From IMG/VR virus record IMGVR_UViG_3300032257_000003: a DNA stretch of 64,000 nt. One strand, 5' to 3'. The DNA comes from an uncultured virus (IMG/VR IMGVR_UViG_3300032257_000003) (lineage: Duplodnaviria; Heunggongvirae; Uroviricota; Caudoviricetes). The notes beneath the pieces were generated by a model. The model saw only the letters and a list, made by a program, of their open reading frames with translations, ran no database searches and had not been told where the DNA came from. Position numbers and translations under genes: made by a program. Within the stretch, counting starts at the first letter, position 1; the number at the start of each line of letters is the position of its first letter. Shown here in pieces: positions 1-64,000 of this stretch.

Positions 1-337
1 ATCCGCTGTGCTGGAGGGCAGATGCTTGAAATCCATAAAGACAGATTACGGATTCGGGTCAAGAGGGCTTGGGTTGTATGTGTGGCGGAGAGACAAAATT
101 CTTTGCTTTATACCAGATGAAGATGAATATATAAAGGGCGGAACAATGACCGATTTTCAGAATATGGTGATACGTAATGGCGTAAGGAACGGTAAAACAT
201 GCCTAGCCTGTTGGTGGGCCTGCTGGTCTGATAAATACTTAGATGTTCATCCTAGACCATCTAGTGAATTTGCTTCTTTTTACTCAAATGAAGAACGTAA
301 GTTAAAGACCTCAACAAATAACAACGGAGAGTGAAGT
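1..337 (+). repeat. Direct repeat copy 1 (terminal redundancy / circular overlap)
   Basis: Matches 57153-57490 except T128/G57280, extra A at 57307, G226/A57379, A317/T57470. Confidence 0.95.
8..334 (+). CDS. Hypothetical protein, 3' part; N-terminus (MSKSKSKEF) lies at ~57112-57152 if the genome is circular
   Basis: ORF track; same peptide as the 57100-57330 ORF up to the frameshift in copy 2. Confidence 0.55.
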   Translation: MLEGRCLKSIKTDYGFGSRGLGLYVWRRDKILCFIPDEDEYIKGGTMTDFQNMVIRNGVRNGKTCLACWWACWSDKYLDVHPRPSSEFASFYSNEERKLKTSTNNNGE

Positions 338-701
338 GAATAAAGATACATCAGAGGTTATATATGCAAAGCCACACCCGACTTATGATGATGTTATGAT
401 GGCCGGTACATTTAAGATGGATGGTGATACTAAATACATCCTAGCAAAGAACAGCATAAGCAAGGCGGAGCATGACAAAGTAGTTAAGCTTATGTCTGAG
501 CATAATCTGGAAAGGATTAATGAATTAAAAGCTGAACACGAAGCCCAGTTAGCAGAGCTTGAGAAGCGGTTGATTGATGCTATCTCAGATAATCTAACCA
601 CATTGTCGCACGTAGGGGTTCAAACCACTGCGTTAGTGGATTGGGTAGAAGTTGATGACGTTTATGAATTAATTGAGCAAACATTTAAGGATTTGTTATG
701 A
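336..701 (+). CDS. Hypothetical phage protein (coiled-coil)
   Basis: ORF with GGAG RBS, coupled to neighbours. Confidence 0.6.
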   Translation: MNKDTSEVIYAKPHPTYDDVMMAGTFKMDGDTKYILAKNSISKAEHDKVVKLMSEHNLERINELKAEHEAQLAELEKRLIDAISDNLTTLSHVGVQTTALVDWVEVDDVYELIEQTFKDLL

Positions 702-934
702 GTAGTACATGCCCGTGTTGCAATCAATTAATCCCTTATGGTCACGGGTGTAACTCACACTCTTCAGCCTTAGAAGTAATGGGGATTCATGCAGAATCAG
801 AGCTTAAACAAAAGCAGTTAGAGTTATTGGTTAAGATTAAAAACGAATTTACTCTTGAGTATGTTGGGCAAAATCAATCAATGTTTATAGAAGAAATTAT
901 AGACAAAGAGATTGAGCGAATAGGTGATGTATGA
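698..934 (+). CDS. Hypothetical protein
   Basis: ATGA overlap with upstream ORF; N-terminal CPCC. Confidence 0.55.
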   Translation: MSSTCPCCNQLIPYGHGCNSHSSALEVMGIHAESELKQKQLELLVKIKNEFTLEYVGQNQSMFIEEIIDKEIERIGDV

Positions 935-1005
935 GTGAGGCAGAAAAGCTTATGTTTGCAGTTATGTTCGGGTTAATTCTTACTGGTTTATTAATATTAT
1001 TATAG
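931..1005 (+). CDS. Small hydrophobic peptide (MSEAEKLMFAVMFGLILTGLLILL)
   Basis: Translated by hand; ATGA overlap, AGGTG RBS. Confidence 0.4.
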   Translation: MSEAEKLMFAVMFGLILTGLLILL

Positions 1006-1012
1006 GTGTGAA

Positions 1013-1339
1013 GTGATGACCCCATTAACCAAGCGTGAATTAGATTTAATACGAGTAACATCATGTGTAGCGGTATTAGCTAATGATATCGGTGACTTCA
1101 AAAAGGCGACGAGTATCGTAGCTAAAGATAATCCTGATTACTGGTCTGAATTGTGGGAGGTTTATTTTATAGCTGTTAAAGGCGAAAATGATGCTGAGTT
1201 TGTAAGGTGCCATAATTCGTTATCAGCAAAGCATGAGTGGTTAGATCGTGTAGGTAAAAATAAAGACAAGCCCGAGCAGTGCGTATTATGCAATAAGCTA
1301 AAGATTGACTTGTATAATAAAAACAAAATGCCATTCTGA
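1013..1339 (+). CDS. Hypothetical protein
   Basis: ORF; stop overlaps TerL start. Confidence 0.55.
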   Translation: MMTPLTKRELDLIRVTSCVAVLANDIGDFKKATSIVAKDNPDYWSELWEVYFIAVKGENDAEFVRCHNSLSAKHEWLDRVGKNKDKPEQCVLCNKLKIDLYNKNKMPF

Positions 1340-2058
1340 TGCTGGATAAAAAAGCACTGCAAATTGAATTGATTGCGCTCATGGAAGAGCAGATATATCG
1401 TGAATCACGTACAGCATGGAAGAAATGGTTTCCTGATGAGGGCCCTTACAGGCGTGAGCTATACAAAAAACATCTAAAATTCTTCAAAGATACAGGGCTT
1501 AGTGATGATGATATTACAGAGTGCGCGTTTATCGCGGCTAATCGTGTTGGCAAATCTATTGCAGGCGCGTATTGCGTCAAAGTATGGACAACAGGAGTGT
1601 ATCCTGATTGGTGGGATGGAAGGGTATTTGATCACCCCACCAATGGTTGGTGTGCTGGAGATACCGGAGAAACCGTGCGAGATATCATTCAGCTCGAACT
1701 ACTTGGCCCGGCTGGAAAACATGGCACTGGTATGCTTCCAGCAGATTCAATACTTAGAACGACTCCGCGTACAGGCATACCGGATGCTGTTAAAGATATC
1801 TATATTGAACATGAACCATCAAAAGAAACCAGTTATGCAGGTTTAAAGTCATACGATCAGAAGCGTAAGAGCTTCCAGGGTACGGCAAAGCACTGGATAT
1901 GGAACGATGAAGAACCGGGTATGGATATATACTCAGAAGAAATACTTCGTGTAATGACTACGCACGGGGTTATTATTAATACATTCACGCCATTATCAGG
2001 ATTATCTGATGTGGTATTGAGCTTCTTACCCGGTGGTAAGGCTCCAAGCGCAGGGTGA
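1339..2058 (+). CDS. terL: Terminase large subunit, N-terminal ATPase half (P22 gp2-like)
   Basis: Walker A AANRVGKS, Walker B WIWNDEEP, coupling motif TFTP. Confidence 0.9.
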   Translation: MLDKKALQIELIALMEEQIYRESRTAWKKWFPDEGPYRRELYKKHLKFFKDTGLSDDDITECAFIAANRVGKSIAGAYCVKVWTTGVYPDWWDGRVFDHPTNGWCAGDTGETVRDIIQLELLGPAGKHGTGMLPADSILRTTPRTGIPDAVKDIYIEHEPSKETSYAGLKSYDQKRKSFQGTAKHWIWNDEEPGMDIYSEEILRVMTTHGVIINTFTPLSGLSDVVLSFLPGGKAPSAG

Positions 2059-2061
2059 TTT

Positions 2062-2211
2062 ATGAGCAAAAACGATAAAATGATTGATATCTCCATTGAT
2101 ATAGACGCACCAACAGTATTGGATGGTTTGTTGTTGGTTGTTCTTGGTTTGTGCGTATGTGGCATTATTGTCACTTTCTGGGAATTACTACTAAGAGATT
2201 TAATATTATGA
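2062..2211 (+). CDS. Small single-TM membrane protein inserted in terL
   Basis: Translated by hand: MSKNDKMIDISIDIDAPTVLDGLLLVVLGLCVCGIIVTFWELLLRDLIL; ATGA overlap with next ORF. Confidence 0.55.
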   Translation: MSKNDKMIDISIDIDAPTVLDGLLLVVLGLCVCGIIVTFWELLLRDLIL

Positions 2212-2624
2212 AAGTATACTCACGTGAATGGGTAAGAGTTTTACTGTACTCGATGCTGATTGTTCCAACTGTTTATCTATACGCTGCATTCTATGTGGCA
2301 ATGATCTTTTTAAACAATTATCGTGAGGCCGTTGCAACTGATAGCCGATTTAAACGATGGTGGAAAGCATCATTGTACCCTGTTGGTGCAGTATTCCTGT
2401 TTCTGGATGGCCTTTATGATCTTATATGTGGTTCTATCTGGTTCAGGAAGTGGGCTGAATGGGGAGTTCGTAACAAAACATTCACTGCCAGGCTGAAGTA
2501 TTACAAAAAACAGCATGAAGAGATGGTAAGTAATCTTCGATATGATGCAGATATTGTTGCACGCTATGAACTGGCTATTAAGTTCTGTACATTAATTAAT
2601 AAAGTCGCCCCGGCCCACTGTTAA
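2208..2624 (+). CDS. Membrane protein inserted in terL
   Basis: ATG 2208 in frame with track ORF 2151-2624; two hydrophobic segments; TAATG overlap with TerL-C. Confidence 0.65.
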   Translation: MKVYSREWVRVLLYSMLIVPTVYLYAAFYVAMIFLNNYREAVATDSRFKRWWKASLYPVGAVFLFLDGLYDLICGSIWFRKWAEWGVRNKTFTARLKYYKKQHEEMVSNLRYDADIVARYELAIKFCTLINKVAPAHC

Positions 2625-3361
2625 TGTCTAAACTCGTAACCATGGCTGGTTGGGATGATGTGCCTCACCTTTCGCAGAAGGCAAAGGACACGTTATATGA
2701 GTCAATCCCACCATATCAGCGTGATGCACGCTCAAAAGGAATACCGCAATTAGGTTCAGGTGCTATTTACCCAGTTCCGGAATCTGAGATAGTTGTACCA
2801 GATATGCCAATACCAGCACATTGGCCAAGAGGTTATGGCCTAGATGTAGGTTGGAATAAGACTGCTGCAATGTTTGGAGCCCTGGACAGAGACAGTGATA
2901 TCTTGTATTTGTATTCAGAGCATTACATGGGTGAAGCACAACCAGCCGTACATGCTGCCGCAATTCGTGCGCGTGGTCCATGGATACCCGGAAGAATTGA
3001 CCCAGCAGCACGCGGTAGAGGTCAAAGAGATGGCGAACAGTTACTTCAAGACTATAATGATTTAGGTTTGGATTTGCTCCCAGCCGTTAATGCAGTAGAA
3101 TCAGGGTTGTATAAGGTCTGGTTACGATTATCTACCGGCAGATTAAAAGTATTTGCATCATGCCAGAGCTGGTTAGGTGAGTTTCGTATTTACAGGCGTG
3201 ACGATAAAGGCAAGATAGTTAAGAAAGATGACCATGCAATGGATGCCACACGATACTTGGTTCAAGAGTGTGAGCAAAATGATTTTATGATTACTAAACC
3301 GATTCTCCAGAACATGGGTGGCACTTCCATTCAGGTTATGGATGATGATGTAGGTTATTAG
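2624..3361 (+). CDS. terL: Terminase large subunit, C-terminal half (lid + RNase H-fold nuclease)
   Basis: WDDVPHL...DARSKGIPQLGSG, GLDVGW and DDHAMDATRY acidic motifs. Confidence 0.9.
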   Translation: MSKLVTMAGWDDVPHLSQKAKDTLYESIPPYQRDARSKGIPQLGSGAIYPVPESEIVVPDMPIPAHWPRGYGLDVGWNKTAAMFGALDRDSDILYLYSEHYMGEAQPAVHAAAIRARGPWIPGRIDPAARGRGQRDGEQLLQDYNDLGLDLLPAVNAVESGLYKVWLRLSTGRLKVFASCQSWLGEFRIYRRDDKGKIVKKDDHAMDATRYLVQECEQNDFMITKPILQNMGGTSIQVMDDDVGY

Positions 3362-3363
3362 AA

Positions 3364-3579
3364 ATGAATGAACGAGAATTTATAAAGGCCAGTAATGCTA
3401 TTTCATTGACTATTCCTAACTGGGAAAGCATGGTTAAAACATTAGCATTTAGTGAGTGGCTATCATCTCAAACTGATTTCATGCAAGGTCTGGCAAATAG
3501 CCCGCACGTAGATGATGCAAAGCATTTGATAAGAAAGTTTATGTTTGAAACAAACTATAAAAACGAAACAATTAACTGA
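3364..3579 (+). CDS. Hypothetical protein
   Basis: ORF between terL and portal. Confidence 0.5.
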   Translation: MNEREFIKASNAISLTIPNWESMVKTLAFSEWLSSQTDFMQGLANSPHVDDAKHLIRKFMFETNYKNETIN

Positions 3580-3589
3580 GGTTAATAAC

Positions 3590-5845
3590 ATGCCAAACAA
3601 CGGTACTGCTGAGAAGCAACCAGAAGATATCGAAGACGGATATGAACAAACTGCTGAAGAAGCTGAAATAGAGCGACAGGCGACAGTTCAATTATTCGGT
3701 AGTGGCCTTCAAACTAAGTTTGATCGTGAAGTTGGCCTAAAAGAAGAAATAGAGCAGCGATGGTTAGATGATCTACGTCATTACAATGGACGTTATGATC
3801 GTGACACCGAATCAAAGATGAACACAACTGGTAATGCTCAGAACACGAAAGCCAAGAGTTCTAAGATATTCGTCAACCTTACTCGCGCCAAAACAAACAT
3901 AGCAGAATCGAAATGGTCTGATTTGGTATTGCCTACTGATGATCGTAACTGGGGATTAAAGCCCACACCAGCACCAGAGCTCGCAAAAGAATTGGCGAAT
4001 ACGGAAGAAATAGAGCTTGCTGATGGCTCTAAGCCTACCGACCCAGAAACAAATGAAGCGTACACGCACGCAGATATGGCAGATGAAACCATGAAGCAGG
4101 CTATTGAAGCTGCTAAGCTCATGGAAACAGAGATTGACGATCAGTTAGTTGAAGCCAAATACAATTCTAAATGCCGTGAAATCATCCATGATGCCGTAAC
4201 GCTGGGCATTGGTATCATAAAAGGCCCAATGGTTGAGCGAAAGAACAAGAAGCAATGGAAAGAGGGCAATGACCAGCAATGGCAGTTAGGCCAGACCCAA
4301 GGCGAATACAAGCCAACAGCAGAACGTGTCGACCCTTGGAACTTCTTTCCAGATATGACCGCTACCTGCTGGGAGGATTGCGAATTTGTATTTGAACGTC
4401 ATCTAATGACACGTAAGCAAATTCGTAAACTAGCAAACCAGCCTGGATATATGCGTGAACAGTTACGCAATGTATTAATGCAGGCTCCTAATGGCCGTGT
4501 ATCTAAACTCAATTATCTAAATGAGTTACGAGAAATCAACGGTATCACTCAAATTCAGAACGACAACCGATATGAAGTGCTTGAATACCATGGGCCAATT
4601 GATAAAGATCAATTAGTGGCTTGTGGTTGTGAAGGCGTTGATGAGCAGGACCCGCTTGAAGAGTTTGAAGGTACTGTATGGCTGTGTATGGGCACGGTTA
4701 TCAAGGTTTCATTGAATCATATGGATAGTGAAGAGCTGCCATATAACGTTCTTAACTGGGAAAAAGACGAAACAAGTATTTTTGGCTTCGGTGTTCCATA
4801 CCGTATGCGTGGCCCACAGAAGGTTATGAATGCATCATGGAGAATGGTTCTTGATAATGCCGGCCTTTCAACAGGTCCACAGATCATTATCAACAAGTCA
4901 TTGGTCCAGCCACAGAATGGCGACTGGGAGTTAACGCCTCGTAAGATATGGTGGATGACCAGCAAAGACCCTAAGATGCGTGCTGATTATGCCATGCAAA
5001 CATTCAATATTGATTCTAACCAGAAAGATTTGGTTGCAATATTTGAGATGGCAAAGCAATTAGGCGATGAAGAAACCAGTGTTCCCAACATGAATATGGG
5101 TGCTACCGGTCCAGATCAGAACCAACCAGCCATGATGAAGACCCTGGGCGGCACTCAATTATGGATGAGTGCAAACAATATTATGATGCGAAGGGCGGTT
5201 AAAAACTTCGATGATGATATTACCGTGCCTTTTCTTGATCGTTTTTATGACTGGAATATGCAGTTCAGTAAAAAGAATGAGATTAAAGGCGATTACACCA
5301 TTGATGCACGCGGCACCAGCGTACTACTGGTTCGTGAGATGCAGGCTCGTAACATTCAAGAGTTCATTAATGCCGCTATGTCATTGCCAGGTGGAGATCA
5401 AGAGCTTAAAACTCGTGGCGTTCTAAAGAATATGGCCAAGGGTATGCAGGTATCAGTCGATGATGTAATGCGTAGCGATGAAGATGCGAAGACTGCAGAC
5501 GAAGAAGCGAAGAACAACCCGCCTCAAGACCCTGAAATGTTGAAGCTGGAAGCAGCTAAGGCATTAAAGCAGATGGAAATTGATGCCAAGCGCGAAGCAA
5601 CACAGCAAGAGGCGAAAATCAAAATGGCTACACTTGAGGGTGAACGCCAAATTGCGCTAATTAATCGTGAGGTTGAATTAACTAAGATATCGGCTGATAC
5701 GCAAAAAACCATGGAAGAGATACGATCTAAAGCAGGGATTGAGAAATATAAGACTGACTGGAACATTAAAGCGTTCTACGAAGAAGCAGCAATCAAAGCA
5801 GCAGAGGGCGATACAGCCAATTTCGGACTGGAAGCCACAGAATAG
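3590..5845 (+). CDS. Portal protein (podovirus type with C-terminal coiled-coil)
   Basis: ~750 aa after terL; GIGIIKGP, RVDPWNFFPD, FGFGVP motifs; GAGGT RBS before ATG 3590. Confidence 0.85.
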   Translation: MPNNGTAEKQPEDIEDGYEQTAEEAEIERQATVQLFGSGLQTKFDREVGLKEEIEQRWLDDLRHYNGRYDRDTESKMNTTGNAQNTKAKSSKIFVNLTRAKTNIAESKWSDLVLPTDDRNWGLKPTPAPELAKELANTEEIELADGSKPTDPETNEAYTHADMADETMKQAIEAAKLMETEIDDQLVEAKYNSKCREIIHDAVTLGIGIIKGPMVERKNKKQWKEGNDQQWQLGQTQGEYKPTAERVDPWNFFPDMTATCWEDCEFVFERHLMTRKQIRKLANQPGYMREQLRNVLMQAPNGRVSKLNYLNELREINGITQIQNDNRYEVLEYHGPIDKDQLVACGCEGVDEQDPLEEFEGTVWLCMGTVIKVSLNHMDSEELPYNVLNWEKDETSIFGFGVPYRMRGPQKVMNASWRMVLDNAGLSTGPQIIINKSLVQPQNGDWELTPRKIWWMTSKDPKMRADYAMQTFNIDSNQKDLVAIFEMAKQLGDEETSVPNMNMGATGPDQNQPAMMKTLGGTQLWMSANNIMMRRAVKNFDDDITVPFLDRFYDWNMQFSKKNEIKGDYTIDARGTSVLLVREMQARNIQEFINAAMSLPGGDQELKTRGVLKNMAKGMQVSVDDVMRSDEDAKTADEEAKNNPPQDPEMLKLEAAKALKQMEIDAKREATQQEAKIKMATLEGERQIALINREVELTKISADTQKTMEEIRSKAGIEKYKTDWNIKAFYEEAAIKAAEGDTANFGLEATE

Positions 5846-5857
5846 GAAACAATAACG

Positions 5858-6262
5858 ATGATAAAACCAACAGTAGGCCGTGTAGTTTTGTTTAACGCTG
5901 GTGAAGACCAGCCATACGCCGCTTCAATAGCATATGTTCATGATGATGAAACCATTAATATTGGTGGCATTGATAGTCATGGAGTTCCGTTTAATGAGCA
6001 ATTCATACACTTGGTTCAAGATTCTGATAAGGAAGCTATCCCGGGTGAATGTTATTGGATGGCATACCAGCAAGCCCAGGCCGATAAAAACAGCATGATG
6101 AAGCAGCTCGTTGATAATGCACTTCTTTCAGGTAGGTCGTTTGGCCGTATTGAAGTAATCGAGCCTGAAGAAGTATTTAAAGATGTAGAGCATACCGGAG
6201 TGGGTGAGGGCACGGTGAACCGTGACTTAGCCAGCCATCAGATTAACCAACCAATGCAGTAA
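5858..6262 (+). CDS. Hypothetical phage protein
   Basis: MIKPTVGRVV start recurrent in phage hypotheticals; AGGA RBS. Confidence 0.6.
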   Translation: MIKPTVGRVVLFNAGEDQPYAASIAYVHDDETINIGGIDSHGVPFNEQFIHLVQDSDKEAIPGECYWMAYQQAQADKNSMMKQLVDNALLSGRSFGRIEVIEPEEVFKDVEHTGVGEGTVNRDLASHQINQPMQ

Positions 6263-6307
6263 CCTTAACCAAAATTGCCGCTCGTGAGAGCCGCAGGAGA
6301 TATCCCA

Positions 6308-7258
6308 ATGAGTGATGAAGTATTAAACGCCGAAGATGGAAACAAAGACTTTGAAGATGAATTTCAAAAGCTTGCCGATGAAAAAGACAGTCTGAACCCA
6401 GTTGAATTAGAAGGCGAAGTATTGCCGGGCGATGAGCTGAAAGAAGAGCCCGACCCGATCATTGCCGGTGAAGAGGAAGTAATCAAGCCGGATGACAAGG
6501 AAGTCGATATATATGCTGGTATGGATGAAGCAACAGCCAATCACTTCAAAGCGATTGAGAAAGCGAATGAGGACCTTACGCACCGCATTAAAAGCGATAA
6601 TGGCCGCGTAAGTACATTCCAAAAGCAAATCAATAGCCTTAATGAGCAGATTAACGAACTGACTCAGAAGAAAGATATCTCAAAAGAAGATATCGCTGAA
6701 GCAATGTCTACTGATGAAAGCTGGGAGGAATTCACGGAAGAGTATCCAGAGTTTGCCGCGGCTGTCGATGGTCGTTTAGGTTCTATAATGGAAGAGCAAA
6801 ACAAGCGTATTGATAGCACCCTGGCACCAGTTATTGAGCAAAAAGCCAATAACGACATGGAAGACAATTACAGTAAGGTTGCAGAAGTCTATCCAGAGTG
6901 GCAGAATGCAGTTAAAGAAGTACATTTTGATGAATGGTTGAATAATCAACCTGCCGCGGTTAAAACATTAGCAGCCAGTGATGACGCACAAGATGCCTCA
7001 TCGTTAATTGGTTTGTATGATAACCACCGCATAGCGAATAAGTTACCTTCATTAAAAGCTGCCCCCATTGATGATCTTGGCGGTGATGGAATTGACACAG
7101 CGACTGAACTTGAGTTGAAGCGACAGCGACAATTAGATGCTGGAATATCAGTGCCAAGCAAAAATGCTCGCATTGTAACTAGCGGAGATGAAACTGGCGA
7201 TACGTTTACGGACGCATTCGCAGCCTATGCCAAGCGTAAGGACGCAAAACGAGCGTAA
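6308..7258 (+). CDS. Putative capsid scaffolding protein
   Basis: Acidic, helical, immediately before MCP; AGGAG RBS before ATG 6308. Confidence 0.7.
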   Translation: MSDEVLNAEDGNKDFEDEFQKLADEKDSLNPVELEGEVLPGDELKEEPDPIIAGEEEVIKPDDKEVDIYAGMDEATANHFKAIEKANEDLTHRIKSDNGRVSTFQKQINSLNEQINELTQKKDISKEDIAEAMSTDESWEEFTEEYPEFAAAVDGRLGSIMEEQNKRIDSTLAPVIEQKANNDMEDNYSKVAEVYPEWQNAVKEVHFDEWLNNQPAAVKTLAASDDAQDASSLIGLYDNHRIANKLPSLKAAPIDDLGGDGIDTATELELKRQRQLDAGISVPSKNARIVTSGDETGDTFTDAFAAYAKRKDAKRA

Positions 7259-7306
7259 GTTATTTTTTAAACTATTCACTGTCGAGATGACAGAGAGGTA
7301 TTCATT

Positions 7307-8323
7307 ATGTCAGGTTCTATATATGGCGATATCAACCAGCGTACAGCAGCATGGGCTGCAACAGAGATGCTGGAACACGCACGTCCAATCATTGTTTTAA
7401 CTGATTATGGTCAGTCTAAGCCAATGCCTAAAAACAAAGCAGAGCAGGTTAAATTCCGTCGCCCTGTACCTTACGTGGTTTCGACTACGCAATTGACTGA
7501 AGGTGTTTCGCCTACAAGTCACAAAACAAAGTACGTTGATGTTCCTGCAACAATGGGCCAATACGGTGATATTGCAGAGATCACTGACCGCGTTGCCGAT
7601 TTAGCAGAAGACCCCGTATTGAAAGATATGTCTATGCTTTCTGGTGAACAGGCAGCAGAAACTATCGAGATGGTTACATGGGGCGTTATCAAAGGCGGAA
7701 CTAATGTAATCTACGGTGCAGCAGCTGATACAGCTCGTTCTGATGTTAATGACCCGGTTTCATTAACTATTCAGCGTTCAGCTACTCGTTTCCTTAATGC
7801 TCAACGTGGTCGCAAGATCACTTCAAAGATGGCTGCAACTGTTCAATACGGTTCTGAAGCTGTTGATGCGGCATTCTTAGGTTTCGGCCACACTGATCTG
7901 GACGCAGATGTTCGTGACATTACTGGTTTCGTGCCAGTTGAAAAGTACGGCTCTATGAAGCCATTACCATATGAGATTGGTAAGGTTGAGACTGTACGCT
8001 ACATTCTGACTCCATTGTTAGACCCATTCCAAGCAGCTGGTTCAGCTACGCTTAACGGCATGGTTGCTGATGACGGTGTTAATGTTGATGTGTATCCGAT
8101 TGTTATCATCGCTAAGGAAGCATTTGGTTGTGTTCCTCTACGTGGCGCTGGTGCAATCCATCCAACTGTTCTTAACCCTGGCGTTGCATCCAAGTCTGAC
8201 GTATTAGGTCAGCGTGGTTATGTTGGCTGGAAAACATGGTTCGTAGCAGTAGTGCTTAACCAAGCATGGATGGTGCGTTTAGAAGTTGGTGTAACTGATC
8301 TTGGTGATGTTAGAACATCGTAA
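7307..8323 (+). CDS. Major capsid protein, N4-gp56 family
   Basis: YGDINQRTAAWA, LTEGVSP, MGQYGD, SDVLGQRGYVGWK motifs. Confidence 0.9.
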   Translation: MSGSIYGDINQRTAAWAATEMLEHARPIIVLTDYGQSKPMPKNKAEQVKFRRPVPYVVSTTQLTEGVSPTSHKTKYVDVPATMGQYGDIAEITDRVADLAEDPVLKDMSMLSGEQAAETIEMVTWGVIKGGTNVIYGAAADTARSDVNDPVSLTIQRSATRFLNAQRGRKITSKMAATVQYGSEAVDAAFLGFGHTDLDADVRDITGFVPVEKYGSMKPLPYEIGKVETVRYILTPLLDPFQAAGSATLNGMVADDGVNVDVYPIVIIAKEAFGCVPLRGAGAIHPTVLNPGVASKSDVLGQRGYVGWKTWFVAVVLNQAWMVRLEVGVTDLGDVRTS

Positions 8324-8337
8324 GATTTAACTGAATT

Positions 8338-8367
8338 GGCTGGGCCTTAACGGTCTGGCCTTTTTTT
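8338..8367 (+). terminator. Rho-independent terminator after MCP
   Basis: GGCTGGGCC-TTAAC-GGTCTGGCC followed by T7. Confidence 0.8.
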
Positions 8368-8415
8368 ATATAACCCTTATGGTAGTTAGCTCCGCGCTGT
8401 TACCGGGAGAAGAAA

Positions 8416-8973
8416 ATGAGTGAATTAAGTGCAGTTACAAATGCGGGTATCCGCAAAGCATTAGGTAATCGTTGTTTTAGTGCTGGTGGTTTCAGTATTG
8501 ATGCAAACCCGCATGACGTACAAACAGCAGCCGCTGTAGTGCATTGTGTAAACGGTGTATTCCAAACTGATTTTGCTATTGCAGCAGTAATCGATTTGAG
8601 CGCATTGACAGTATTGAGTGCTAAAGATGGCTCTGTTCTGGCAAGCGTTGTGACTCATCCAGCTAAAGCAGCTGGTGATGACGATGAAACGGTTGTATAT
8701 GTTATTGCTTGTAAGGGTGATACAGCATATATTATCGAAAGCTCGTTAGATGTTGCAGCAGCAGATTCTGACGCAGACTATCAGCTGGAATGTCCAGCAG
8801 GTTATGCGCCATTTGGTGTTATTAAGCTGGTTCGTACAGCCGCAGATACAGAAGACTTTATTTTAGGTCATGCTACATCGGCAACAGGCGATATGGACAC
8901 AGCAGGTCGTACAGCTACATTCTTTGATGTATCGGTATTGCCGGCAACATTAGCAGAGTTAACTACTGTTTAA
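8416..8973 (+). CDS. Putative capsid decoration / structural protein
   Basis: Follows MCP, Ala/Asp/Val-rich, GGAG RBS. Confidence 0.55.
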   Translation: MSELSAVTNAGIRKALGNRCFSAGGFSIDANPHDVQTAAAVVHCVNGVFQTDFAIAAVIDLSALTVLSAKDGSVLASVVTHPAKAAGDDDETVVYVIACKGDTAYIIESSLDVAAADSDADYQLECPAGYAPFGVIKLVRTAADTEDFILGHATSATGDMDTAGRTATFFDVSVLPATLAELTTV

Positions 8974-9020
8974 TAAGCAACAAACCTACTTACCGCTGTG
9001 AAGCAGCAGGTAGGCACCCA

Positions 9021-9058
9021 AAAAGGCCAGCTATTAACGGTGGCTGGCCTTTTTTTTA
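9021..9058 (+). terminator. Rho-independent terminator (possibly bidirectional)
   Basis: AAAAGGCCAGCTATT-AAC-GGTGGCTGGCCTTTTTTTTT. Confidence 0.85.
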
Positions 9059-9130
9059 TTTAAATTGTCGTGAGACAACCATTCCTAATAGTCACCCCCA
9101 TTCATGGCGGTCAAGACGGAGTTTTTTAAT

Positions 9131-9574
9131 ATGAGTGATTTCAACCTAGCAACAGCAGATAAACCAGCCCTTAAAGTATGGGCAATTAACAACATCAACC
9201 TGAATTTATCATTGGCGATGAATGAAGATACTATGCGACAGCGTATTCTTGATAAGTGCAGTGAGTTAAATATTGACCCACCAGTCTCAAAAATACATGC
9301 AAAAGGTGGAGCTGCAAAGAACAAGAAATCAAAATACATTACTATCAACGTAGCAAAGCAAGTAGGCCCAGGTGGTTCAGAACCTGCTTTTGTTGGTGTA
9401 CAGGGCGTTGGTTATACAATCCCGCGCGGTATTAATGTCGATGTACCTGAATCAGTTGTCGAAGCATTAAACAATGCAGTGCAAGATATCGTTACTCAGG
9501 ACCCCGACACAGCTGAGATACTGCATGAAGATGTATTAACTTACCCTTTCCAAGTTATCAGTATGGTGGCTTAA
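9131..9574 (+). CDS. Hypothetical protein of the head module
   Basis: GGAG RBS before ATG 9131; FVGVQG..IPRG..VDVP motif. Confidence 0.65.
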   Translation: MSDFNLATADKPALKVWAINNINLNLSLAMNEDTMRQRILDKCSELNIDPPVSKIHAKGGAAKNKKSKYITINVAKQVGPGGSEPAFVGVQGVGYTIPRGINVDVPESVVEALNNAVQDIVTQDPDTAEILHEDVLTYPFQVISMVA

Positions 9575-9577
9575 ACT

Positions 9578-10261
9578 ATGAACTATCTGGCTCTATGTAA
9601 ACGATTACGACAAGAAGCCGGTATCACTGGCGATGGTCCTACGACTACAGTGAGCCAGACAGGTCAATTAAAGCGCGTTGTTGATTGGGTGATGCAGGCA
9701 TGGATTGATATCCAGATAATGCGCCCTGATTGGCTATTCATGAATAGTGAGTTCACTTTCAATACAGTAGCCGCTACACGTGATTACCTTGCAGCAGACT
9801 ATTCCATAACTGATTTAAAGCTATGGGATACTAATTCATTTTTGATTTATGAAACGTCAGTTGGCGAGTCAGATCAAAGTGTTATTACATACTTACCGTA
9901 TAAAAAGTGGCGTAATCAGTATCGACCACGAATGAATGATCGTAATGATGATCGACCACAACTATTCACAATCACACCAGATAATAAAGTTCGCTTTGAG
10001 CCTCGTCCTGATAAAATTTACACCATTGAAGGTGATTACAAATTATCAACTCAAACACTTGAGGCTGATGATGATGAAGTAACCGGTCTACCTGAAGACT
10101 TCCATATGGCTATCGTATGGAAAGCACTGATGTATTACGCGCACTATGAAGATGCTGGTGAAGTAATGGATGAGGCTGAGGTAAATTTCGGTAACATGCA
10201 ACATCGACTAGAAATAGAACAGCTCCCAGATATGGACACGGATTACGAGGCATTAGCCTAA
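9578..10261 (+). CDS. Head-tail adaptor / tail tubular protein A
   Basis: MNYLALCKRL start, PRPDKIYTI and LPEDFHMAIV motifs; position. Confidence 0.75.
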   Translation: MNYLALCKRLRQEAGITGDGPTTTVSQTGQLKRVVDWVMQAWIDIQIMRPDWLFMNSEFTFNTVAATRDYLAADYSITDLKLWDTNSFLIYETSVGESDQSVITYLPYKKWRNQYRPRMNDRNDDRPQLFTITPDNKVRFEPRPDKIYTIEGDYKLSTQTLEADDDEVTGLPEDFHMAIVWKALMYYAHYEDAGEVMDEAEVNFGNMQHRLEIEQLPDMDTDYEALA

Positions 10262-12360
10262 TGAACCGGTCTAACTTAGCCAGAAGACCTAAAAACAAAG
10301 TAACTACTAAATCATTCGCACTAAAAGGCGGCTTAAATTTAGTTGATGCTCCAATGTCGATTAAAGACGGTTCTGCTCTAGGTGCAATTAATTATGAAAT
10401 CCTATCCCGTGAAGAGGGATACAGGCGCGTAAATGGCTATGAGCGATATGATGGTCAGGATTCTCCAGGTAATGCCACATACTGGATACTTGATTACGAT
10501 GGTGGAACTGCTGCTGTTTCAGAAGGAGATACTGTCGATGGCGGCACATCTGGCGCTAGTGGTGAGGTATTGCTCGTTGTTGGTGATACGGTATCTGGGT
10601 ATTTGGTTTTAACGTATGTAACTGGTGTATTTCAGGATAATGAAAACATAGAAGTTTCAGCAGCTGTTAAGTCCATTACCAATGGAACCGCTGATTTACG
10701 ATCAGCAGCAACAGCAGCCGATGACTCAACTCATACTCAAGATGCAATAGAAACTCAGCGTGCAAAAATTCTAGCTGTTGGCTCTACAGCAAGTGCCGGT
10801 CCAGTGCTGGGTTGTCACACCTATCAAGGCAGTCAATACGCATTTAGAGATAATACGGCTCGTACAAGATGTGAGATGTGGAAGTCTACAGGTGCTGGCT
10901 GGGTATTGCAGTCACTGGGTAATCGAGTTCATTTTACAGCAGGTACAACTGAGTTTCTTGAAACCGAAACCCTTACCCAGACTGGCACAACCTCAACGAT
11001 TAACCGTGTTGTGGTTCAATCTGGCGATTGGTCAACTAATGATGCAGCAGGTTATTTGATTATTGGAGCCGTTACATCAGGCCCATATGCGGCAGGCGTT
11101 GGCACCAGTGCGAGTGGTTCAGCTACATTAAGTGCAGCTGAAATAGAAAACGTATTACAGCCTGGAGGTAAGTTTGAGTTTGAGAATTATAACTTCTTTG
11201 GTACGTCTGGCTCATTTCGCATGTATGGAGTGGATGGTGTTAGCCCTGCTTTTGAATGGGATGGCACTGTATTTGTACCTATCATAACCGGCAATACAAA
11301 CGACACACCGACCCATTTAGCGATTAATGAATATCATTTAATGCTTACCTTTGAGAAAGGCTCGCTTCAAAACTCTGCTACTGGCACGCCTTATGTGTGG
11401 GCCGGTGGTGGAGCCGCTGAAATTGGTACTGGCGATGAGTTGATTGGCTTAAAGAAAGAGGTAGGGGGCGCACTGGCTATATTGTGTCGTAACCGTACAT
11501 TTAACTTGCAAGGCAAAAATACAACCGATTCACCATGGGACCTAAAAACAATCTCTGATGAATCAGGCGGTATCGAGTGGTCTGTTCAGCGTATAGGAAA
11601 AACAAGATATCTTGATGACCGTGGTTTTACAGAAGTTGGCGCAGTTGATACATATGGCGATTTTAAAGACTCAGTTTACAGTCAGTTAATTGAGCCATTG
11701 ATTCAGGCCCAAAAAGGAAATGTTACAACATCGGTTATCGTTAAGACAAAAAGCCAGTATCGAATATTCTTTACTGATGGAACTGGCATTATATGTACAT
11801 TCAACGGTGATAAGGTCGCTGGCTTTACAATGATGCGCTATACCAATTCAGCAGGCTCAAGTGTGCCTGTTCGTTGTATTAGTAATGGAGAGGACAGCTC
11901 AGGCAATGAAGTTATCTTTTTTGGTTCCGATGATGGTTACTTATATCAGATGGATAAAGGCACCAGCTTTGATGGTGGTGAAGTTTCCGCAACCTTGTTT
12001 ATTAGCTATTCCAATCTTGGCTCGCCTACCCGTGATAAGCAATTTAAGAAAGTTACAATAGAAGCTGATGGTTCAGCAGGCACGTCATTAAAATATAATG
12101 TATTATTAGATTATAGTTCAGGTCGATCACCCGCTGGTATTCAGTTAAATACAGTCATGACAGCCGGTGGCTCATTATGGAATGCAGTATTGTGGAACGC
12201 CTTTAACTGGGCATCATCTGATGTAACTCAGATAGAAGACAATATTGATGGTGTTGGAAGAAACATTGCAATGCAATTTTCATCAGCCAGCACATATACA
12301 GAGCCGCATACGTTATACGGTATCACTTATCACTTTATTTATAGGAAATTGGTGAGATAA
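10261..12360 (+). CDS. Tail nozzle / tubular protein B-like
   Basis: GGLN near N-terminus, beta-rich, follows adaptor. Confidence 0.7.
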   Translation: MNRSNLARRPKNKVTTKSFALKGGLNLVDAPMSIKDGSALGAINYEILSREEGYRRVNGYERYDGQDSPGNATYWILDYDGGTAAVSEGDTVDGGTSGASGEVLLVVGDTVSGYLVLTYVTGVFQDNENIEVSAAVKSITNGTADLRSAATAADDSTHTQDAIETQRAKILAVGSTASAGPVLGCHTYQGSQYAFRDNTARTRCEMWKSTGAGWVLQSLGNRVHFTAGTTEFLETETLTQTGTTSTINRVVVQSGDWSTNDAAGYLIIGAVTSGPYAAGVGTSASGSATLSAAEIENVLQPGGKFEFENYNFFGTSGSFRMYGVDGVSPAFEWDGTVFVPIITGNTNDTPTHLAINEYHLMLTFEKGSLQNSATGTPYVWAGGGAAEIGTGDELIGLKKEVGGALAILCRNRTFNLQGKNTTDSPWDLKTISDESGGIEWSVQRIGKTRYLDDRGFTEVGAVDTYGDFKDSVYSQLIEPLIQAQKGNVTTSVIVKTKSQYRIFFTDGTGIICTFNGDKVAGFTMMRYTNSAGSSVPVRCISNGEDSSGNEVIFFGSDDGYLYQMDKGTSFDGGEVSATLFISYSNLGSPTRDKQFKKVTIEADGSAGTSLKYNVLLDYSSGRSPAGIQLNTVMTAGGSLWNAVLWNAFNWASSDVTQIEDNIDGVGRNIAMQFSSASTYTEPHTLYGITYHFIYRKLVR

Positions 12361-12361
12361 A

Positions 12362-13501
12362 ATGGCTTCAAGATTTTGGAATTTTGTACTGGCAATGGTC
12401 CCCGGCTCTTTAGCTAAGGCAGAAGACGTAAACGATAATCTATCTGGTATTGATACTGCACTGGCATTAATCGAAACAGAGATGGATGGTGCAATACGTG
12501 TTACTACCTCACCTGGCGATACCGCAATATTAGAGAACGCGGCTTCTCGTGCAAATAAATTAATACAATTCAATTCAGCAGGTGGCGTAGAGCTAGGTAC
12601 AGTTGTCGGTGACTGGCAAGGCGATCATGCTGATGCAGCAGGCACAGATTACTATGTTCGTGATGTTGTGCGTGATGCAGCCGCGGCTATCGGTTTAAAT
12701 AATCTTTATATCTGTACAACTGCCCACACTTCTACAGGCGATATTCTTACCGACACTGCTAATTGGTCATTATTGATTGATGTAACTGATTCCGTTACAG
12801 CTCAGTTAGCAGCCGAGGCGGCACAAACAGCAGCTGAGGCGGCACAAACAGCAGCCGAACTTGCTTTAGATAGTTTTGATGATCGGTATCTAGGCGCGAA
12901 GGCGGCAAATCCGACATTAGACAATGACGGTGATGCACTGATTACTGGAGCAACGTACTTTAATTCAGTGGCAAATGTCATGAGAGTCTATACATCAGCA
13001 GCATCATGGGCTGATATAAATGCTTCTGGTGTTCCTGTTTTGCTTGAATCGCAAACAGCGAATAATGATACATCAATAGATTTTACAACCAATATAGATT
13101 CAACCTATGACCATTATTATATTGAAATGGTAAGAGTAAAATTGTCGCTAACATCAACATCGTTCAGGGCAAGATTAAGCCATGCATCAGCATTTAACTC
13201 ATCAACTGTATATTGGACTGCTGGCACGCTTATTGATTATTTCAGGCTTGTTCAAACAGTGGTAAGCATGAATACATTTGCTATGCATGGAACAGTTCAT
13301 ATATATAATGGTGCTGGAGACACACAGGAGCTGCCAAGCGGGTATTCAGACATTCATCTTGGTGGTAACAGCACAGGCCAAGTTAATCAGCATAGATTGT
13401 CTTACAATGTAAATAACATTAATTTAGATGGTATTCAGTTTTTTTGCGATACCGGGCTTATAGTAAGCGGGACATTTAAGTTATTTGGTGTTCCAAAATA
13501 G
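12362..13501 (+). CDS. Tail fibre / receptor-binding-like protein
   Basis: AEAAQTA repeats, FDDRYLGAK..PTLDNDG motif, C-terminal SGTFKLFG. Confidence 0.65.
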   Translation: MASRFWNFVLAMVPGSLAKAEDVNDNLSGIDTALALIETEMDGAIRVTTSPGDTAILENAASRANKLIQFNSAGGVELGTVVGDWQGDHADAAGTDYYVRDVVRDAAAAIGLNNLYICTTAHTSTGDILTDTANWSLLIDVTDSVTAQLAAEAAQTAAEAAQTAAELALDSFDDRYLGAKAANPTLDNDGDALITGATYFNSVANVMRVYTSAASWADINASGVPVLLESQTANNDTSIDFTTNIDSTYDHYYIEMVRVKLSLTSTSFRARLSHASAFNSSTVYWTAGTLIDYFRLVQTVVSMNTFAMHGTVHIYNGAGDTQELPSGYSDIHLGGNSTGQVNQHRLSYNVNNINLDGIQFFCDTGLIVSGTFKLFGVPK

Positions 13502-13540
13502 ATTAATTTTTTTAATTAAATACAGAACAGTGAGCCAATA

Positions 13541-14659
13541 ATGGAAAACCCACAACAAGAAGATTTAATTAAGCCAGAAACTGCAAGCCAGTCTGTTAAG
13601 TCGCAAAATACAACAACTGGTGGCATTATAGCCTCTGCCAAGGCCCCAGAGCGCACGCCAACTACTACAGAAGTCAATGCAGAGACTGATACCGTTGAAG
13701 GTAGATTAAATAACCTAACCGCTAATGGAAGCACATATACGAATCTGGCTAAGAAAGATGCTATTCGCAATTCTAACTCGCGTGGCCTGATAAATAGCTC
13801 AATGTCAGCAGCAGCAGGGACAGAGGCCGCTATTCGTGAAGCGCGTCCAATAGCTGAAGCTGATGCAAAGGCTTATAACGATACCCGATTAAACAATCAG
13901 AACATTACTAACCAGTTTGAAAGCAATCGCCAAAGCGCTGATCTTAATATGGAAACAGCAGCCCAGCAGAGCGCGTTAAATATTGGTGAGGCTAATAATC
14001 AGAGCGCACTATCGAACGAAGAAAACACGCTACTAAATGAATTATCAATGAGGCGTGATAATAATTCTTCATCACTTACCCAAGAAGAAGCCGCTCAATT
14101 AAACCAGCTTGAAATGAGGCGTGATGCTGCTTCATCTGATTTATCAATCAATGAAAGCAATAATCAAACTGAAAACGATATTAGACGTGATGAGAACAGT
14201 GCGCGATTAAATGACGTATCTGACGCATTACGCAGTGCATTAACGAATGAAGAGAATGAGTTTAGTGCCGATCTGGATTTAAGAAACCAGCAAATATTGG
14301 ATAATGACAAGCTATCTGATGAAGTTAAGTTGCGCTATGTAACTGCGATTGAATCAATTATTACGAATGCAAACAACCAGGTTAATGAGATAAGTTTGTC
14401 AGACCGCTCGCCAGAGGCCCAAGCGAGTGCAATACAAACACTTCAAGATAATCGTGACGCACAAATTAGCGTATATCAAGATTTGCTTGATGGCATGGAG
14501 GGATGGAACTGGAGCTCTGACTTCACGCAAGATAATGTAACGCCAACTAATCAAATTCCGAGAGGCGCTGTCGCAGATAACTCTACAATCGGTTATCATT
14601 GGCCTATAGGTAGTGCGGAATATAACAGCCAGTACGGAATTGATGATGACTATGATTAA
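13541..14659 (+). CDS. Putative internal virion (ejection) protein
   Basis: Asn/Ser/Gln-rich helical protein, NSRGLINSSM motif, position. Confidence 0.55.
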   Translation: MENPQQEDLIKPETASQSVKSQNTTTGGIIASAKAPERTPTTTEVNAETDTVEGRLNNLTANGSTYTNLAKKDAIRNSNSRGLINSSMSAAAGTEAAIREARPIAEADAKAYNDTRLNNQNITNQFESNRQSADLNMETAAQQSALNIGEANNQSALSNEENTLLNELSMRRDNNSSSLTQEEAAQLNQLEMRRDAASSDLSINESNNQTENDIRRDENSARLNDVSDALRSALTNEENEFSADLDLRNQQILDNDKLSDEVKLRYVTAIESIITNANNQVNEISLSDRSPEAQASAIQTLQDNRDAQISVYQDLLDGMEGWNWSSDFTQDNVTPTNQIPRGAVADNSTIGYHWPIGSAEYNSQYGIDDDYD

Positions 14660-14669
14660 AGGCAATTAA

Positions 14670-15125
14670 GTGAGCGGAATAAGATTAGGTGATGTACCAG
14701 ACATAAAGCATATTAGTGATGTTGCAGAAGAGCTGCTAGAAGGTAGCTTTTATTCCGGTATAAAGCCTGATGAAAAGAAGTTCAAGATGACAGTTGCCAG
14801 CATGATGGCATATAAGACCGGGTATGTTCAGGTAGTTGTCGATGACAACAATGTTCCACAAGGCTTTTTACTTGGAATGACGGAAGAGTTATTTTTCAGT
14901 AAAGAGCAATACGTTACAGACTTGGCCTTTTACATTAGGCCGGAATATCGAAGGTTCGCACCTAGAATGGTTAAAAAGCTGATAAAATGGGCTAAGACTA
15001 AGCCAAAGGTTTCAAGCATAATGTTAGCTATCACTAGCGGTATGGGTGATGCAGGGAGAATAGGCAAAATGTATGAGAAACTTGGCTTTGAGTATACAGG
15101 CAGTTATTACGTGATGAGGATTTAG
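14670..15125 (+). CDS. GNAT-fold protein (podovirus gp13-like position)
   Basis: FYIRPEYRR and MYEKLGF motifs. Confidence 0.75.
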   Translation: MSGIRLGDVPDIKHISDVAEELLEGSFYSGIKPDEKKFKMTVASMMAYKTGYVQVVVDDNNVPQGFLLGMTEELFFSKEQYVTDLAFYIRPEYRRFAPRMVKKLIKWAKTKPKVSSIMLAITSGMGDAGRIGKMYEKLGFEYTGSYYVMRI

Positions 15126-15127
15126 TT

Positions 15128-15907
15128 ATGTCGAGCACAAGCAAAGTGTTTAGAAAAGCATTAAAAGTAGTTGCTGTTGCTGCTGTGATTTGGTTTACAG
15201 CTGGCACGGCATCAGCATATATGGCGGCTCCACAAGCTGGTATCGGTGCGGCTATGTCATCATCAGCAGCCTCGATGTATACGACCACCGCCTCAGTGTT
15301 CGCAGGGGCGGGAGCCGCCCCCAGCGCAGTAGGATTAGAAGGTGCTGCCGGTATTGATATTGGCGCGACTACATTAGGTGCTGATATGGCATCAGTAGGC
15401 GCTCAAACTGGTGCGGTATCTGCATCAGCTCCAATTGTTGGCACAGAATTAGCTGCTGGTACGGCTGGTGTTGATATCGGAGCAACTTCACTTGCTGGTG
15501 ATCTAGCGGCAGCTGAAGGTGTTGCAGCTGGTGGAAGCGCAGCCGGTGGTGGCTTTACTGGTTGGATGGCAGCAAACCCAGTACCAGCAACTGTATTAGG
15601 AACTGGCTTACTTGGTGCGGCAACTGCGGCAATGAGTGATGATGATAGTGTTGATAAGCGTGATTATGGCTTAGGTGGATTTGATCGTTCTGGTGAGTAT
15701 ACAGGTCAACCGAGTGGCATTGTGGCATCACAGCAAAAACAGGATACACAGCAGGTAGATTCATCAAGAGTAGCAGCACCTATTGTTGCCGGGCAGATGA
15801 ATCAGGCGGTACAACCGGCCCAGCAAAAAAGACCAGTTGAACGTAAAAACTTACCGCAACTTCAAAAGCAGGGGCTAGTGGCCCAGCAACAACAACAGGT
15901 AGTTTAA
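15128..15907 (+). CDS. Putative ejection protein (Ala/Gly-rich, membrane-inserting)
   Basis: Hydrophobic Ala/Gly-rich N-terminal region; follows GNAT gene. Confidence 0.6.
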   Translation: MSSTSKVFRKALKVVAVAAVIWFTAGTASAYMAAPQAGIGAAMSSSAASMYTTTASVFAGAGAAPSAVGLEGAAGIDIGATTLGADMASVGAQTGAVSASAPIVGTELAAGTAGVDIGATSLAGDLAAAEGVAAGGSAAGGGFTGWMAANPVPATVLGTGLLGAATAAMSDDDSVDKRDYGLGGFDRSGEYTGQPSGIVASQQKQDTQQVDSSRVAAPIVAGQMNQAVQPAQQKRPVERKNLPQLQKQGLVAQQQQQVV

Positions 15908-15909
15908 TT

Positions 15910-16533
15910 ATGGAAGGCTTGATGGAAGACAGTACAGAAAACCCCCGGGCTTTTGGTGATGGTGCAGAAATCGAGCCTGAAAGTAATCTTGATGCAGACG
16001 GTAATACCCAGGCATCGGAAGACGAGCAAATGGATAATGATTTTATTGTGGTCCGTGCACGTAAAATGATGTTTGGTGCAGGCCGTGAAAACATATTAAA
16101 GCAATTGGGCTCAAGTCCATCACCCGCTGAAGGTATAGGAAAGGTAGCTTCAATGATGGTTCGTGCACTTGTCCAGTCAGCCAAGGAGGGCGGTAGAGAT
16201 GTATCAGAAGATGCTGCTGTCAATGCTGGCCATGAGATCGGTGAAGACTTAAATGATCTGGCAAAAGCAAACGGTGTATTTGAATATAACTCTCCAGAAG
16301 ATGAAATGGAAGAGCTTCAAGATGCTTCATTATGGGGTGTTAAGTATTACGGTGATGAGATGATTGCCAATAACGAACTAACCCCAGAAATGCAGAAAGC
16401 AGCGCAAAAGGTTATGGCTGATGGTGTTGCCAATGAAGGTGAAGGCATGAAGAAGAAGCCGATTGCCGAAGGTGTTGAGCAGGCAGTTAAGCCAGGTGGC
16501 ATGATAAATAACGCACGACAAGGGGCAGTATAA
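15910..16533 (+). CDS. Putative internal virion protein
   Basis: ORF coupled within ejection cluster. Confidence 0.55.
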   Translation: MEGLMEDSTENPRAFGDGAEIEPESNLDADGNTQASEDEQMDNDFIVVRARKMMFGAGRENILKQLGSSPSPAEGIGKVASMMVRALVQSAKEGGRDVSEDAAVNAGHEIGEDLNDLAKANGVFEYNSPEDEMEELQDASLWGVKYYGDEMIANNELTPEMQKAAQKVMADGVANEGEGMKKKPIAEGVEQAVKPGGMINNARQGAV

Positions 16534-17330
16534 TGTCTAAAGGTATTATAAAAGGCTTTCTTGGTGGTGTCGGTAAAGGCATGGCCGAAATGGGCAAAAT
16601 GCAGATGGCGCATAATCTTAAAAAAGAATCTGACGAAGCAGATGACTTACGTTCACGTGAATTAAATAAAAGTAGGCAGGATTTTGTAGCCGGTGAAAAC
16701 AAACTTAATCGTGAAAGCGCAGAAGGCATTGCCGATAAAAGAGTAGCAGCATCAGCTAAAGACAATTCAACTAGCCAAATGAAGAATGCAGCAGCTATGA
16801 AAAAGCTGGGTTATCCAGATGAAATTGCAGATGGTATCGGCTTTGGTGCGTTGAAGCAGATCAAAGATGAAGAAACCGGTGATATGGTCCTAATCAATGC
16901 GGTTAATAATAAGCCTGTTGGCCGATTAACCACATCTGGAGATAAGAAGGTATGGGTTCCAGAGGGCTCTCAAACGCCTGAAGCCGGCCCATTAACATCA
17001 GATGAATTAAAGAACGCATCAGCAGAGCTCAATGTCGAAGAAGGCAGGGATTCTGATTATATTCCATTCAATGAGTTTGATGGCAGTGATGACAAAACCC
17101 GTGTTCGTGCTAATAAAAAGCGTGAGGCTCGCAGCCAAGGCATTGTTAATAATGCGTCTGGCAACAAGAAAACTACACCAGCTGTCAAGCCTGCCAAAAA
17201 ACATCAAGGTAAGCAATTTACAGCAGCCGATTATAAGAGTAAATTGAAGGCTCATTATAAAGACGCGATTAGTGACGAGAAAATAGAAGAAATGCTTAAA
17301 GCAGCACAAGCCGCTGGGAAAATTAAGTAA
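16533..17330 (+). CDS. Putative ejection protein
   Basis: Amphipathic N-terminus GIIKGFLGGVGKG then coiled-coil. Confidence 0.55.
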   Translation: MSKGIIKGFLGGVGKGMAEMGKMQMAHNLKKESDEADDLRSRELNKSRQDFVAGENKLNRESAEGIADKRVAASAKDNSTSQMKNAAAMKKLGYPDEIADGIGFGALKQIKDEETGDMVLINAVNNKPVGRLTTSGDKKVWVPEGSQTPEAGPLTSDELKNASAELNVEEGRDSDYIPFNEFDGSDDKTRVRANKKREARSQGIVNNASGNKKTTPAVKPAKKHQGKQFTAADYKSKLKAHYKDAISDEKIEEMLKAAQAAGKIK

Positions 17331-17369
17331 AACCTACAAAGATAAAATAACGCCATAAGGGTGCATTAA

Positions 17370-20300
17370 ATGCCAAAGAACATAGATGATTCGTTCATGT
17401 TTGACGAAGAAGACAAGCCAATAGAGCCATCAGAAGAATTTAGCGATGATTTTATGTTTAGCGATGATTTTATGTTCAACGAAGAGCAGGCAGAAGCTGC
17501 GCCCGAACAGATAACAGAACCAAGCCCTTATTCAAAAGACGGTAAACCCCTCCCAACTATGCAGGCTCAAGAGCCTACATTTCTCGATAGTGTTCAAGAT
17601 TTCTTTACTGGTGGCGAAGCACATAAAGCCCGTGCATCAAATGAGCTCGCAGCACGTAGAATAGCAAAAGAGCAAGGCGTTGAAGTTGAAGAGGTCTATG
17701 AGTCAGCTGGCGGTGCACGCCCAATGCTTAATCCAGAAGGCCGCGCACCAGTAAGAGCGTTTGCGGAAGGCGCTGAATTAGTTGGTAGTCAGGCTCCGGA
17801 CCTTGTGCCAGGTGTAGCTAATACCGTGCTTCGTACTATTCGTGGTGGCGATGACACCATGGACGATAGCAGCTGGTTAGATCAGGCCATTGAAGGTACT
17901 GATATCCCACCTGATGAAAATGCGGACCCTAACTATAAGTCTTTTCAGGGCTTAGGTAAGAATCTTGGTTACAGTTTAACGACTATGACCGCAGGTATGG
18001 GCGCGTATGTTGCGGGTTCATTTGCTACAACCCCTTTAGGCGGCACAGTTGCAGCTGGCACAGCATCCAGTGCAGTAGCTTTCCGTGGCTCAAAAGATGA
18101 GTTCATGAGTCGCCAGAAAGAAGCGTTCACTGGTTACTATGAAAAACTGCATGATAGAAAGCCGACACAGGAAGAGTATGACCGTGTTCGTGATGATTTT
18201 AATACCCTGGCTAACAAATACGGTGCATGGGAGGCAATCCCAGAAGCTATTGGTAATATGGTGTTTATCCGTGCATTCGCGGCACCACTAAAAGGCGCTA
18301 CATTAGGCAAGCTAAACACATTCAAAGTAAAAGCAGCTGAAATAGCAGAGCGTACAGCCAATACACTTGCAACAGAAAACATCACTGAAATTGCAACAGC
18401 TATGGGCCAAAACGATGTAGAGCAACAAGCTGGCCTTACAGATCGTGATTTATCGTTATCACAAGCAGCGCGTGAAGTTATTATTCCCACTACATTACTT
18501 ACAACTATTATGGGTGGTGCCGGTGTTATCGGTAAAGCCGGTTATGGCAAATTCAAGAATGTACCTGATTCTGTAAAAAATTCCGTCCATCCTGTTGATA
18601 ATGTAGATTTTGTACCTACCCATAAAGCCAATGGTGGTGTTGATGTAGAGCAAGTCTATAACGATCAGGGCTCGCCAGTTCAGGATACCTTTAAAGATTC
18701 GCAAGGTAATATCATTCGTGATGCCCAGGCAGTAGAGCAAGCGACACCCGCGACACCTACGACAGATAGTGTCGCACCAAAGTATGATATTAATTCATTC
18801 GATATCGAAGCCCAGACAGAAGCAATCAAGGCTGATGTTGCAAAAGGCCGCACAGCAACTCAGGCACGCCAAGGTATTATCGATTCTGTATATGGTAAAA
18901 GCGATTTTGTAACTAACCCATTGCCTGGACAACAATCAGCCCAGCGTCAAATGGATATCAATAACGCTCCAATGGACGTAAACCAAACCATTGAAGCAAC
19001 AAAGCAGGCTGTATTTAAGCGTGGTTCAGGGAATATGCCTGTATCAATGCAGGAGCAGGAAGCCACATTAGCAAAAGCCGCTCGTGATTCTGGCTTATCT
19101 ACACCTGCTGATATCAATCAATATGTTGTTGAGCATCTAACCGATAGCGTTAAACCAGCTGAAACAGTTGAGCAGGCACGCCAGCGCGAAATAGATCAGG
19201 CCCAAACAGGCACCTTTGAGGCACCAGTTACACCCGAGCAAGTAAATCACCCGGTATTTAAGCCAGCGAACCGTCAGCAGGCTATTAGCTTGCAGGAACA
19301 GGCGCGTAATAGCGGATTAACCGACCCTACAGAAATCAATCAATACGTTATTGAGCACGCAACAGGCACGGTAAAAACCCAGTCTGAAAAAAACCAAGGC
19401 ATTATTAATAACGCCCGCGACATTACCGAAGCATCGCATATTAATGATGAGGCAGATAAGGCAGCAGCCTCACCAAACAACGATAAGGTAATGACGCATG
19501 ACGAAAAACAGCTCGATGACGGGAACTACGTCAAGGGACACCCTAACGTGCAGGGTTTTGATATTGCTATTGAGAATCCAGCTGGCAGCATACGCAAGAA
19601 AGGATGGCCTAAAATGGCCCACCACTATGGCGATCTTACTGGTACGACTGGTGCAGATGGCGACCCTATCGATGTATTCATTAAAACAGACGCTGATATC
19701 AAGGCCGATGCACCGGTTTACGTTGTTAATCAAAAGGACCCCAAAACAGGGAAATTTGACGAACATAAAGTAATGATGGGTTTTGATAGCGCCGAAGATG
19801 CCAAAGCTGGTTATTTAGCGAATTATACAAAAGATTTTGATGGCTTCATGGACGTTATTGAAACCACGCCAGATACATTAAGTGAGTGGGCGAGCTCCGG
19901 CAATACAAGTCAGCCGTTTGATGGGAATATCGAACAAGATGAAATGGTTGGTTATGACGATCTTCAAGATGCACCGGTCAGCGAAGAACGCCGTGCTGAT
20001 GGTGGCGAGCGTGTGGACCGTAGAACGAACAATAAGGCCCGTGAGCAGTACGATAAGCTAACACGCGAGGAATTAATCAACATCATACTGACTCATGAGC
20101 TAACCGGCATTAAAGGTCGTAGAGCGTTTGTTATTGAGCAAGATGATGCACATCACTTTGTATCGGTTGATGCTGATTCGCTTAAATGGATTAACGATAA
20201 TATGTCACCTGATAATGGTGATATGTTGTTGCAGTCAGTTGCGGACGCATTAGTGCAGGAATTTGGCTATGACAATGTGTATCACATATCTGGTGATGAA

Positions 20301-23300
20301 TTCTATATTCTAGGCTTTGATGAGCTGGACGCACCTATTTTGAAAGAAGGTTTTGAGCGAGTAGAGCAGCGCCTTGGTGGTGTTGTCATTACAGTTGAAA
20401 AACCTAATGGTAAAGAAATTGAATTAAATGGCGTAGCAGCAACACCAGGCTATGGCACAAACAAAAAGGAGGCAGACAATGCCCTCAAATCAGAAAAGCA
20501 ATCAAGAGAAGACCAAGGCAAACGAGCAGCCCGCGGTACAGCGCCAGCGACTGCAACCATCACGGATACCAAAGGGCAGCAAGATCAAGTCAGTGATACT
20601 ACCGCCGATGGAAGGGGAGCCGGTGAAGAGTCGGTTGAATTAGGCTACCCGCCAACAAAAAATAAAACAATATTGGATGCTCGTAAGAATAGATATCCAA
20701 TGCCAGAGCGCCCTACACCATCTACATCAGAAGGCGATAGCGTATATTATCCAGCCCATAAAAAATGGGTAATGAATGAGCATATAGCCCAAGCAGCAGA
20801 CATAATTAAGTTAAATCCACTTGAAATGCTGGGCCTTCAAGACTCTCAAATACAGTCAGGTCCTGATGGGATAAAAATAGCAAAACCAATAACATTCAAT
20901 GGAAAGCGTTATGCGCTTGGCTCAATGGTGTTTGGTCACGATTTTAAAGATGCATACGAGCTAGTTCCAAAAGATGAGTTTGTCATCGATGAGAACATTG
21001 ATAAAAGCTATAGCCATTACGGTGACTTAGGTAAAATTGGCAAAAAAGAATATTACATAGGCAACAAGGTTGTTGCTGTATCAGCCAAAGCCGAGAAAGA
21101 AAAACCATTATCCAATGACTCTAAAGGCGATATTGTTTATAGAAATGGACAGGTATTGCTTGTTGGCGATGAAAACTCAAAAGGCACTGAATACAATCAG
21201 ATAGCGGTTAATGATAATGGTAAAACATACCAAATATTTAAGCCTGAAATTACAAAGCAGAAATTCAGTAAGCCGTTAGATGGCTCTACTGGCAGCTTTG
21301 CACCACAAGGAAAAAACTACCCGTTAAGTAAAAGCCAAAAAGCACAGTATGCAGAGATAGCAAAAATAAGACTTCCAACTGCGGCTCGTTATTGGGCAGA
21401 AGTAAAGTTATGGGAAAAAACACATAAAGATTATCGATCTGAAGGCGGTTTGAGCTCACCTAAATCTATTTTGATTAATGGTGGAGCCAAGGGAACCATA
21501 ACAAAGCAAATAAATACATTCACTGATATTGAGCTATCTCAGCGTATTGGAATGTCAGTAGATGAAATTATCGAACAGGCGACACCAGCTGATGAGCCAA
21601 CAACAGCAGGTCCTGAATTAGATAAAATACTAGATGGCGCTAAGTCTAAGGCTAGTGAAGCCGTTGCTGATTACCTAGATTGGCAGAATAAAGAAAGCGG
21701 TAGAGCCACTGCTAACGTAGCAGCTCATAACTATCTGTATGATAATTTATCTGATGATTACACCGATGAGCAGATAGCAGCTTATGCAAAAGAGATTGTT
21801 GAGCAATTGGCTGGCGCAAAGGCTGAAACCAAGCCAGAGCTACCACCAGAAGTATTACATGCAAAATACGATATCTATGAGCGCAATGGTGAATTTTTAG
21901 TATCAGAAGGTAATAAGCGTGGTGGCGGTGACACTATTCACCCAACCCTTGAAGCAGCAAAAGAATACCGTGATTTAGAGAAAGGCCGTGCAGAATCACG
22001 CGCCCAGGCTAAAGCAGAGCAGGCTAAAAAACAGGCAGAATCCGATAAAAAAGAATCTGAATACATGGCTTCATTCTATGGATTCTTGGATACCGGCAGT
22101 AAAATGCAGGCAGGCTCTCGTAAGAAAGCACTTGAAAAGCAGTTTAATTACAAAAACAAAGCTTATACTCGTAAAGAGCTGATAGAGCACTTGATTGGTG
22201 AAGAGAAACGCATAGTTATTGGTGAAGGCGCTAACAGACGATTAACTAATGGTAGTGGCGATTTCATGGGGCAGGACACCCTTACAAAAACAGGTATGGA
22301 TTATGCCGAGCATATAATTGAACACGTCAAATTTGATGCAGATCAATTATTTCACCCATTCGATGCGGTTAAACGTGCTGAATTTAAAGATATCTATAAC
22401 CAGTTGCCAGAAACTGCGCAGGCCGAGGTAGAAACTGCCTATAAGAACGCGACTAATGATTATCGCGTTGATGCAACAGATGATGCAAAGGTTGAGTTTA
22501 TCCGTGGCATTGCCAGCCGAGTAATTGAATCAGATCAGTTTAACGAAAAGAAATACCAATACGATCTTGGGTTTTACGACAAAGGCCAGCAGATAGGTAA
22601 AGGTATTGACCTTAATGCTTCACGTGAAACTCTTGATAATCCAGTTGAAGAAAAGCCGGTATATGGTAAAGAGAATAAGTTATTCACTGAAGATGCAGCG
22701 AATAAGGCCCGTGCATTACTGAAAGCCAAGTTAGGCCAGATGAATGCAGGCATTGACCCTGAGATGATGCAAGCCGGTATTACACTGGCCGGTTATCACG
22801 TTGAGGCTGGTGCGCGTAAATTCTCAGAATATGCAGGCGCAATGGTTAATGATCTGGGTGATGGCATTAAGCCATTCCTAAAATCATTCTATGTTGCAGT
22901 GCACAGCTGGCCCGGTATGGATACCAAAGGCATGACAGCACCTGAGAAGCTAACTGATGAACTTGTTGAGATATCATTGAATGTTGTTGATATGCAGCAG
23001 TATAATAAAGGTGAGGTGCAAGACAATGAGCGTAGCAGAACTGACAAAGAAAACACGGCAGCACTGGGAGATGTGGCTACCGAAGAAAACGCAGCAGCTG
23101 AAACTGCTGAGAACGTTCGATCTGGAAGTGCAGAAGGCGGCATCGCGGGCGAACGATCAAATACTAAGCCTAATGCGAACAGGAAGAAGCAAGCAGGAAG
23201 CCGAGGAAATAGCCCTGCCACAGCACGTACTCCTAAAACCAGAACCGGCAGCAGAAAACGAACCGGAGCTGGAAGCGGAACTAAATCAGATGGAAGCGGA

Positions 23301-26300
23301 TTACCAAGCTACGATGCAACCAATGATGAATCAGGAAAGCTAGATACTCCAAACATACCCGGTGCGAATTTCATTATTACTGATGACGTTCGTGTAGGCC
23401 AGGGCGGTGAAGTTGAGAAGTTCAACGACAATATTGCCGCAATCAAAACACTTAAAGTTATTGAAAAGCAGAACCGCAGAGCCACACCTGATGAGCAAAA
23501 GATACTCGCTCGCTATGTTGGCTGGGGTGGTTTGGCTAATGTATTTGCTGATAATAAAGGCGAATATAAGAAGGGCTGGGATAAACGCGGTCCAGAATTA
23601 GCAGAGCTGATTGATGACAAAGAACTTGATGCCGCTAGAGCAAGTACCCGTAATGCTCATTACACATCTGAAACAATTGTACGTGGTATCTGGGATGCAG
23701 TTAAGCAGCTGGGTTTCCGTGGTGGATTATCATTAGAGCCCGCTTCAGGCACTGGTAACTTCATTGGCATGGAGCCAAAAGATATTGATAGCCAGTTTAT
23801 TGCTGTTGAATATGACAGTCTGACTGCGCGTATATCCAGTGCGCTCTATCCTCAATCAACCGTATTGCATAGCGGTTTCCAGAAAGTTCCATTAAGCGAT
23901 GGTGCTTTTGATCTGGTTATCGGTAACCCGCCATTTGGCAAAGAGTCTCTAAATTTCCAATACAAGCCCGGCATTAACGGCAAATCAATTCATAACCAAT
24001 TCTTTATTGCTGGTATGGATGCGCTGAAAGGCGATGGCATTATGGCTATGGTGGTATCTCGTTACTTAATGGATACCAAAGACTCAACATCACGTGCAGA
24101 GCTCGCTAAACGAGGTGAGTTAATAGGCGCTATCCGTCTACCAGACACCGCATTTAAAGAAAACGCACGTACTGAAGTTGTCACAGATATCTTATTTTTC
24201 AAGCGTATTGAGGACCAATATAAGCGTGATGATGATGGTAATTTAACTGAAGAGCTAATCACTCGACCTATGCCTGACTGGGTTGAAACTACCAGCGTTG
24301 CCGACCCATTAGGCGGTGATGCAATGAACATCAATAACTTCTTTGTTAGTAACCCTGAGATGGTTATAGGCACGTTAGAGCGTTCAGGCTCAATGCGTTT
24401 TGGTAAAGATGTAACAGTTCGTTTAGATAAGACTGAAAACTTCGGTGATCGCTTAGCCCTGGCTATATCGCACCTGCCTAAAAACATCATTAGCCAAAGC
24501 GATGCAGTTATTGAGGCGTCAAAGCAACGTCATGCACAAATGAGTGATTCACTTCATATTGCCTTAATGGGTGATGAAGCTGGTTCTATTCGTCAAACAA
24601 AAGATGGATTACAGCAAGTTGCCGAGCGTGAAACACCTGAAGGTGATTACGAGTTATCAAGACGACCATTAACACCAGAATCAGTATGGTCGCCACAATT
24701 ACTACAAGATAAAAAAGGCAAATGGTATAAGGAAGTACCAAAGCTTGATGAAAAAGGCCAGAAAGTAAAAAGCGGCCGCTTGAATGTTTATGAGCGTTTC
24801 GTGTATGAGAATGAAGCAGATATTCCCGGCAGCATGAAATTGGGTAAGGCTAAATTCGAGCGCCTTTCATCCATGGTTGAGATGCGTGATCTATTAGTTG
24901 AGCAGCTTAATTTAGAAGTTCGTGATGCACCCGCACGCAAGATATCTCAGAACAGAACCAAGTTATCAAAGGCTTACAAAGCATTTATTGCAAAGCATGG
25001 ACCTGTTAATGCAGATAAGAATGCGCGTTTAGTTCATGAAATGCCTGATGGTGCACTGGTGCTTGCGCTGGAAAATAATTACCGTAAACAGCAAAAAGAG
25101 TGGACCGGCAAATATGGACCTAACGGGAAAACAAAAACATATAAGGTCGTTAAGGAAGAAAACAGCGAACCGGCACCAATCCTAAGCAAACGTGTATCAC
25201 GCCCATATGAGGCACCAGATAGAGCAGATAGCCCAGCTGATGCACTGGCTATTTCATTATCTGAAACAGGCACGGTTAATATTGATCGTATTGCCGGCCT
25301 TCTTGATATCAGCGCTGAAGAGGTTATAGAGCAGCTTCATGAAAACATGGATACGCCATTAATCTTTAATGACCCAGAGCTGGGTACATGGCAGACACGT
25401 GACGCATATTTAACAGGTCACGTTAAACGCAAGCTTAATGCGGCAATGGAAGCAGGCTCTAATAAAAACATTAAAGAGCTTGAAGCTGTACAGCCTGAGC
25501 CAATTGGTGCAGAGAACATCACACCAAGTATCGGTATGTCGTGGATACCACCAAAATTCTACAGTGACTTCATTACCAGCTTAACGGGTGAAGGCTCGCG
25601 TGTTAGCTATTTAAGTAAAACAAATTCATATGCAGTTGGCGCGTACACTGACAGCGTTCAGGCTAAGGAGTGGGGCACTGGCCGTATCGGTGTTGATAAG
25701 TTAATAGATGATATCCTGAACAACAGACAGACCCGTGTTTATGATTATTTTGATAAAAAACGCACGTTAAACCAGCAGGAAACAGACCTTGCTAACTTAA
25801 AACGTGACCAGATCGTAACTGAGTTTAATGACTGGGTATTTAAAGATGGCGATAGACGTGCTGAATTAGTTGATGGATTCAATGAAAAGCATAACACCAG
25901 GGTAAGCCGCCAGTTTGATGGCAGTCATTTAGTGCTTCCTGGGAAAGTTCCTGATTCAGTTATCCAGTTGCGTAGACACCAGATGAATGCAGTATGGCGC
26001 GGGATATCTGAGCGTTTCATGCTGTTAGATCATGCTGTTGGTGCTGGTAAGACATTTACAGCCATTGCGCGTGCGATGGAGCGTAGACGTATGGGCCTAT
26101 CTAAAAAGCCCGCTATTGTCGTGCCTAATCATATGGTTGCTCAATTCACAGCAGATACCTACGAGCTGTATCCAGCTGCCAAGGTATTAGCTGCAGGCAA
26201 GAAAGACTTTTTGAAAAAGAACCGTAGAAAGCTGTTTGCAAAAATTGCAACGGGTGACTATGACATTATTATCATCCCGCATTCATCTTTTAACTTTATC

Positions 26301-29300
26301 CCGATTGCTAAAGAAACTGAAGAGCGTTACTTACTGGAAGAATTAAAAGCAGCTGAAGAGGCTATTGAAGAAGCAGTTGAGCAAGCTGAAGAAGATGGTA
26401 ACGAGGGCTGGATGACTCCATATAACGTGAAAGAAGCCGAGCGCACCAAGGCAGGCATTGAATCACGCTTATCTAAATTGGGTTCTAAAAAGAAAGACAA
26501 CCTACTGACATTTGAGCAGATGGGTATTGATGACCTGACTATCGATGAAGCACACGAATTTAAGAATCTATTTTATAACTCTCGTTTAACGGGTGTTCGT
26601 GGAATGGGTAATAAAGCCGGTTCTCAAAAAGCATTTGATATTTACAGCAAGATCAAGGTATTGCAGGAAACCCCAACTGGTGCAGTTACGTTTATGACTG
26701 GTACACCGATATCTAATAGCGCAGTTGAGATGTATAACGTGATGCGTTACTTGTCGCCACAGTTATTAGAAGAGCACGGATTAAGTCATTTCGATGCATG
26801 GCGCTCGCAGTATGTTGGCGTATCAACAAAGTATGAGCCAACTGAATCAGGCTCGTTAAAAGAAGTAAATCGCTTAGGTCGTTACTGGTCTAACATGCGC
26901 TCATTGATGGACCTGTATTACTCGTTCACTGATGCGGTTACCAATGAAGACATTAAAAAAGCTTATTCAGAAGATCATGACGGTGCTGATTTTCCACTAC
27001 CTAAAGTTGCTAATGGCGGTAGAAAGTCTGTAGTTGTTAAACCTACCGAGGCACAGAATGGCGAATTAAAACGTATTATCAAGGGCTTTGAAGGGCTTGA
27101 TGGTATTCGTAACCCTAAAGAGAGAAACATACAGCGATTAAAGCTGATGGACCAAGCCCGCAAGGTTTCATTAGATGTGCGTGCTATTAACCCTAATGCG
27201 AGCAGCAATGAGGCTGGTGGAAAGCTGGAAATTGTTGCAGATAACGTATATGAGAACTATCAAAAATTTGATACAGATCGTGGCACCCAGCTTATTTTCT
27301 TAGATCGATCAGTTCCAAAAGCTAAAGGCGATGCGGTAGTCATTAAAGCTTATGACAAGATCATAACCGAGCGTGATGCTGCCTTGGCTAAAGGCGATGA
27401 AGCCGGGTTTAGAATAGCTGAAGACAAGCTTGAAAAGTACGATAGCAACGAAATCCATGAACTACGCAATGCTCAGTCTGGTGGCTGGAATGCTTACGAC
27501 CAGATTAAGCAAAACCTGATTGCCAAGGGCATACCTGCAGACCAAATACGCTTTATTCAGGAAGCAAATACAGACGTTCAAAAACAAAATCTATTCGATC
27601 AAGTTAATGATGGTGAGGTCCGTGTATTAATCGGCTCTACACCACGTATGGGTGCAGGCACTAACGTGCAGCAGCGTTTAACTGGATTACATCACGTTGA
27701 TGTTACATGGAAACCTTCTGATATTGAGCAGCGTGAAGGCCGTATCATTCGCCAGGGCAATAAGTTATATGACAAATACGGTGCTGATTTTGAAGTGGAT
27801 ATCAAGGCTTATGTAACCGAGCGCACGGTAGACGCGAAAATGTGGGACCTAAATTCCACTAAGTTGAAAATGATTAACGCTATTCGTGCTTATGATGGCT
27901 CATACAACATGGAGTTTGACGATAGTGACTCAGTGAACATGGCTGAAATTGCAGCTATTGCTACTGGCGACCCATTAATGCTTGAGCGTATTACCTTGAT
28001 TGGTGATATCAATAAGCTTCAATTATTAGAACGCCAGCATTCACGCAAGATGTACGGTATTACAGATGCTATTACTACAGCTGAAAGAAATATCGAACGA
28101 TTACCAGCCCAGATAGAGCAGCAAGAAAGCCTGATCGCTAAACTAAAACCAGCCATTGATAAGGTTAGGGTAGACAGTGATAACCGATCTATTAAGGTTG
28201 AAGGCAAGCCCTATGCCGGTTCGTTTGCCGCATTTAAAGCCATTGAAGAAGCGGTATCAATACAGCGCGAAGGAAAGGATAAAGGCAAATACAGCATATC
28301 CATTGACGGTAAGCAGTATTCAACAAAAGCCGATATTGAGAAAGCATTAACTAATAAGTTCGGTGATCGTAACTTTGCAGCAACTGTTTATGGCAAAGAA
28401 TATGTATCCCGCATGGAAGCTTCGCGCCCTGTCTCAGCAGCTATTGAGAAGATGACTAAAGCTGATAACGAAGAGCTGATAGGTAGCATGTACGGTTATG
28501 ACATGACATTAAATGTATCTATCGACAATGGCTGGAAGTATATCGAGATATCGCTGGTTGACGGTAACAATGTTATTTCCAGCGATGCTAAACGCACAAA
28601 CAATAAAACTACTCCTGTAATTATTAGCAATTTAATAAACAGAGTGGCTGAGGGTGCTGAGAGCTCAATCAGTGATCGTCATATTAATTACATGAAGGGC
28701 CTTTTAAAAACAGCTGAAAAGGACCTGCCAGCATTACAAGCTAAGAAGAATGAAAAGTTTGATAAGGCTGATGAATTAGAAAAGGCACGCGCAAGACTGG
28801 AAGATGTAACGGTTGATCTGGCCAATAAGAAATCTGATGATGATAAAGGCCCGGTTGTTCATTCAAAGGATTCACGTGCACAGACCAAGCCAGAAAAGTC
28901 TATTTCTCAGGAAAAACTACAGCAGGTAGTTAGTGAAATACTGGGTAAATTCAAGGGAATGAAGGCATTAAACATTGATGTTCGAGCGACACAAGACAGC
29001 GCATTCGGTGCTGGCAGTGTTGCGCGTGATGGCGTTATCAAGGGCGGTTACTACCCAGAATCAAACAGCGTTGTATTAGTTGCTGAAAATATCGAAAGTG
29101 TTGAAGACGCATTAATGGTCATACGCCATGAGATTATCGGTCATTACGGACTGCGCAACTTACTTGGTAAAGACTTTGAAGCATTGCTTGATGATGTATA
29201 TGCAGCTAGAAAAGGCAGTCTAAAAGACCTATATAACTGGGTTGCTAAATCTTACCCTGAATTAATCAGAGATAATAATACAGCTCAAATAGCTGATGAA

Positions 29301-32300
29301 ATGCTGGCGCGAGCTGCAGAAACCAAAGTAAGCAACACGCTAATAAGTCGCATCAAAGCGGCCATCATTAAAATGCTACGTGCTATCGGCATGGTTAAAG
29401 GCCCGATATCACGCACGGAAGTAAACGGTTTAATCGCATTAAGCAAAGACTTACTACGCAATGAATCAAGCGAGGGTATGGCTCTTAATGAAATGAAGAA
29501 GTCACCAATTTACAACAAGATATCCGGTGGTGTCTTCTATTCGCAAATGGCGAATGTATTAAGCCAGAAGCTGCAAGGCAAGGGCATGGCGAAGCAGTAC
29601 GCGACCACTATTCAGGCGATGGCTAAGAAGGGTGAATTTAAGCAGGAAGAGCTTGAATGGTCCGGTGTTATCGAGTGGTTAGAGTCTGTAGGGCCCAAGA
29701 AAATAACCAAGCAGGAAGTGATTGATTTTATTGCAGCTAATACGATTGAGATTAATGAAGTAGTTAAGGGTAAGGATACAAAAGACATTACCCCAGTGCT
29801 TAACTGGATAGATGCAACGGAAGATTACCGCGGTGTAAATATAGATAATGCAGGAATGCTGGCTACTGACGCAATAATTAATGAAGAGTTTGGTTACGTT
29901 ATTTACACAGGTGAAGATGGTCGATATTACCTGAATGACAGGGATGGTGAGCAGGCAAACAGAGAAGGTTATGACGATCTTGGTCTAGCAAAAATGACAG
30001 CTGAAACCATGCTTGAGTATGAGAATGCTTATGGCGATGAGGACAGCCCAAAGTTTGAACCATACAAGTTACCAGGTGGTGAAAACTACAAAGAGCTATT
30101 ACTTACATTACCAAATGCAGCTAGTGCGCCAAATGTATGGGAAAAGAACGGCAATATCTATACGTTACAAGATGTTCCTTTTTCTCCAAAAATTGAATAC
30201 ATGCCATCTAATGAGAAGTACCGACTAACTATGCAAGGCGGCACGGTTAGGACGCTATTCAGTCTTGATGTTGCAAAAAATATAGCCGAGCAAGATGCTG
30301 GTGTGCTTGCATTAGATAACGGTGCATATGTAAACACAGCGCACTGGGAAGAGAAAAACGTAGTAGCATTTATCCGCTACAACGAACGCACTGATGCAGA
30401 TGGTAAAAAAGTTTTATTCATCGAAGAGGTGCAATCTGACTGGCATCAGGCTGGACGTAAGAAGGGATATAAAACAAGTGATGTTATTGAAGCCGCTGAA
30501 ATAGACTTGTTAAAAATCCAGAAAAGCCTAGCCGATAAGGGTAATACCTACGCAATAAGAAATCAGTATGTGCTTTCTTTGAAGGAAAAATACAACGAAG
30601 AAAACAATGTATTAATGTCTGAAATGACAACACCAGCTGAAAATGCAGAGCGCAACAGGTTACAAGACAGTATTACTAAAAAAGACGAAGCAGAATATAT
30701 GCTGATGATAGAACCAGCAATTGATGCGAAACAAAAAGCTAAAGAGCTTGTGGCGCAAGGCGTGCCAGATGCGCCATTCAAAACAACATGGCCCATGCTC
30801 GCAATGAAACGCATGATACGCCATGCAGCTGAGAACGGTTTTGATTCTATTGCTTGGACCACAGGCGAGCAGCAGGCAGAGCGTTATAATTTAAGTAAGC
30901 AAATTGATGAAGTAATCACCTATAGCCAGCCTAACGATATGTATAGATTACAGGCAGTTAAAGATGGTGAATATTTAATTGATAAAACGGTTAGCGAGTC
31001 AGAGCTTGAAGATAATGTAGGAAAAGAATTAGCGACCAAGATAATTAAAGCGCATGACGAAGGGCGCGTATCGATGAATAGCTTTACTGATTCTGATCTA
31101 AAAGTCGGCGGCGAAGGCATGAAAGGATTTTACGATAACATGCTGCCCAAGATGGTGAATAAGCACGTTAAGAAGTGGGGCGGCAAGGTTGGAAAAACAT
31201 CTTTTGATATTGAAGAGTCGAAATATGTTATTGATGCTGAAGATATAGAGGCTAATCCACAAGTGTGGCAGACTGTTAATGTTCTCGATAGAGACACTAT
31301 GGAGCCAGTTGAGACTGATGATGAGTTTGCCAATATAAATGAGGCAGAAATGTGGATTGAAGAACAGGTTGATGAGGCTCAGGGCTCAGTTCATTCGCTT
31401 GATATCACTGACAATATGCGTGATGCAGTCATGCAGGGCCAGCCACTATTTAGACGCGATGAACCTAACGATGGCAATTTAGGTATTCCAGATGAAGGCC
31501 GTATAGATAAGTTTGTTCGATTATTTCAGGATTCGTTTAACCGTATAAAAACACTACAGGGTGAGATTCTAAAGCGTGGTGGAACTATTACAGGTGAAAT
31601 GGACGTATATCGCGCTGAAGAGCTATCAAGCGGTAAAACAACTTCCAGATTGACCGATCTTGATGATAAACATATGAAGCCATTGGTTAAGCATATGGAG
31701 CGTGAAGGCATCACCCTGGAAGAACTTGATGAATATATGATTGCACGCCATGCACCAGAGCGTAATGATTATATTGCCAGCATTAATTCAGCTATGCCAG
31801 ATGGTGGCTCAGGTATGAGCTATGAAGAAGCCGAGCAGGTAATGGAAAAATACCGCGATAAGCAGGGCGCACTGGAAGCAGCTGCAAGACGTGTTGATAT
31901 TGTTAATCGTAAAAGCTTAAACGACCTTGTTGATGGCGGTCATCTTGCACCTGAAATTGCAGAAGACTATTTAAATCGATGGGATTATTACGTGCCATTG
32001 AAAGGTAAAGAGGGTGAAGATACCCGATCTGCTAAGGGCCAAGGCTACAGTGTTTCTGGTTCAACCATCATGGATGCATTTGGTCGCGGTGAAGGAAATC
32101 GAGCAGAAAGCCCAGTGGCGCATTCATTCGCCCAGGCTGAAACAACCATTATTCGTACCGAGAAAACAAAGGTTGGTTTAGCCTTGGTTGAATTGGTGCG
32201 AGCTAACCCTGACCCAGAATTTTGGACTATTACTCAGCGTACATTCAAACAGTTTGAGGACCTGTATGGAGAGCCGTTTGAAGGATATGAGGAAAATGAT

Positions 32301-34199
32301 GCACCTGAAGGGTTAATAGAAAACAAAGATTTTAAGCGAGTAAAGGCAATCACTAAAGCAGAGCGTGAGCTCGCAGCAGAGGAAGGCCGTAACCCGATAC
32401 CGCAGGTTGTTTATAAGCTGGACCCAACATACAAATACCGTGATGACGTATTCACTGTGATGGTTGATGGCAAGGCATTGATGGTTAATGTTAAAGATCA
32501 GATCGTAGCCGAGCAGCTTAAACGTATGAATACAAACGAGCTTAATACCTTGTTTGCTTCAGCTGGGCAGGTTAATCGATATCTTGCAATGATTAACACA
32601 GCATTAAATCCTGAATTCGTTATCACTAACCTGGAGCGCGACTTCCAGACAGCGATGGTTAATCTATCTGGTGAGCGATCAGCAGCAATGGCCAAGCAGG
32701 TTGCAATGGATATGCCCGCAGCTACCCGTGGTATATGGCAGGCAACATTCGATACTAAGGGCCAGTCAGAATGGCGTGACCTTTATAAAGAGCTTCAGGA
32801 AGAAGGCGGCACCATTGGGTTCTTCGGACTTGAGGATATCGATACAAAGATAAAATCAATTCAAGGCAAGCTTGAAAACAAGCAAACTGTATTAGGCAAA
32901 TCCAGACGTACCGTTGCTAAGGTCCGAGATATTGTGCTGGATATGAATATCTCCGTTGAAAATTCAGCTCGATTAGCTGCCTATAAAGCGGTTAAGAATT
33001 CTTATATGAATAATGGCTTGCCTGCTGCTGAAGCAAAGGCCAGAGCTGCAAGTGTTGCAAAAAACCTAACGGTTAACTTTAATCGCAAGGGTGAATTGGC
33101 CCCAGTATTGAACAGCTTATACTTATTCTACAATGCAAGTATTCAGGGTTCAGCCCGTATCTTGACTGCACTGAAACATAAGCGCGTTCAAAAAATCGTA
33201 GGTGGCATTGCGCTGGCTGGCTTTGGTATGGCGTTGCTTAATCGTGCCATGGGCGGTGATGATGATGACGGTATTCCTTACTGGGATAAAATCAGCGAAC
33301 ACACAAAACAAACTCATTTTATTGTCATGCATCCTGATGGCTCAGGCAATTACACTAAGATTAAGCTCCCATATGGATACAATGTATTCTTTTATACTGG
33401 AACCACATTAAACGGCATGATGTATGACCCGCGTAAAACCGTTGGTTCATCAGGTATGGAATTATTAAGTGCAACATTGAATGCGTTTAACCCGATTCAA
33501 GGCGCTGATTTTATTGATACGATTATGCCTACAGTGGTTAAACCATTCGTACAGGACGCACGTAATAAAAACTTTATGGATAGCAATATCAGACCTGAAT
33601 ATAAGTTTGATAACTATGATCGTCCAGATTCACAAAAGGTATTTGGCTCAACTAACGCCATTCTGGCTGATACCATGGCAGAGCTTAATGCGCTGTTTGG
33701 TGGTAACGAGACTCATTCATCAAGTCCATTTACTGACATTTCACCTGAAACAATCAAGCATTATATTGGCTGGTTAACGGGTGGTGCCGGAATGACGGTT
33801 ACCAGAACATTAGGAACAACAGCTAATCTGATTACTGGAGAGGAAATAAACACAAAGAATGTTCCACTTATCCGTACCCTGGGTGGCAAGACTGGACCAT
33901 ATTATGATAAAGATCGATTCTATGGCGCTATAAAGGAAGTTGAAGCAGTTAAAGCCCAGCTGAAGCTTTATAAAGGCACGTCAGAATACAGTGCTTATAA
34001 GCAGGAAAACTACCATGTTAATAAGCTGGCTTTCCATATAACCAAGTACAGAAATCGTATCAAGAAATTTAAGGATAAACGCGACAAGGCATACATGGAT
34101 AATGACCGCGAAAGAGCCCGTGAATATTCAGAGAAAATGCGTCAAGAGATGATGAAGTTTTCTAAAAAGTATGATGATGCAATAAACGCACAGCAGTGA
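17370..34199 (+). CDS. Giant DarB-like polyvalent virion protein: InPase-like, GGDEF-like, N6-adenine methyltransferase, SNF2 helicase, zincin-like peptidase, LPD38-like C-terminus
   Basis: GADGDPIDVF/FDEHKVMMGF; DADSLKWIND/SGDEF; LEPASGTG and NPPF; HAVGAGKT, DEAH, QREGRIIRQG; HEIIGH; IKLPYGY. Confidence 0.85.
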   Translation: MPKNIDDSFMFDEEDKPIEPSEEFSDDFMFSDDFMFNEEQAEAAPEQITEPSPYSKDGKPLPTMQAQEPTFLDSVQDFFTGGEAHKARASNELAARRIAKEQGVEVEEVYESAGGARPMLNPEGRAPVRAFAEGAELVGSQAPDLVPGVANTVLRTIRGGDDTMDDSSWLDQAIEGTDIPPDENADPNYKSFQGLGKNLGYSLTTMTAGMGAYVAGSFATTPLGGTVAAGTASSAVAFRGSKDEFMSRQKEAFTGYYEKLHDRKPTQEEYDRVRDDFNTLANKYGAWEAIPEAIGNMVFIRAFAAPLKGATLGKLNTFKVKAAEIAERTANTLATENITEIATAMGQNDVEQQAGLTDRDLSLSQAAREVIIPTTLLTTIMGGAGVIGKAGYGKFKNVPDSVKNSVHPVDNVDFVPTHKANGGVDVEQVYNDQGSPVQDTFKDSQGNIIRDAQAVEQATPATPTTDSVAPKYDINSFDIEAQTEAIKADVAKGRTATQARQGIIDSVYGKSDFVTNPLPGQQSAQRQMDINNAPMDVNQTIEATKQAVFKRGSGNMPVSMQEQEATLAKAARDSGLSTPADINQYVVEHLTDSVKPAETVEQARQREIDQAQTGTFEAPVTPEQVNHPVFKPANRQQAISLQEQARNSGLTDPTEINQYVIEHATGTVKTQSEKNQGIINNARDITEASHINDEADKAAASPNNDKVMTHDEKQLDDGNYVKGHPNVQGFDIAIENPAGSIRKKGWPKMAHHYGDLTGTTGADGDPIDVFIKTDADIKADAPVYVVNQKDPKTGKFDEHKVMMGFDSAEDAKAGYLANYTKDFDGFMDVIETTPDTLSEWASSGNTSQPFDGNIEQDEMVGYDDLQDAPVSEERRADGGERVDRRTNNKAREQYDKLTREELINIILTHELTGIKGRRAFVIEQDDAHHFVSVDADSLKWINDNMSPDNGDMLLQSVADALVQEFGYDNVYHISGDEFYILGFDELDAPILKEGFERVEQRLGGVVITVEKPNGKEIELNGVAATPGYGTNKKEADNALKSEKQSREDQGKRAARGTAPATATITDTKGQQDQVSDTTADGRGAGEESVELGYPPTKNKTILDARKNRYPMPERPTPSTSEGDSVYYPAHKKWVMNEHIAQAADIIKLNPLEMLGLQDSQIQSGPDGIKIAKPITFNGKRYALGSMVFGHDFKDAYELVPKDEFVIDENIDKSYSHYGDLGKIGKKEYYIGNKVVAVSAKAEKEKPLSNDSKGDIVYRNGQVLLVGDENSKGTEYNQIAVNDNGKTYQIFKPEITKQKFSKPLDGSTGSFAPQGKNYPLSKSQKAQYAEIAKIRLPTAARYWAEVKLWEKTHKDYRSEGGLSSPKSILINGGAKGTITKQINTFTDIELSQRIGMSVDEIIEQATPADEPTTAGPELDKILDGAKSKASEAVADYLDWQNKESGRATANVAAHNYLYDNLSDDYTDEQIAAYAKEIVEQLAGAKAETKPELPPEVLHAKYDIYERNGEFLVSEGNKRGGGDTIHPTLEAAKEYRDLEKGRAESRAQAKAEQAKKQAESDKKESEYMASFYGFLDTGSKMQAGSRKKALEKQFNYKNKAYTRKELIEHLIGEEKRIVIGEGANRRLTNGSGDFMGQDTLTKTGMDYAEHIIEHVKFDADQLFHPFDAVKRAEFKDIYNQLPETAQAEVETAYKNATNDYRVDATDDAKVEFIRGIASRVIESDQFNEKKYQYDLGFYDKGQQIGKGIDLNASRETLDNPVEEKPVYGKENKLFTEDAANKARALLKAKLGQMNAGIDPEMMQAGITLAGYHVEAGARKFSEYAGAMVNDLGDGIKPFLKSFYVAVHSWPGMDTKGMTAPEKLTDELVEISLNVVDMQQYNKGEVQDNERSRTDKENTAALGDVATEENAAAETAENVRSGSAEGGIAGERSNTKPNANRKKQAGSRGNSPATARTPKTRTGSRKRTGAGSGTKSDGSGLPSYDATNDESGKLDTPNIPGANFIITDDVRVGQGGEVEKFNDNIAAIKTLKVIEKQNRRATPDEQKILARYVGWGGLANVFADNKGEYKKGWDKRGPELAELIDDKELDAARASTRNAHYTSETIVRGIWDAVKQLGFRGGLSLEPASGTGNFIGMEPKDIDSQFIAVEYDSLTARISSALYPQSTVLHSGFQKVPLSDGAFDLVIGNPPFGKESLNFQYKPGINGKSIHNQFFIAGMDALKGDGIMAMVVSRYLMDTKDSTSRAELAKRGELIGAIRLPDTAFKENARTEVVTDILFFKRIEDQYKRDDDGNLTEELITRPMPDWVETTSVADPLGGDAMNINNFFVSNPEMVIGTLERSGSMRFGKDVTVRLDKTENFGDRLALAISHLPKNIISQSDAVIEASKQRHAQMSDSLHIALMGDEAGSIRQTKDGLQQVAERETPEGDYELSRRPLTPESVWSPQLLQDKKGKWYKEVPKLDEKGQKVKSGRLNVYERFVYENEADIPGSMKLGKAKFERLSSMVEMRDLLVEQLNLEVRDAPARKISQNRTKLSKAYKAFIAKHGPVNADKNARLVHEMPDGALVLALENNYRKQQKEWTGKYGPNGKTKTYKVVKEENSEPAPILSKRVSRPYEAPDRADSPADALAISLSETGTVNIDRIAGLLDISAEEVIEQLHENMDTPLIFNDPELGTWQTRDAYLTGHVKRKLNAAMEAGSNKNIKELEAVQPEPIGAENITPSIGMSWIPPKFYSDFITSLTGEGSRVSYLSKTNSYAVGAYTDSVQAKEWGTGRIGVDKLIDDILNNRQTRVYDYFDKKRTLNQQETDLANLKRDQIVTEFNDWVFKDGDRRAELVDGFNEKHNTRVSRQFDGSHLVLPGKVPDSVIQLRRHQMNAVWRGISERFMLLDHAVGAGKTFTAIARAMERRRMGLSKKPAIVVPNHMVAQFTADTYELYPAAKVLAAGKKDFLKKNRRKLFAKIATGDYDIIIIPHSSFNFIPIAKETEERYLLEELKAAEEAIEEAVEQAEEDGNEGWMTPYNVKEAERTKAGIESRLSKLGSKKKDNLLTFEQMGIDDLTIDEAHEFKNLFYNSRLTGVRGMGNKAGSQKAFDIYSKIKVLQETPTGAVTFMTGTPISNSAVEMYNVMRYLSPQLLEEHGLSHFDAWRSQYVGVSTKYEPTESGSLKEVNRLGRYWSNMRSLMDLYYSFTDAVTNEDIKKAYSEDHDGADFPLPKVANGGRKSVVVKPTEAQNGELKRIIKGFEGLDGIRNPKERNIQRLKLMDQARKVSLDVRAINPNASSNEAGGKLEIVADNVYENYQKFDTDRGTQLIFLDRSVPKAKGDAVVIKAYDKIITERDAALAKGDEAGFRIAEDKLEKYDSNEIHELRNAQSGGWNAYDQIKQNLIAKGIPADQIRFIQEANTDVQKQNLFDQVNDGEVRVLIGSTPRMGAGTNVQQRLTGLHHVDVTWKPSDIEQREGRIIRQGNKLYDKYGADFEVDIKAYVTERTVDAKMWDLNSTKLKMINAIRAYDGSYNMEFDDSDSVNMAEIAAIATGDPLMLERITLIGDINKLQLLERQHSRKMYGITDAITTAERNIERLPAQIEQQESLIAKLKPAIDKVRVDSDNRSIKVEGKPYAGSFAAFKAIEEAVSIQREGKDKGKYSISIDGKQYSTKADIEKALTNKFGDRNFAATVYGKEYVSRMEASRPVSAAIEKMTKADNEELIGSMYGYDMTLNVSIDNGWKYIEISLVDGNNVISSDAKRTNNKTTPVIISNLINRVAEGAESSISDRHINYMKGLLKTAEKDLPALQAKKNEKFDKADELEKARARLEDVTVDLANKKSDDDKGPVVHSKDSRAQTKPEKSISQEKLQQVVSEILGKFKGMKALNIDVRATQDSAFGAGSVARDGVIKGGYYPESNSVVLVAENIESVEDALMVIRHEIIGHYGLRNLLGKDFEALLDDVYAARKGSLKDLYNWVAKSYPELIRDNNTAQIADEMLARAAETKVSNTLISRIKAAIIKMLRAIGMVKGPISRTEVNGLIALSKDLLRNESSEGMALNEMKKSPIYNKISGGVFYSQMANVLSQKLQGKGMAKQYATTIQAMAKKGEFKQEELEWSGVIEWLESVGPKKITKQEVIDFIAANTIEINEVVKGKDTKDITPVLNWIDATEDYRGVNIDNAGMLATDAIINEEFGYVIYTGEDGRYYLNDRDGEQANREGYDDLGLAKMTAETMLEYENAYGDEDSPKFEPYKLPGGENYKELLLTLPNAASAPNVWEKNGNIYTLQDVPFSPKIEYMPSNEKYRLTMQGGTVRTLFSLDVAKNIAEQDAGVLALDNGAYVNTAHWEEKNVVAFIRYNERTDADGKKVLFIEEVQSDWHQAGRKKGYKTSDVIEAAEIDLLKIQKSLADKGNTYAIRNQYVLSLKEKYNEENNVLMSEMTTPAENAERNRLQDSITKKDEAEYMLMIEPAIDAKQKAKELVAQGVPDAPFKTTWPMLAMKRMIRHAAENGFDSIAWTTGEQQAERYNLSKQIDEVITYSQPNDMYRLQAVKDGEYLIDKTVSESELEDNVGKELATKIIKAHDEGRVSMNSFTDSDLKVGGEGMKGFYDNMLPKMVNKHVKKWGGKVGKTSFDIEESKYVIDAEDIEANPQVWQTVNVLDRDTMEPVETDDEFANINEAEMWIEEQVDEAQGSVHSLDITDNMRDAVMQGQPLFRRDEPNDGNLGIPDEGRIDKFVRLFQDSFNRIKTLQGEILKRGGTITGEMDVYRAEELSSGKTTSRLTDLDDKHMKPLVKHMEREGITLEELDEYMIARHAPERNDYIASINSAMPDGGSGMSYEEAEQVMEKYRDKQGALEAAARRVDIVNRKSLNDLVDGGHLAPEIAEDYLNRWDYYVPLKGKEGEDTRSAKGQGYSVSGSTIMDAFGRGEGNRAESPVAHSFAQAETTIIRTEKTKVGLALVELVRANPDPEFWTITQRTFKQFEDLYGEPFEGYEENDAPEGLIENKDFKRVKAITKAERELAAEEGRNPIPQVVYKLDPTYKYRDDVFTVMVDGKALMVNVKDQIVAEQLKRMNTNELNTLFASAGQVNRYLAMINTALNPEFVITNLERDFQTAMVNLSGERSAAMAKQVAMDMPAATRGIWQATFDTKGQSEWRDLYKELQEEGGTIGFFGLEDIDTKIKSIQGKLENKQTVLGKSRRTVAKVRDIVLDMNISVENSARLAAYKAVKNSYMNNGLPAAEAKARAASVAKNLTVNFNRKGELAPVLNSLYLFYNASIQGSARILTALKHKRVQKIVGGIALAGFGMALLNRAMGGDDDDGIPYWDKISEHTKQTHFIVMHPDGSGNYTKIKLPYGYNVFFYTGTTLNGMMYDPRKTVGSSGMELLSATLNAFNPIQGADFIDTIMPTVVKPFVQDARNKNFMDSNIRPEYKFDNYDRPDSQKVFGSTNAILADTMAELNALFGGNETHSSSPFTDISPETIKHYIGWLTGGAGMTVTRTLGTTANLITGEEINTKNVPLIRTLGGKTGPYYDKDRFYGAIKEVEAVKAQLKLYKGTSEYSAYKQENYHVNKLAFHITKYRNRIKKFKDKRDKAYMDNDRERAREYSEKMRQEMMKFSKKYDDAINAQQ
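20479..20643 (+). CDS. Possible overprinted small protein (54 aa, +1 frame) inside the giant gene
   Basis: AAGGAGG at 20466-20472, 6 nt before ATG; overlaps a linker of the host frame. Confidence 0.35.
   Translation: MPSNQKSNQEKTKANEQPAVQRQRLQPSRIPKGSKIKSVILPPMEGEPVKSRLN
22977..23018 (+). promoter_or_regulatory. Internal sigma70-like promoter plus RBS within the giant gene
   Basis: TTGAAT(22977)-18 nt-TATAAT(23001); GAGGTG at 23013-23018. Confidence 0.65.
23026..23343 (+). CDS. Overprinted TnpV-like protein (105 aa, +1 frame) nested in the giant gene
   Basis: Own promoter/RBS; helical sequence RQHWEMWLPKK...EAEEIALPQHVLLKPE. Confidence 0.7.
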   Translation: MSVAELTKKTRQHWEMWLPKKTQQLKLLRTFDLEVQKAASRANDQILSLMRTGRSKQEAEEIALPQHVLLKPEPAAENEPELEAELNQMEADYQATMQPMMNQES

Positions 34200-34212
34200 T
34201 AAAGTAAGCACT

Positions 34213-34425
34213 ATGGTTATAGACAAGACAAGCATTGAGTGGCTCCACATAAAAGAGCATTGTGAAAGCCGAATTAATGAAATGCGAATAGAAAACGATT
34301 CAACATCGTTAGATATTGATGAAACCAATAAACTTCGAGGCATGATAGAGTTTGCCAAAGAGATACTTGAGTTGAACGAGGTTGAAAGCAAACCTGAGAT
34401 TGTAGATACAACCTACAATCTGTGA
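34213..34425 (+). CDS. Small helical phage protein (type usually next to portal)
   Basis: W..IKE...RI...R.END.....LRG.I...K.IL.L pattern. Confidence 0.6.
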   Translation: MVIDKTSIEWLHIKEHCESRINEMRIENDSTSLDIDETNKLRGMIEFAKEILELNEVESKPEIVDTTYNL

Positions 34426-34454
34426 CTTAAACTACTGTCGAGAGGACAGCAAAA

Positions 34455-34937
34455 ATGAAAGTAAAATATACAGACCAAGATGGTCGCTCGCAGATCATTC
34501 CCGCGTCTGGTGACCCAAGACAGGGGTTTTCTGGTAACTCAGCAAACACTCGTATTGTTGGTGGCACTGGCGAACAAAACCGCAACCGATTCTTAGAGCT
34601 AAAATCAACTGGTGCAATTCTATCTGCTCATTGGCCAGCCGGTGCTGATATATCCGCGATTACCTGCTTAGCAACAACTGAAAAAGGTGTTGCTGCTACA
34701 ACTGGTGAAGAATATGTACTGGTTGCAGTTGACTCTGTAGATAGTGCAACGGCAGCAGCCGAGTTAACTGAAACAAGCAGTGCAACTGATGATGTTCAAT
34801 GGCACAAGATTCTATTAAAAGATTTAACCGATATACCTCAATCTGAATTCTTGTCTAATGGTCCGTTAGGTGGCGGCATCATATATGCTAAAGCGGTAGG
34901 CGGCATAAATATTGATCTAGCAATAGGGGCCAGCTAA
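34455..34937 (+). CDS. Hypothetical virion-associated protein
   Basis: ORF with GAGG RBS in a hairpin. Confidence 0.6.
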   Translation: MKVKYTDQDGRSQIIPASGDPRQGFSGNSANTRIVGGTGEQNRNRFLELKSTGAILSAHWPAGADISAITCLATTEKGVAATTGEEYVLVAVDSVDSATAAAELTETSSATDDVQWHKILLKDLTDIPQSEFLSNGPLGGGIIYAKAVGGINIDLAIGAS

Positions 34938-35659
34938 TGAGATATCATGCAAAAAAACCACTATCATCTATTGTCCATGAAGATACTGCGGCTATTTTCC
35001 CCTCACTTCGCTTGAAGTTTTCACGAGCTGGCATGGCTGATAATAAATTATCAATAACCTGCCCTATTAGCGGAAAAATATTAAGCACATCGACCGCATT
35101 TAATGAGATAGGAGCAACAGGCTTTTCCAGGGCTTCTGTTACTTCCATGGATAGCGCATTGGCGTTATCTAACAGCGATTTTTTATGCCTCGTAAATGCA
35201 GATATAACAGCTGCGACAGGAGGAACACTTTTTGGTGGAGCGACAACTGATGGTGGCTCCATAAATGTAAGACCAGCCAGTTCATATTCGTACTATGACG
35301 CTAATGTAATTGGCTCTAATTATAATACTATTCCAGCAACAACAGCAGGAGACCTAAGTGCGATAGGTGTCGCGGTATCTCCATCACTAGATTTTGGTGA
35401 TAAATACGCAGTATTTGCAGATGGAACTACCGCAGTTGAAAAAGACGCTGGAGTGATTACTGGAACTTGGAATGCAGCCGATTGGCAGATTAATCAGTCA
35501 TTTGGCTTAGGCGCAAACGCTGCCATTACATATCATAGTCTCTATGTGCTTGAGTTCGTTAATGGACTTCCGTCAGATACAATCATCTCACAAGGAATGC
35601 AGTGGATGGCAGCGAACCGAGATAAAGGGCTACCGCCACATTGGAAGGATTTGGTGTAA
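34937..35659 (+). CDS. Hypothetical beta-rich (lectin-like?) protein
   Basis: Thr/Gly/Ala-rich; TAATG coupling on both sides. Confidence 0.55.
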   Translation: MRYHAKKPLSSIVHEDTAAIFPSLRLKFSRAGMADNKLSITCPISGKILSTSTAFNEIGATGFSRASVTSMDSALALSNSDFLCLVNADITAATGGTLFGGATTDGGSINVRPASSYSYYDANVIGSNYNTIPATTAGDLSAIGVAVSPSLDFGDKYAVFADGTTAVEKDAGVITGTWNAADWQINQSFGLGANAAITYHSLYVLEFVNGLPSDTIISQGMQWMAANRDKGLPPHWKDLV

Positions 35660-38184
35660 TGGGAAAAGCCTCAGAGTCGATATACCTGCCTCCCAATAGA
35701 GTTACATGTGTTCCTGAATATGAGTCGTTGCTTGTGGCTACTATTTATGACCCTGCTTCTAACCCTGTTTCAGTTTTCATTAATGGTGTTACCTACTCAA
35801 CCAGTGATGCAAGTCTAACTTTAACAGCCAGGGGTACTAATATTGTCTGGACTGGTAAGATTGATTTATCAGCTGCAGGCTTATCGAATAACGTTAGATA
35901 CCCGTGGACAGTAGATCAGGGCGTTAATTATGATGCAGGCAGCTACTACCATACGCCAGCAAGATACACCAACCATCGCTTGCATTTTGTTAGTTGTGAT
36001 AATAACGAGGTTTTTACCAGTGAAGTATCTGGTCATTGGGAACAAATGTGGCATCAGTATGAGGCAGGTATTGAAATATCTGGTGTGTGTGTAACTGATG
36101 ATGACGGATACGTTGATGGAATCATAGTTAGAGATGATGGGTTGACTTATGCTTTCCCGAATCAATCAGGGTTAGCCTCTTCTGGTCAACCACAAAATAC
36201 TGGGCTACTGGACGATTATTTAAAATCTTGGTGCGCTACCATTGGCATGTTGGGGCCTGAACAGACTGAGTACACTGCTGCTGAGTTAGGCACTGGAACA
36301 ACCAACAGAAGTTTAAGGCAAGTTTTGTGGGGTAGAGAATACCATCGAGCAAAATGCAGAAAAAACATTAATCGTATATCTAACGCTCGCAGTGACCATG
36401 ATTCCCGTGATGATGAAGGTTGGGATATTGAGCCAGCCAGTGATGTTCATTTTGCTAATGGCTCTGCTGCTTTTGATGCGTTTCATGGATTATGTCGACC
36501 CGATATAGGAAACCTGATTACAAAAACAGATTTAAGTGCCGCGCATACGGTTTTTCCGTTCGGTGATATTTGCCTTGGTTCTTTGGATTACATAACTAAT
36601 GCGGCCCGTACTTGGGGTAGTAACGTAGCTTATGGCAACTCTACGCAAATAACCCAGTTCACTCAGTTGCTTGGTGATGCTCAAATAGATGACTATCTAA
36701 ATGCTGTTGATGCGGCAGACTTGCCAATAACTATATTAACAACTCAGTTTAGTATGCGTTATTTAATTAATCGCACTGGTGCAGTTCCACCAAACGCATT
36801 TACTGACTCTGTAACTGAGCGTTCGTCAGGAGCCCAGCACCCATTATACGATCACTGTCTAGCGAACTTCGCCAGACTATTCACAGAAGAGGGTAATACT
36901 GCATCTTCAATAATGGATAACCCTAAAACTAATGGAACTAAAGGTTCATTTTTAATGGTTGGCGGTGATTTACACTTGGCTCAAGCTTTAGATTGCCATC
37001 ACCCGGCTTATGTTAGTGCGGCAAACGGCAAAACAAACTTAGCTGAAAACTTCATGCACATTAATATTGCAACTGTGAACGGTTCAAGCCTGACAGGTTC
37101 AGTGGGTGTTACAGGTGACTCAATAGCTGATTGCACACTGGCGTTTGCTGAGGAGTCCGGTATTTTTTCAGGCGCATGGTATGGGTTTTATATTGATGTT
37201 AAGGGCTTTGAGGCTCCACCAAGAATTGAGGCCGTACTATCAAATAAAGATAATAGAGTTTTATTACATAAGCAATTCATGCCAGTTCGTGGCGGCAATA
37301 CTGGTCACGATATGACAGTTAAACTACAAAATAAATCGATAGGCTTTGGCGTGCCTAGTGATGGTCGCGCTCCAATATCTGCACCTGCACCTGCACCTGC
37401 GGCCGGAGCAACTCCTTTACATGTAGTTACAGCTAATGCTTCATCAGACCCAGCTGTTTGGAATCCATTTAATTTTGGAACAATTGAAACATTAGAAACT
37501 GATGCCTCTTATAGCGGTGGAACTGACTACTTTATGCGCTCAACTTTAAGGGCTAGTCAAGCAGCTGAATTAAATTGTGGTTTATGGTTTGAATGCGCTA
37601 ATGTACTTGGCACCAATGTAAAGGCTTTGATGGCAAATCCACGAAGCTACTCTGTTGGCTGGACTTGTAGAATTTCATCTGCATTCTATGATGGTGTTGG
37701 TAATCAGCAGAAGGTTATGATTATTGAACATGCTGAGGATGGCGCCAACCCAACAACTAGACCAATGTTTAATATGTGGGAAACAGACCCAGCACAATTA
37801 AAGAGAATGGTCGCCTTGCATAACGATGCCGCTGGTGAGTGGATGACAGAAACAGGCACGCTAGGCGTACCGCCAACTGACACAGACACGTTAGTTTTTG
37901 ATATGCACAACCACTATGATGAGTGGCTGTATTTTGAAATGACGACCGATCATGTTGCGGACACAGTTACTTTACATGTATTCACTCGTGACGGTCTGAT
38001 TTCTGAACAGAATTTTTTAGTTAACACATCAGTCGCTTCTGCTACAGATGAAATATTTTCTATAAATTTCTTTGCATTATTTGATGTAGCTACTCCTGCC
38101 GACTCATCTGCTATGTACGGCGACACAATACAATTTCAAATAGGTGATTCATTCATGGGCCCACCAGCAGGGTTTGTAATATGA
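35659..38184 (+). CDS. PhoD-like metallophosphatase domain, PAPAPA linker and beta-rich C-terminal domain
   Basis: FVSCD, DDDGYVDG, SDHD, LLGDAQ, GGDLH in PhoD order. Confidence 0.55.
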   Translation: MGKASESIYLPPNRVTCVPEYESLLVATIYDPASNPVSVFINGVTYSTSDASLTLTARGTNIVWTGKIDLSAAGLSNNVRYPWTVDQGVNYDAGSYYHTPARYTNHRLHFVSCDNNEVFTSEVSGHWEQMWHQYEAGIEISGVCVTDDDGYVDGIIVRDDGLTYAFPNQSGLASSGQPQNTGLLDDYLKSWCATIGMLGPEQTEYTAAELGTGTTNRSLRQVLWGREYHRAKCRKNINRISNARSDHDSRDDEGWDIEPASDVHFANGSAAFDAFHGLCRPDIGNLITKTDLSAAHTVFPFGDICLGSLDYITNAARTWGSNVAYGNSTQITQFTQLLGDAQIDDYLNAVDAADLPITILTTQFSMRYLINRTGAVPPNAFTDSVTERSSGAQHPLYDHCLANFARLFTEEGNTASSIMDNPKTNGTKGSFLMVGGDLHLAQALDCHHPAYVSAANGKTNLAENFMHINIATVNGSSLTGSVGVTGDSIADCTLAFAEESGIFSGAWYGFYIDVKGFEAPPRIEAVLSNKDNRVLLHKQFMPVRGGNTGHDMTVKLQNKSIGFGVPSDGRAPISAPAPAPAAGATPLHVVTANASSDPAVWNPFNFGTIETLETDASYSGGTDYFMRSTLRASQAAELNCGLWFECANVLGTNVKALMANPRSYSVGWTCRISSAFYDGVGNQQKVMIIEHAEDGANPTTRPMFNMWETDPAQLKRMVALHNDAAGEWMTETGTLGVPPTDTDTLVFDMHNHYDEWLYFEMTTDHVADTVTLHVFTRDGLISEQNFLVNTSVASATDEIFSINFFALFDVATPADSSAMYGDTIQFQIGDSFMGPPAGFVI

Positions 38185-38654
38185 ATATAATTGAAAGACC
38201 ATTATCAGCAGGTAATAAGGTTAATAATCCTAACCGCATTGTAATACATGCCATGGGTGAATATATCATTGACCCAAAGCCTATGCTGGCAGTTGATATG
38301 TTAGATAGAGATGGCCTTTCAGCTCATTACCTGATACTTCCAAGTGGCGATGTAATGCTTTGCCGCAGACCAGAAGAGGGCGCATATCATGCTCGTGGAT
38401 TCAATACTGATTCGATTGGTATTGAGTTTCTGGTAGAGGGTGAGCATAACTATGGCTCATTTTTAAAGGCGATTAAAACAGATTATGTAACGCCAGGGCA
38501 ATGGCAGGCTGGCGTAGAACTGGTTAAACATTTAAAGTCTTTATATAATATTATCAACATAGATAGACATAGTGATTTGTCTCCCGGTAGAAAGCTTGAC
38601 CCGGGGGCAGGTTTCCGCTGGCAAAAATTCAAACAACAAATAGGCAGTGTGTGA
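38181..38654 (+). CDS. Endolysin, N-acetylmuramoyl-L-alanine amidase (Amidase_2)
   Basis: IVIH, SAHYLI, AYHARGFNTDSIGIE, HSDLSPGRKLDPG. Confidence 0.9.
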   Translation: MNIIERPLSAGNKVNNPNRIVIHAMGEYIIDPKPMLAVDMLDRDGLSAHYLILPSGDVMLCRRPEEGAYHARGFNTDSIGIEFLVEGEHNYGSFLKAIKTDYVTPGQWQAGVELVKHLKSLYNIINIDRHSDLSPGRKLDPGAGFRWQKFKQQIGSV

Positions 38655-38959
38655 TGGACTTCTCAGGATTAAGTGATAAAGATTTGGTGGCTGGATTCTT
38701 TGCTGGCTTAGGTGGCTTACTTAGAATAATGTTAAACGTGGACCCAGAGATACCGAAATCAAAGCAATTTATAATGCTCTTCTTTGCTGCATTGCCAGTT
38801 GGATGGTTCACTTACTCAATAGCTGTGCATTATGGATATCAGATATTTGCTTTCCCTGCTGGATTCTTTTCTGGGATTATGGCGTTATCAATCGTTTCAA
38901 TCGTTGCACGTGATGGTGCTGGCGCATTGATTTCTACTTTTATCAGGAGAAAACCGTGA
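38654..38959 (+). CDS. Putative holin
   Basis: About three TM segments, basic C-terminus RRKP, after endolysin. Confidence 0.7.
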   Translation: MDFSGLSDKDLVAGFFAGLGGLLRIMLNVDPEIPKSKQFIMLFFAALPVGWFTYSIAVHYGYQIFAFPAGFFSGIMALSIVSIVARDGAGALISTFIRRKP

Positions 38960-39207
38960 GAAAAGACACTGTAAACCTCATTACAGCATATCAGGCTGTT
39001 GGGGCCATAATTAACTTTATAACCATACTCTTTATTGTTTCTTTGGAGATAGACGTTATTGAGGCCGTGCTAACAATTGGTGTAATAAATGCGAGTTATA
39101 TTGCCATCTCAAGAGACTGGTCACGCAAGCAAGAGATGATGTGTGCAGCTAGAAGCATAGGAAGACATAAACAGCATCCAGATAAAAACCCAATCCATCA
39201 CCCGTAG
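38956..39207 (+). CDS. Small membrane protein (antiholin-like?)
   Basis: Two hydrophobic segments; in lysis cassette. Confidence 0.5.
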   Translation: MRKDTVNLITAYQAVGAIINFITILFIVSLEIDVIEAVLTIGVINASYIAISRDWSRKQEMMCAARSIGRHKQHPDKNPIHHP

Positions 39208-39218
39208 AGATAAACTAG

Positions 39219-39617
39219 ATGAAAAAAATACTCGTATTGCTTCTACTTACTGTCCTTGCTGGTTGTGGCGGCATAACTGATATGTTTTCAATCCCATTAC
39301 CACCAACTGCTAAAGAGATTTATGAAGGTTCTGGTGGTAATCAAATAAACTTACATCAAGCAAACCCAGTAAGCCCGGTAACGGTATCACCCGTTGCCAA
39401 TGGAAATAACTATGAATTTACCTTAGCTGATGGATGCTTGGCATCATATGACATAACCACGATTGCAGGTAGCGAGGCTCCATTCTGGCTACTTCAACCG
39501 GTTACACTCACTTATGATTCAGATATGCTCGTTTGTGGCGCCAATGTTTTTTGTGATTTCTCTGCAATAATGATAGGTAGCGTTGCAGATGTAACATTGA
39601 CGTGCACCCTACAATGA
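39219..39617 (+). CDS. Lipoprotein
   Basis: MKK + hydrophobic core + LAGC lipobox. Confidence 0.75.
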   Translation: MKKILVLLLLTVLAGCGGITDMFSIPLPPTAKEIYEGSGGNQINLHQANPVSPVTVSPVANGNNYEFTLADGCLASYDITTIAGSEAPFWLLQPVTLTYDSDMLVCGANVFCDFSAIMIGSVADVTLTCTLQ

Positions 39618-40126
39618 AAGCATGGGCCTATGTTGTCATAATAACGCTAGTTATAGGGGCCTTAGCCGGTGTATTTGGTGGCGGTTTCCAAGCTGGCAAG
39701 GTTAGTGAGCGCGTTAAGTACATTGAGCAGATAGACAAGCTTAAAATAAAACTGGATGCTGAACGTGTTGAATACGAGAAAGCAACCAGCTCGCTTGCCC
39801 TGGCATTACTTGAACAAAAAATAGAACGGGTGACAGTATATGAAACAATTGAGAATGAAGTTATTAAGTATATTACTGACAATGCTCAGTGTGATGTTAA
39901 TTACGGGGCTTACGGCTTGCTCTACACCGCTTCCACCGATGGTGACGAAGGTCAGTATGCCAGCCTCACTGATGCAGAGAAGAGAAAGCCTGCCCTTACC
40001 CAGCCCCAAGCCTTTAGAGTCTGTCTTAGCTGGGCAAAAGAGTACCACGACACAATAGATCAACTGCATTTGCTACAAGATCGGGTGAACGCCCTGCCGT
40101 GTACAATTGACCCTAATGAAAATTAG
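39614..40126 (+). CDS. i-spanin (Rz-like)
   Basis: N-terminal TM, coiled-coil, Cys residues; contains nested lipoprotein gene. Confidence 0.75.
   Translation: MKAWAYVVIITLVIGALAGVFGGGFQAGKVSERVKYIEQIDKLKIKLDAERVEYEKATSSLALALLEQKIERVTVYETIENEVIKYITDNAQCDVNYGAYGLLYTASTDGDEGQYASLTDAEKRKPALTQPQAFRVCLSWAKEYHDTIDQLHLLQDRVNALPCTIDPNEN
39840..40058 (+). CDS. o-spanin (Rz1-like), embedded in +1 frame; start may be 39855
   Basis: LTAC lipobox then Pro-rich mature part. Confidence 0.75.
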   Translation: MKQLRMKLLSILLTMLSVMLITGLTACSTPLPPMVTKVSMPASLMQRRESLPLPSPKPLESVLAGQKSTTTQ

Positions 40127-40470
40127 TTATCATCACGAATAGTGCTATTGCGCGTTTCAAAGTAGCCTTCTAATTCTGGTGTACATGCCATAACCAGCCT
40201 GGATAGATCAGCACAGTAAGTATTGTTTATTTTAAACATCTTATCTGTGTCAGATATCATGGTATCCCAGCGTAACATTTCCAATATTGCGCGAGCTCCG
40301 AACCGGCCCTTATGTGAATGTCTTTTAGCTATTAATGTTTTATTTACGAACCCCTGCCAGATATCCGGGTTCTTACCCAGCCAGCTCATAAAGTTTTCAC
40401 TGTAATCATTACCACTATTGCGTGCGATTTCCTGCACTCGTATTAAACCTTCATCGGTCCAGTTGCTCAT
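40123..40470 (-). CDS. Hypothetical phage protein
   Basis: ARAILEMLRW..FKINNTY motif recurrent in phages. Confidence 0.65.
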   Translation of the reverse strand: MSNWTDEGLIRVQEIARNSGNDYSENFMSWLGKNPDIWQGFVNKTLIAKRHSHKGRFGARAILEMLRWDTMISDTDKMFKINNTYCADLSRLVMACTPELEGYFETRNSTIRDDN

Positions 40471-40835
40471 AATTTTAGATACTCCTTAATTGTGTTTATT
40501 GCCTCTTCGGTGCCGTAACAGACAGCACAATAATAACCTTGGTTCATGGCAAATGCCCCAAACTCGCTTTGGTCTTCGGTTAGATGATTCTTTTTTGTGC
40601 TGGCTTTCATCTCAATATACAGGCCGTGGTAATCCCCTCTTGGTAAGGGTAGGAAAATATCCCAGATACCTTTTTTAGCGCCCTGCTTTAGTTGTTTGGC
40701 CCATTGAATGGCACGCTGTATTTTGTTTCCATGTAGGAAAACACCATTAAGGCTTGCGTGCATCCACCTTAATTCAGGAATGTAAGCCGCCCACTCAAAT
40801 AGGGCGGCTTGTTCGTCAGCTTCCAGTGACTTCAT
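40467..40835 (-). CDS. VRR-NUC domain nuclease
   Basis: GAKKGIWDIFL, GLYIEMK, LTEDQ motifs. Confidence 0.85.
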   Translation of the reverse strand: MKSLEADEQAALFEWAAYIPELRWMHASLNGVFLHGNKIQRAIQWAKQLKQGAKKGIWDIFLPLPRGDYHGLYIEMKASTKKNHLTEDQSEFGAFAMNQGYYCAVCYGTEEAINTIKEYLKL

Positions 40836-41660
40836 TTAGCTTTCAAAATTGCCAATATAGGTATTAACGTCTTCAGGCATTTTGCTAGATACAAGGTCTT
40901 TGAATTCTTCCTGTATCTTTTCCTGTATGCCTTCAAGATCAGCGATAGTTAGTGTTAGGCGCGGTGCGCTATCACGGCTTTCACCTAATGCCAAACGCAT
41001 AGGGAATTCACGATCTGAAAGCCCTAAGTATGGAGCACAGGTAAAAGTCACCCAGGCCGGTAACGGCTCACCATTACTGGTTGCTGTTATCTGCTCAAGT
41101 GCCGAACGTGTTGTACTCAGCTGGTTCACTTGATGCTCACTCTTTGAATTAGCGTCAATGGTCACTCTGCGAACAGCAAGTATGGCCTTTGGTATATCCA
41201 TTGGCTCACCTTCTGCATCAACGGCCTTAAGGCAGTGTGCATAGTCTTCCATAAATGCTGCCATGCCGTATTGAGTTAGCTCATTACTATTTACACTCAG
41301 CACGCGAGCATAATCAGCAGTTTGGCGTAAAGACAATTTAGCTTGATGCTCGCAATGCTCAGGGTTTTCAATATCACCGATATCAAATATTACATTGGCT
41401 ACTGGCTCCTGAGAGCGCACAAAGCACGAAGGTGGTGCGGTTTTTTCACTAAATTTAGCCACATAATCAGAAAAACTATCAATTGACATAGTGCCCATAG
41501 TCCCGCGAAAGCGATCACGGTATTTGTTCATTTTTTCAATAGATGTGAGATTTATCCCATCAGGTACAAATATCTTTTTATGATTGGTGCCTTGCACTTC
41601 TACACCGCACTTAGTAATACCTTCAAGGTGTTTTATTAGCTCTTTTGTTAAATCAGCCAT
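40836..41660 (-). CDS. DUF2303 (YfdQ-like) protein
   Basis: RFRG..SIDSFSDY, TFTCAPYLGL..R motifs. Confidence 0.8.
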   Translation of the reverse strand: MADLTKELIKHLEGITKCGVEVQGTNHKKIFVPDGINLTSIEKMNKYRDRFRGTMGTMSIDSFSDYVAKFSEKTAPPSCFVRSQEPVANVIFDIGDIENPEHCEHQAKLSLRQTADYARVLSVNSNELTQYGMAAFMEDYAHCLKAVDAEGEPMDIPKAILAVRRVTIDANSKSEHQVNQLSTTRSALEQITATSNGEPLPAWVTFTCAPYLGLSDREFPMRLALGESRDSAPRLTLTIADLEGIQEKIQEEFKDLVSSKMPEDVNTYIGNFES

Positions 41661-41663
41661 AAC

Positions 41664-42035
41664 TTATTTTTCGCCTCCGTTAACTAGCTCATTTGAGTTG
41701 TTTTTATCTGCTATAAACATCTGGCCTTGTAGGGCCTGAGTTTCTGGCAGTAAAGTTGTTTTACCACCAATACCCACATACATAATGGTATCGGTTGTAT
41801 CATTTTCAATGATTTTTCCACGTGCTTTTGGCTGGGTAAACTTCACCTCATGCGTGATGGTTATTTGATTGCCTTCACCTACCGGCTTCATGCTGAAGTT
41901 CAGCTGTACAGAGCCTACCTTTTTATGATCGACAACAGCCGCAGCTACTGTAGATAGCAGCATACTTACCGATTCATCAAATACACCTCCGTTCAAATCA
42001 GCGATGAATTGACCTATATCAGTTGGATTACTCAT
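41664..42035 (-). CDS. YfdP-like partner of DUF2303
   Basis: TDIGQFIADLNGGVF motif; adjacency. Confidence 0.7.
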   Translation of the reverse strand: MSNPTDIGQFIADLNGGVFDESVSMLLSTVAAAVVDHKKVGSVQLNFSMKPVGEGNQITITHEVKFTQPKARGKIIENDTTDTIMYVGIGGKTTLLPETQALQGQMFIADKNNSNELVNGGEK

Positions 42036-42045
42036 AGTTTTTTCC

Positions 42046-42336
42046 TTATGGTTTTAAGATGCCATCATCAAAACGTCTGATGTTGGTCATCATGATTAAG
42101 TGCAAAAAGTCTTCAGACCTTTCCCACTTGTTAGCCCAGGCTGGACTGGTACTGCCTTCTGTAAACATTTGGTCACACGTATGGCATAGTTCAGCAGTGG
42201 CCATATCATGTGCTTTAATTCCACGTCCTTTCCCGTATTGGTGCTGGCGTGGGCCGTTGTAGTGACAAGCATAGGCATCATCTGCACCACAATTGATGCA
42301 GGTCCTGCCCTTACTTGCCTTTGTTAGTTTAGACAT
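42046..42336 (-). CDS. DUF1364/YbcO-like Zn-binding nuclease-like protein
   Basis: MSKL..ASKGRTC..C, ACH, GKGRGIKAHD, CHTCD. Confidence 0.7.
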   Translation of the reverse strand: MSKLTKASKGRTCINCGADDAYACHYNGPRQHQYGKGRGIKAHDMATAELCHTCDQMFTEGSTSPAWANKWERSEDFLHLIMMTNIRRFDDGILKP

Positions 42337-42782
42337 TAACGACCTGTATGATGCATGTGGCGTATTGCGTCAGCAAAGTCATCTCGCTCGCTGTATGAAG
42401 TCTGACCTTCATTATCACTCAGGATACCAATCATGTATTGCAGTAGCTTACGCTCATCACTATTACCATTATCATTTACAGTGTGTTTCTCATCCCAGGT
42501 TATTGCCTTATACCGATGATCTGGTTCTAGCTGTATTTCTGGCGTTAACAAATGAAGACGCGAAGTACAGGTTTCACGCAATCGTTCGATAATTGCACGC
42601 TGAAAATCTTTACCTTGCTTTAGTGCTTTATTTTCCTCACTAAGCTCTAGATTCTCTAGTGATTTTTTCTGTATTTCTTCTACAAACTGTAAAGCTTCCT
42701 TTTTCAAGCGTGATTCAGCCAGCTCTAAAGCTGCCGTTAGTGTTTGTACTTGCGTTTTTAATGTGATTGGTTTGCTTTTCAT
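42336..42782 (-). CDS. Hypothetical coiled-coil protein
   Basis: Coupled ORF. Confidence 0.55.
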   Translation of the reverse strand: MKSKPITLKTQVQTLTAALELAESRLKKEALQFVEEIQKKSLENLELSEENKALKQGKDFQRAIIERLRETCTSRLHLLTPEIQLEPDHRYKAITWDEKHTVNDNGNSDERKLLQYMIGILSDNEGQTSYSERDDFADAIRHMHHTGR

Positions 42783-43249
42783 TAATCGAACCTCAATATT
42801 TCATTAGCTACCTGATTTAATTTTTCAGAAGACCACTCTTTAGGTAGTGTTTTAAGAGCAGCGTCTATTACATCTGAATACAGTTTTTCTTTCTCTTCAT
42901 CGGTCATTTTGGCGTAAGCCAATGATTTTGCTTCAACTCGAACGGTGCCATTTGGATAGCCGTTCACGTCATAATAGCCAGCCATCACGGTTAAATACTT
43001 ACGGGTGTTATCGAATGTTTGATTCGGTGTAATCATCTTTCCCATAAATTTAACTGGCTCAGGGTCTGGTAAGTTGTTGTGTACACACATAAACAGGGCC
43101 ATTAGCTTTTTATGAAAGTCATAATTGTGTTCTTGAACCAGGGTGCATTTAAAAACCTGTCCTGCTTTACGTCTTTTTATATACCCACGGCTATCTTCAT
43201 CACGTGAATATAGGGCACCATTCTTATCTTTATATAAATAAACAATCAT
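42782..43249 (-). CDS. DUF1367-family protein
   Basis: FHKKLMAL, RKYLTVMAGYY, AKSLAYAKM motifs. Confidence 0.75.
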   Translation of the reverse strand: MIVYLYKDKNGALYSRDEDSRGYIKRRKAGQVFKCTLVQEHNYDFHKKLMALFMCVHNNLPDPEPVKFMGKMITPNQTFDNTRKYLTVMAGYYDVNGYPNGTVRVEAKSLAYAKMTDEEKEKLYSDVIDAALKTLPKEWSSEKLNQVANEILRFD

Positions 43250-43375
43250 TTCTTAGTCTTCTCCGTGGTGCCTTTAACGCGAACCGGACCAAATACGCGA
43301 GTAAATAAATCAACTATTTCAGTTGTAACCGGGTATTTTTTACGGTTATCACGCTTTTCTTTATCGATATTTCTA

Positions 43376-43657
43376 TCACTCATTGGTAGAAACAACCTTT
43401 CCAAGTTTTAATATATAAACATTATCAAACATAGGCGCTCCAAACTTCGTGGAACCAAGCCCCTTTTTTATTGATAATAATTCTATTGTTAATTCTGGTG
43501 CGTTTTTTGAATATCCGTTTTTAAACTTAACTACGTCATATTCTTTATTTAGTCGTTTATCCCAGTACGGCTTTATTTCACGGTATTCTTCACGCTTTTC
43601 ACCACTAGATATCATATCAAACCAATGTTTTTTTAAAGTTAGGTGTAATATTTTCAC
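43376..43657 (-). CDS. ASCH-domain protein
   Basis: WFDMISSGEKREEYREIKPYW. Confidence 0.8.
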   Translation of the reverse strand: MKILHLTLKKHWFDMISSGEKREEYREIKPYWDKRLNKEYDVVKFKNGYSKNAPELTIELLSIKKGLGSTKFGAPMFDNVYILKLGKVVSTNE

Positions 43658-45147
43658 TTCTTTTTACCCTTTCCGTATGCCCACTTCATATTTTTATGTG
43701 TTTGAAAATTAGTAAATTCTTGGCATGGTCCACCAGTTACTTCATTAAATGCGTTAGGCCATACACCAAAATACTCACGATAGTTACACGCTGCCCAGCT
43801 GGATTTATAGCCTTTCTTTTTTTGGTGAGCGATTGCTGCACTAAAGAATGCCTGCTTAACATCAGGTGGCGTTAATCGATTGCGTTTACCTGCAGCTGTC
43901 GTTTCCTTCTTAGCCAGCTTCTCTAATTCCAGTTGTTCTACTTCAATTTTTGTTTTCTTTACAAATAGATGGCCACACCCTGGACAAGTAAATACTTTAG
44001 GTTTAACCATGAAATTACAATCAGGGCATCTTTTCGCCATCAGATCGTTTTCTTTCATTTCTTCTTCACGTTCCTTAGCGCGAGCTGCTTCTGTTTTCTC
44101 GCCATCGCATAGGAAGTTTGGCAACGGGTCATCTGGATAACCGAACCTATCAACATTTCCACCATGATCTAATAATAAGTAATCGGTCTGGCCTTCGTGA
44201 GCTCGTGCGGCACGTCCACCAGTTTGTATGTATCTCATTAGTGATTTAGTGGCATAAGCCAATATTGCACAGTTAACACTGGTTTCATCAAAGCCCTTGG
44301 ATAATACACCTACACTTAAAAGCCCCATTAATTCACCAGTTTTAAGCATTGCGTAGCTTTCCTGACGTTCTTCATCTTTTGTATGTGCATCGATATGTCT
44401 GCACGGAATACCGGCCAAGTTGAATGCATTGGCTAAATCTTTTGAATGGTCACAATTAACCGGGAAACAAATAAACTTACGACCTTCACCACGTTTAATG
44501 TAAGTATCAACGATATCAGCAGTGATCTTGGCAGTACGCACGCGCTTGGCCAGTTCTTTCTGGTCATAGTCGTTGCCTTTTAATCTCAGGCCCTTGGTAT
44601 CTATCGTAGGTGGACCCCAGCAAACAGGCTGCTTCAATCTACCGCGTGATATCAGGTCTGCCATTGATGGACCTACAATTAACTTGGTCCAGTGTTTACC
44701 CAGACCGCGGGTAAATGGCGTAGCAGATAAACCGATAAATATAACTTTATTCCATTTATCCATTAGTTCAGTTAAATATTTGTAATGTGTATGTGCTTCA
44801 TCGATTATGACCACGTTAGCATCAGGTGGCTTGCGCCTCATTAATGTTTGAGCCGAACAAACATGAAAGTTTTTCCATGGTGCGTATCGTGCGTCCTCTG
44901 CCATCATTACCGAGCCATCTAAGCCCAGTGCGCCAAATTCAATAGCAGATTGATCGACCAGCGTTTTTAAATCAGCGACAAACAATACAGGAGTGCCTTT
45001 TTCTAATGCTTGCTCAATGATATAAGCCGCGGTTCTGGTCTTTCCAAAGCCAGTAGCAGCCATTAGCATGATATGTTTATGGCCTTCACGCACGGCTTGG
45101 CGAATCTGTTGCACCAAGTCCATCTGATCGTCGTATAGACTAATCAC
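43654..45147 (-). CDS. SF2 DEAD/DEAH helicase with C-terminal Zn finger
   Basis: ATGFGKT, DEAH, SAT, QTGGRAAR, CPDC..CPGC. Confidence 0.9.
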   Translation of the reverse strand: MISLYDDQMDLVQQIRQAVREGHKHIMLMAATGFGKTRTAAYIIEQALEKGTPVLFVADLKTLVDQSAIEFGALGLDGSVMMAEDARYAPWKNFHVCSAQTLMRRKPPDANVVIIDEAHTHYKYLTELMDKWNKVIFIGLSATPFTRGLGKHWTKLIVGPSMADLISRGRLKQPVCWGPPTIDTKGLRLKGNDYDQKELAKRVRTAKITADIVDTYIKRGEGRKFICFPVNCDHSKDLANAFNLAGIPCRHIDAHTKDEERQESYAMLKTGELMGLLSVGVLSKGFDETSVNCAILAYATKSLMRYIQTGGRAARAHEGQTDYLLLDHGGNVDRFGYPDDPLPNFLCDGEKTEAARAKEREEEMKENDLMAKRCPDCNFMVKPKVFTCPGCGHLFVKKTKIEVEQLELEKLAKKETTAAGKRNRLTPPDVKQAFFSAAIAHQKKKGYKSSWAACNYREYFGVWPNAFNEVTGGPCQEFTNFQTHKNMKWAYGKGKKK

Positions 45148-45280
45148 TATTAGCAGCCACTTGTTAACATAGATGCAAGGTTAATAATAAGTACAATATC
45201 TAAAATAAAAGACAATATGTACCGGCCACCATTAGAGCAAAGGAGGTATTTTCCATCTATCCAGCTAAAAATTAATGTAA

Positions 45281-45739
45281 TCATTTGTAATATTCCTTAA
45301 AGTATTTAGGCAATAGTCTCATTGCCTGCTTTTCACGGTCCCAGCATTCAGTTTTATTAGTAGGGTGTTTGTCTTCACCCCATAAACGTCCTTCAAGGGC
45401 CTGTTTTAATACAGATAATTCAAGCCAAAAATTAAACCCCAGCGCATATTCATGTTCTTCAGCTCGCTTCTGGGCCTGCTTTTCGCGCCAGTGTTGCTTA
45501 TCTACTTCAGTTACAGCTGGAAATAAATCCTTTAATTTAAGACCTACCTCGCTAAGAATCTCGTCTGTATAACAGCCAGCAAAGCAATGAATGCCCACAG
45601 CTCCATCGGCTCTTTCTGTCAGTGCTAAATGCTTATTGTCCTCTAATGTATGGTGAGGGCAGGGGCAAGCAGCTGAATACTGGTTTTTGCCAGTTTTCTT
45701 AACAAAATCAAAGCAGCCAGCTATTGATTCGAGGCTCAT
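45281..45739 (-). CDS. Primase-type Zn-binding-domain protein without TOPRIM domain
   Basis: ACPCPHH...IHCFAGC....IL..VGL...DLF. Confidence 0.7.
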   Translation of the reverse strand: MSLESIAGCFDFVKKTGKNQYSAACPCPHHTLEDNKHLALTERADGAVGIHCFAGCYTDEILSEVGLKLKDLFPAVTEVDKQHWREKQAQKRAEEHEYALGFNFWLELSVLKQALEGRLWGEDKHPTNKTECWDREKQAMRLLPKYFKEYYK

Positions 45740-46122
45740 GCCTTAACCATTTTAGCTAGATCACCAATAAGAACAGCAGTTGCCGCGACATTATTAGCGT
45801 GTCTCAGGATAGTAGATAGATTATGGTTAGATACTGAAGACTTTAATTTTTCGGTTTCCTGTTCTAAGTATTGACCAAGAAAAGCGATATCGTCTTTATT
45901 TTTCATTGTTTTAAGTCTTGCATGAAATAAAGCCAGATCGACATTTGCAGTGCCTGGAGATTGTTTGATGTATTTATCAGCTTTTGATTTAGTAGCGAAG
46001 CCTTTAAATTCAGCGCCTTTAAACCCAGTTACTAATTTAGTGCACTCATCCCAGCTGCCAACAATAACATTACACTCTCTGCCAGATCGAATTGCATAAA
46101 AATTTACTTTAGACATTTTCAT
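45736..46122 (-). CDS. Protein with RNase H1 N-terminal hybrid-binding (viroplasmin) domain
   Basis: FYAIRSGR....SWDEC..LVTGFKGAEFKGF....A..Y. Confidence 0.85.
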   Translation of the reverse strand: MKMSKVNFYAIRSGRECNVIVGSWDECTKLVTGFKGAEFKGFATKSKADKYIKQSPGTANVDLALFHARLKTMKNKDDIAFLGQYLEQETEKLKSSVSNHNLSTILRHANNVAATAVLIGDLAKMVKA

Positions 46123-46129
46123 TTCCTTT

Positions 46130-46547
46130 ATCCCATACCAGTCATTTTAGAGGCATTAGGGATACCTAGTTAAATATTCCCAGTTCAGTCTGGGGTTATG
46201 TAGTAAATGTAAAAATTATCACCCTACAGTTCATCATTCCAATGATTGGCCTGCATAGCCCCCTTAATGTATCCGTTAACGGGTGTTTAAAGTTCAGTCT
46301 TACCAGCGCCTCTTAAACTGGATTTACATTTACTTGCTATTCTTCCGCGCAGCCACAAAGCTCTTAATATCGTTCGGAGTACGATAGCTTGATACCACAT
46401 ATAGTTGAATTGTTTGTCTGGACATACTACAATTTGCGCATAGGCAATGTTGGATACGTTCCGGTTAAACTGTTCAACTAGGTATTTCAGTACCGAGCTA
46501 ATGTACGAAGAATAGGCGCTTGTGATTAACATTGCAAGCGCCTTTTT
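46130..46547 (+). ncRNA. Candidate structured non-coding RNA or origin region
   Basis: Nested inverted repeats incl. perfect 12-bp 46202-46213/46323-46334; ends in a + strand terminator. Confidence 0.45.
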
Positions 46548-46552
46548 CTTTT
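46514..46552 (+). terminator. Rho-independent terminator, antisense to the leftward operon
   Basis: AGGCGCTTGTGA-TTAACA-TTGCAAGCGCCT followed by TTTTCTTTT. Confidence 0.75.
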
Positions 46553-46558
46553 AATCGT

Positions 46559-46849
46559 TTAATTATCCCCCATATGAGTTAAATTTTTACTGGCTTTTTC
46601 TGCCATGCGTTCACGGTCCATAGTTACGCAGGTAGGGATATGACCGAGTAAATCCTCAACCTTTATTACACCATTAGTAAGTGCTTCAATTTTTACCGAA
46701 TGGCTTGTTTTTCCGCAATACTCAGTATCAGGCATCATGTTTAGCTTCTTCCAGTAGCCAATAGCCTGGTGAGTTACACCAAGATGTGACGCAAGTTTCT
46801 TTAGTGTCATCATCTTACTGACTCTATCAAGTGCTGATTTTGTACTCAT
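46559..46849 (-). CDS. Cro/YdaS-like HTH regulator
   Basis: LASHLGVTHQAIGYW; IEALTNG..KVEDL. Confidence 0.8.
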   Translation of the reverse strand: MSTKSALDRVSKMMTLKKLASHLGVTHQAIGYWKKLNMMPDTEYCGKTSHSVKIEALTNGVIKVEDLLGHIPTCVTMDRERMAEKASKNLTHMGDN

Positions 46850-46870
46850 GTTTTATAGCCTTATATAGTA

Positions 46871-46923
46871 GTTATAAATATTATATAAAATAACTTGCAA
46901 AAAGTAAAATGTAATTATATTAT
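46871..46923. promoter_or_regulatory. Overlapping divergent sigma70 promoters
   Basis: Rightward TTGCAA(46895)-17-TATTAT(46918); leftward TTTACT(46908)-17-TATAAT(46885). Confidence 0.65.
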
Positions 46924-46957
46924 ACATACCAGAACACAATTAAGAGGAACTTAATAA

Positions 46958-47206
46958 ATGTCACAAAAATCAAACTTTGAAATTCAAAATAGTACCCAAA
47001 GCTTTTTAGTTATTAAAGATATCGGTCCATGGGATATATTTCCTACCGTTACTAATGATGCTGAAAACGTAGTCAAAGAACTTACCCCAATATTATTAGG
47101 CCGTAGACTGTTTTATTTCGACTCAGATCAAGAGCTTGGCGAAATAATGATTCGTAACGGTGAATTCAATGGGTTCGCTCCCGGACCTGAAACAATCACA
47201 TTATAA
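46958..47206 (+). CDS. Hypothetical early protein
   Basis: GAGG RBS; TVTNDAENVV..RLFYFDS motif. Confidence 0.65.
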   Translation: MSQKSNFEIQNSTQSFLVIKDIGPWDIFPTVTNDAENVVKELTPILLGRRLFYFDSDQELGEIMIRNGEFNGFAPGPETITL

Positions 47207-47227
47207 AACCACAAAAGGAATATAAAT

Positions 47228-47710
47228 ATGAAAACACTATTATTAGCATTATCTCTAACATTGGCGGCACCAGTACATGCTGAGAAGCCATACTTTGCGT
47301 TTGGCGACCCAACTATGATTATTAAGTACGGTGTATGGCCTCATTCAGATAAAGAAGACAATGCAGGTAAAACCAATGCGATCACAGTTGAGCTTGAGAC
47401 TAGAGCCTGTAAGGCAGGGTTTAAATTTTGCTACAATCCTTACTTTGTTCATATCAATAATGATGCTGGCAAAAACGCAGGTTTTGGATTTAATGCTAAA
47501 TATAATTTTGCTAAACGTCCTGGTGATGCTTTTTATATAGAAGCTGGTCCGGTGGTATTCAATAAGCTATTAAATAACAACGATAGCGATCATATGACTT
47601 CACATATCGGTTTTGGCGTGCAGATATTCAAAGCTGTTTTATCGTTTGATGCCTACGGTGTAGAAGACAACGTACCATCATATTTAATTAATGCTGGCGT
47701 TCACTTCTAA
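47228..47710 (+). CDS. Small outer-membrane beta-barrel-like protein
   Basis: Signal peptide ending VHA; alternating beta strands; C-terminal YLINAGVHF. Confidence 0.65.
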   Translation: MKTLLLALSLTLAAPVHAEKPYFAFGDPTMIIKYGVWPHSDKEDNAGKTNAITVELETRACKAGFKFCYNPYFVHINNDAGKNAGFGFNAKYNFAKRPGDAFYIEAGPVVFNKLLNNNDSDHMTSHIGFGVQIFKAVLSFDAYGVEDNVPSYLINAGVHF

Positions 47711-47922
47711 TGCCATTAATTGATTATTACAACGAGCAGGACATTTCTAATAAGATAGATTCCTGCATGAAAAACTGTGATTCATTATCACGCTGGGAAA
47801 AGAAATTCCTTTCAAGTGTTGATGACATGGTTAGTAAAAGAATAATTCTTACTCGAATGCAGGTAAGAGTTATTCGTAAATTATACAGAAAATTAAATAG
47901 CAATGGAGAAACCAATGTCTAA
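47710..47922 (+). CDS. Hypothetical protein
   Basis: LSRWEKKFLSSV..LT..Q pattern; coupled. Confidence 0.55.
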   Translation: MPLIDYYNEQDISNKIDSCMKNCDSLSRWEKKFLSSVDDMVSKRIILTRMQVRVIRKLYRKLNSNGETNV

Positions 47923-48730
47923 AGATATTCCACTAAACGAGAGCGGAGAAGTAATCCCATTAAACGAATTGCAGCATGTTCCCGAGGGTGCACTTCCTGT
48001 AGCACTATCACCTATGCAGCAAATGCAGCAGGCAAAAGAAATGGGAATGAGTGTAGAAGAAATGAAAGATATGCTCGCACTGCAAAAAGAATACGAAGCA
48101 AACGAGGCCCGTAAAGCATTTCATGTTGCTCTATCAGCCTTTAAGAAAGACCCGCCAAAAATATATAAGGATTTAATTAACCTTAAATATGGCTCTGCTT
48201 ATTCATCTATTGGAAATACAGTTAATACCTGTAATGAATCTATGGGGCCGTATGGCCTTAACGCTCGCTGGGATTATCCAGAAGGCAAAGATGCAAATGA
48301 TATTGTTGTTACTTGTATCCTGGCGCACGCACTGGGCCATGAAGAAAAGGTAACACTGCGCGGCAATCCAGATAAAGAGGGTTCTAAAAACCCACTACAG
48401 GAGCGTAAATCAGCACGTACTTACTTGAAGCTTGAAACTTATGAAGCTGTAACAGGTATAGCGAGTATTATTGGCAATGTTGATGATGATGCTAATAGTT
48501 CAGGCAAAGGAAACAGGCCGCCAGCTGAAATTAAGATTATTAATGAAAGTCAGGTTAAGGCAATTGAAGGAAAGCTAAAAGATAATGATCTTGATACAAG
48601 TATCTTTACTGGCTGGATATCTAAAAAGTTCCCATATTGTAAGGGTAGTATTAGTTTGTTGGCAGCAGATCATTACGATTTAACCATTGCTCAACTTGAT
48701 AAATCAATCAAAGCTAAGAAAAAAGCATAA
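47915..48730 (+). CDS. ERF-family single-strand annealing protein
   Basis: VTCILAHALGHEE, KNPLQ..SARTYLK; adjacent exonuclease. Confidence 0.8.
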   Translation: MSKDIPLNESGEVIPLNELQHVPEGALPVALSPMQQMQQAKEMGMSVEEMKDMLALQKEYEANEARKAFHVALSAFKKDPPKIYKDLINLKYGSAYSSIGNTVNTCNESMGPYGLNARWDYPEGKDANDIVVTCILAHALGHEEKVTLRGNPDKEGSKNPLQERKSARTYLKLETYEAVTGIASIIGNVDDDANSSGKGNRPPAEIKIINESQVKAIEGKLKDNDLDTSIFTGWISKKFPYCKGSISLLAADHYDLTIAQLDKSIKAKKKA

Positions 48731-49368
48731 TGATTATCCATGACGTAGAGCAGGGTACCGAGCCATGGCATACATTACGTGCCGGTATCCCTACTGCCAG
48801 CGAATTCAGTAAGCTGATAACCAGTAAAGGTGCTGAGTCATCCAGTTTATTGCCATACGCTAGAAGGTTGGCAGCTGATAAATGGTATGGCGTTTGCGTT
48901 GATGGGTTTTCAGGTAATAAGTTTACTAAAAGGGGGAGCGAGGTAGAGGACGAAGCTTGTGCTGATTATGAAATGAGGCACCAAGTAGCAGTAAAGCACG
49001 TTGGTTTAATTACTAACAATATTATGACTCAAGGATGTAGTCCAGACGGTTTAATCGAGGAAGACCCAGAAGGTAAGGGCGGTTTAGAGATTAAATGCAA
49101 AATTGCAGAACATCATCTTGAAGCGTGCGAGCATGTTTATAACACAGGCACAGCACCCATAGAATATGTAGCGCAGCCACAAGGTTGCATGTTGATTACT
49201 GGTCGTAAGTGGTGGGATTTAAAGTTTTATCACCCTAACTTGCCGGGCATTGAATTGCGCATGTATCCAGATAAAGATTTTCACAAGGTATTACGCAAAC
49301 AGCTAAAGACAGTTATTCGTGAGCGTGACGAATACATTAAATTTATTAAAATATTAGAGGAACTATAA
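48730..49368 (+). CDS. YqaJ / lambda-exonuclease family
   Basis: EQGTEPWHTLRAGIPTAS, CSPDGL, LEIKC, YVAQPQG. Confidence 0.9.
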   Translation: MIIHDVEQGTEPWHTLRAGIPTASEFSKLITSKGAESSSLLPYARRLAADKWYGVCVDGFSGNKFTKRGSEVEDEACADYEMRHQVAVKHVGLITNNIMTQGCSPDGLIEEDPEGKGGLEIKCKIAEHHLEACEHVYNTGTAPIEYVAQPQGCMLITGRKWWDLKFYHPNLPGIELRMYPDKDFHKVLRKQLKTVIRERDEYIKFIKILEEL

Positions 49369-49369
49369 A

Positions 49370-50473
49370 ATGGCACAGACAGCAACAGCAGTACCAGCAA
49401 CACAAGCAACCGGAATGGTTCCAGTAAAATATGGCGTATCTAAAGCCGCATTAACGAAGTTTAAAAAGAAATACGCCAAGGTACCGGATGCCACTACACC
49501 AGAAGGATATCAGGCTATTTTGGATTTTAAAAAAGTAGCAGTACCTTTGCGTACTGGTATTGAAAGAGAGCGTGTAATTCAAGCAGCAGCAGCCAATGCC
49601 CACTTAAAAGAGGTGAATGGTCAGGCGCGTAAGCTTCGTGAAGGTATCGAGGCCGTTGAAGCTTTATGGTACGCGGCACGCAAAGCGGTTGATGATGCAG
49701 AAGCGAAACGCAAGCAGGAAGAGCAAGATAGAATTGATGCCCGAGAAGCCGAGATTGAAAGCAAGATTGGCACAATGCAGACCATGACAGAGGGCTTACT
49801 GGGTGCCAGCGTTGAAACTTTGCAGGCCCGTTTAGATATGGCTAACAACATAATCATCGATGAGAAAGGTTACGATGAGCATGTTGAAGCAGCCAATAGC
49901 GTTCTTAAAACAACGATTAGCCAGCTTGAAAGTGCAGTGGTTCAGGCTAAACAGCTTGAAGAAAGCCAGTTAGAACTGAAAACACAGCAGGAGGCTAACG
50001 ATAAGCAGAAGCGTGAAAACGATCTGAAAGCCAGTGTTCAGCGTATTCAGATGATACCGGTTGATTTAATTGGTGAGCCAGTAGCGAGTATAAATGCTGC
50101 AATTGAAAAACTGGAAGGCATTGATTCAAGTGTTTATGGTGATCTTTCAGAAGAAGCAGAGGCGGCAATAGTTGGCTCCAAAGGCAAGCTTAAAGCCATG
50201 GCTGAACAGCAGGGAACACTTGATGCTCAGAACGAAGAGAAGGCAGAGCGTGAACGTCAGGAACAATTGGAGCTAGATCAGGCAAAGCGAGCTGATGAAT
50301 TAAAAGCCCGTTTACCTGAAGACATTCAACTGCGTGGATTTGCTCTTGCATTAACTGAGGTCCCATTACCAAACATCACAGACCCTCAGTTATTGGCTTT
50401 ATTACGTGATGCGATAGTGGCTGTATCTGATATTGTTACAACAATTAATGAAAACACTCAGGATACTGAGTAA
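49370..50473 (+). CDS. Coiled-coil hypothetical protein
   Basis: Long helical ORF after exonuclease. Confidence 0.65.
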   Translation: MAQTATAVPATQATGMVPVKYGVSKAALTKFKKKYAKVPDATTPEGYQAILDFKKVAVPLRTGIERERVIQAAAANAHLKEVNGQARKLREGIEAVEALWYAARKAVDDAEAKRKQEEQDRIDAREAEIESKIGTMQTMTEGLLGASVETLQARLDMANNIIIDEKGYDEHVEAANSVLKTTISQLESAVVQAKQLEESQLELKTQQEANDKQKRENDLKASVQRIQMIPVDLIGEPVASINAAIEKLEGIDSSVYGDLSEEAEAAIVGSKGKLKAMAEQQGTLDAQNEEKAERERQEQLELDQAKRADELKARLPEDIQLRGFALALTEVPLPNITDPQLLALLRDAIVAVSDIVTTINENTQDTE

Positions 50474-50552
50474 CTAATTTCAGCAGGTTTATTTAAACCG
50501 CCCCAGCAATCAATGGGTTGATGCCGCTGGGTTCTAATTTGAGGAAAGATGA

Positions 50553-50717
50553 ATGTTAGTGATAACAAGAAAGCCCGGACAATCCTTTAATATTGGTAAA
50601 GATATCACGGTAACAGTGATAGACCTTCGTCCAGGGCAGGTAAGTATAGGTATTGATGCACCGAAAGATGTATCGATTAAGCGCGATAACATGAAGCAAA
50701 CAAAAGGCAGTAAATAA
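50553..50717 (+). CDS. csrA: CsrA/RsmA-family RNA-binding regulator (54 aa, absent from ORF track)
   Basis: Translated by hand: [46 protein letters not shown]; Arg44 retained; GAGGA RBS. Confidence 0.9.
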
Positions 50718-50719
50718 TA

Positions 50720-51172
50720 ATGGCACGCGGAATAAATAAAGTAATTTTAGTGGGTACTTGTGGAAAGGACCCGGAAACACGTTACATGCCATCAGGTGGT
50801 GCGGTTACATCTGTTAGTCTTGCAACTAATGAAAGTTGGAAAGATAAGAAAACTGGCGAAAAGCAGGAGCGTACAGAGTGGCATAACATCACTTTCTTTA
50901 ATCGTTTGGGTGAAATTGCGGGGGAATACCTTACAAAAGGCGCTCAGGTGTATATTGAAGGAAGTTTGCGTACTGAGAAATGGCAGGATAAACAGGGTAA
51001 TGATCGTTACACCACCAAGATCATTGCTAATGAAATGCAAATGCTTGGTGGGCGTGCCGCTGGTGGTCCATCTCACCCAGCAGGACAACAGCAGAGCCAG
51101 CCACAGCCAGCCAATGAGCCATCACCAACAGCGCCAATAGATGATAGTTTTGATGATGATATTCCTTTCTGA
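50720..51172 (+). CDS. ssb: Single-stranded DNA-binding protein
   Basis: [17 protein letters not shown]-terminal DDDIPF. Confidence 0.97.
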
Positions 51173-51213
51173 CCGGGAACATAGAGTTTTGTAAAGAAAA
51201 TAAGGAGTGTATA

Positions 51214-51498
51214 ATGGGCAATAAGTTTGATGATATGCGTGAAGCTAGATCAACCATGAATGCTGCTGATGATACTAGAGCTTGGGTTATGCCAGCGATA
51301 GGTGAGGGTTACGCTGTAGAGGATGACCCAGCCGGTAGACTTCGTTTCTTCATAGGCGAAGAGCTTGAAATTGTATGGCGCAAGGGCATCTGGGTAGCAC
51401 ATAGCTGTGACGAGGTAGAAGATCGTGTGTACAGTAGCTTAAAAGATGCTATCCCTTTTGAATCATGGTTGCTTGAAAATGATAACGTGTGTCTTTGA
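51214..51498 (+). CDS. Hypothetical protein
   Basis: AAGGAG RBS. Confidence 0.55.
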   Translation: MGNKFDDMREARSTMNAADDTRAWVMPAIGEGYAVEDDPAGRLRFFIGEELEIVWRKGIWVAHSCDEVEDRVYSSLKDAIPFESWLLENDNVCL

Positions 51499-51788
51499 CA
51501 CTGCCGCCACATAGGGTATTATTACGCATGGCTGATATTTTACCAAAAGGAACCCAGATCAAGTGCCCGCGTAAACGGCACCTTATTGGGGTTTTAAATA
51601 AAGACCATCGTCCAGGCGATATTTTAGCAATCAATATTATTGATTTTGAAGAGAGCCAGCATCGTATAATTGGCGAACAAGCCAAGTGTAAGGTGTGTGA
51701 TAGTCAATATTTAGTAGACGGTAATTTATATACCAGCGCAGGCTGGAAACCATTTAACCCAAAATTAGAGCCAGTGGCTCACCGATAA
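51489..51788 (+). CDS. Hypothetical Zn-ribbon-like protein
   Basis: CPRKRH...CKVC. Confidence 0.5.
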   Translation: MSLTLPPHRVLLRMADILPKGTQIKCPRKRHLIGVLNKDHRPGDILAINIIDFEESQHRIIGEQAKCKVCDSQYLVDGNLYTSAGWKPFNPKLEPVAHR

Positions 51789-51800
51789 AGGTAGATTATT

Positions 51801-52010
51801 ATGTCATTTTCAATTAAACAGCATTTCAAGTTTTTCGCAGTACAAGAACAAACCGAATTAAACCGTGGGTTTAAAGCTCTCCAGGCTGATTTAGATGCAC
51901 ATCGAGCAGCTCTTGTTGCTCTTACAGCAAAACTAGATGCAGATGTTGGTATAACCGATACCGATTATGCCGCAACGGTTGACCCTGTACCCAATACTGT
52001 AATTGACTAA
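51801..52010 (+). CDS. Small protein resembling head-associated proteins
   Basis: LTAKLDADVGITDTDYA motif. Confidence 0.5.
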   Translation: MSFSIKQHFKFFAVQEQTELNRGFKALQADLDAHRAALVALTAKLDADVGITDTDYAATVDPVPNTVID

Positions 52011-52516
52011 TGGACGAGTCTACAGAAGATAACGTTTATCATTCCAGCGATGAAGACCTGCATTCAATGATGCAGCGTCTTTTCGATGAAGGGAATGAAT
52101 CTATTGAGGTCCAGCACCCAGACGGTGTAAGGATTATCACCCGCAAGCAATTCGCAGACATGAAAGCCCAGCTGGAAAAGAACAAAAAAGCCAGCCCTGC
52201 CAAACGATTTAAAATGCGAAAACAAATTGATCGCTTAATTACTCAAAAGCAAATCAGACATAGAACAGCTATGATTACAGCAGAGGTACACGTCATCGAT
52301 GTTGAGAATGGCAAGTTTGGGTGTGATATCGATGGTAATGATCTTGGTGTTGATGGAATGGTATTTACACCAACAGATAGTTATCTTGATGGCGTTGAGT
52401 TAGTTGAGCATGAAGTAGGTTGTTTTATTGATGAGGATGGCAATAAAGCACCGATAAGAGTCAAGCACGCCAATGTGCAACTACCAGTGGGCGGTGTAGA
52501 TAACACCCACAAGTAA
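52010..52516 (+). CDS. Hypothetical protein
   Basis: TAATG coupling. Confidence 0.55.
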   Translation: MDESTEDNVYHSSDEDLHSMMQRLFDEGNESIEVQHPDGVRIITRKQFADMKAQLEKNKKASPAKRFKMRKQIDRLITQKQIRHRTAMITAEVHVIDVENGKFGCDIDGNDLGVDGMVFTPTDSYLDGVELVEHEVGCFIDEDGNKAPIRVKHANVQLPVGGVDNTHK

Positions 52517-52653
52517 GCCGGTGGCCTTTATTGGTTCTCCTTGCCAGCGTGTCATAGCGCTGTAATCGGTGATTACTCGAATAGGTGCCAGCGTAAATGG
52601 CGCATCCTAATTTTAAACTATGCCCCCTTTCTAAAGGCGGCAAGGAAAAGATA

Positions 52654-53097
52654 ATGATAATACTAAAAAGCGATTATTCGCCAGAATCAGCACAATCTCT
52701 CCAAGAAATCGACAATATCAAAATGTTGAAAGCACTGTTATTACTGGCAGGCTTACCACAAGATGAGCTCGATAAATTCAATGATCTATCTACCCAAGCC
52801 GCTATTGATTACGAAAAAGCATTAGGCGAGATGGTAGATGGCAAGCATACCGACGAGCAATGGGCTGCAGCTAAAGAAGCTGCACGTGTTCCAATGGGCC
52901 ATGCAGATCAAATCCTATGTGATAACTTAATTAGCATTGAAAACACCATGATTAAATCAAATCAAGATGGTTTCTACTCCCACATTCAAACCACGGTATA
53001 CAAAAGCGGTGAGGAAGTGGCCCGCATTGAGCGCCCGGTTATTGATATCGAAGCAGAAAGCTACGAAGACAATAGCATGGGGCTTAGTCGTGATTAG
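52654..53097 (+). CDS. Hypothetical protein
   Basis: AAGGA RBS before ATG 52654, in frame with track ORF. Confidence 0.55.
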   Translation: MIILKSDYSPESAQSLQEIDNIKMLKALLLLAGLPQDELDKFNDLSTQAAIDYEKALGEMVDGKHTDEQWAAAKEAARVPMGHADQILCDNLISIENTMIKSNQDGFYSHIQTTVYKSGEEVARIERPVIDIEAESYEDNSMGLSRD

Positions 53098-53524
53098 TAT
53101 CATAGTGACTGACCCAAAAACTTTGGAAGAGCCCTGCCAGCCTATTGATGACATGGAGCTCGCAGGGAAAATAATCACTGACTTGATTGATACAGCTAGA
53201 TACTGGCAAACATGCCCAATAGGTTGCCTTGGTCTATCAGCTAATCAGATCGGTTACCCGTATAACGTGTTTGTCATGTGGCATTGTGGCAACTGGCAGG
53301 CAATGATTAACCCTGAAGTGGTATGGGAAAGCCCTGAGATCATGAAAAAGGGTGAAGGCTGTTTATCTTTTCCAAAGATCAAGCGCAAAATGACCCGGTT
53401 TAAGAAGATCACGGTAAGATTTTCTGCACTACGCAAGAAGGACCCGCTTGAAATTCGATACACGGGAATGACAGCACGTATCATTCAGCATGAAATGGAC
53501 CATTTAGCGGGTAAGCACATATGA
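53090..53524 (+). CDS. def: Peptide deformylase
   Basis: GLSANQIG, EGCLS, QHEMDHL; probable GTG start at 53090. Confidence 0.92.
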   Translation: MISIIVTDPKTLEEPCQPIDDMELAGKIITDLIDTARYWQTCPIGCLGLSANQIGYPYNVFVMWHCGNWQAMINPEVVWESPEIMKKGEGCLSFPKIKRKMTRFKKITVRFSALRKKDPLEIRYTGMTARIIQHEMDHLAGKHI

Positions 53525-53733
53525 GTTGGGATGATGATAAAAAGCATAATGAGATAATCGCAGCTTTAGAAAGCATCGAGGCGAATCAGCCATCATTAAG
53601 AGATCGGTTCGCAATGGCTGCAATGAATGGATTATTGTCTGCTAATAAATCATTTTCATTTTCAACAGTCACAAGCCAAGCATATAAAATAGCCGATGAT
53701 ATGCTGAAATCACGGGAGAAAACTAATGAATAA
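53521..53733 (+). CDS. Conserved small phage protein
   Basis: SLRDRFAMAAMNGLL..AYKIADDMLK.R motif. Confidence 0.7.
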   Translation: MSWDDDKKHNEIIAALESIEANQPSLRDRFAMAAMNGLLSANKSFSFSTVTSQAYKIADDMLKSREKTNE

Positions 53734-54043
53734 CACACGCATACCAGTTTATTCAGAACAGGAACACGAGATAGATATCGAAGAAGAAACGATAGAGGAT
53801 GCTGATATCTCCCCGCATACTAAGGTGGTTGAGATAGAGCCTTTACGAAACAGCGATATGTTTTTGCGTGGCGACGATGACTAAAATAGCGCATATCAAA
53901 CCTAAAGTAAGGTCCAGAGTATGCCCGTATTGTGGCTGGGAGGTATCGCAGGTTGGTATCGTGCATACCCCAGGAGACCCAGATTGCCCGAGGTGCGCTA
54001 AATACAAATACAGTCAGTTCGTGCCAATGAAGGAAGTGAAGTC

Positions 54044-54568
54044 ATGACCGATGCAATTAATAAAGCTTTAGAGGATTGGTTAAAAATAGCGGAAGAGTAT
54101 ATAAAACGGCCTAATTGGCAGGTAGTGTGTGATATCAAAAACCAGCCATTTTTCGGCAGGGAAAAGAACCCTGTTATGGTTAAGTTTCGCAGTCCGGTGC
54201 CGTTTGTTGCGAACATACCCAAAAAAGAAGGCGAGAAGATTGCCGTTATTAAACCACATAAGATACTCTGGTGTGATGTTCCAAGCCATATACAAGAAGA
54301 ATATGAGAGCTGTATGTGTTCGAGGGATAGTGAAGAATATAAAAAGCAGATGTTAGGTGAGTTCGCACCAGACCAGCGAGCGATTGATCTACATGATCGT
54401 TTACAAAAGTATTATGACGATACACCAGACTGTATGAACAATGCGAAAGCCAGGCCAATATGGAAAGAGTTTGTTCGCTGGTGCGGTGAGCATGAATATA
54501 CTCAAGAAGATATAAATACAGCCAAGCGACTCAATAAGTTTGAAATGAACCGGACTACAAACAAATGA
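54044..54568 (+). CDS. Hypothetical protein
   Basis: ORF with AAGGA RBS. Confidence 0.5.
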   Translation: MTDAINKALEDWLKIAEEYIKRPNWQVVCDIKNQPFFGREKNPVMVKFRSPVPFVANIPKKEGEKIAVIKPHKILWCDVPSHIQEEYESCMCSRDSEEYKKQMLGEFAPDQRAIDLHDRLQKYYDDTPDCMNNAKARPIWKEFVRWCGEHEYTQEDINTAKRLNKFEMNRTTNK

Positions 54569-54611
54569 TTAGTTACTTAATTCACGCAATAAAGCTAAAA
54601 GAGAAGTAGCA

Positions 54612-55622
54612 ATGACGCCAGATCAAGACGAGCTATACCAAGACGCAGTTGATGCTGTTCGAGGGTATGACAAAGCAACGATATCATTTCTACAGCGTGA
54701 GCTTAAAGTGGGGTATAATCGTGCAGCCCGTTTAATGACTACACTGGAAGAAAATAAAGTAGTAACACCATTCGCCCTGGATGGAACTAGACAGGTAATT
54801 TATGATGATGTGCCAGCGCCAAACGAATGGGTAGAGATAGACCCAAAAACATCAACTAAAGATATGGTTGCAATGGGTAAGGGTGAGAAGCCAATCAAGC
54901 CTAAAAAGAAGCCGCAAAAAAAACCAGCCAAAAAGCCCACACAGCAAGCTATCAAAAAGCAGAAAGCATCACCCAAAAAAAAAGCAGCTGTTAAACAATC
55001 CCCCAAGAAGAAACAAACAACCAAAGTTACCGAAGAATCAAAAAAAGAACTAGCCAAAAAAAACAGAGCTAAGGCAAAACTAAAGAAATTGGGACCCATC
55101 CCAAAGTACCATATTAATCACGGTGAATGGGATAAGCTTGAAGTCATGGAAGCGATCTGCAATGACCTAATCAAAACCAGCTATGGATTGAATTACATAT
55201 GCCGGCACAATGATGAGTATCCCAGCCAAGCAAGCGTGTTTGGTTGGTTCAATCGGGAGGACCAGAGCGGTGGCGACAAACCCCTTTTAGATATGTACGC
55301 ACGCGCGAAGCGATTACAGGCTGATTATGTTGTCGATGAGATGCACGAGATTGCAGATGATGGCACCAATGATTATATGGAAAAAATAGGCAAGGACGGT
55401 GAGACATATGAAGTTGTTAACCAGGAAGCAATTAACCGGTCCAGATTACGCATAGACACCCGCAAATGGACCTCATCTAAACTAAACAATCGTAAGTATG
55501 GCGATAAGCTTGAATTGGCTGGAAGTGAAGAAAGACCACTTTCTAAGCTATCAGATGAAGAACTGAGTGCCAAAATAGCCGCTTTACTTGAATCTATTAA
55601 AGGAATCCAAGGTAATGAGTGA
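54612..55622 (+). CDS. terS: Terminase small subunit fused to an N-terminal FtsK gamma-like winged helix via a Lys-rich linker
   Basis: DELYQDAV..ATISFLQRELKVGYNRAARLM..LE; C-terminal YARAK..QAD...EIADD...RLRIDTRKW..SKL..RKYGDK. Confidence 0.85.
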   Translation: MTPDQDELYQDAVDAVRGYDKATISFLQRELKVGYNRAARLMTTLEENKVVTPFALDGTRQVIYDDVPAPNEWVEIDPKTSTKDMVAMGKGEKPIKPKKKPQKKPAKKPTQQAIKKQKASPKKKAAVKQSPKKKQTTKVTEESKKELAKKNRAKAKLKKLGPIPKYHINHGEWDKLEVMEAICNDLIKTSYGLNYICRHNDEYPSQASVFGWFNREDQSGGDKPLLDMYARAKRLQADYVVDEMHEIADDGTNDYMEKIGKDGETYEVVNQEAINRSRLRIDTRKWTSSKLNNRKYGDKLELAGSEERPLSKLSDEELSAKIAALLESIKGIQGNE

Positions 55623-55657
55623 AGTAATTAAAAAAAATGAGTGAAGTAATTAAAAAA
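55614..55657 (+). repeat. Tandem duplication of AATGAGTGAAGTAATTAAAAAA
   Basis: Two adjacent copies at the terS stop. Confidence 0.8.
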
Positions 55658-55685
55658 TTAGTCAATAAACCAGCAGGAGAGATAA

Positions 55686-55883
55686 ATGAGCGAAACATAC
55701 GAAGACCAGATGAAAGACTCTGATATGGTGTTTAATCAGATAACATCAGCAAATTACGATAATCATAAAGATGCCGAGCGTGCCATTGTTATGCTTTATG
55801 TTCCTGATATGTCAATTAGCCGTGCTGGTATTAGCCATGCACTAAAGCGCATTGAAAATCATTTTGGGAATAAAGCGGTATGA
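55686..55883 (+). CDS. Hypothetical protein
   Basis: AGGAG RBS. Confidence 0.55.
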   Translation: MSETYEDQMKDSDMVFNQITSANYDNHKDAERAIVMLYVPDMSISRAGISHALKRIENHFGNKAV

Positions 55884-56077
55884 GTGAAAAAGCCCAACTA
55901 CTGGCCATGCAATTAATGCTGAAAGGCGCTATGAGTGACATTACCCAGAAAGAGCAGGACCGTATTAATAACCAGATCGAGCGAATTAACGATATTCTCA
56001 ATGAAGACAAAGAGATTGCACCCTTAGTTATGGGGCTGGTTAGTTGTGACCTTGGCCTGGAGCTGGAGAATGACTAA
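55880..56077 (+). CDS. Hypothetical protein
   Basis: ATGA coupling. Confidence 0.55.
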   Translation: MSEKAQLLAMQLMLKGAMSDITQKEQDRINNQIERINDILNEDKEIAPLVMGLVSCDLGLELEND

Positions 56078-56352
56078 TGAATAACATGACAGATGAAGAA
56101 GCGAAGGAATTTAAAGCCAGTGTTGTAGCTGAGGTCAATTCTCAAAATCAAGCTGCTTACAATAAAACTGTAAAAGCGTACGACAAACACAGCGCAGACA
56201 TAGAAAGAATCTTATCAAAAATCGTGCCTGATATTATTGAAAGGATGGCAACTAAGCCTAATTACTGGTTCCCTATATTACTCAATGTGATAAACGGGGT
56301 GATACTTGGAGTTGCTATGTATATTGCAATTATTTTTGGTATTGAGGGGTGA
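56077..56352 (+). CDS. Hypothetical membrane-anchored protein
   Basis: C-terminal TM segment. Confidence 0.55.
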   Translation: MNNMTDEEAKEFKASVVAEVNSQNQAAYNKTVKAYDKHSADIERILSKIVPDIIERMATKPNYWFPILLNVINGVILGVAMYIAIIFGIEG

Positions 56353-56355
56353 GGT

Positions 56356-56634
56356 ATGTTAAATAAAAAAGCAATAAGGAAACTTGTTTTAGAAGGCCGC
56401 AGTGACGAGGTAAGAGATTTGCTTTTGTGTGATTCACAAATAGTTATTATTCAGAACATAAAGCAATCTGGAATAATTACAGCAGCTCAATTAGCTGATG
56501 ATTTATGTATTAGTGTACAAAGCGCCTCATCGAGGCTTACTAAATTATCAAAGTCTGGGTATTTAACACGCAAATCAAGAACCGCTGAGAGTGGTGGTAT
56601 TGAGTTTATTTACTGGTACGGGGCGGAGATATGA
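56356..56634 (+). CDS. Winged-helix (MarR-like) DNA-binding protein
   Basis: ITAAQLADDLCISVQSASSRLTKLSKSGYLTR. Confidence 0.75.
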   Translation: MLNKKAIRKLVLEGRSDEVRDLLLCDSQIVIIQNIKQSGIITAAQLADDLCISVQSASSRLTKLSKSGYLTRKSRTAESGGIEFIYWYGAEI

Positions 56635-56852
56635 AAAGACATAGCGCATGGGGCCATGACGGTTCATTTAGGTTTAAGTGGCAAGCCAAGTTATGGGTTA
56701 TTAAACAAGCTATTCGTGATTACTTTATGTTACCAGTTAAAACCTGCAAAACCTGCGGCTACAGAAACAAGCTTAACTCTCACTGTACATTAAACCAGTT
56801 AAGTAAAAAGGTTGATGATGGTTTTAGCTGTAGTGAATATAAGGAGAGATAG
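56631..56852 (+). CDS. Cys-rich hypothetical protein
   Basis: CKTC..C..C pattern; coupled. Confidence 0.5.
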   Translation: MKRHSAWGHDGSFRFKWQAKLWVIKQAIRDYFMLPVKTCKTCGYRNKLNSHCTLNQLSKKVDDGFSCSEYKER

Positions 56853-57119
56853 ATGGCTTGCAAATGTATAAATATGTGCGGTTATGGTGACGATAGCTGG
56901 GGCAAGCATCACCATGTTAAATGCGAAAAGTATGAAACAGAAAAGCACTCATACTTGTTCTACTACGAGGATGCTTTAAGTGCATGGATACCGGCTCCTG
57001 ACAAAATAGAAAATATATGTTCAGCCGTGGACAATCTTGAACCCGATGAAGAAATAGAGATAAAGTTTCGTCGTGTGGATATGACTGATAAGCAACTAAA
57101 TGATCTTTCTGATGAGTAA
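56853..57119 (+). CDS. Hypothetical protein
   Basis: AAGGAG RBS. Confidence 0.55.
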   Translation: MACKCINMCGYGDDSWGKHHHVKCEKYETEKHSYLFYYEDALSAWIPAPDKIENICSAVDNLEPDEEIEIKFRRVDMTDKQLNDLSDE

Positions 57120-57152
57120 ATCGAAAAGTAAAGAGTTCGTCAAGGGGTACAT

Positions 57153-57490
57153 ATCCGCTGTGCTGGAGGGCAGATGCTTGAAATCCATAAAGACAGATTA
57201 CGGATTCGGGTCAAGAGGGCTTGGGTTGTATGTGTGGCGGAGAGACAAAATTCTTTGCTTTATACCAGATGAAGATGAAGATATAAAGGGCGGAACAATG
57301 ACCGATATTTCAGAATATGGTGATACGTAATGGCGTAAGGAACGGTAAAACATGCCTAGCCTGTTGGTGGGCCTGCTGATCTGATAAATACTTAGATGTT
57401 CATCCTAGACCATCTAGTGAATTTGCTTCTTTTTACTCAAATGAAGAACGTAAGTTAAAGACCTCAACATATAACAACGGAGAGTGAAGT
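57153..57490 (+). repeat. Direct repeat copy 2, carrying a frameshift and a TGG>TGA change relative to copy 1
   Basis: Direct comparison with 1-337. Confidence 0.95.
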
Positions 57491-57576
57491 TAATAGTATT
57501 ACTATTCGACATAAAAAAATCACTATATCGAAAACCACATTTAAAATTGACATTAAATTATTAACTGGGCTAACAA

Positions 57577-60309
57577 ATGGCAACAATACAACAATTAAAA
57601 GACCAAATAGACTTACACGAATTAGCAGCAAGATTAGGCATTCAACAGGGAAAAGGTAAAAATGCAAATTACTTTAGCCCACACCATGCAGATAAATCAC
57701 CCAGCCTTTCAATAGATAATAAGCGTAACAGATGGAAGGACTTTAGTGACCCTGATTCAGGTGGCTCATGTATTGACCTGGTTATGTATGTAGAAAACGT
57801 TGAAGCCGCTGAGGCGGTGAATATTTTGCATGATCTTTATGGCATTGAAAAAGACAAACCAAACCCTAAAAAGCAGCAACAAAAATCAACAGTTGAATAT
57901 ATTGCAGACAAGTGCAAAGGCAACGAAGAAAAAATAATTGAATATTTAACGAGCCGTGGCATTACTCAGAAAGTCATTAAACACGGCATTAAAAAAGGCA
58001 TGTTAGGTTTTAATACGTATACGGGTAAAACCGCTGCAGCCGGTGAGTTTGGTTATGGGGGCCCTGCAGTTGCTTTTATTGTTAAGTGTTTAAACTTATC
58101 GCGTATTGTTGCTGTAGATATGCGCTATCTGGAACCAGAATTAAATGGTGGTGTTAAAACACAGATTCAGGGAGAGAAAAACGGCTATTTATGGACAAAT
58201 GATATTCAGAAACTTAAAAACGCTAAGGTTGTTTTTATTGTAGAAAGTTCGATTAATGCATTATCAGTTGATAGCTGTGAAATACCAGGTACGGCCGCTT
58301 TTGCATTAAGAGGCACAGGTAACACTGATAATTTAGATTTACGTTTTTTAATGGGTAAGAAGGTGGTTATTTGCCTGGATAATGACCCTGCCACAGACAA
58401 AGGAAAATATCCTGGTCAAGAGGCATCTTGGGTTTTACATTCGCGCCTTACAGCCATGAATGTGGCTTGTCATTTAACCGATCAAACAACCTGGGATGAA
58501 TTTGAATATAACGATGTAAACGACATTCTAAAGGATGTAGGTGTGTCAGGTTTAAAAACGCATTTATCTAAACTGCAGGGTGGTTGTATACCTGGTGTTT
58601 ATGTTTCAGAAGAATACCAGGGCCCTAGCCGCATATGGTTGCCGCCTCATGACTTTGCACAGTATTGGCGTTTTAGAGTTAAAGAAGATTTCACCACCTG
58701 CATTACAAAAATGACTGAAGATGATGATGGTAATAAAAAGCCTGAGTTTGCTGATTTATGCGGGTTTAGGGTGGCAGGGCTTTCACGTATAACAGTATCT
58801 AGCTCTGTTGCTACGATGACAGGTGAAGAGGACACATCACCCAGAACACAGTTTGCAGTGAGTGTGCAGACACCACGCCACGGCAATAAATTAATTAGAC
58901 GTGTGCTTGAAGATGAGCGTTTACACAATGTTGATCAGTGGCGAAAATTTGGCCCTGTTTATGCGCAAAATGGATTTTTACGTATGATTAATATTTTAGA
59001 ACGTGCTGCGCATATTGGCTCACGTGAAGCAATTAATTTTGTTGGTTTAGCCTGGAAGCAGGGCAAGCCTACGGTTAACGAGGGGCCAGATTGTTATTTC
59101 ACTGACCCTAATAAGCAATGCCCATATCATAATTTATCATTCCCTTCAGGTTCAAAAAGTGACGCCAGAAAAGTGATTGAAGCTTACCAGGCTACATTTC
59201 AAAAAAATGCTGCTTTGCATACTTTAAATTGGAGTTTGGGTGGTCATTTAAAAGCATTTTTAGGCTTCTGGCCGCACTTAATTATGCAGGCTGATAAAGG
59301 TAGTGGTAAGTCTGTTTTAACTCAACGACTAGCAAGAACGGTTGCAATAACGATGTTTTCTGGCCAGTCATTACAAACTGAATACAGGTTACTCACATCT
59401 ATTAGTGGTACCAGCCACCCAGTTGGCTGGGAAGAAATGTCAGCACGTTCTCAACAAATAATTGATAAAGCGGTTTCTCTTCTGCAGGAATCTTATGGTT
59501 ATACGGTAACTTTCAGGGGCACTGATATGACAGAGTATTTAATTTCTGCCCCCGTGTTGCTTGCTGGTGAAGATGTGCCCGTAAAAGGCGTTACAGGCAA
59601 AGTGGTGCGGGTTAATTTAAGCCAGCGTAAAGGTGATTTATTACCTGAAGACCTGCCCCGTTTCCCGGTTCTGGAATGGATTAAATTTTTATCTGAGCAA
59701 TCCAGGACCAGTGTTTTAGAGTTGCATAAACGGGCTGTTGATCATTGTGACTTTCATTGCAGAACAGATGGTAAAGATGAGGGTGCCAGCCGTATGATCA
59801 ATAACTACGCGGCCATGTTAACCAATTGGCGTCTGTTATGTGCATTTGCTGATATACCAAAAGAAACAGGTAATTTTGAGGCAGATTTATTAGCTGAAAT
59901 GAATGTGCATATAGCTGAGACCAGTGGTGATAGACAGCCATGGGTTTGGATTATAGAAACGCTCTTTAGTCAAATATCCTCCCATATGTTTAATTACCCT
60001 TATAAGTTCGTAGTGATGCGCAATGAGGGCGAGCCAGTTGAATGTTTGCTGATTCGTTGCACTCATATCATGCAGCATTTCAAACACAGCCCTAGCCTTA
60101 AAGAGACCTACAATGGTTTGCCTGTTAAGTCTGACCGAGTGTTAAAGCGGCAACTTAACCAGGCTGAAGTAATTTATAAAGACCGTGTAGATACCACCAT
60201 TGCCAAGAAAAGAGAAAGCCACATGATGGCCCTCTCTATTGATGCGCTTGAAGGTTACGGCCTGCACGTGAGCCGCCCTGAAACACCTGATGATTTTGCA
60301 GAGAAATAA
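57577..60309 (+). CDS. TOPRIM primase fused to a P-loop helicase-like domain
   Basis: N-terminal SPHHADKSPSLS..GGSCIDLV; IVESSINALS and CLDND TOPRIM motifs; ADKGSGKS P-loop. Confidence 0.85.
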   Translation: MATIQQLKDQIDLHELAARLGIQQGKGKNANYFSPHHADKSPSLSIDNKRNRWKDFSDPDSGGSCIDLVMYVENVEAAEAVNILHDLYGIEKDKPNPKKQQQKSTVEYIADKCKGNEEKIIEYLTSRGITQKVIKHGIKKGMLGFNTYTGKTAAAGEFGYGGPAVAFIVKCLNLSRIVAVDMRYLEPELNGGVKTQIQGEKNGYLWTNDIQKLKNAKVVFIVESSINALSVDSCEIPGTAAFALRGTGNTDNLDLRFLMGKKVVICLDNDPATDKGKYPGQEASWVLHSRLTAMNVACHLTDQTTWDEFEYNDVNDILKDVGVSGLKTHLSKLQGGCIPGVYVSEEYQGPSRIWLPPHDFAQYWRFRVKEDFTTCITKMTEDDDGNKKPEFADLCGFRVAGLSRITVSSSVATMTGEEDTSPRTQFAVSVQTPRHGNKLIRRVLEDERLHNVDQWRKFGPVYAQNGFLRMINILERAAHIGSREAINFVGLAWKQGKPTVNEGPDCYFTDPNKQCPYHNLSFPSGSKSDARKVIEAYQATFQKNAALHTLNWSLGGHLKAFLGFWPHLIMQADKGSGKSVLTQRLARTVAITMFSGQSLQTEYRLLTSISGTSHPVGWEEMSARSQQIIDKAVSLLQESYGYTVTFRGTDMTEYLISAPVLLAGEDVPVKGVTGKVVRVNLSQRKGDLLPEDLPRFPVLEWIKFLSEQSRTSVLELHKRAVDHCDFHCRTDGKDEGASRMINNYAAMLTNWRLLCAFADIPKETGNFEADLLAEMNVHIAETSGDRQPWVWIIETLFSQISSHMFNYPYKFVVMRNEGEPVECLLIRCTHIMQHFKHSPSLKETYNGLPVKSDRVLKRQLNQAEVIYKDRVDTTIAKKRESHMMALSIDALEGYGLHVSRPETPDDFAEK

Positions 60310-60334
60310 AGGGAGTAGCGATGCTTATATGTAA

Positions 60335-60820
60335 ACACCCCCCCCACACCCCCCCACGAATTTGGCTGCGCCATTTTAATAAAAAAAACTTCGTCAGTTT
60401 TTTTTCTCTTAAAAACCTCCCTATAAGGTGTCGGGTATGGCTCGTTTTTTTGGCGGAATTACTGACTTATTACTCTATGTTATTGATTGATGGGGTTATT
60501 TTGTGGCGTGTTAGCTTGTTTTATACGCCAGTTACGCTTGTTTATGCGCGGGTTAGCTTGTTTTGTGCGCCTTTTCTGTTTTTTGTCTCTTTATATATAT
60601 ATTTATCTTATCTTATTGAAAAAGAAAGAAATAAAGGGCTGATAAATAGAGATATCCAGCTGTTTTATATGCGCGGGTTAAGAATATTAACATGTACTAA
60701 CCTACGCGGGTTTTTACTGTCATTAGCAATAACACGCGCATTAACTCGCGCATTTTTTTCTTATAAAAAACAAATGGTTAGGTGTGAATTTAGCCTAATA
60801 CGCCAATACGCGGGTAAATC
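60335..60820. repeat. Iteron-like repeats and AT-rich tract, probable origin of the second element
   Basis: Three GTTAGCTTGTTTT-like copies at 60510-60572, further TACGCGGG/TGCGCGGG copies, tandem ACACCCCCCC. Confidence 0.55.
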
Positions 60821-60850
60821 TGCCCCTACCTTATTTTTTTGGAGTAATTC

Positions 60851-61846
60851 ATGGAATTAATTGAACAGTTTTTGCAGTGGTTAGAATTTAATAAGGGAAG
60901 GTCCGTTAATACGTGTATTAAGTATCGCCTTTATTTGGTTCGTTTAAATGATTATTTACCTAGTGAATTAATTAGTGCTGAGAGAGGTGAATTAGAATCT
61001 TTCGTAGGTATCGATGCACACAAAAGCGGTATGTCACCTAAAAGCCGTAAACCGATGGTTGCCGCTATACGAGGTTTTTATACCTGGTTATATCGTGAAG
61101 AAAAAATATCTAATAACCCATCTGAAGCTATAAATTATCCCTCTGTTGGTAATAAGTTGCCAACTGCTGCAAGCCTTCAAACCGCTGAAAAGTTATTGAT
61201 GGGACCAGACTTAAATACTTTAAAGGGTGTGCGTGATGCAGCTATTTTAGCTTTATTAATAGGGGGTGGGTTAAGAGTTTCAGGTTTACGTAAACTAAAT
61301 GAAAGCCATTTACTTTGGACAGAGGACGATGATGGAACAGAAAGATTAACACTTAAGTTAACAGAGAAGGGTGATAAAGATAGGTTGTTACCAATGACAA
61401 CAGAAGCCAGGTTGTTTATTAGAGCTTACCTCGGTCACCCGAACTTAAAACATATTGATAGAACATTAAGTAATAGCGATAAGGTGTTATTCATTTCATT
61501 AAGAAATAGGTCAATACCAGAATATGATTATCGTGGAGAGCTTAGGCGTTTATCTGCACGTTCTATTAATGACATGATTCATTTGTATGGCGAACAGCAG
61601 GGCCTACCTACTAATCAGTTACATTCACATGCAATGCGCCACCTCTTTGGTACTGAAATGGCAGAGTCAGATATTGACTTACTACAGCGCCAAACATTAC
61701 TAGGTCATGCAGACCCTAAAACTACAGAGATATATACAAAGTTAGCTACAAGAAAGCTGGCCAGAGTAGTTGATGTTGCAAGCCCCTTGAGAAAAATAAA
61801 AACACCTATGACAGACATAGCTAAAATTATTGAGAATAATAAATAA
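60851..61846 (+). CDS. Tyrosine recombinase (XerC/D-like)
   Basis: GLRVSG, EKGDK, HAMRH, LLGH, TEIY catalytic set. Confidence 0.92.
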   Translation: MELIEQFLQWLEFNKGRSVNTCIKYRLYLVRLNDYLPSELISAERGELESFVGIDAHKSGMSPKSRKPMVAAIRGFYTWLYREEKISNNPSEAINYPSVGNKLPTAASLQTAEKLLMGPDLNTLKGVRDAAILALLIGGGLRVSGLRKLNESHLLWTEDDDGTERLTLKLTEKGDKDRLLPMTTEARLFIRAYLGHPNLKHIDRTLSNSDKVLFISLRNRSIPEYDYRGELRRLSARSINDMIHLYGEQQGLPTNQLHSHAMRHLFGTEMAESDIDLLQRQTLLGHADPKTTEIYTKLATRKLARVVDVASPLRKIKTPMTDIAKIIENNK

Positions 61847-62003
61847 TGCACTTATTAAGGCACAGTAGCCGCTTAGAACTTATATACCATGGGGTTACTA
61901 GTATTCTTATAGGCCTGTTTCTCTGCCCTCGCAGGATGGGTGCGCACCTCCCTGAAACTTTCCTTTATAACGGCCTAACTGTTGCAACCTCCATAGAACT
62001 TTC

Positions 62004-62032
62004 AACTGCGTGTTATTACATAAGGCGCAGTT
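62004..62032. promoter_or_regulatory. Candidate tyrosine-recombinase core site
   Basis: AACTGCGTGTTA-TTACA-TAAGGCGCAGTT imperfect inverted repeat. Confidence 0.5.
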
Positions 62033-62071
62033 CAATAGCTTCCATTAACCAACAATCAAAGGGTTACAGCC

Positions 62072-62563
62072 ATGAATGATGATGATAAGCGCAGTTCAAA
62101 TAAAGAAGTGCACCTGGTTAAACCTTCTAGTAAGACAGATCAGCTAGGGGTGGGGGGTAGGCATAAGCAAAGTCAACCCTCTTTTGAGGTAGGTGGGTAC
62201 CTAGATATATGCAATATTTCTGATTTTGATTTTTTGGCGTCGACTCGTAAAAGTGACCCGAGAATTAAGGCGCTACACGATATGTATGTAGGTGAGGAGT
62301 GGATACAGTTTGCTGAAATTGTTGGTTATGAGTCTTTTATGGTTTTATGGATGAAATTTGGAGAAGAAAATAACTCCAAATGCTTATATGTACCTACTTT
62401 ATCAAAATATGTGCGATATCAACGAAACCTATTAATACTAAAGCTTTTCGACGAAGGTTATAGGAGCAATCAGATTAAAAAACACATAAAGAGAGAATTA
62501 TGTGAGGACATAAGTATTCGCCACATAGATCGTATTTGTTTAAAAAGTAAAATGAAACGATGA
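62072..62563 (+). CDS. Mor-like transcription regulator
   Basis: LYVP....RYQRN..I..LF...I......ISIRHIDRI C-terminal HTH pattern. Confidence 0.55.
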   Translation: MNDDDKRSSNKEVHLVKPSSKTDQLGVGGRHKQSQPSFEVGGYLDICNISDFDFLASTRKSDPRIKALHDMYVGEEWIQFAEIVGYESFMVLWMKFGEENNSKCLYVPTLSKYVRYQRNLLILKLFDEGYRSNQIKKHIKRELCEDISIRHIDRICLKSKMKR

Positions 62564-64000
62564 CTGATAAAACCGCAATAATATATGCCCGTGTTAGCTC
62601 AGCTAAACAGGCAGAAGAAGAATTACCCATATCTAGCCAGATTGAACAGTGCAGAAAGAAGGCTGAATCTTTAGGTGCAAATATAATTAAGGTTTACTCT
62701 GATGAAGGTATTTCAGGTAGCTCTGATAAACGCCCAGCATTTCAAGATGCGATGTTATTTTGTGAAATTGAACCACCAACATACTTAATTACCTGGTCAA
62801 GTTCTCGCTTTGCCAGAAATAAAGTTGATGCAGGGTTTTATAAAAAACGTTTAGCAACAGCTAACGTGAAAATAATGTATGTATCTATGGAAGTTGATAC
62901 AGACACTACAGGAGGCTGGTTATTAGATGGTGTTATGGAAATTTTTGATGAGCTATATAGTAGGCAGGTAAGTGCTGATACAAGGCGTTCACTAATTAAA
63001 AACGCTAAAGATGGTTACTGGAATGGAGGGCGGGTGCCTTATGGATTCATAGCAGCTAACGATGTTGAAAACCCTAAAAGAAAACGCTTAGCTCATAATC
63101 CTGATGAGGTCGATGTAGTAAGAAAAATATTCGATTTAAAAATGAATGAAAATATGGGTGGTAAATCTATTTGTATTTGGTTGTCAGAAAACGGTTATAA
63201 ATACAGAGGTTCAACCTGGAAGGTTTCAACAGTTCAAAGTCTCTTAAGAAATAAACTGGTCATAGGTAAAACAACATTTGGCAAACGTGATTCAAATAGA
63301 AAAATAAGACCGAAAGAAGAATGGATTATTGTTGATAGTCATAAACCCATTATTGACTCAGTTACATGGGACACAGTACAAAAAATAATGGATTCACAAA
63401 CAGACCCAGAAAGTAATGGTAGCCCCAAAAGCCTGCACACATTCACAGGGCTCTTAACTTGCGGTCAGTGTGGTTCATCTATGCATACTGAAAGTGCTAA
63501 GGGTAAACTGAAAAGGTTTTATTACTATAACTGCTCGGCGGCTGCTAAGTATAAAAAACATAAACCAAGGCGTATTAACTCAGATGCAATGGATAAATGG
63601 TTATTGCAGGTAATTTGTGAAACGATATTTTCAGAAGAAAACTTAACAGAGATAATTAATAGTCTATTTGATATTGCTGGTACATGGTTATATGAGAAAA
63701 ATAAAAGATTAAGTAGTGCAGAAAGCAGGCTGTTATCTTTAAAACAAAAACAAAATAACTTATATGATTTATTGGAACTTCATGGGTTAGATGCGCCAAA
63801 TCTGGGTGATTTATCAGAAAGGCTAAAAAACAATAACGAGAAAGCTAAGATAATTGAACAGGAAATAGCAATAATAGACGCTGAAACACCTCCGGTAATA
63901 GAGAAAGCGTCTAAATCAACCATTAGAGAGGTATCTAAGTTTTTAACAGAATTAATTATTACTATGGAAAATCCCAAGAAGGTAAGGGCCCTCTTGGGAA
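62560..64000 (+). CDS. Large serine recombinase, 3'-truncated by window end (absent from ORF track)
   Basis: Translated by hand: IYARVSS..Q, DEGISG, RPAF, SRFAR, GGRVPYG, CGQCGSSM..YYNC. Confidence 0.93.
   Translation, partial: MTDKTAIIYARVSSAKQAEEELPISSQIEQCRKKAESLGANIIKVYSDEGISGSSDKRPAFQDAMLFCEIEPPTYLITWSSSRFARNKVDAGFYKKRLATANVKIMYVSMEVDTDTTGGWLLDGVMEIFDELYSRQVSADTRRSLIKNAKDGYWNGGRVPYGFIAANDVENPKRKRLAHNPDEVDVVRKIFDLKMNENMGGKSICIWLSENGYKYRGSTWKVSTVQSLLRNKLVIGKTTFGKRDSNRKIRPKEEWIIVDSHKPIIDSVTWDTVQKIMDSQTDPESNGSPKSLHTFTGLLTCGQCGSSMHTESAKGKLKRFYYYNCSAAAKYKKHKPRRINSDAMDKWLLQVICETIFSEENLTEIINSLFDIAGTWLYEKNKRLSSAESRLLSLKQKQNNLYDLLELHGLDAPNLGDLSERLKNNNEKAKIIEQEIAIIDAETPPVIEKASKSTIREVSKFLTELIITMENPKKVRALLG

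What the first reader, a model, noticed from the sequence alone, without database searches (positions are those of the whole stretch)
54612..55622. FtsK gamma domain fused to the small terminase subunit
Seen: the first ~65 aa match the FtsK gamma winged helix (SFLQRELKVGYNRAARLM), then a ~90-aa Lys/Pro-rich linker, then a TerS-like domain, all in one frame. Known: FtsK gamma reads KOPS (GGGNAGGG in E. coli) to orient the translocase and activates XerD. Inference: packaging initiation or direction may be guided by KOPS-like motifs, could bias transduction of host DNA, or could recruit XerCD or block host FtsK. I noticed one GGGCAGGG at 45657-45664 but did not count genome-wide.
Basis: partly seen in the sequence, partly recalled or inferred. 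Interest (0 to 1): 0.8.

Follow-up and report, generated by a model that had tools for sequence, protein, structure and literature searches.

The report
Small terminase carrying an FtsK-gamma domain
A phage from a microbial mat encodes a DNA-packaging small terminase with an extra N-terminal FtsK-type DNA-reading domain on a long, very basic tether, a rare layout already described once in a different terminase family.

Summary
ORF 54612-55622 (+, 336 aa) is one open frame with three parts. Residues 4-64 are an FtsK_gamma winged helix (Pfam E 9.8e-20). Residues 88-170 are a disordered Lys/Pro-rich tether (net charge +27). Residues 177-301 are an Sf6-type small terminase (PF20901, E 4.3e-25). 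An AlphaFold model matches both solved folds.

Eight other metagenomic proteins carry the same fusion (33-76% identity), in two clades of the PF20901 family, so it is not an assembly artefact.

It is not a new idea. Kazantseva et al. 2021 described FtsK_gamma fused to a Terminase_2-type TerS in Bacillus phages Sam46/Sam112 and proposed KOPS-like guidance and transduction. This is an independent fusion to a different TerS family.

The functional inferences remain untested. GGGNAGGG occurs once in 64 kb (about 2.9 expected on that strand), and no skewed over-represented octamer was found. The residues for KOPS reading and XerD activation overlap and are mostly kept (R1289, R1297, R1300 and E1306 kept; E1303 is Thr).

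One oddity: the gene lies in the early region, about 51 kb from the (split) TerL gene. In 40 of 71 relatives a TerL ORF starts within 300 bp.

Verdict: real, a new variant of a known kind, moderately interesting.

The parts
54612..55622 (+). Whole gene: FtsK-gamma / basic tether / Sf6-type small terminase, 336 aa (P0001)
   Evidence: ORF list and translation. Pfam finds two domains. PHROG 1482 terminase small subunit, E 1.2e-24.
54621..54803 (+). FtsK_gamma winged helix, residues 4-64
   Evidence: PF09397 E 9.8e-20. PDB sequence hits to P. aeruginosa FtsK gamma 2j5o/2ve8 (E about 3e-12) and E. coli 2j5p. The model has pLDDT 92-97 here and matches KOPS-bound 2ve9 at TM(target) 0.90-0.94, rmsd 0.6-1.0.
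54873..55121 (+). Lys/Pro-rich tether, residues 88-170 (PKKK, KKP and SPKKK repeats); its DNA holds three A8-A9 runs
   Evidence: 30 K, 9 P, net charge +27, pI 10.7. pLDDT is below 50 for residues 89-130, followed by a predicted helix at 141-158. It is the least conserved part: 65/100 identical to P0002, against 51/61 for gamma and 119/136 for TerS. A-runs start at 54916 (8), 54975 (9) and 55056 (8).
55140..55514 (+). Sf6-type small terminase core, residues 177-301 (HTH region, helical hairpin, two strands)
   Evidence: PF20901 E 4.3e-25, profile positions 4-104 of 106. PDB sequence hit to Sf6 gene 1 protein 4dzp, E 7e-11. The model has pLDDT 94-98 and matches Sf6 TerS 3hef/4dzj at TM(target) 0.71-0.72, rmsd 2.4-2.7 over 123 columns.
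55554..55616 (+). C-terminal helix, residues 315-335
   Evidence: Predicted helix at 315-335. It is conserved in the close relatives P0002, P0003, P0006, P0004 and P0009 (alignment).
1339..3361 (+). Large terminase (the presumed partner), split into an ATPase ORF (1339-2058) and a nuclease ORF (2624-3361) by about 590 bp that hold a 157-aa ORF
   Evidence: Terminase_6N and Terminase_6C. tblastn of EBPR podovirus 1 TerL places its residues 12-231 at 1366-2037 (frame 1) and residues 243-465 at 2630-3304 (frame 2).
45657..45664 (+). The only GGGNAGGG (GGGCAGGG) in the window
   Evidence: Pattern count and sequence. It lies inside the minus-strand ORF 45281-45739. There is no enrichment.
60851..61846 (+). 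Xer-like tyrosine recombinase, 5.2 kb downstream (context for the XerD rival)
   Evidence: Phage_int_SAM_1 plus Phage_integrase. Full-length match to the XerD model TIGR02225, E 4.2e-49, 167 bits, below the 329.6 cut-off. In the alignment to XerD 1a0p/5dcf, E184 is kept and E183 is Thr.

Best explanation
The gene encodes the phage's small terminase (TerS), an Sf6 gp1-type subunit that is expected to form a ring. Each subunit carries an extra N-terminal DNA-binding module. That module is an FtsK-gamma winged helix held on a flexible tether of about 100 residues, with net charge +27 and SPKK-like repeats. I infer that the basic tether gives non-specific DNA affinity. I infer that the several gamma heads of one ring read a short asymmetric motif on phage concatemers at or near pac. 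Together they would raise the avidity and set the orientation of terminase loading. The usual TerS core would still oligomerise and hand the DNA to TerL. What is shown: the three-part architecture, both folds, conservation of the fusion, and purifying selection on gamma. What is inferred: that this is the packaging TerS, that gamma binds DNA rather than a recombinase, and that its target is a phage motif other than canonical KOPS.
For: Both domains are above the Pfam thresholds, and the model matches the solved Sf6 TerS and the KOPS-bound FtsK gamma. It is the only TerS-like protein that Pfam or PHROGs found in the window. I scanned 49 ORFs of 100 aa or more with PHROGs, 26 with Pfam and 14 small ORFs at relaxed E. 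The same fusion occurs in 8 other proteins at 33-76% identity: P0002, P0003, P0006, P0010 and P0017, and P0134, P0141 and P0148. Gamma is as conserved as the TerS core (84% against 88% identity to P0002, with the linker at 65%). In the clade around P0001, the 7 members without gamma still carry K/R-rich N-terminal tails of 35-85 residues, which fits an N-terminal DNA-binding appendage as the clade's theme. Recognition-helix positions equivalent to N1296, R1297, R1300 and E1303 vary among the nine fused gamma domains (alignment). That is what diversifying phage-specific sites would produce, rather than one host KOPS. Canonical KOPS is not enriched in the phage DNA. There is a published precedent of gamma fused to TerS in headful phages, directly upstream of TerL (PMC8190038). 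A TerS gene far from TerL has a precedent in phage E217, about 58 kb apart (review PMC9611059).
Against: The gene is not next to TerL. TerL lies at 1339-3361, about 51 kb upstream in the window, and no TerL follows within the 8.4 kb up to the window's end. In relatives, the first ORF of 300 aa or more downstream of the TerS homologue carries TerL Pfam domains in 42 of 71 loci, and 40 of those start within 300 bp. A 108-aa ORF (1013-1339) abuts the TerL start. It has no family match, so a second, unrecognised TerS cannot be excluded. About 35 kb of the 98,949-bp contig was not visible to me. I found no candidate motif: no over-represented skewed 7- or 8-mer and no convincing repeat cluster near the gene. 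The gamma surface that binds DNA is also the XerD-activating surface, and its key residues are kept. Basic residues equivalent to Sf6 K33, R48 and K59 are absent here, but they are also poorly conserved across the family (10, 19 and 14 of 63 rows), so there is no sign that the tail replaces a lost core function.
Confidence: 0.6

Rival explanations
1. The gamma domain works as a protein-protein module. It would activate or sequester a Xer recombinase (host XerD or the phage's own Xer-like enzyme at 60851-61846). One possible purpose is to resolve phage multimers or concatemers before packaging. Another is to compete with host FtsK at dif.
For: The 9-residue peptide of E. coli FtsK that suffices to stimulate XerCD-dif recombination (1289-1297, RQFRIGYNR; passages of PMC5052618) reads RELKVGYNR here. 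The critical R1289 is kept and 5 of 9 residues are identical (alignment). A Xer-like recombinase is encoded 5.2 kb downstream, and its residue aligned to XerD E184, the salt-bridge partner of R1289, is Glu. Phage-borne Xer activators exist (XafT of TLC-phi; search listing and abstract starts only).
Against: R1289 and the GYNR stretch are also part of the DNA-binding surface, so keeping them says nothing specific. XerD E183 is Thr in the phage enzyme. No dif-like site was found in the window: 0 matches at up to 3 mismatches, 0.83 expected. One fused relative (P0006) has Gln at the R1289 position and a 5-residue insertion in this stretch. I could not test whether fused relatives also carry a Xer-like gene, because none of their contigs could be fetched.
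Confidence: 0.12
2. The protein is a TerS-derived DNA-binding protein with a role outside packaging, such as early-gene regulation, replication-origin handling or partition. The true TerS would be an unrecognised small ORF next to TerL or in the unseen part of the contig.
For: The gene sits among early genes: Erf, exonuclease, SSB and deformylase upstream; a MarR-like gene, primase and an iteron-like region downstream. The family norm is a TerL ORF starting within 300 bp (40 of 71 loci). The 108-aa ORF 1013-1339 overlaps the TerL start codon by one base, which is the classical TerS position.
Against: The full TerS core is kept at high conservation, including the hairpin and the C-terminal helix. 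No other TerS family was detected. ORF 1013-1339 resembles neither the annotated small subunit of StenR_269 (BLASTP E 0.82) nor that of EBPR podovirus 1 (no tblastn hit). Ralstonia phage Cimandef places its TerS of this family 3.8 kb and 12 small ORFs upstream of TerL. E217 TerS lies about 58 kb from TerL.
Confidence: 0.15
3. Gamma reads host KOPS, so that terminase loads on the bacterial chromosome. The result would be oriented, frequent generalised transduction or degradation of host DNA.
For: R1300 and E1306 of the KOPS-blind triple mutant (R1300A/E1303A/E1306A; passages of PMC2680272) are kept. The fold superposes on KOPS-bound gamma. Canonical KOPS is rare in the phage itself, as expected if the target were host DNA. 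The same suggestion was made for Sam46.
Against: E1303 is Thr here, and the single E1303A change already weakens KOPS recognition. The host and its KOPS are unknown. The best cellular FtsK gamma matches are only 53-56% identical, so the domain does not track a known host FtsK. Recognition-helix residues differ between fused relatives.
Confidence: 0.08
4. It is an artefact: two adjacent genes joined by an assembly or homopolymer error in the A-rich linker.
For: Three of the five A runs of 8 or more on the + strand of the window lie in the linker-coding 250 bp.
Against: Eight other sequences from other assemblies keep the fusion in frame. A contig of run X1 spans the whole ORF with 0 differences and 0 gaps, and no indel was listed in the ORF.
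Confidence: 0.02

Closest known systems
gp1 of Bacillus phages vB_BcM_Sam46 / Sam112 (Kazantseva et al. 2021, Sci Rep, PMC8190038)
   Same: It has an N-terminal FtsK_gamma domain and a C-terminal small terminase in one polypeptide. The authors proposed KOPS/SRS-like loading sites and a role in transduction (passages). The gamma domains are 36% identical over 59 residues.
   Different: The TerS part there is Terminase_2 (PF03592), whereas here it is Sf6_terminase (PF20901). BLASTP finds no similarity outside gamma, so the two are independent fusions. Sam46 gp1 is 254 aa with a short linker and overlaps the TerL gene. Here the protein is 336 aa with an 83-residue poly-Lys/Pro tether, and the gene is about 51 kb from TerL. 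In 50,697 phage records the Sam46 type covers 80% or more of the query in 2 records, and the present type in 0.
Phage Sf6 gene 1 protein (TerS; PDB 3HEF, 4DYQ, 4DZJ, 4DZP)
   Same: It has the same Pfam family and fold: an HTH region, a helical hairpin core and strands. It is expected to form a ring (octamer in Sf6, review PMC9611059).
   Different: Sf6 gp1 is 140 aa with no N-terminal extension. Phage TerS protomers are usually 15-21 kDa, and this one is about twice that. The Sf6 DNA-binding residues K33, R48 and K59 correspond to Y195, G211 and M228 here (my reading of the alignment).
FtsK gamma subdomain (E. coli 2J5P, P. aeruginosa 2J5O/2VE8/2VE9, XerD-gamma fusion 5DCF)
   Same: It shares the winged-helix fold and 48% identity to the P. 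aeruginosa domain. R1289, G-Y-N-R1297, R1300 and E1306 are kept.
   Different: It is not attached to an FtsK/SpoIIIE motor (no PF01580). E1303 is Thr. The genome shows no KOPS skew.
Other phage proteins with a gamma domain (stand-alone 'FtsK gamma domain protein' of Vibrio phages; gamma within proteins annotated RdgC in Pseudomonas and Vibrio phages)
   Same: The gamma domain acts as a mobile module in phage proteins that handle DNA. 269 of 50,697 phage records match residues 1-70.
   Different: None of the 60 listed rows lies under a gene annotated as terminase. Their functions are unknown.
XafT, the Xer activation factor of the satellite phage TLC-phi
   Same: It is a phage-encoded factor that replaces FtsK gamma in activating XerD. 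It is relevant only to the rival explanation.
   Different: I saw only the search listing and abstract starts. I recall it being an unrelated domain, but I did not compare sequences.

Membership tests
Sf6-type small terminase (Pfam PF20901) | Sequence match above the family's gathering score | tested here: met
   88.3 bits against a cut-off of 27, covering profile positions 4-104 of 106. PHROG 1482, E 1.2e-24.
Sf6-type small terminase (Pfam PF20901) | TerS fold: HTH region, helical-hairpin oligomerisation core, stalk strands | tested here: met
   The AlphaFold model has pLDDT 94-98 over residues 165-300. Foldseek matches 3hef/4dzj at TM(target) 0.71-0.72 with probability 1.00.
Sf6-type small terminase (Pfam PF20901) | Gene immediately upstream of the large terminase gene | tested here: not met
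   TerL lies at 1339-3361, and the next ORF of 300 aa or more downstream is a primase. The norm is that 40 of 71 relatives' loci have a TerL ORF starting within 300 bp. This feature is not universal (E217; Cimandef 3.8 kb).
Sf6-type small terminase (Pfam PF20901) | Ring oligomer that binds pac DNA and stimulates TerL | not testable with these tools
   This needs biochemistry or cryo-EM.
FtsK gamma domain (Pfam PF09397) | Sequence match above the gathering score, and a winged-helix fold | tested here: met
   70.5 bits against a cut-off of 30.6. The model matches 2ve9 at TM(target) 0.90-0.94, rmsd 0.6-1.0.
FtsK gamma domain (Pfam PF09397) | KOPS-recognition residues R1300, E1303, E1306 | tested here: inconclusive
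   R40 and E46 are kept, and E1303 is T43 (alignment to 2j5p/5dcf; residues from passages of PMC2680272).
FtsK gamma domain (Pfam PF09397) | XerD-activating peptide 1289-1297 with R1289 | tested here: inconclusive
   RELKVGYNR against RQFRIGYNR: R1289 is kept and 5 of 9 residues are identical. The same residues touch DNA, so this is not diagnostic.
FtsK gamma domain (Pfam PF09397) | C-terminal appendage of an FtsK/SpoIIIE translocase motor | tested here: not met
   There is no PF01580 or other ATPase domain in the protein. It is a gamma domain but not an FtsK.
FtsK gamma domain (Pfam PF09397) | Cognate skewed 8-mer (KOPS) over-represented in the DNA it acts on | tested here: not met
   GGGNAGGG occurs 1 time on + and 0 on - in 64 kb, against 2.9 and 0.8 expected. 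No 7- or 8-mer has z above about 2. This covers the window only, and the host genome is unknown.
Gamma-TerS fusions of the Sam46/Sam112 kind | FtsK_gamma at the N-terminus and TerS at the C-terminus of one ORF | tested here: met
   compare Sam46 gp1.
Gamma-TerS fusions of the Sam46/Sam112 kind | Homology of the TerS part (Terminase_2) | tested here: not met
   BLASTP aligns only the gamma domains. The Pfam family here is PF20901.

The most novel reading that the evidence does not exclude
The ring of gamma heads gives terminase an FtsK-like 'reading head'. Oriented binding to a short polar motif would set where and in which direction packaging starts, by the same logic that loads FtsK on one side of KOPS. 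Because the KOPS/XerD surface is largely intact, the same heads may also load terminase on host KOPS. That would produce dif-directed, high-frequency transduction of host DNA.
Probability: 0.12. Interest if true: 0.8.

Novelty: new variant of a known kind. Interest (0 to 1): 0.45.

Why it matters
How pac-type small terminases recognise DNA is still unsettled. The review PMC9611059 (passages) calls TerS-pac binding weak, mostly sequence-independent in vitro, and a key unanswered question. A TerS that carries a domain whose DNA-recognition code is understood at atomic level (FtsK gamma bound to KOPS) offers a tractable handle. The motif bound by the isolated head could be found by SELEX or DAP-seq on phage DNA, and the prediction tested by mapping termini. 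The fusion arose in at least two unrelated TerS families: Terminase_2 in Bacillus phages and PF20901 here. Within PF20901 it occurs in two clades. This suggests a recurrent solution rather than an accident.

Tried and rejected
1. I sent the gamma domain (residues 1-70, 6-row alignment) with the C-terminal domain of the phage Xer-like recombinase to complex prediction. The result was no verdict (score 0.00, controls not run). This is neither for nor against binding.

2. I looked for RNA runs. No RNA holder was listed. All three holders are stored as contigs only, so termini, strand and expression could not be read. X2 and X3 cover only parts of the stretch.

3. I counted canonical and variant KOPS/SRS motifs and ran a de novo skew scan. 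There was no enrichment.

4. I searched for repeat clusters as pac candidates. The only cluster near the gene (ATGAGTGA at 55615, 55637, 55880, 55931) is explained by a 22-bp tandem duplication and by start-codon contexts (MSE...). I rejected it as a pac candidate.

5. I searched for a dif-like site and found 0 matches.

6. I ran a gamma HMM built from the 9 fused proteins against 11,646 six-frame ORFs of 134 fetched loci. There were 0 hits, so no genomic context of any other fused form could be studied.

7. The word-based homologue searches restricted to residues 1-70 had only 13 and 76 candidates. That is too few to survey gamma architectures or to name a host.

8. I tested whether basic tails compensate for lost basic residues in the TerS core. 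There was no difference: core net charge was -4.4 against -4.2.

9. I tested ORF 1013-1339 as an alternative TerS. There was no family match, no similarity to StenR_269's small subunit, and the Atlas leads were all under its thresholds. This remains unresolved.

10. Rfam at gathering threshold and a tRNA scan of the window found nothing. The TerL interruption is therefore unexplained.

11. No whole genome is held for the window, and there are no earlier notes on it.

12. PMC11961720 mentions FtsK gamma only in its reference list and is irrelevant. Löwe 2008 was not held under the id I tried. Statements about three gamma domains per KOPS are recalled.
Full report
THE OBSERVATION

The window has one ATG-started ORF at 54612..55622 on the + strand, 336 aa (translation). 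Pfam finds two domains above their curated cut-offs:
- FtsK_gamma (PF09397) at residues 4-64, E 9.8e-20, 70.5 bits against a cut-off of 30.6.
- Sf6_terminase (PF20901) at residues 177-301, E 4.3e-25, 88.3 bits against 27.

PHROGs agrees: phrog_1482 'terminase small subunit', E 1.2e-24, plus several gamma-bearing phage families. The PDB sequence search hits Sf6 gene 1 protein (4dzp, E 7e-11) and FtsK gamma of P. aeruginosa and E. coli.

Between the two domains lies a stretch (residues 88-170) with 30 Lys, 9 Pro, no Asp and net charge +27. It contains PKKK, KKP and two SPKKK repeats. That SPKK-type repeats bind the DNA minor groove is my recollection and comes from no call.

I built an AlphaFold model from a 63-row alignment (mean pLDDT 83.4). 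It shows:
- a confident gamma domain (pLDDT 92-97);
- a disordered segment at 89-130 (pLDDT below 50);
- a helix at 141-158;
- a confident TerS domain (pLDDT 94-98);
- a C-terminal helix at 315-335.

Foldseek against the PDB returns only two kinds of strong match. One is Sf6 TerS (3hef, 4dzj, 4dzp; TM by target 0.65-0.72). The other is FtsK gamma, including the KOPS-bound form 2ve9 (TM by target 0.90-0.94, rmsd 0.6-1.0).

IS THE FUSION REAL AND MAINTAINED?

The word-indexed homologue search listed 120 proteins. Five besides the query carry both Pfam domains: P0002 (76% identity, 99% coverage), P0003, P0006, P0010 and P0017 (33-39%).

The exhaustive HMMER search of 1.84 billion representatives gave 9840 hits at E up to 0.001 and listed 150. 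I scanned 35 of those 150 with Pfam, choosing those with a sizeable N-terminal extension or two matched stretches. Four carry both domains: P0003, P0134, P0141 and P0148. That makes nine fused sequences including the query.

Against P0002, gamma is 51/61 identical, the TerS core 119/136 and the linker 65/100. Gamma is therefore under constraint like the core, while the tether drifts.

A contig of run X1 covers 53500-56104 with no difference or gap. Low-depth pieces of run X2 match parts of the ORF exactly. X1 may be the source sample, and all runs are stored as contigs only.

The architecture is nevertheless rare. None of 134 fetched loci of TerS relatives encodes a gamma domain. No record among 50,697 phage genomes covers 80% or more of the protein.

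WHERE THE FUSIONS SIT IN THE FAMILY

I built a FastTree of 259 TerS cores over 141 columns. This is few columns for so many rows, and support is local SH-like only. The nine fused rows need 4 changes of state, and at least 3 are forced by starred branches. Shuffled labels need 8.9 on average, and 0 of 500 shuffles were as low.

The fused rows fall in two groups:
- Clade A holds P0001, P0002, P0003 and P0006 with seven unfused proteins. All seven have K/R-rich N-terminal tails of 35-85 residues. The enclosing 13-row set has support 99.
- Clade B has 8 rows, five of them fused, but its support is only 54. Within it, P0010, P0017 and P0148 group at 99.

The tree cannot tell gain from loss. It does show that a basic N-terminal appendage is the theme of clade A, and that gamma is an add-on at its tip.

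THE PRECEDENT

Two literature searches ('FtsK gamma' with 'terminase'; 'FtsK_gamma' with 'phage') found Kazantseva et al. 2021 (PMC8190038). I read passages of it.

[quoted passage not shown] The phages are headful packagers, and their pac site was mapped about 4.5 kb upstream of terS. The authors propose KOPS/SRS-like loading sites, oriented translocation, and mis-packaging of host DNA.

I fetched Sam46 gp1 (254 aa; it overlaps the TerL gene). BLASTP aligns only the gamma domains (36% over 59 residues), with nothing in the TerS parts. The Sam46 type is found whole in just 2 of 50,697 phage records. The present protein is therefore an independent fusion of the same head to a different TerS family.

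Gamma domains are common in phages: 269 records match residues 1-70. They occur as stand-alone proteins or inside proteins annotated RdgC or FtsK-like. The Cluster J mycobacteriophage paper notes phage FtsK-like proteins with divergent gamma domains (passages of PMC3706429).

WHAT THE GAMMA DOMAIN COULD READ

The alignment to the E. coli domain in 2j5p and 5dcf fixes the numbering as follows:

| E. coli FtsK | This protein |
|---|---|
| R1289 | R29 |
| R1297 | R37 |
| R1300 | R40 |
| E1303 | T43 |
| E1306 | E46 |

The KOPS-blind FtsK mutant is R1300A/E1303A/E1306A, and E1303A alone is partly defective (passages of PMC2680272). Two of the three residues are kept here.

The peptide 1289-1297, RQFRIGYNR, suffices to stimulate XerCD-dif recombination. 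R1289 forms the critical salt bridge with XerD E184. The same surface contacts KOPS DNA, so gamma cannot do both at once (passages of PMC5052618). Here the peptide reads RELKVGYNR. Sequence therefore cannot separate a DNA-reading role from a Xer-activating one.

Among the nine fused gamma domains, the positions equivalent to N1296, R1297, R1300 and E1303 vary (alignment printed). I read this as diversification of specificity. That is an inference.

TESTS ON THE DNA

- GGGNAGGG occurs once on the + strand (45657, inside a minus-strand ORF) and never on the - strand. Base composition predicts about 2.9 and 0.8.
- The B. subtilis SRS GAGAAGGG occurs once. GAGAAG occurs 19 times on + and 4 on -, against 24 and 8 expected.
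- No 7- or 8-mer combines strand skew with over-representation. All z scores against a maximal-order Markov expectation are about 2 or less. The skews seen are what a mostly + strand coding window gives.
- Repeat scans near the gene gave no convincing pac candidate.
- No dif-like site was found at up to 3 mismatches.

These tests cover 64 kb only. The host is unknown, and no whole genome is held for the window.

THE GENOMIC SETTING

The window is a phage with no close relative among deposited phages (no megablast match for 50000-62000). Its protein lies on a 98,949-bp contig. Its layout is as follows:
- TerL (1339-3361, interrupted), portal, major capsid, tail genes, a 5609-aa polyvalent protein and lysis genes run on the + strand to about 40 kb.
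- Recombination and helicase genes run on the - strand from 40 to 46 kb.
- Early genes then run on the + strand: Erf, exonuclease, SSB, peptide deformylase, the fused TerS, seven small ORFs, a P2/P4-type primase (55% identical to Burkholderia and Ralstonia phage primases), a Xer-like tyrosine recombinase and a large serine recombinase.

The fused gene is thus about 51 kb downstream of TerL, and no TerL follows it within the remaining 8.4 kb.

I measured the family norm on 133 fetched loci. Of these, 76 had at least 3 kb downstream of the TerS match, and 71 had an ORF of 300 aa or more starting within 6 kb. For the first such ORF:
- 42 of 71 carry TerL Pfam domains, and 40 of those start within 300 bp;
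- 21 have no Pfam hit;
- 8 belong to other families.

The position here is therefore atypical. It is not without precedent. Ralstonia phage Cimandef has its TerS of this family 3.8 kb and 12 small ORFs upstream of TerL. The review PMC9611059 states that E217 TerS lies about 58 kb from TerL (passage).

I found no other TerS in the window by Pfam or PHROGs. However, the 108-aa ORF that abuts the TerL start has no family and stays an open alternative.

THE XER LEAD

The tyrosine recombinase at 60851-61846 matches the XerD and XerC models over their full length, but far below their cut-offs (E 4e-49, 167 bits against 329.6). In the alignment to XerD, the residue at E184 is Glu and the one at E183 is Thr. 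This is suggestive at most. I could not test co-occurrence in relatives, and the complex prediction gave no verdict (see the Tried and rejected section).

MOST LIKELY MECHANISM

I commit, at about 0.6, to the following. This is the phage's TerS. Its ring displays several gamma heads on long polycationic tethers. The tethers catch DNA non-specifically. The heads read a short asymmetric phage motif near pac that is not canonical KOPS, giving avidity and polarity to terminase loading. The core then works as in Sf6.

- Shown: the architecture, both folds, conservation of the fusion, and the lack of KOPS enrichment.
- Inferred: ring formation, the packaging role, DNA rather than protein as gamma's ligand, and the nature of the motif.

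One test went against a refinement of this idea. I asked whether the tail compensates for lost DNA-binding residues in the core. The Sf6 residues K33, R48 and K59 (DNA-binding mutants, passage of PMC9611059) are Y, G and M here. But they are poorly conserved in the whole family, and core charge does not differ between proteins with and without long N-terminal extensions.

NOVELTY AND SCORE

The kind of protein, gamma fused to TerS, is published. This is a new variant in four respects: a different TerS family, a very basic tether of about 83 residues, at least nine members in two clades known only from metagenomes, and a gene placed far from TerL.

It would matter as a tractable entry to the unsettled question of how pac-type TerS proteins recognise DNA. 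Nothing here shows that it works by KOPS-like guidance. Interest 0.45.

Noticed in passing
window 1339-3361: The large terminase is interrupted. Its ATPase half (1339-2058, frame 1) and nuclease half (2624-3361, frame 2) align to residues 12-231 and 243-465 of a 480-aa TerL. About 590 bp lie between them and hold a 157-aa ORF (2151-2624) with no family. No Rfam intron model matched. This could be an intron, a mobile insert or a truly split TerL.
   Followed up: partly
window 17370-34199: A 5609-aa ORF with InPase, GGDEF-like, Eco57I-like methylase, ResIII helicase and LPD38 domains. This looks like a 'polyvalent protein' of the kind carried by some phages and conjugative elements (that name is recalled).
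   Followed up: partly
window 60500-60860: Downstream of the primase gene is an origin-like stretch. GCTTGTTT repeats three times about 21 bp apart, there is an AT-rich tract, and CGCGGGTT occurs three times. The 179-aa ORF called here (60321-60860) is probably not a gene.
   Followed up: no
window 55614-55657: An exact 22-bp tandem duplication (2 x AATGAGTGAAGTAATTAAAAAA) spans the stop codon of the fused gene.
   Followed up: no
window 56075-57500: In three microbial-mat runs the small genes downstream of terS form a mosaic hot spot. Short conserved segments (about 56076-56114, 56338-56358, 56738-56819, 57466-57500) have 2-7 times higher summed depth. They are joined in other contigs to different sequence, with skips and replaced cassettes. 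This suggests cassette exchange among related phages.
   Followed up: no
window 54916-55063: Three of the five A runs of 8 or more on the + strand of the window lie in the linker-coding part of the gene (A8, A9, A8). Slippage here would yield a truncated product of gamma plus part of the tether. No indel was seen in the contigs laid.
   Followed up: partly
window 60851-61846 and 62560-63999: A Xer-like tyrosine recombinase and a large serine recombinase (open at the window's end) lie side by side in one phage.
   Followed up: partly
window 52967-53524: A phage-encoded peptide deformylase (phrog_2890, E 5e-31). Its called start overlaps the preceding ORF 52597-53097.
   Followed up: no
phage records (e.g. 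MK511043.1, MW824431.1): In Pseudomonas and Vibrio phages the gamma domain lies under genes annotated as RdgC / recombination-associated protein. Gamma may be a recurrent add-on to several kinds of phage DNA-handling proteins.
   Followed up: no
P0179 and P0200: Other composite TerS forms exist in this family. P0179 has a Terminase_2 N-terminal fragment ahead of a full Sf6_terminase domain. P0200 has two Sf6_terminase stretches.
   Followed up: no
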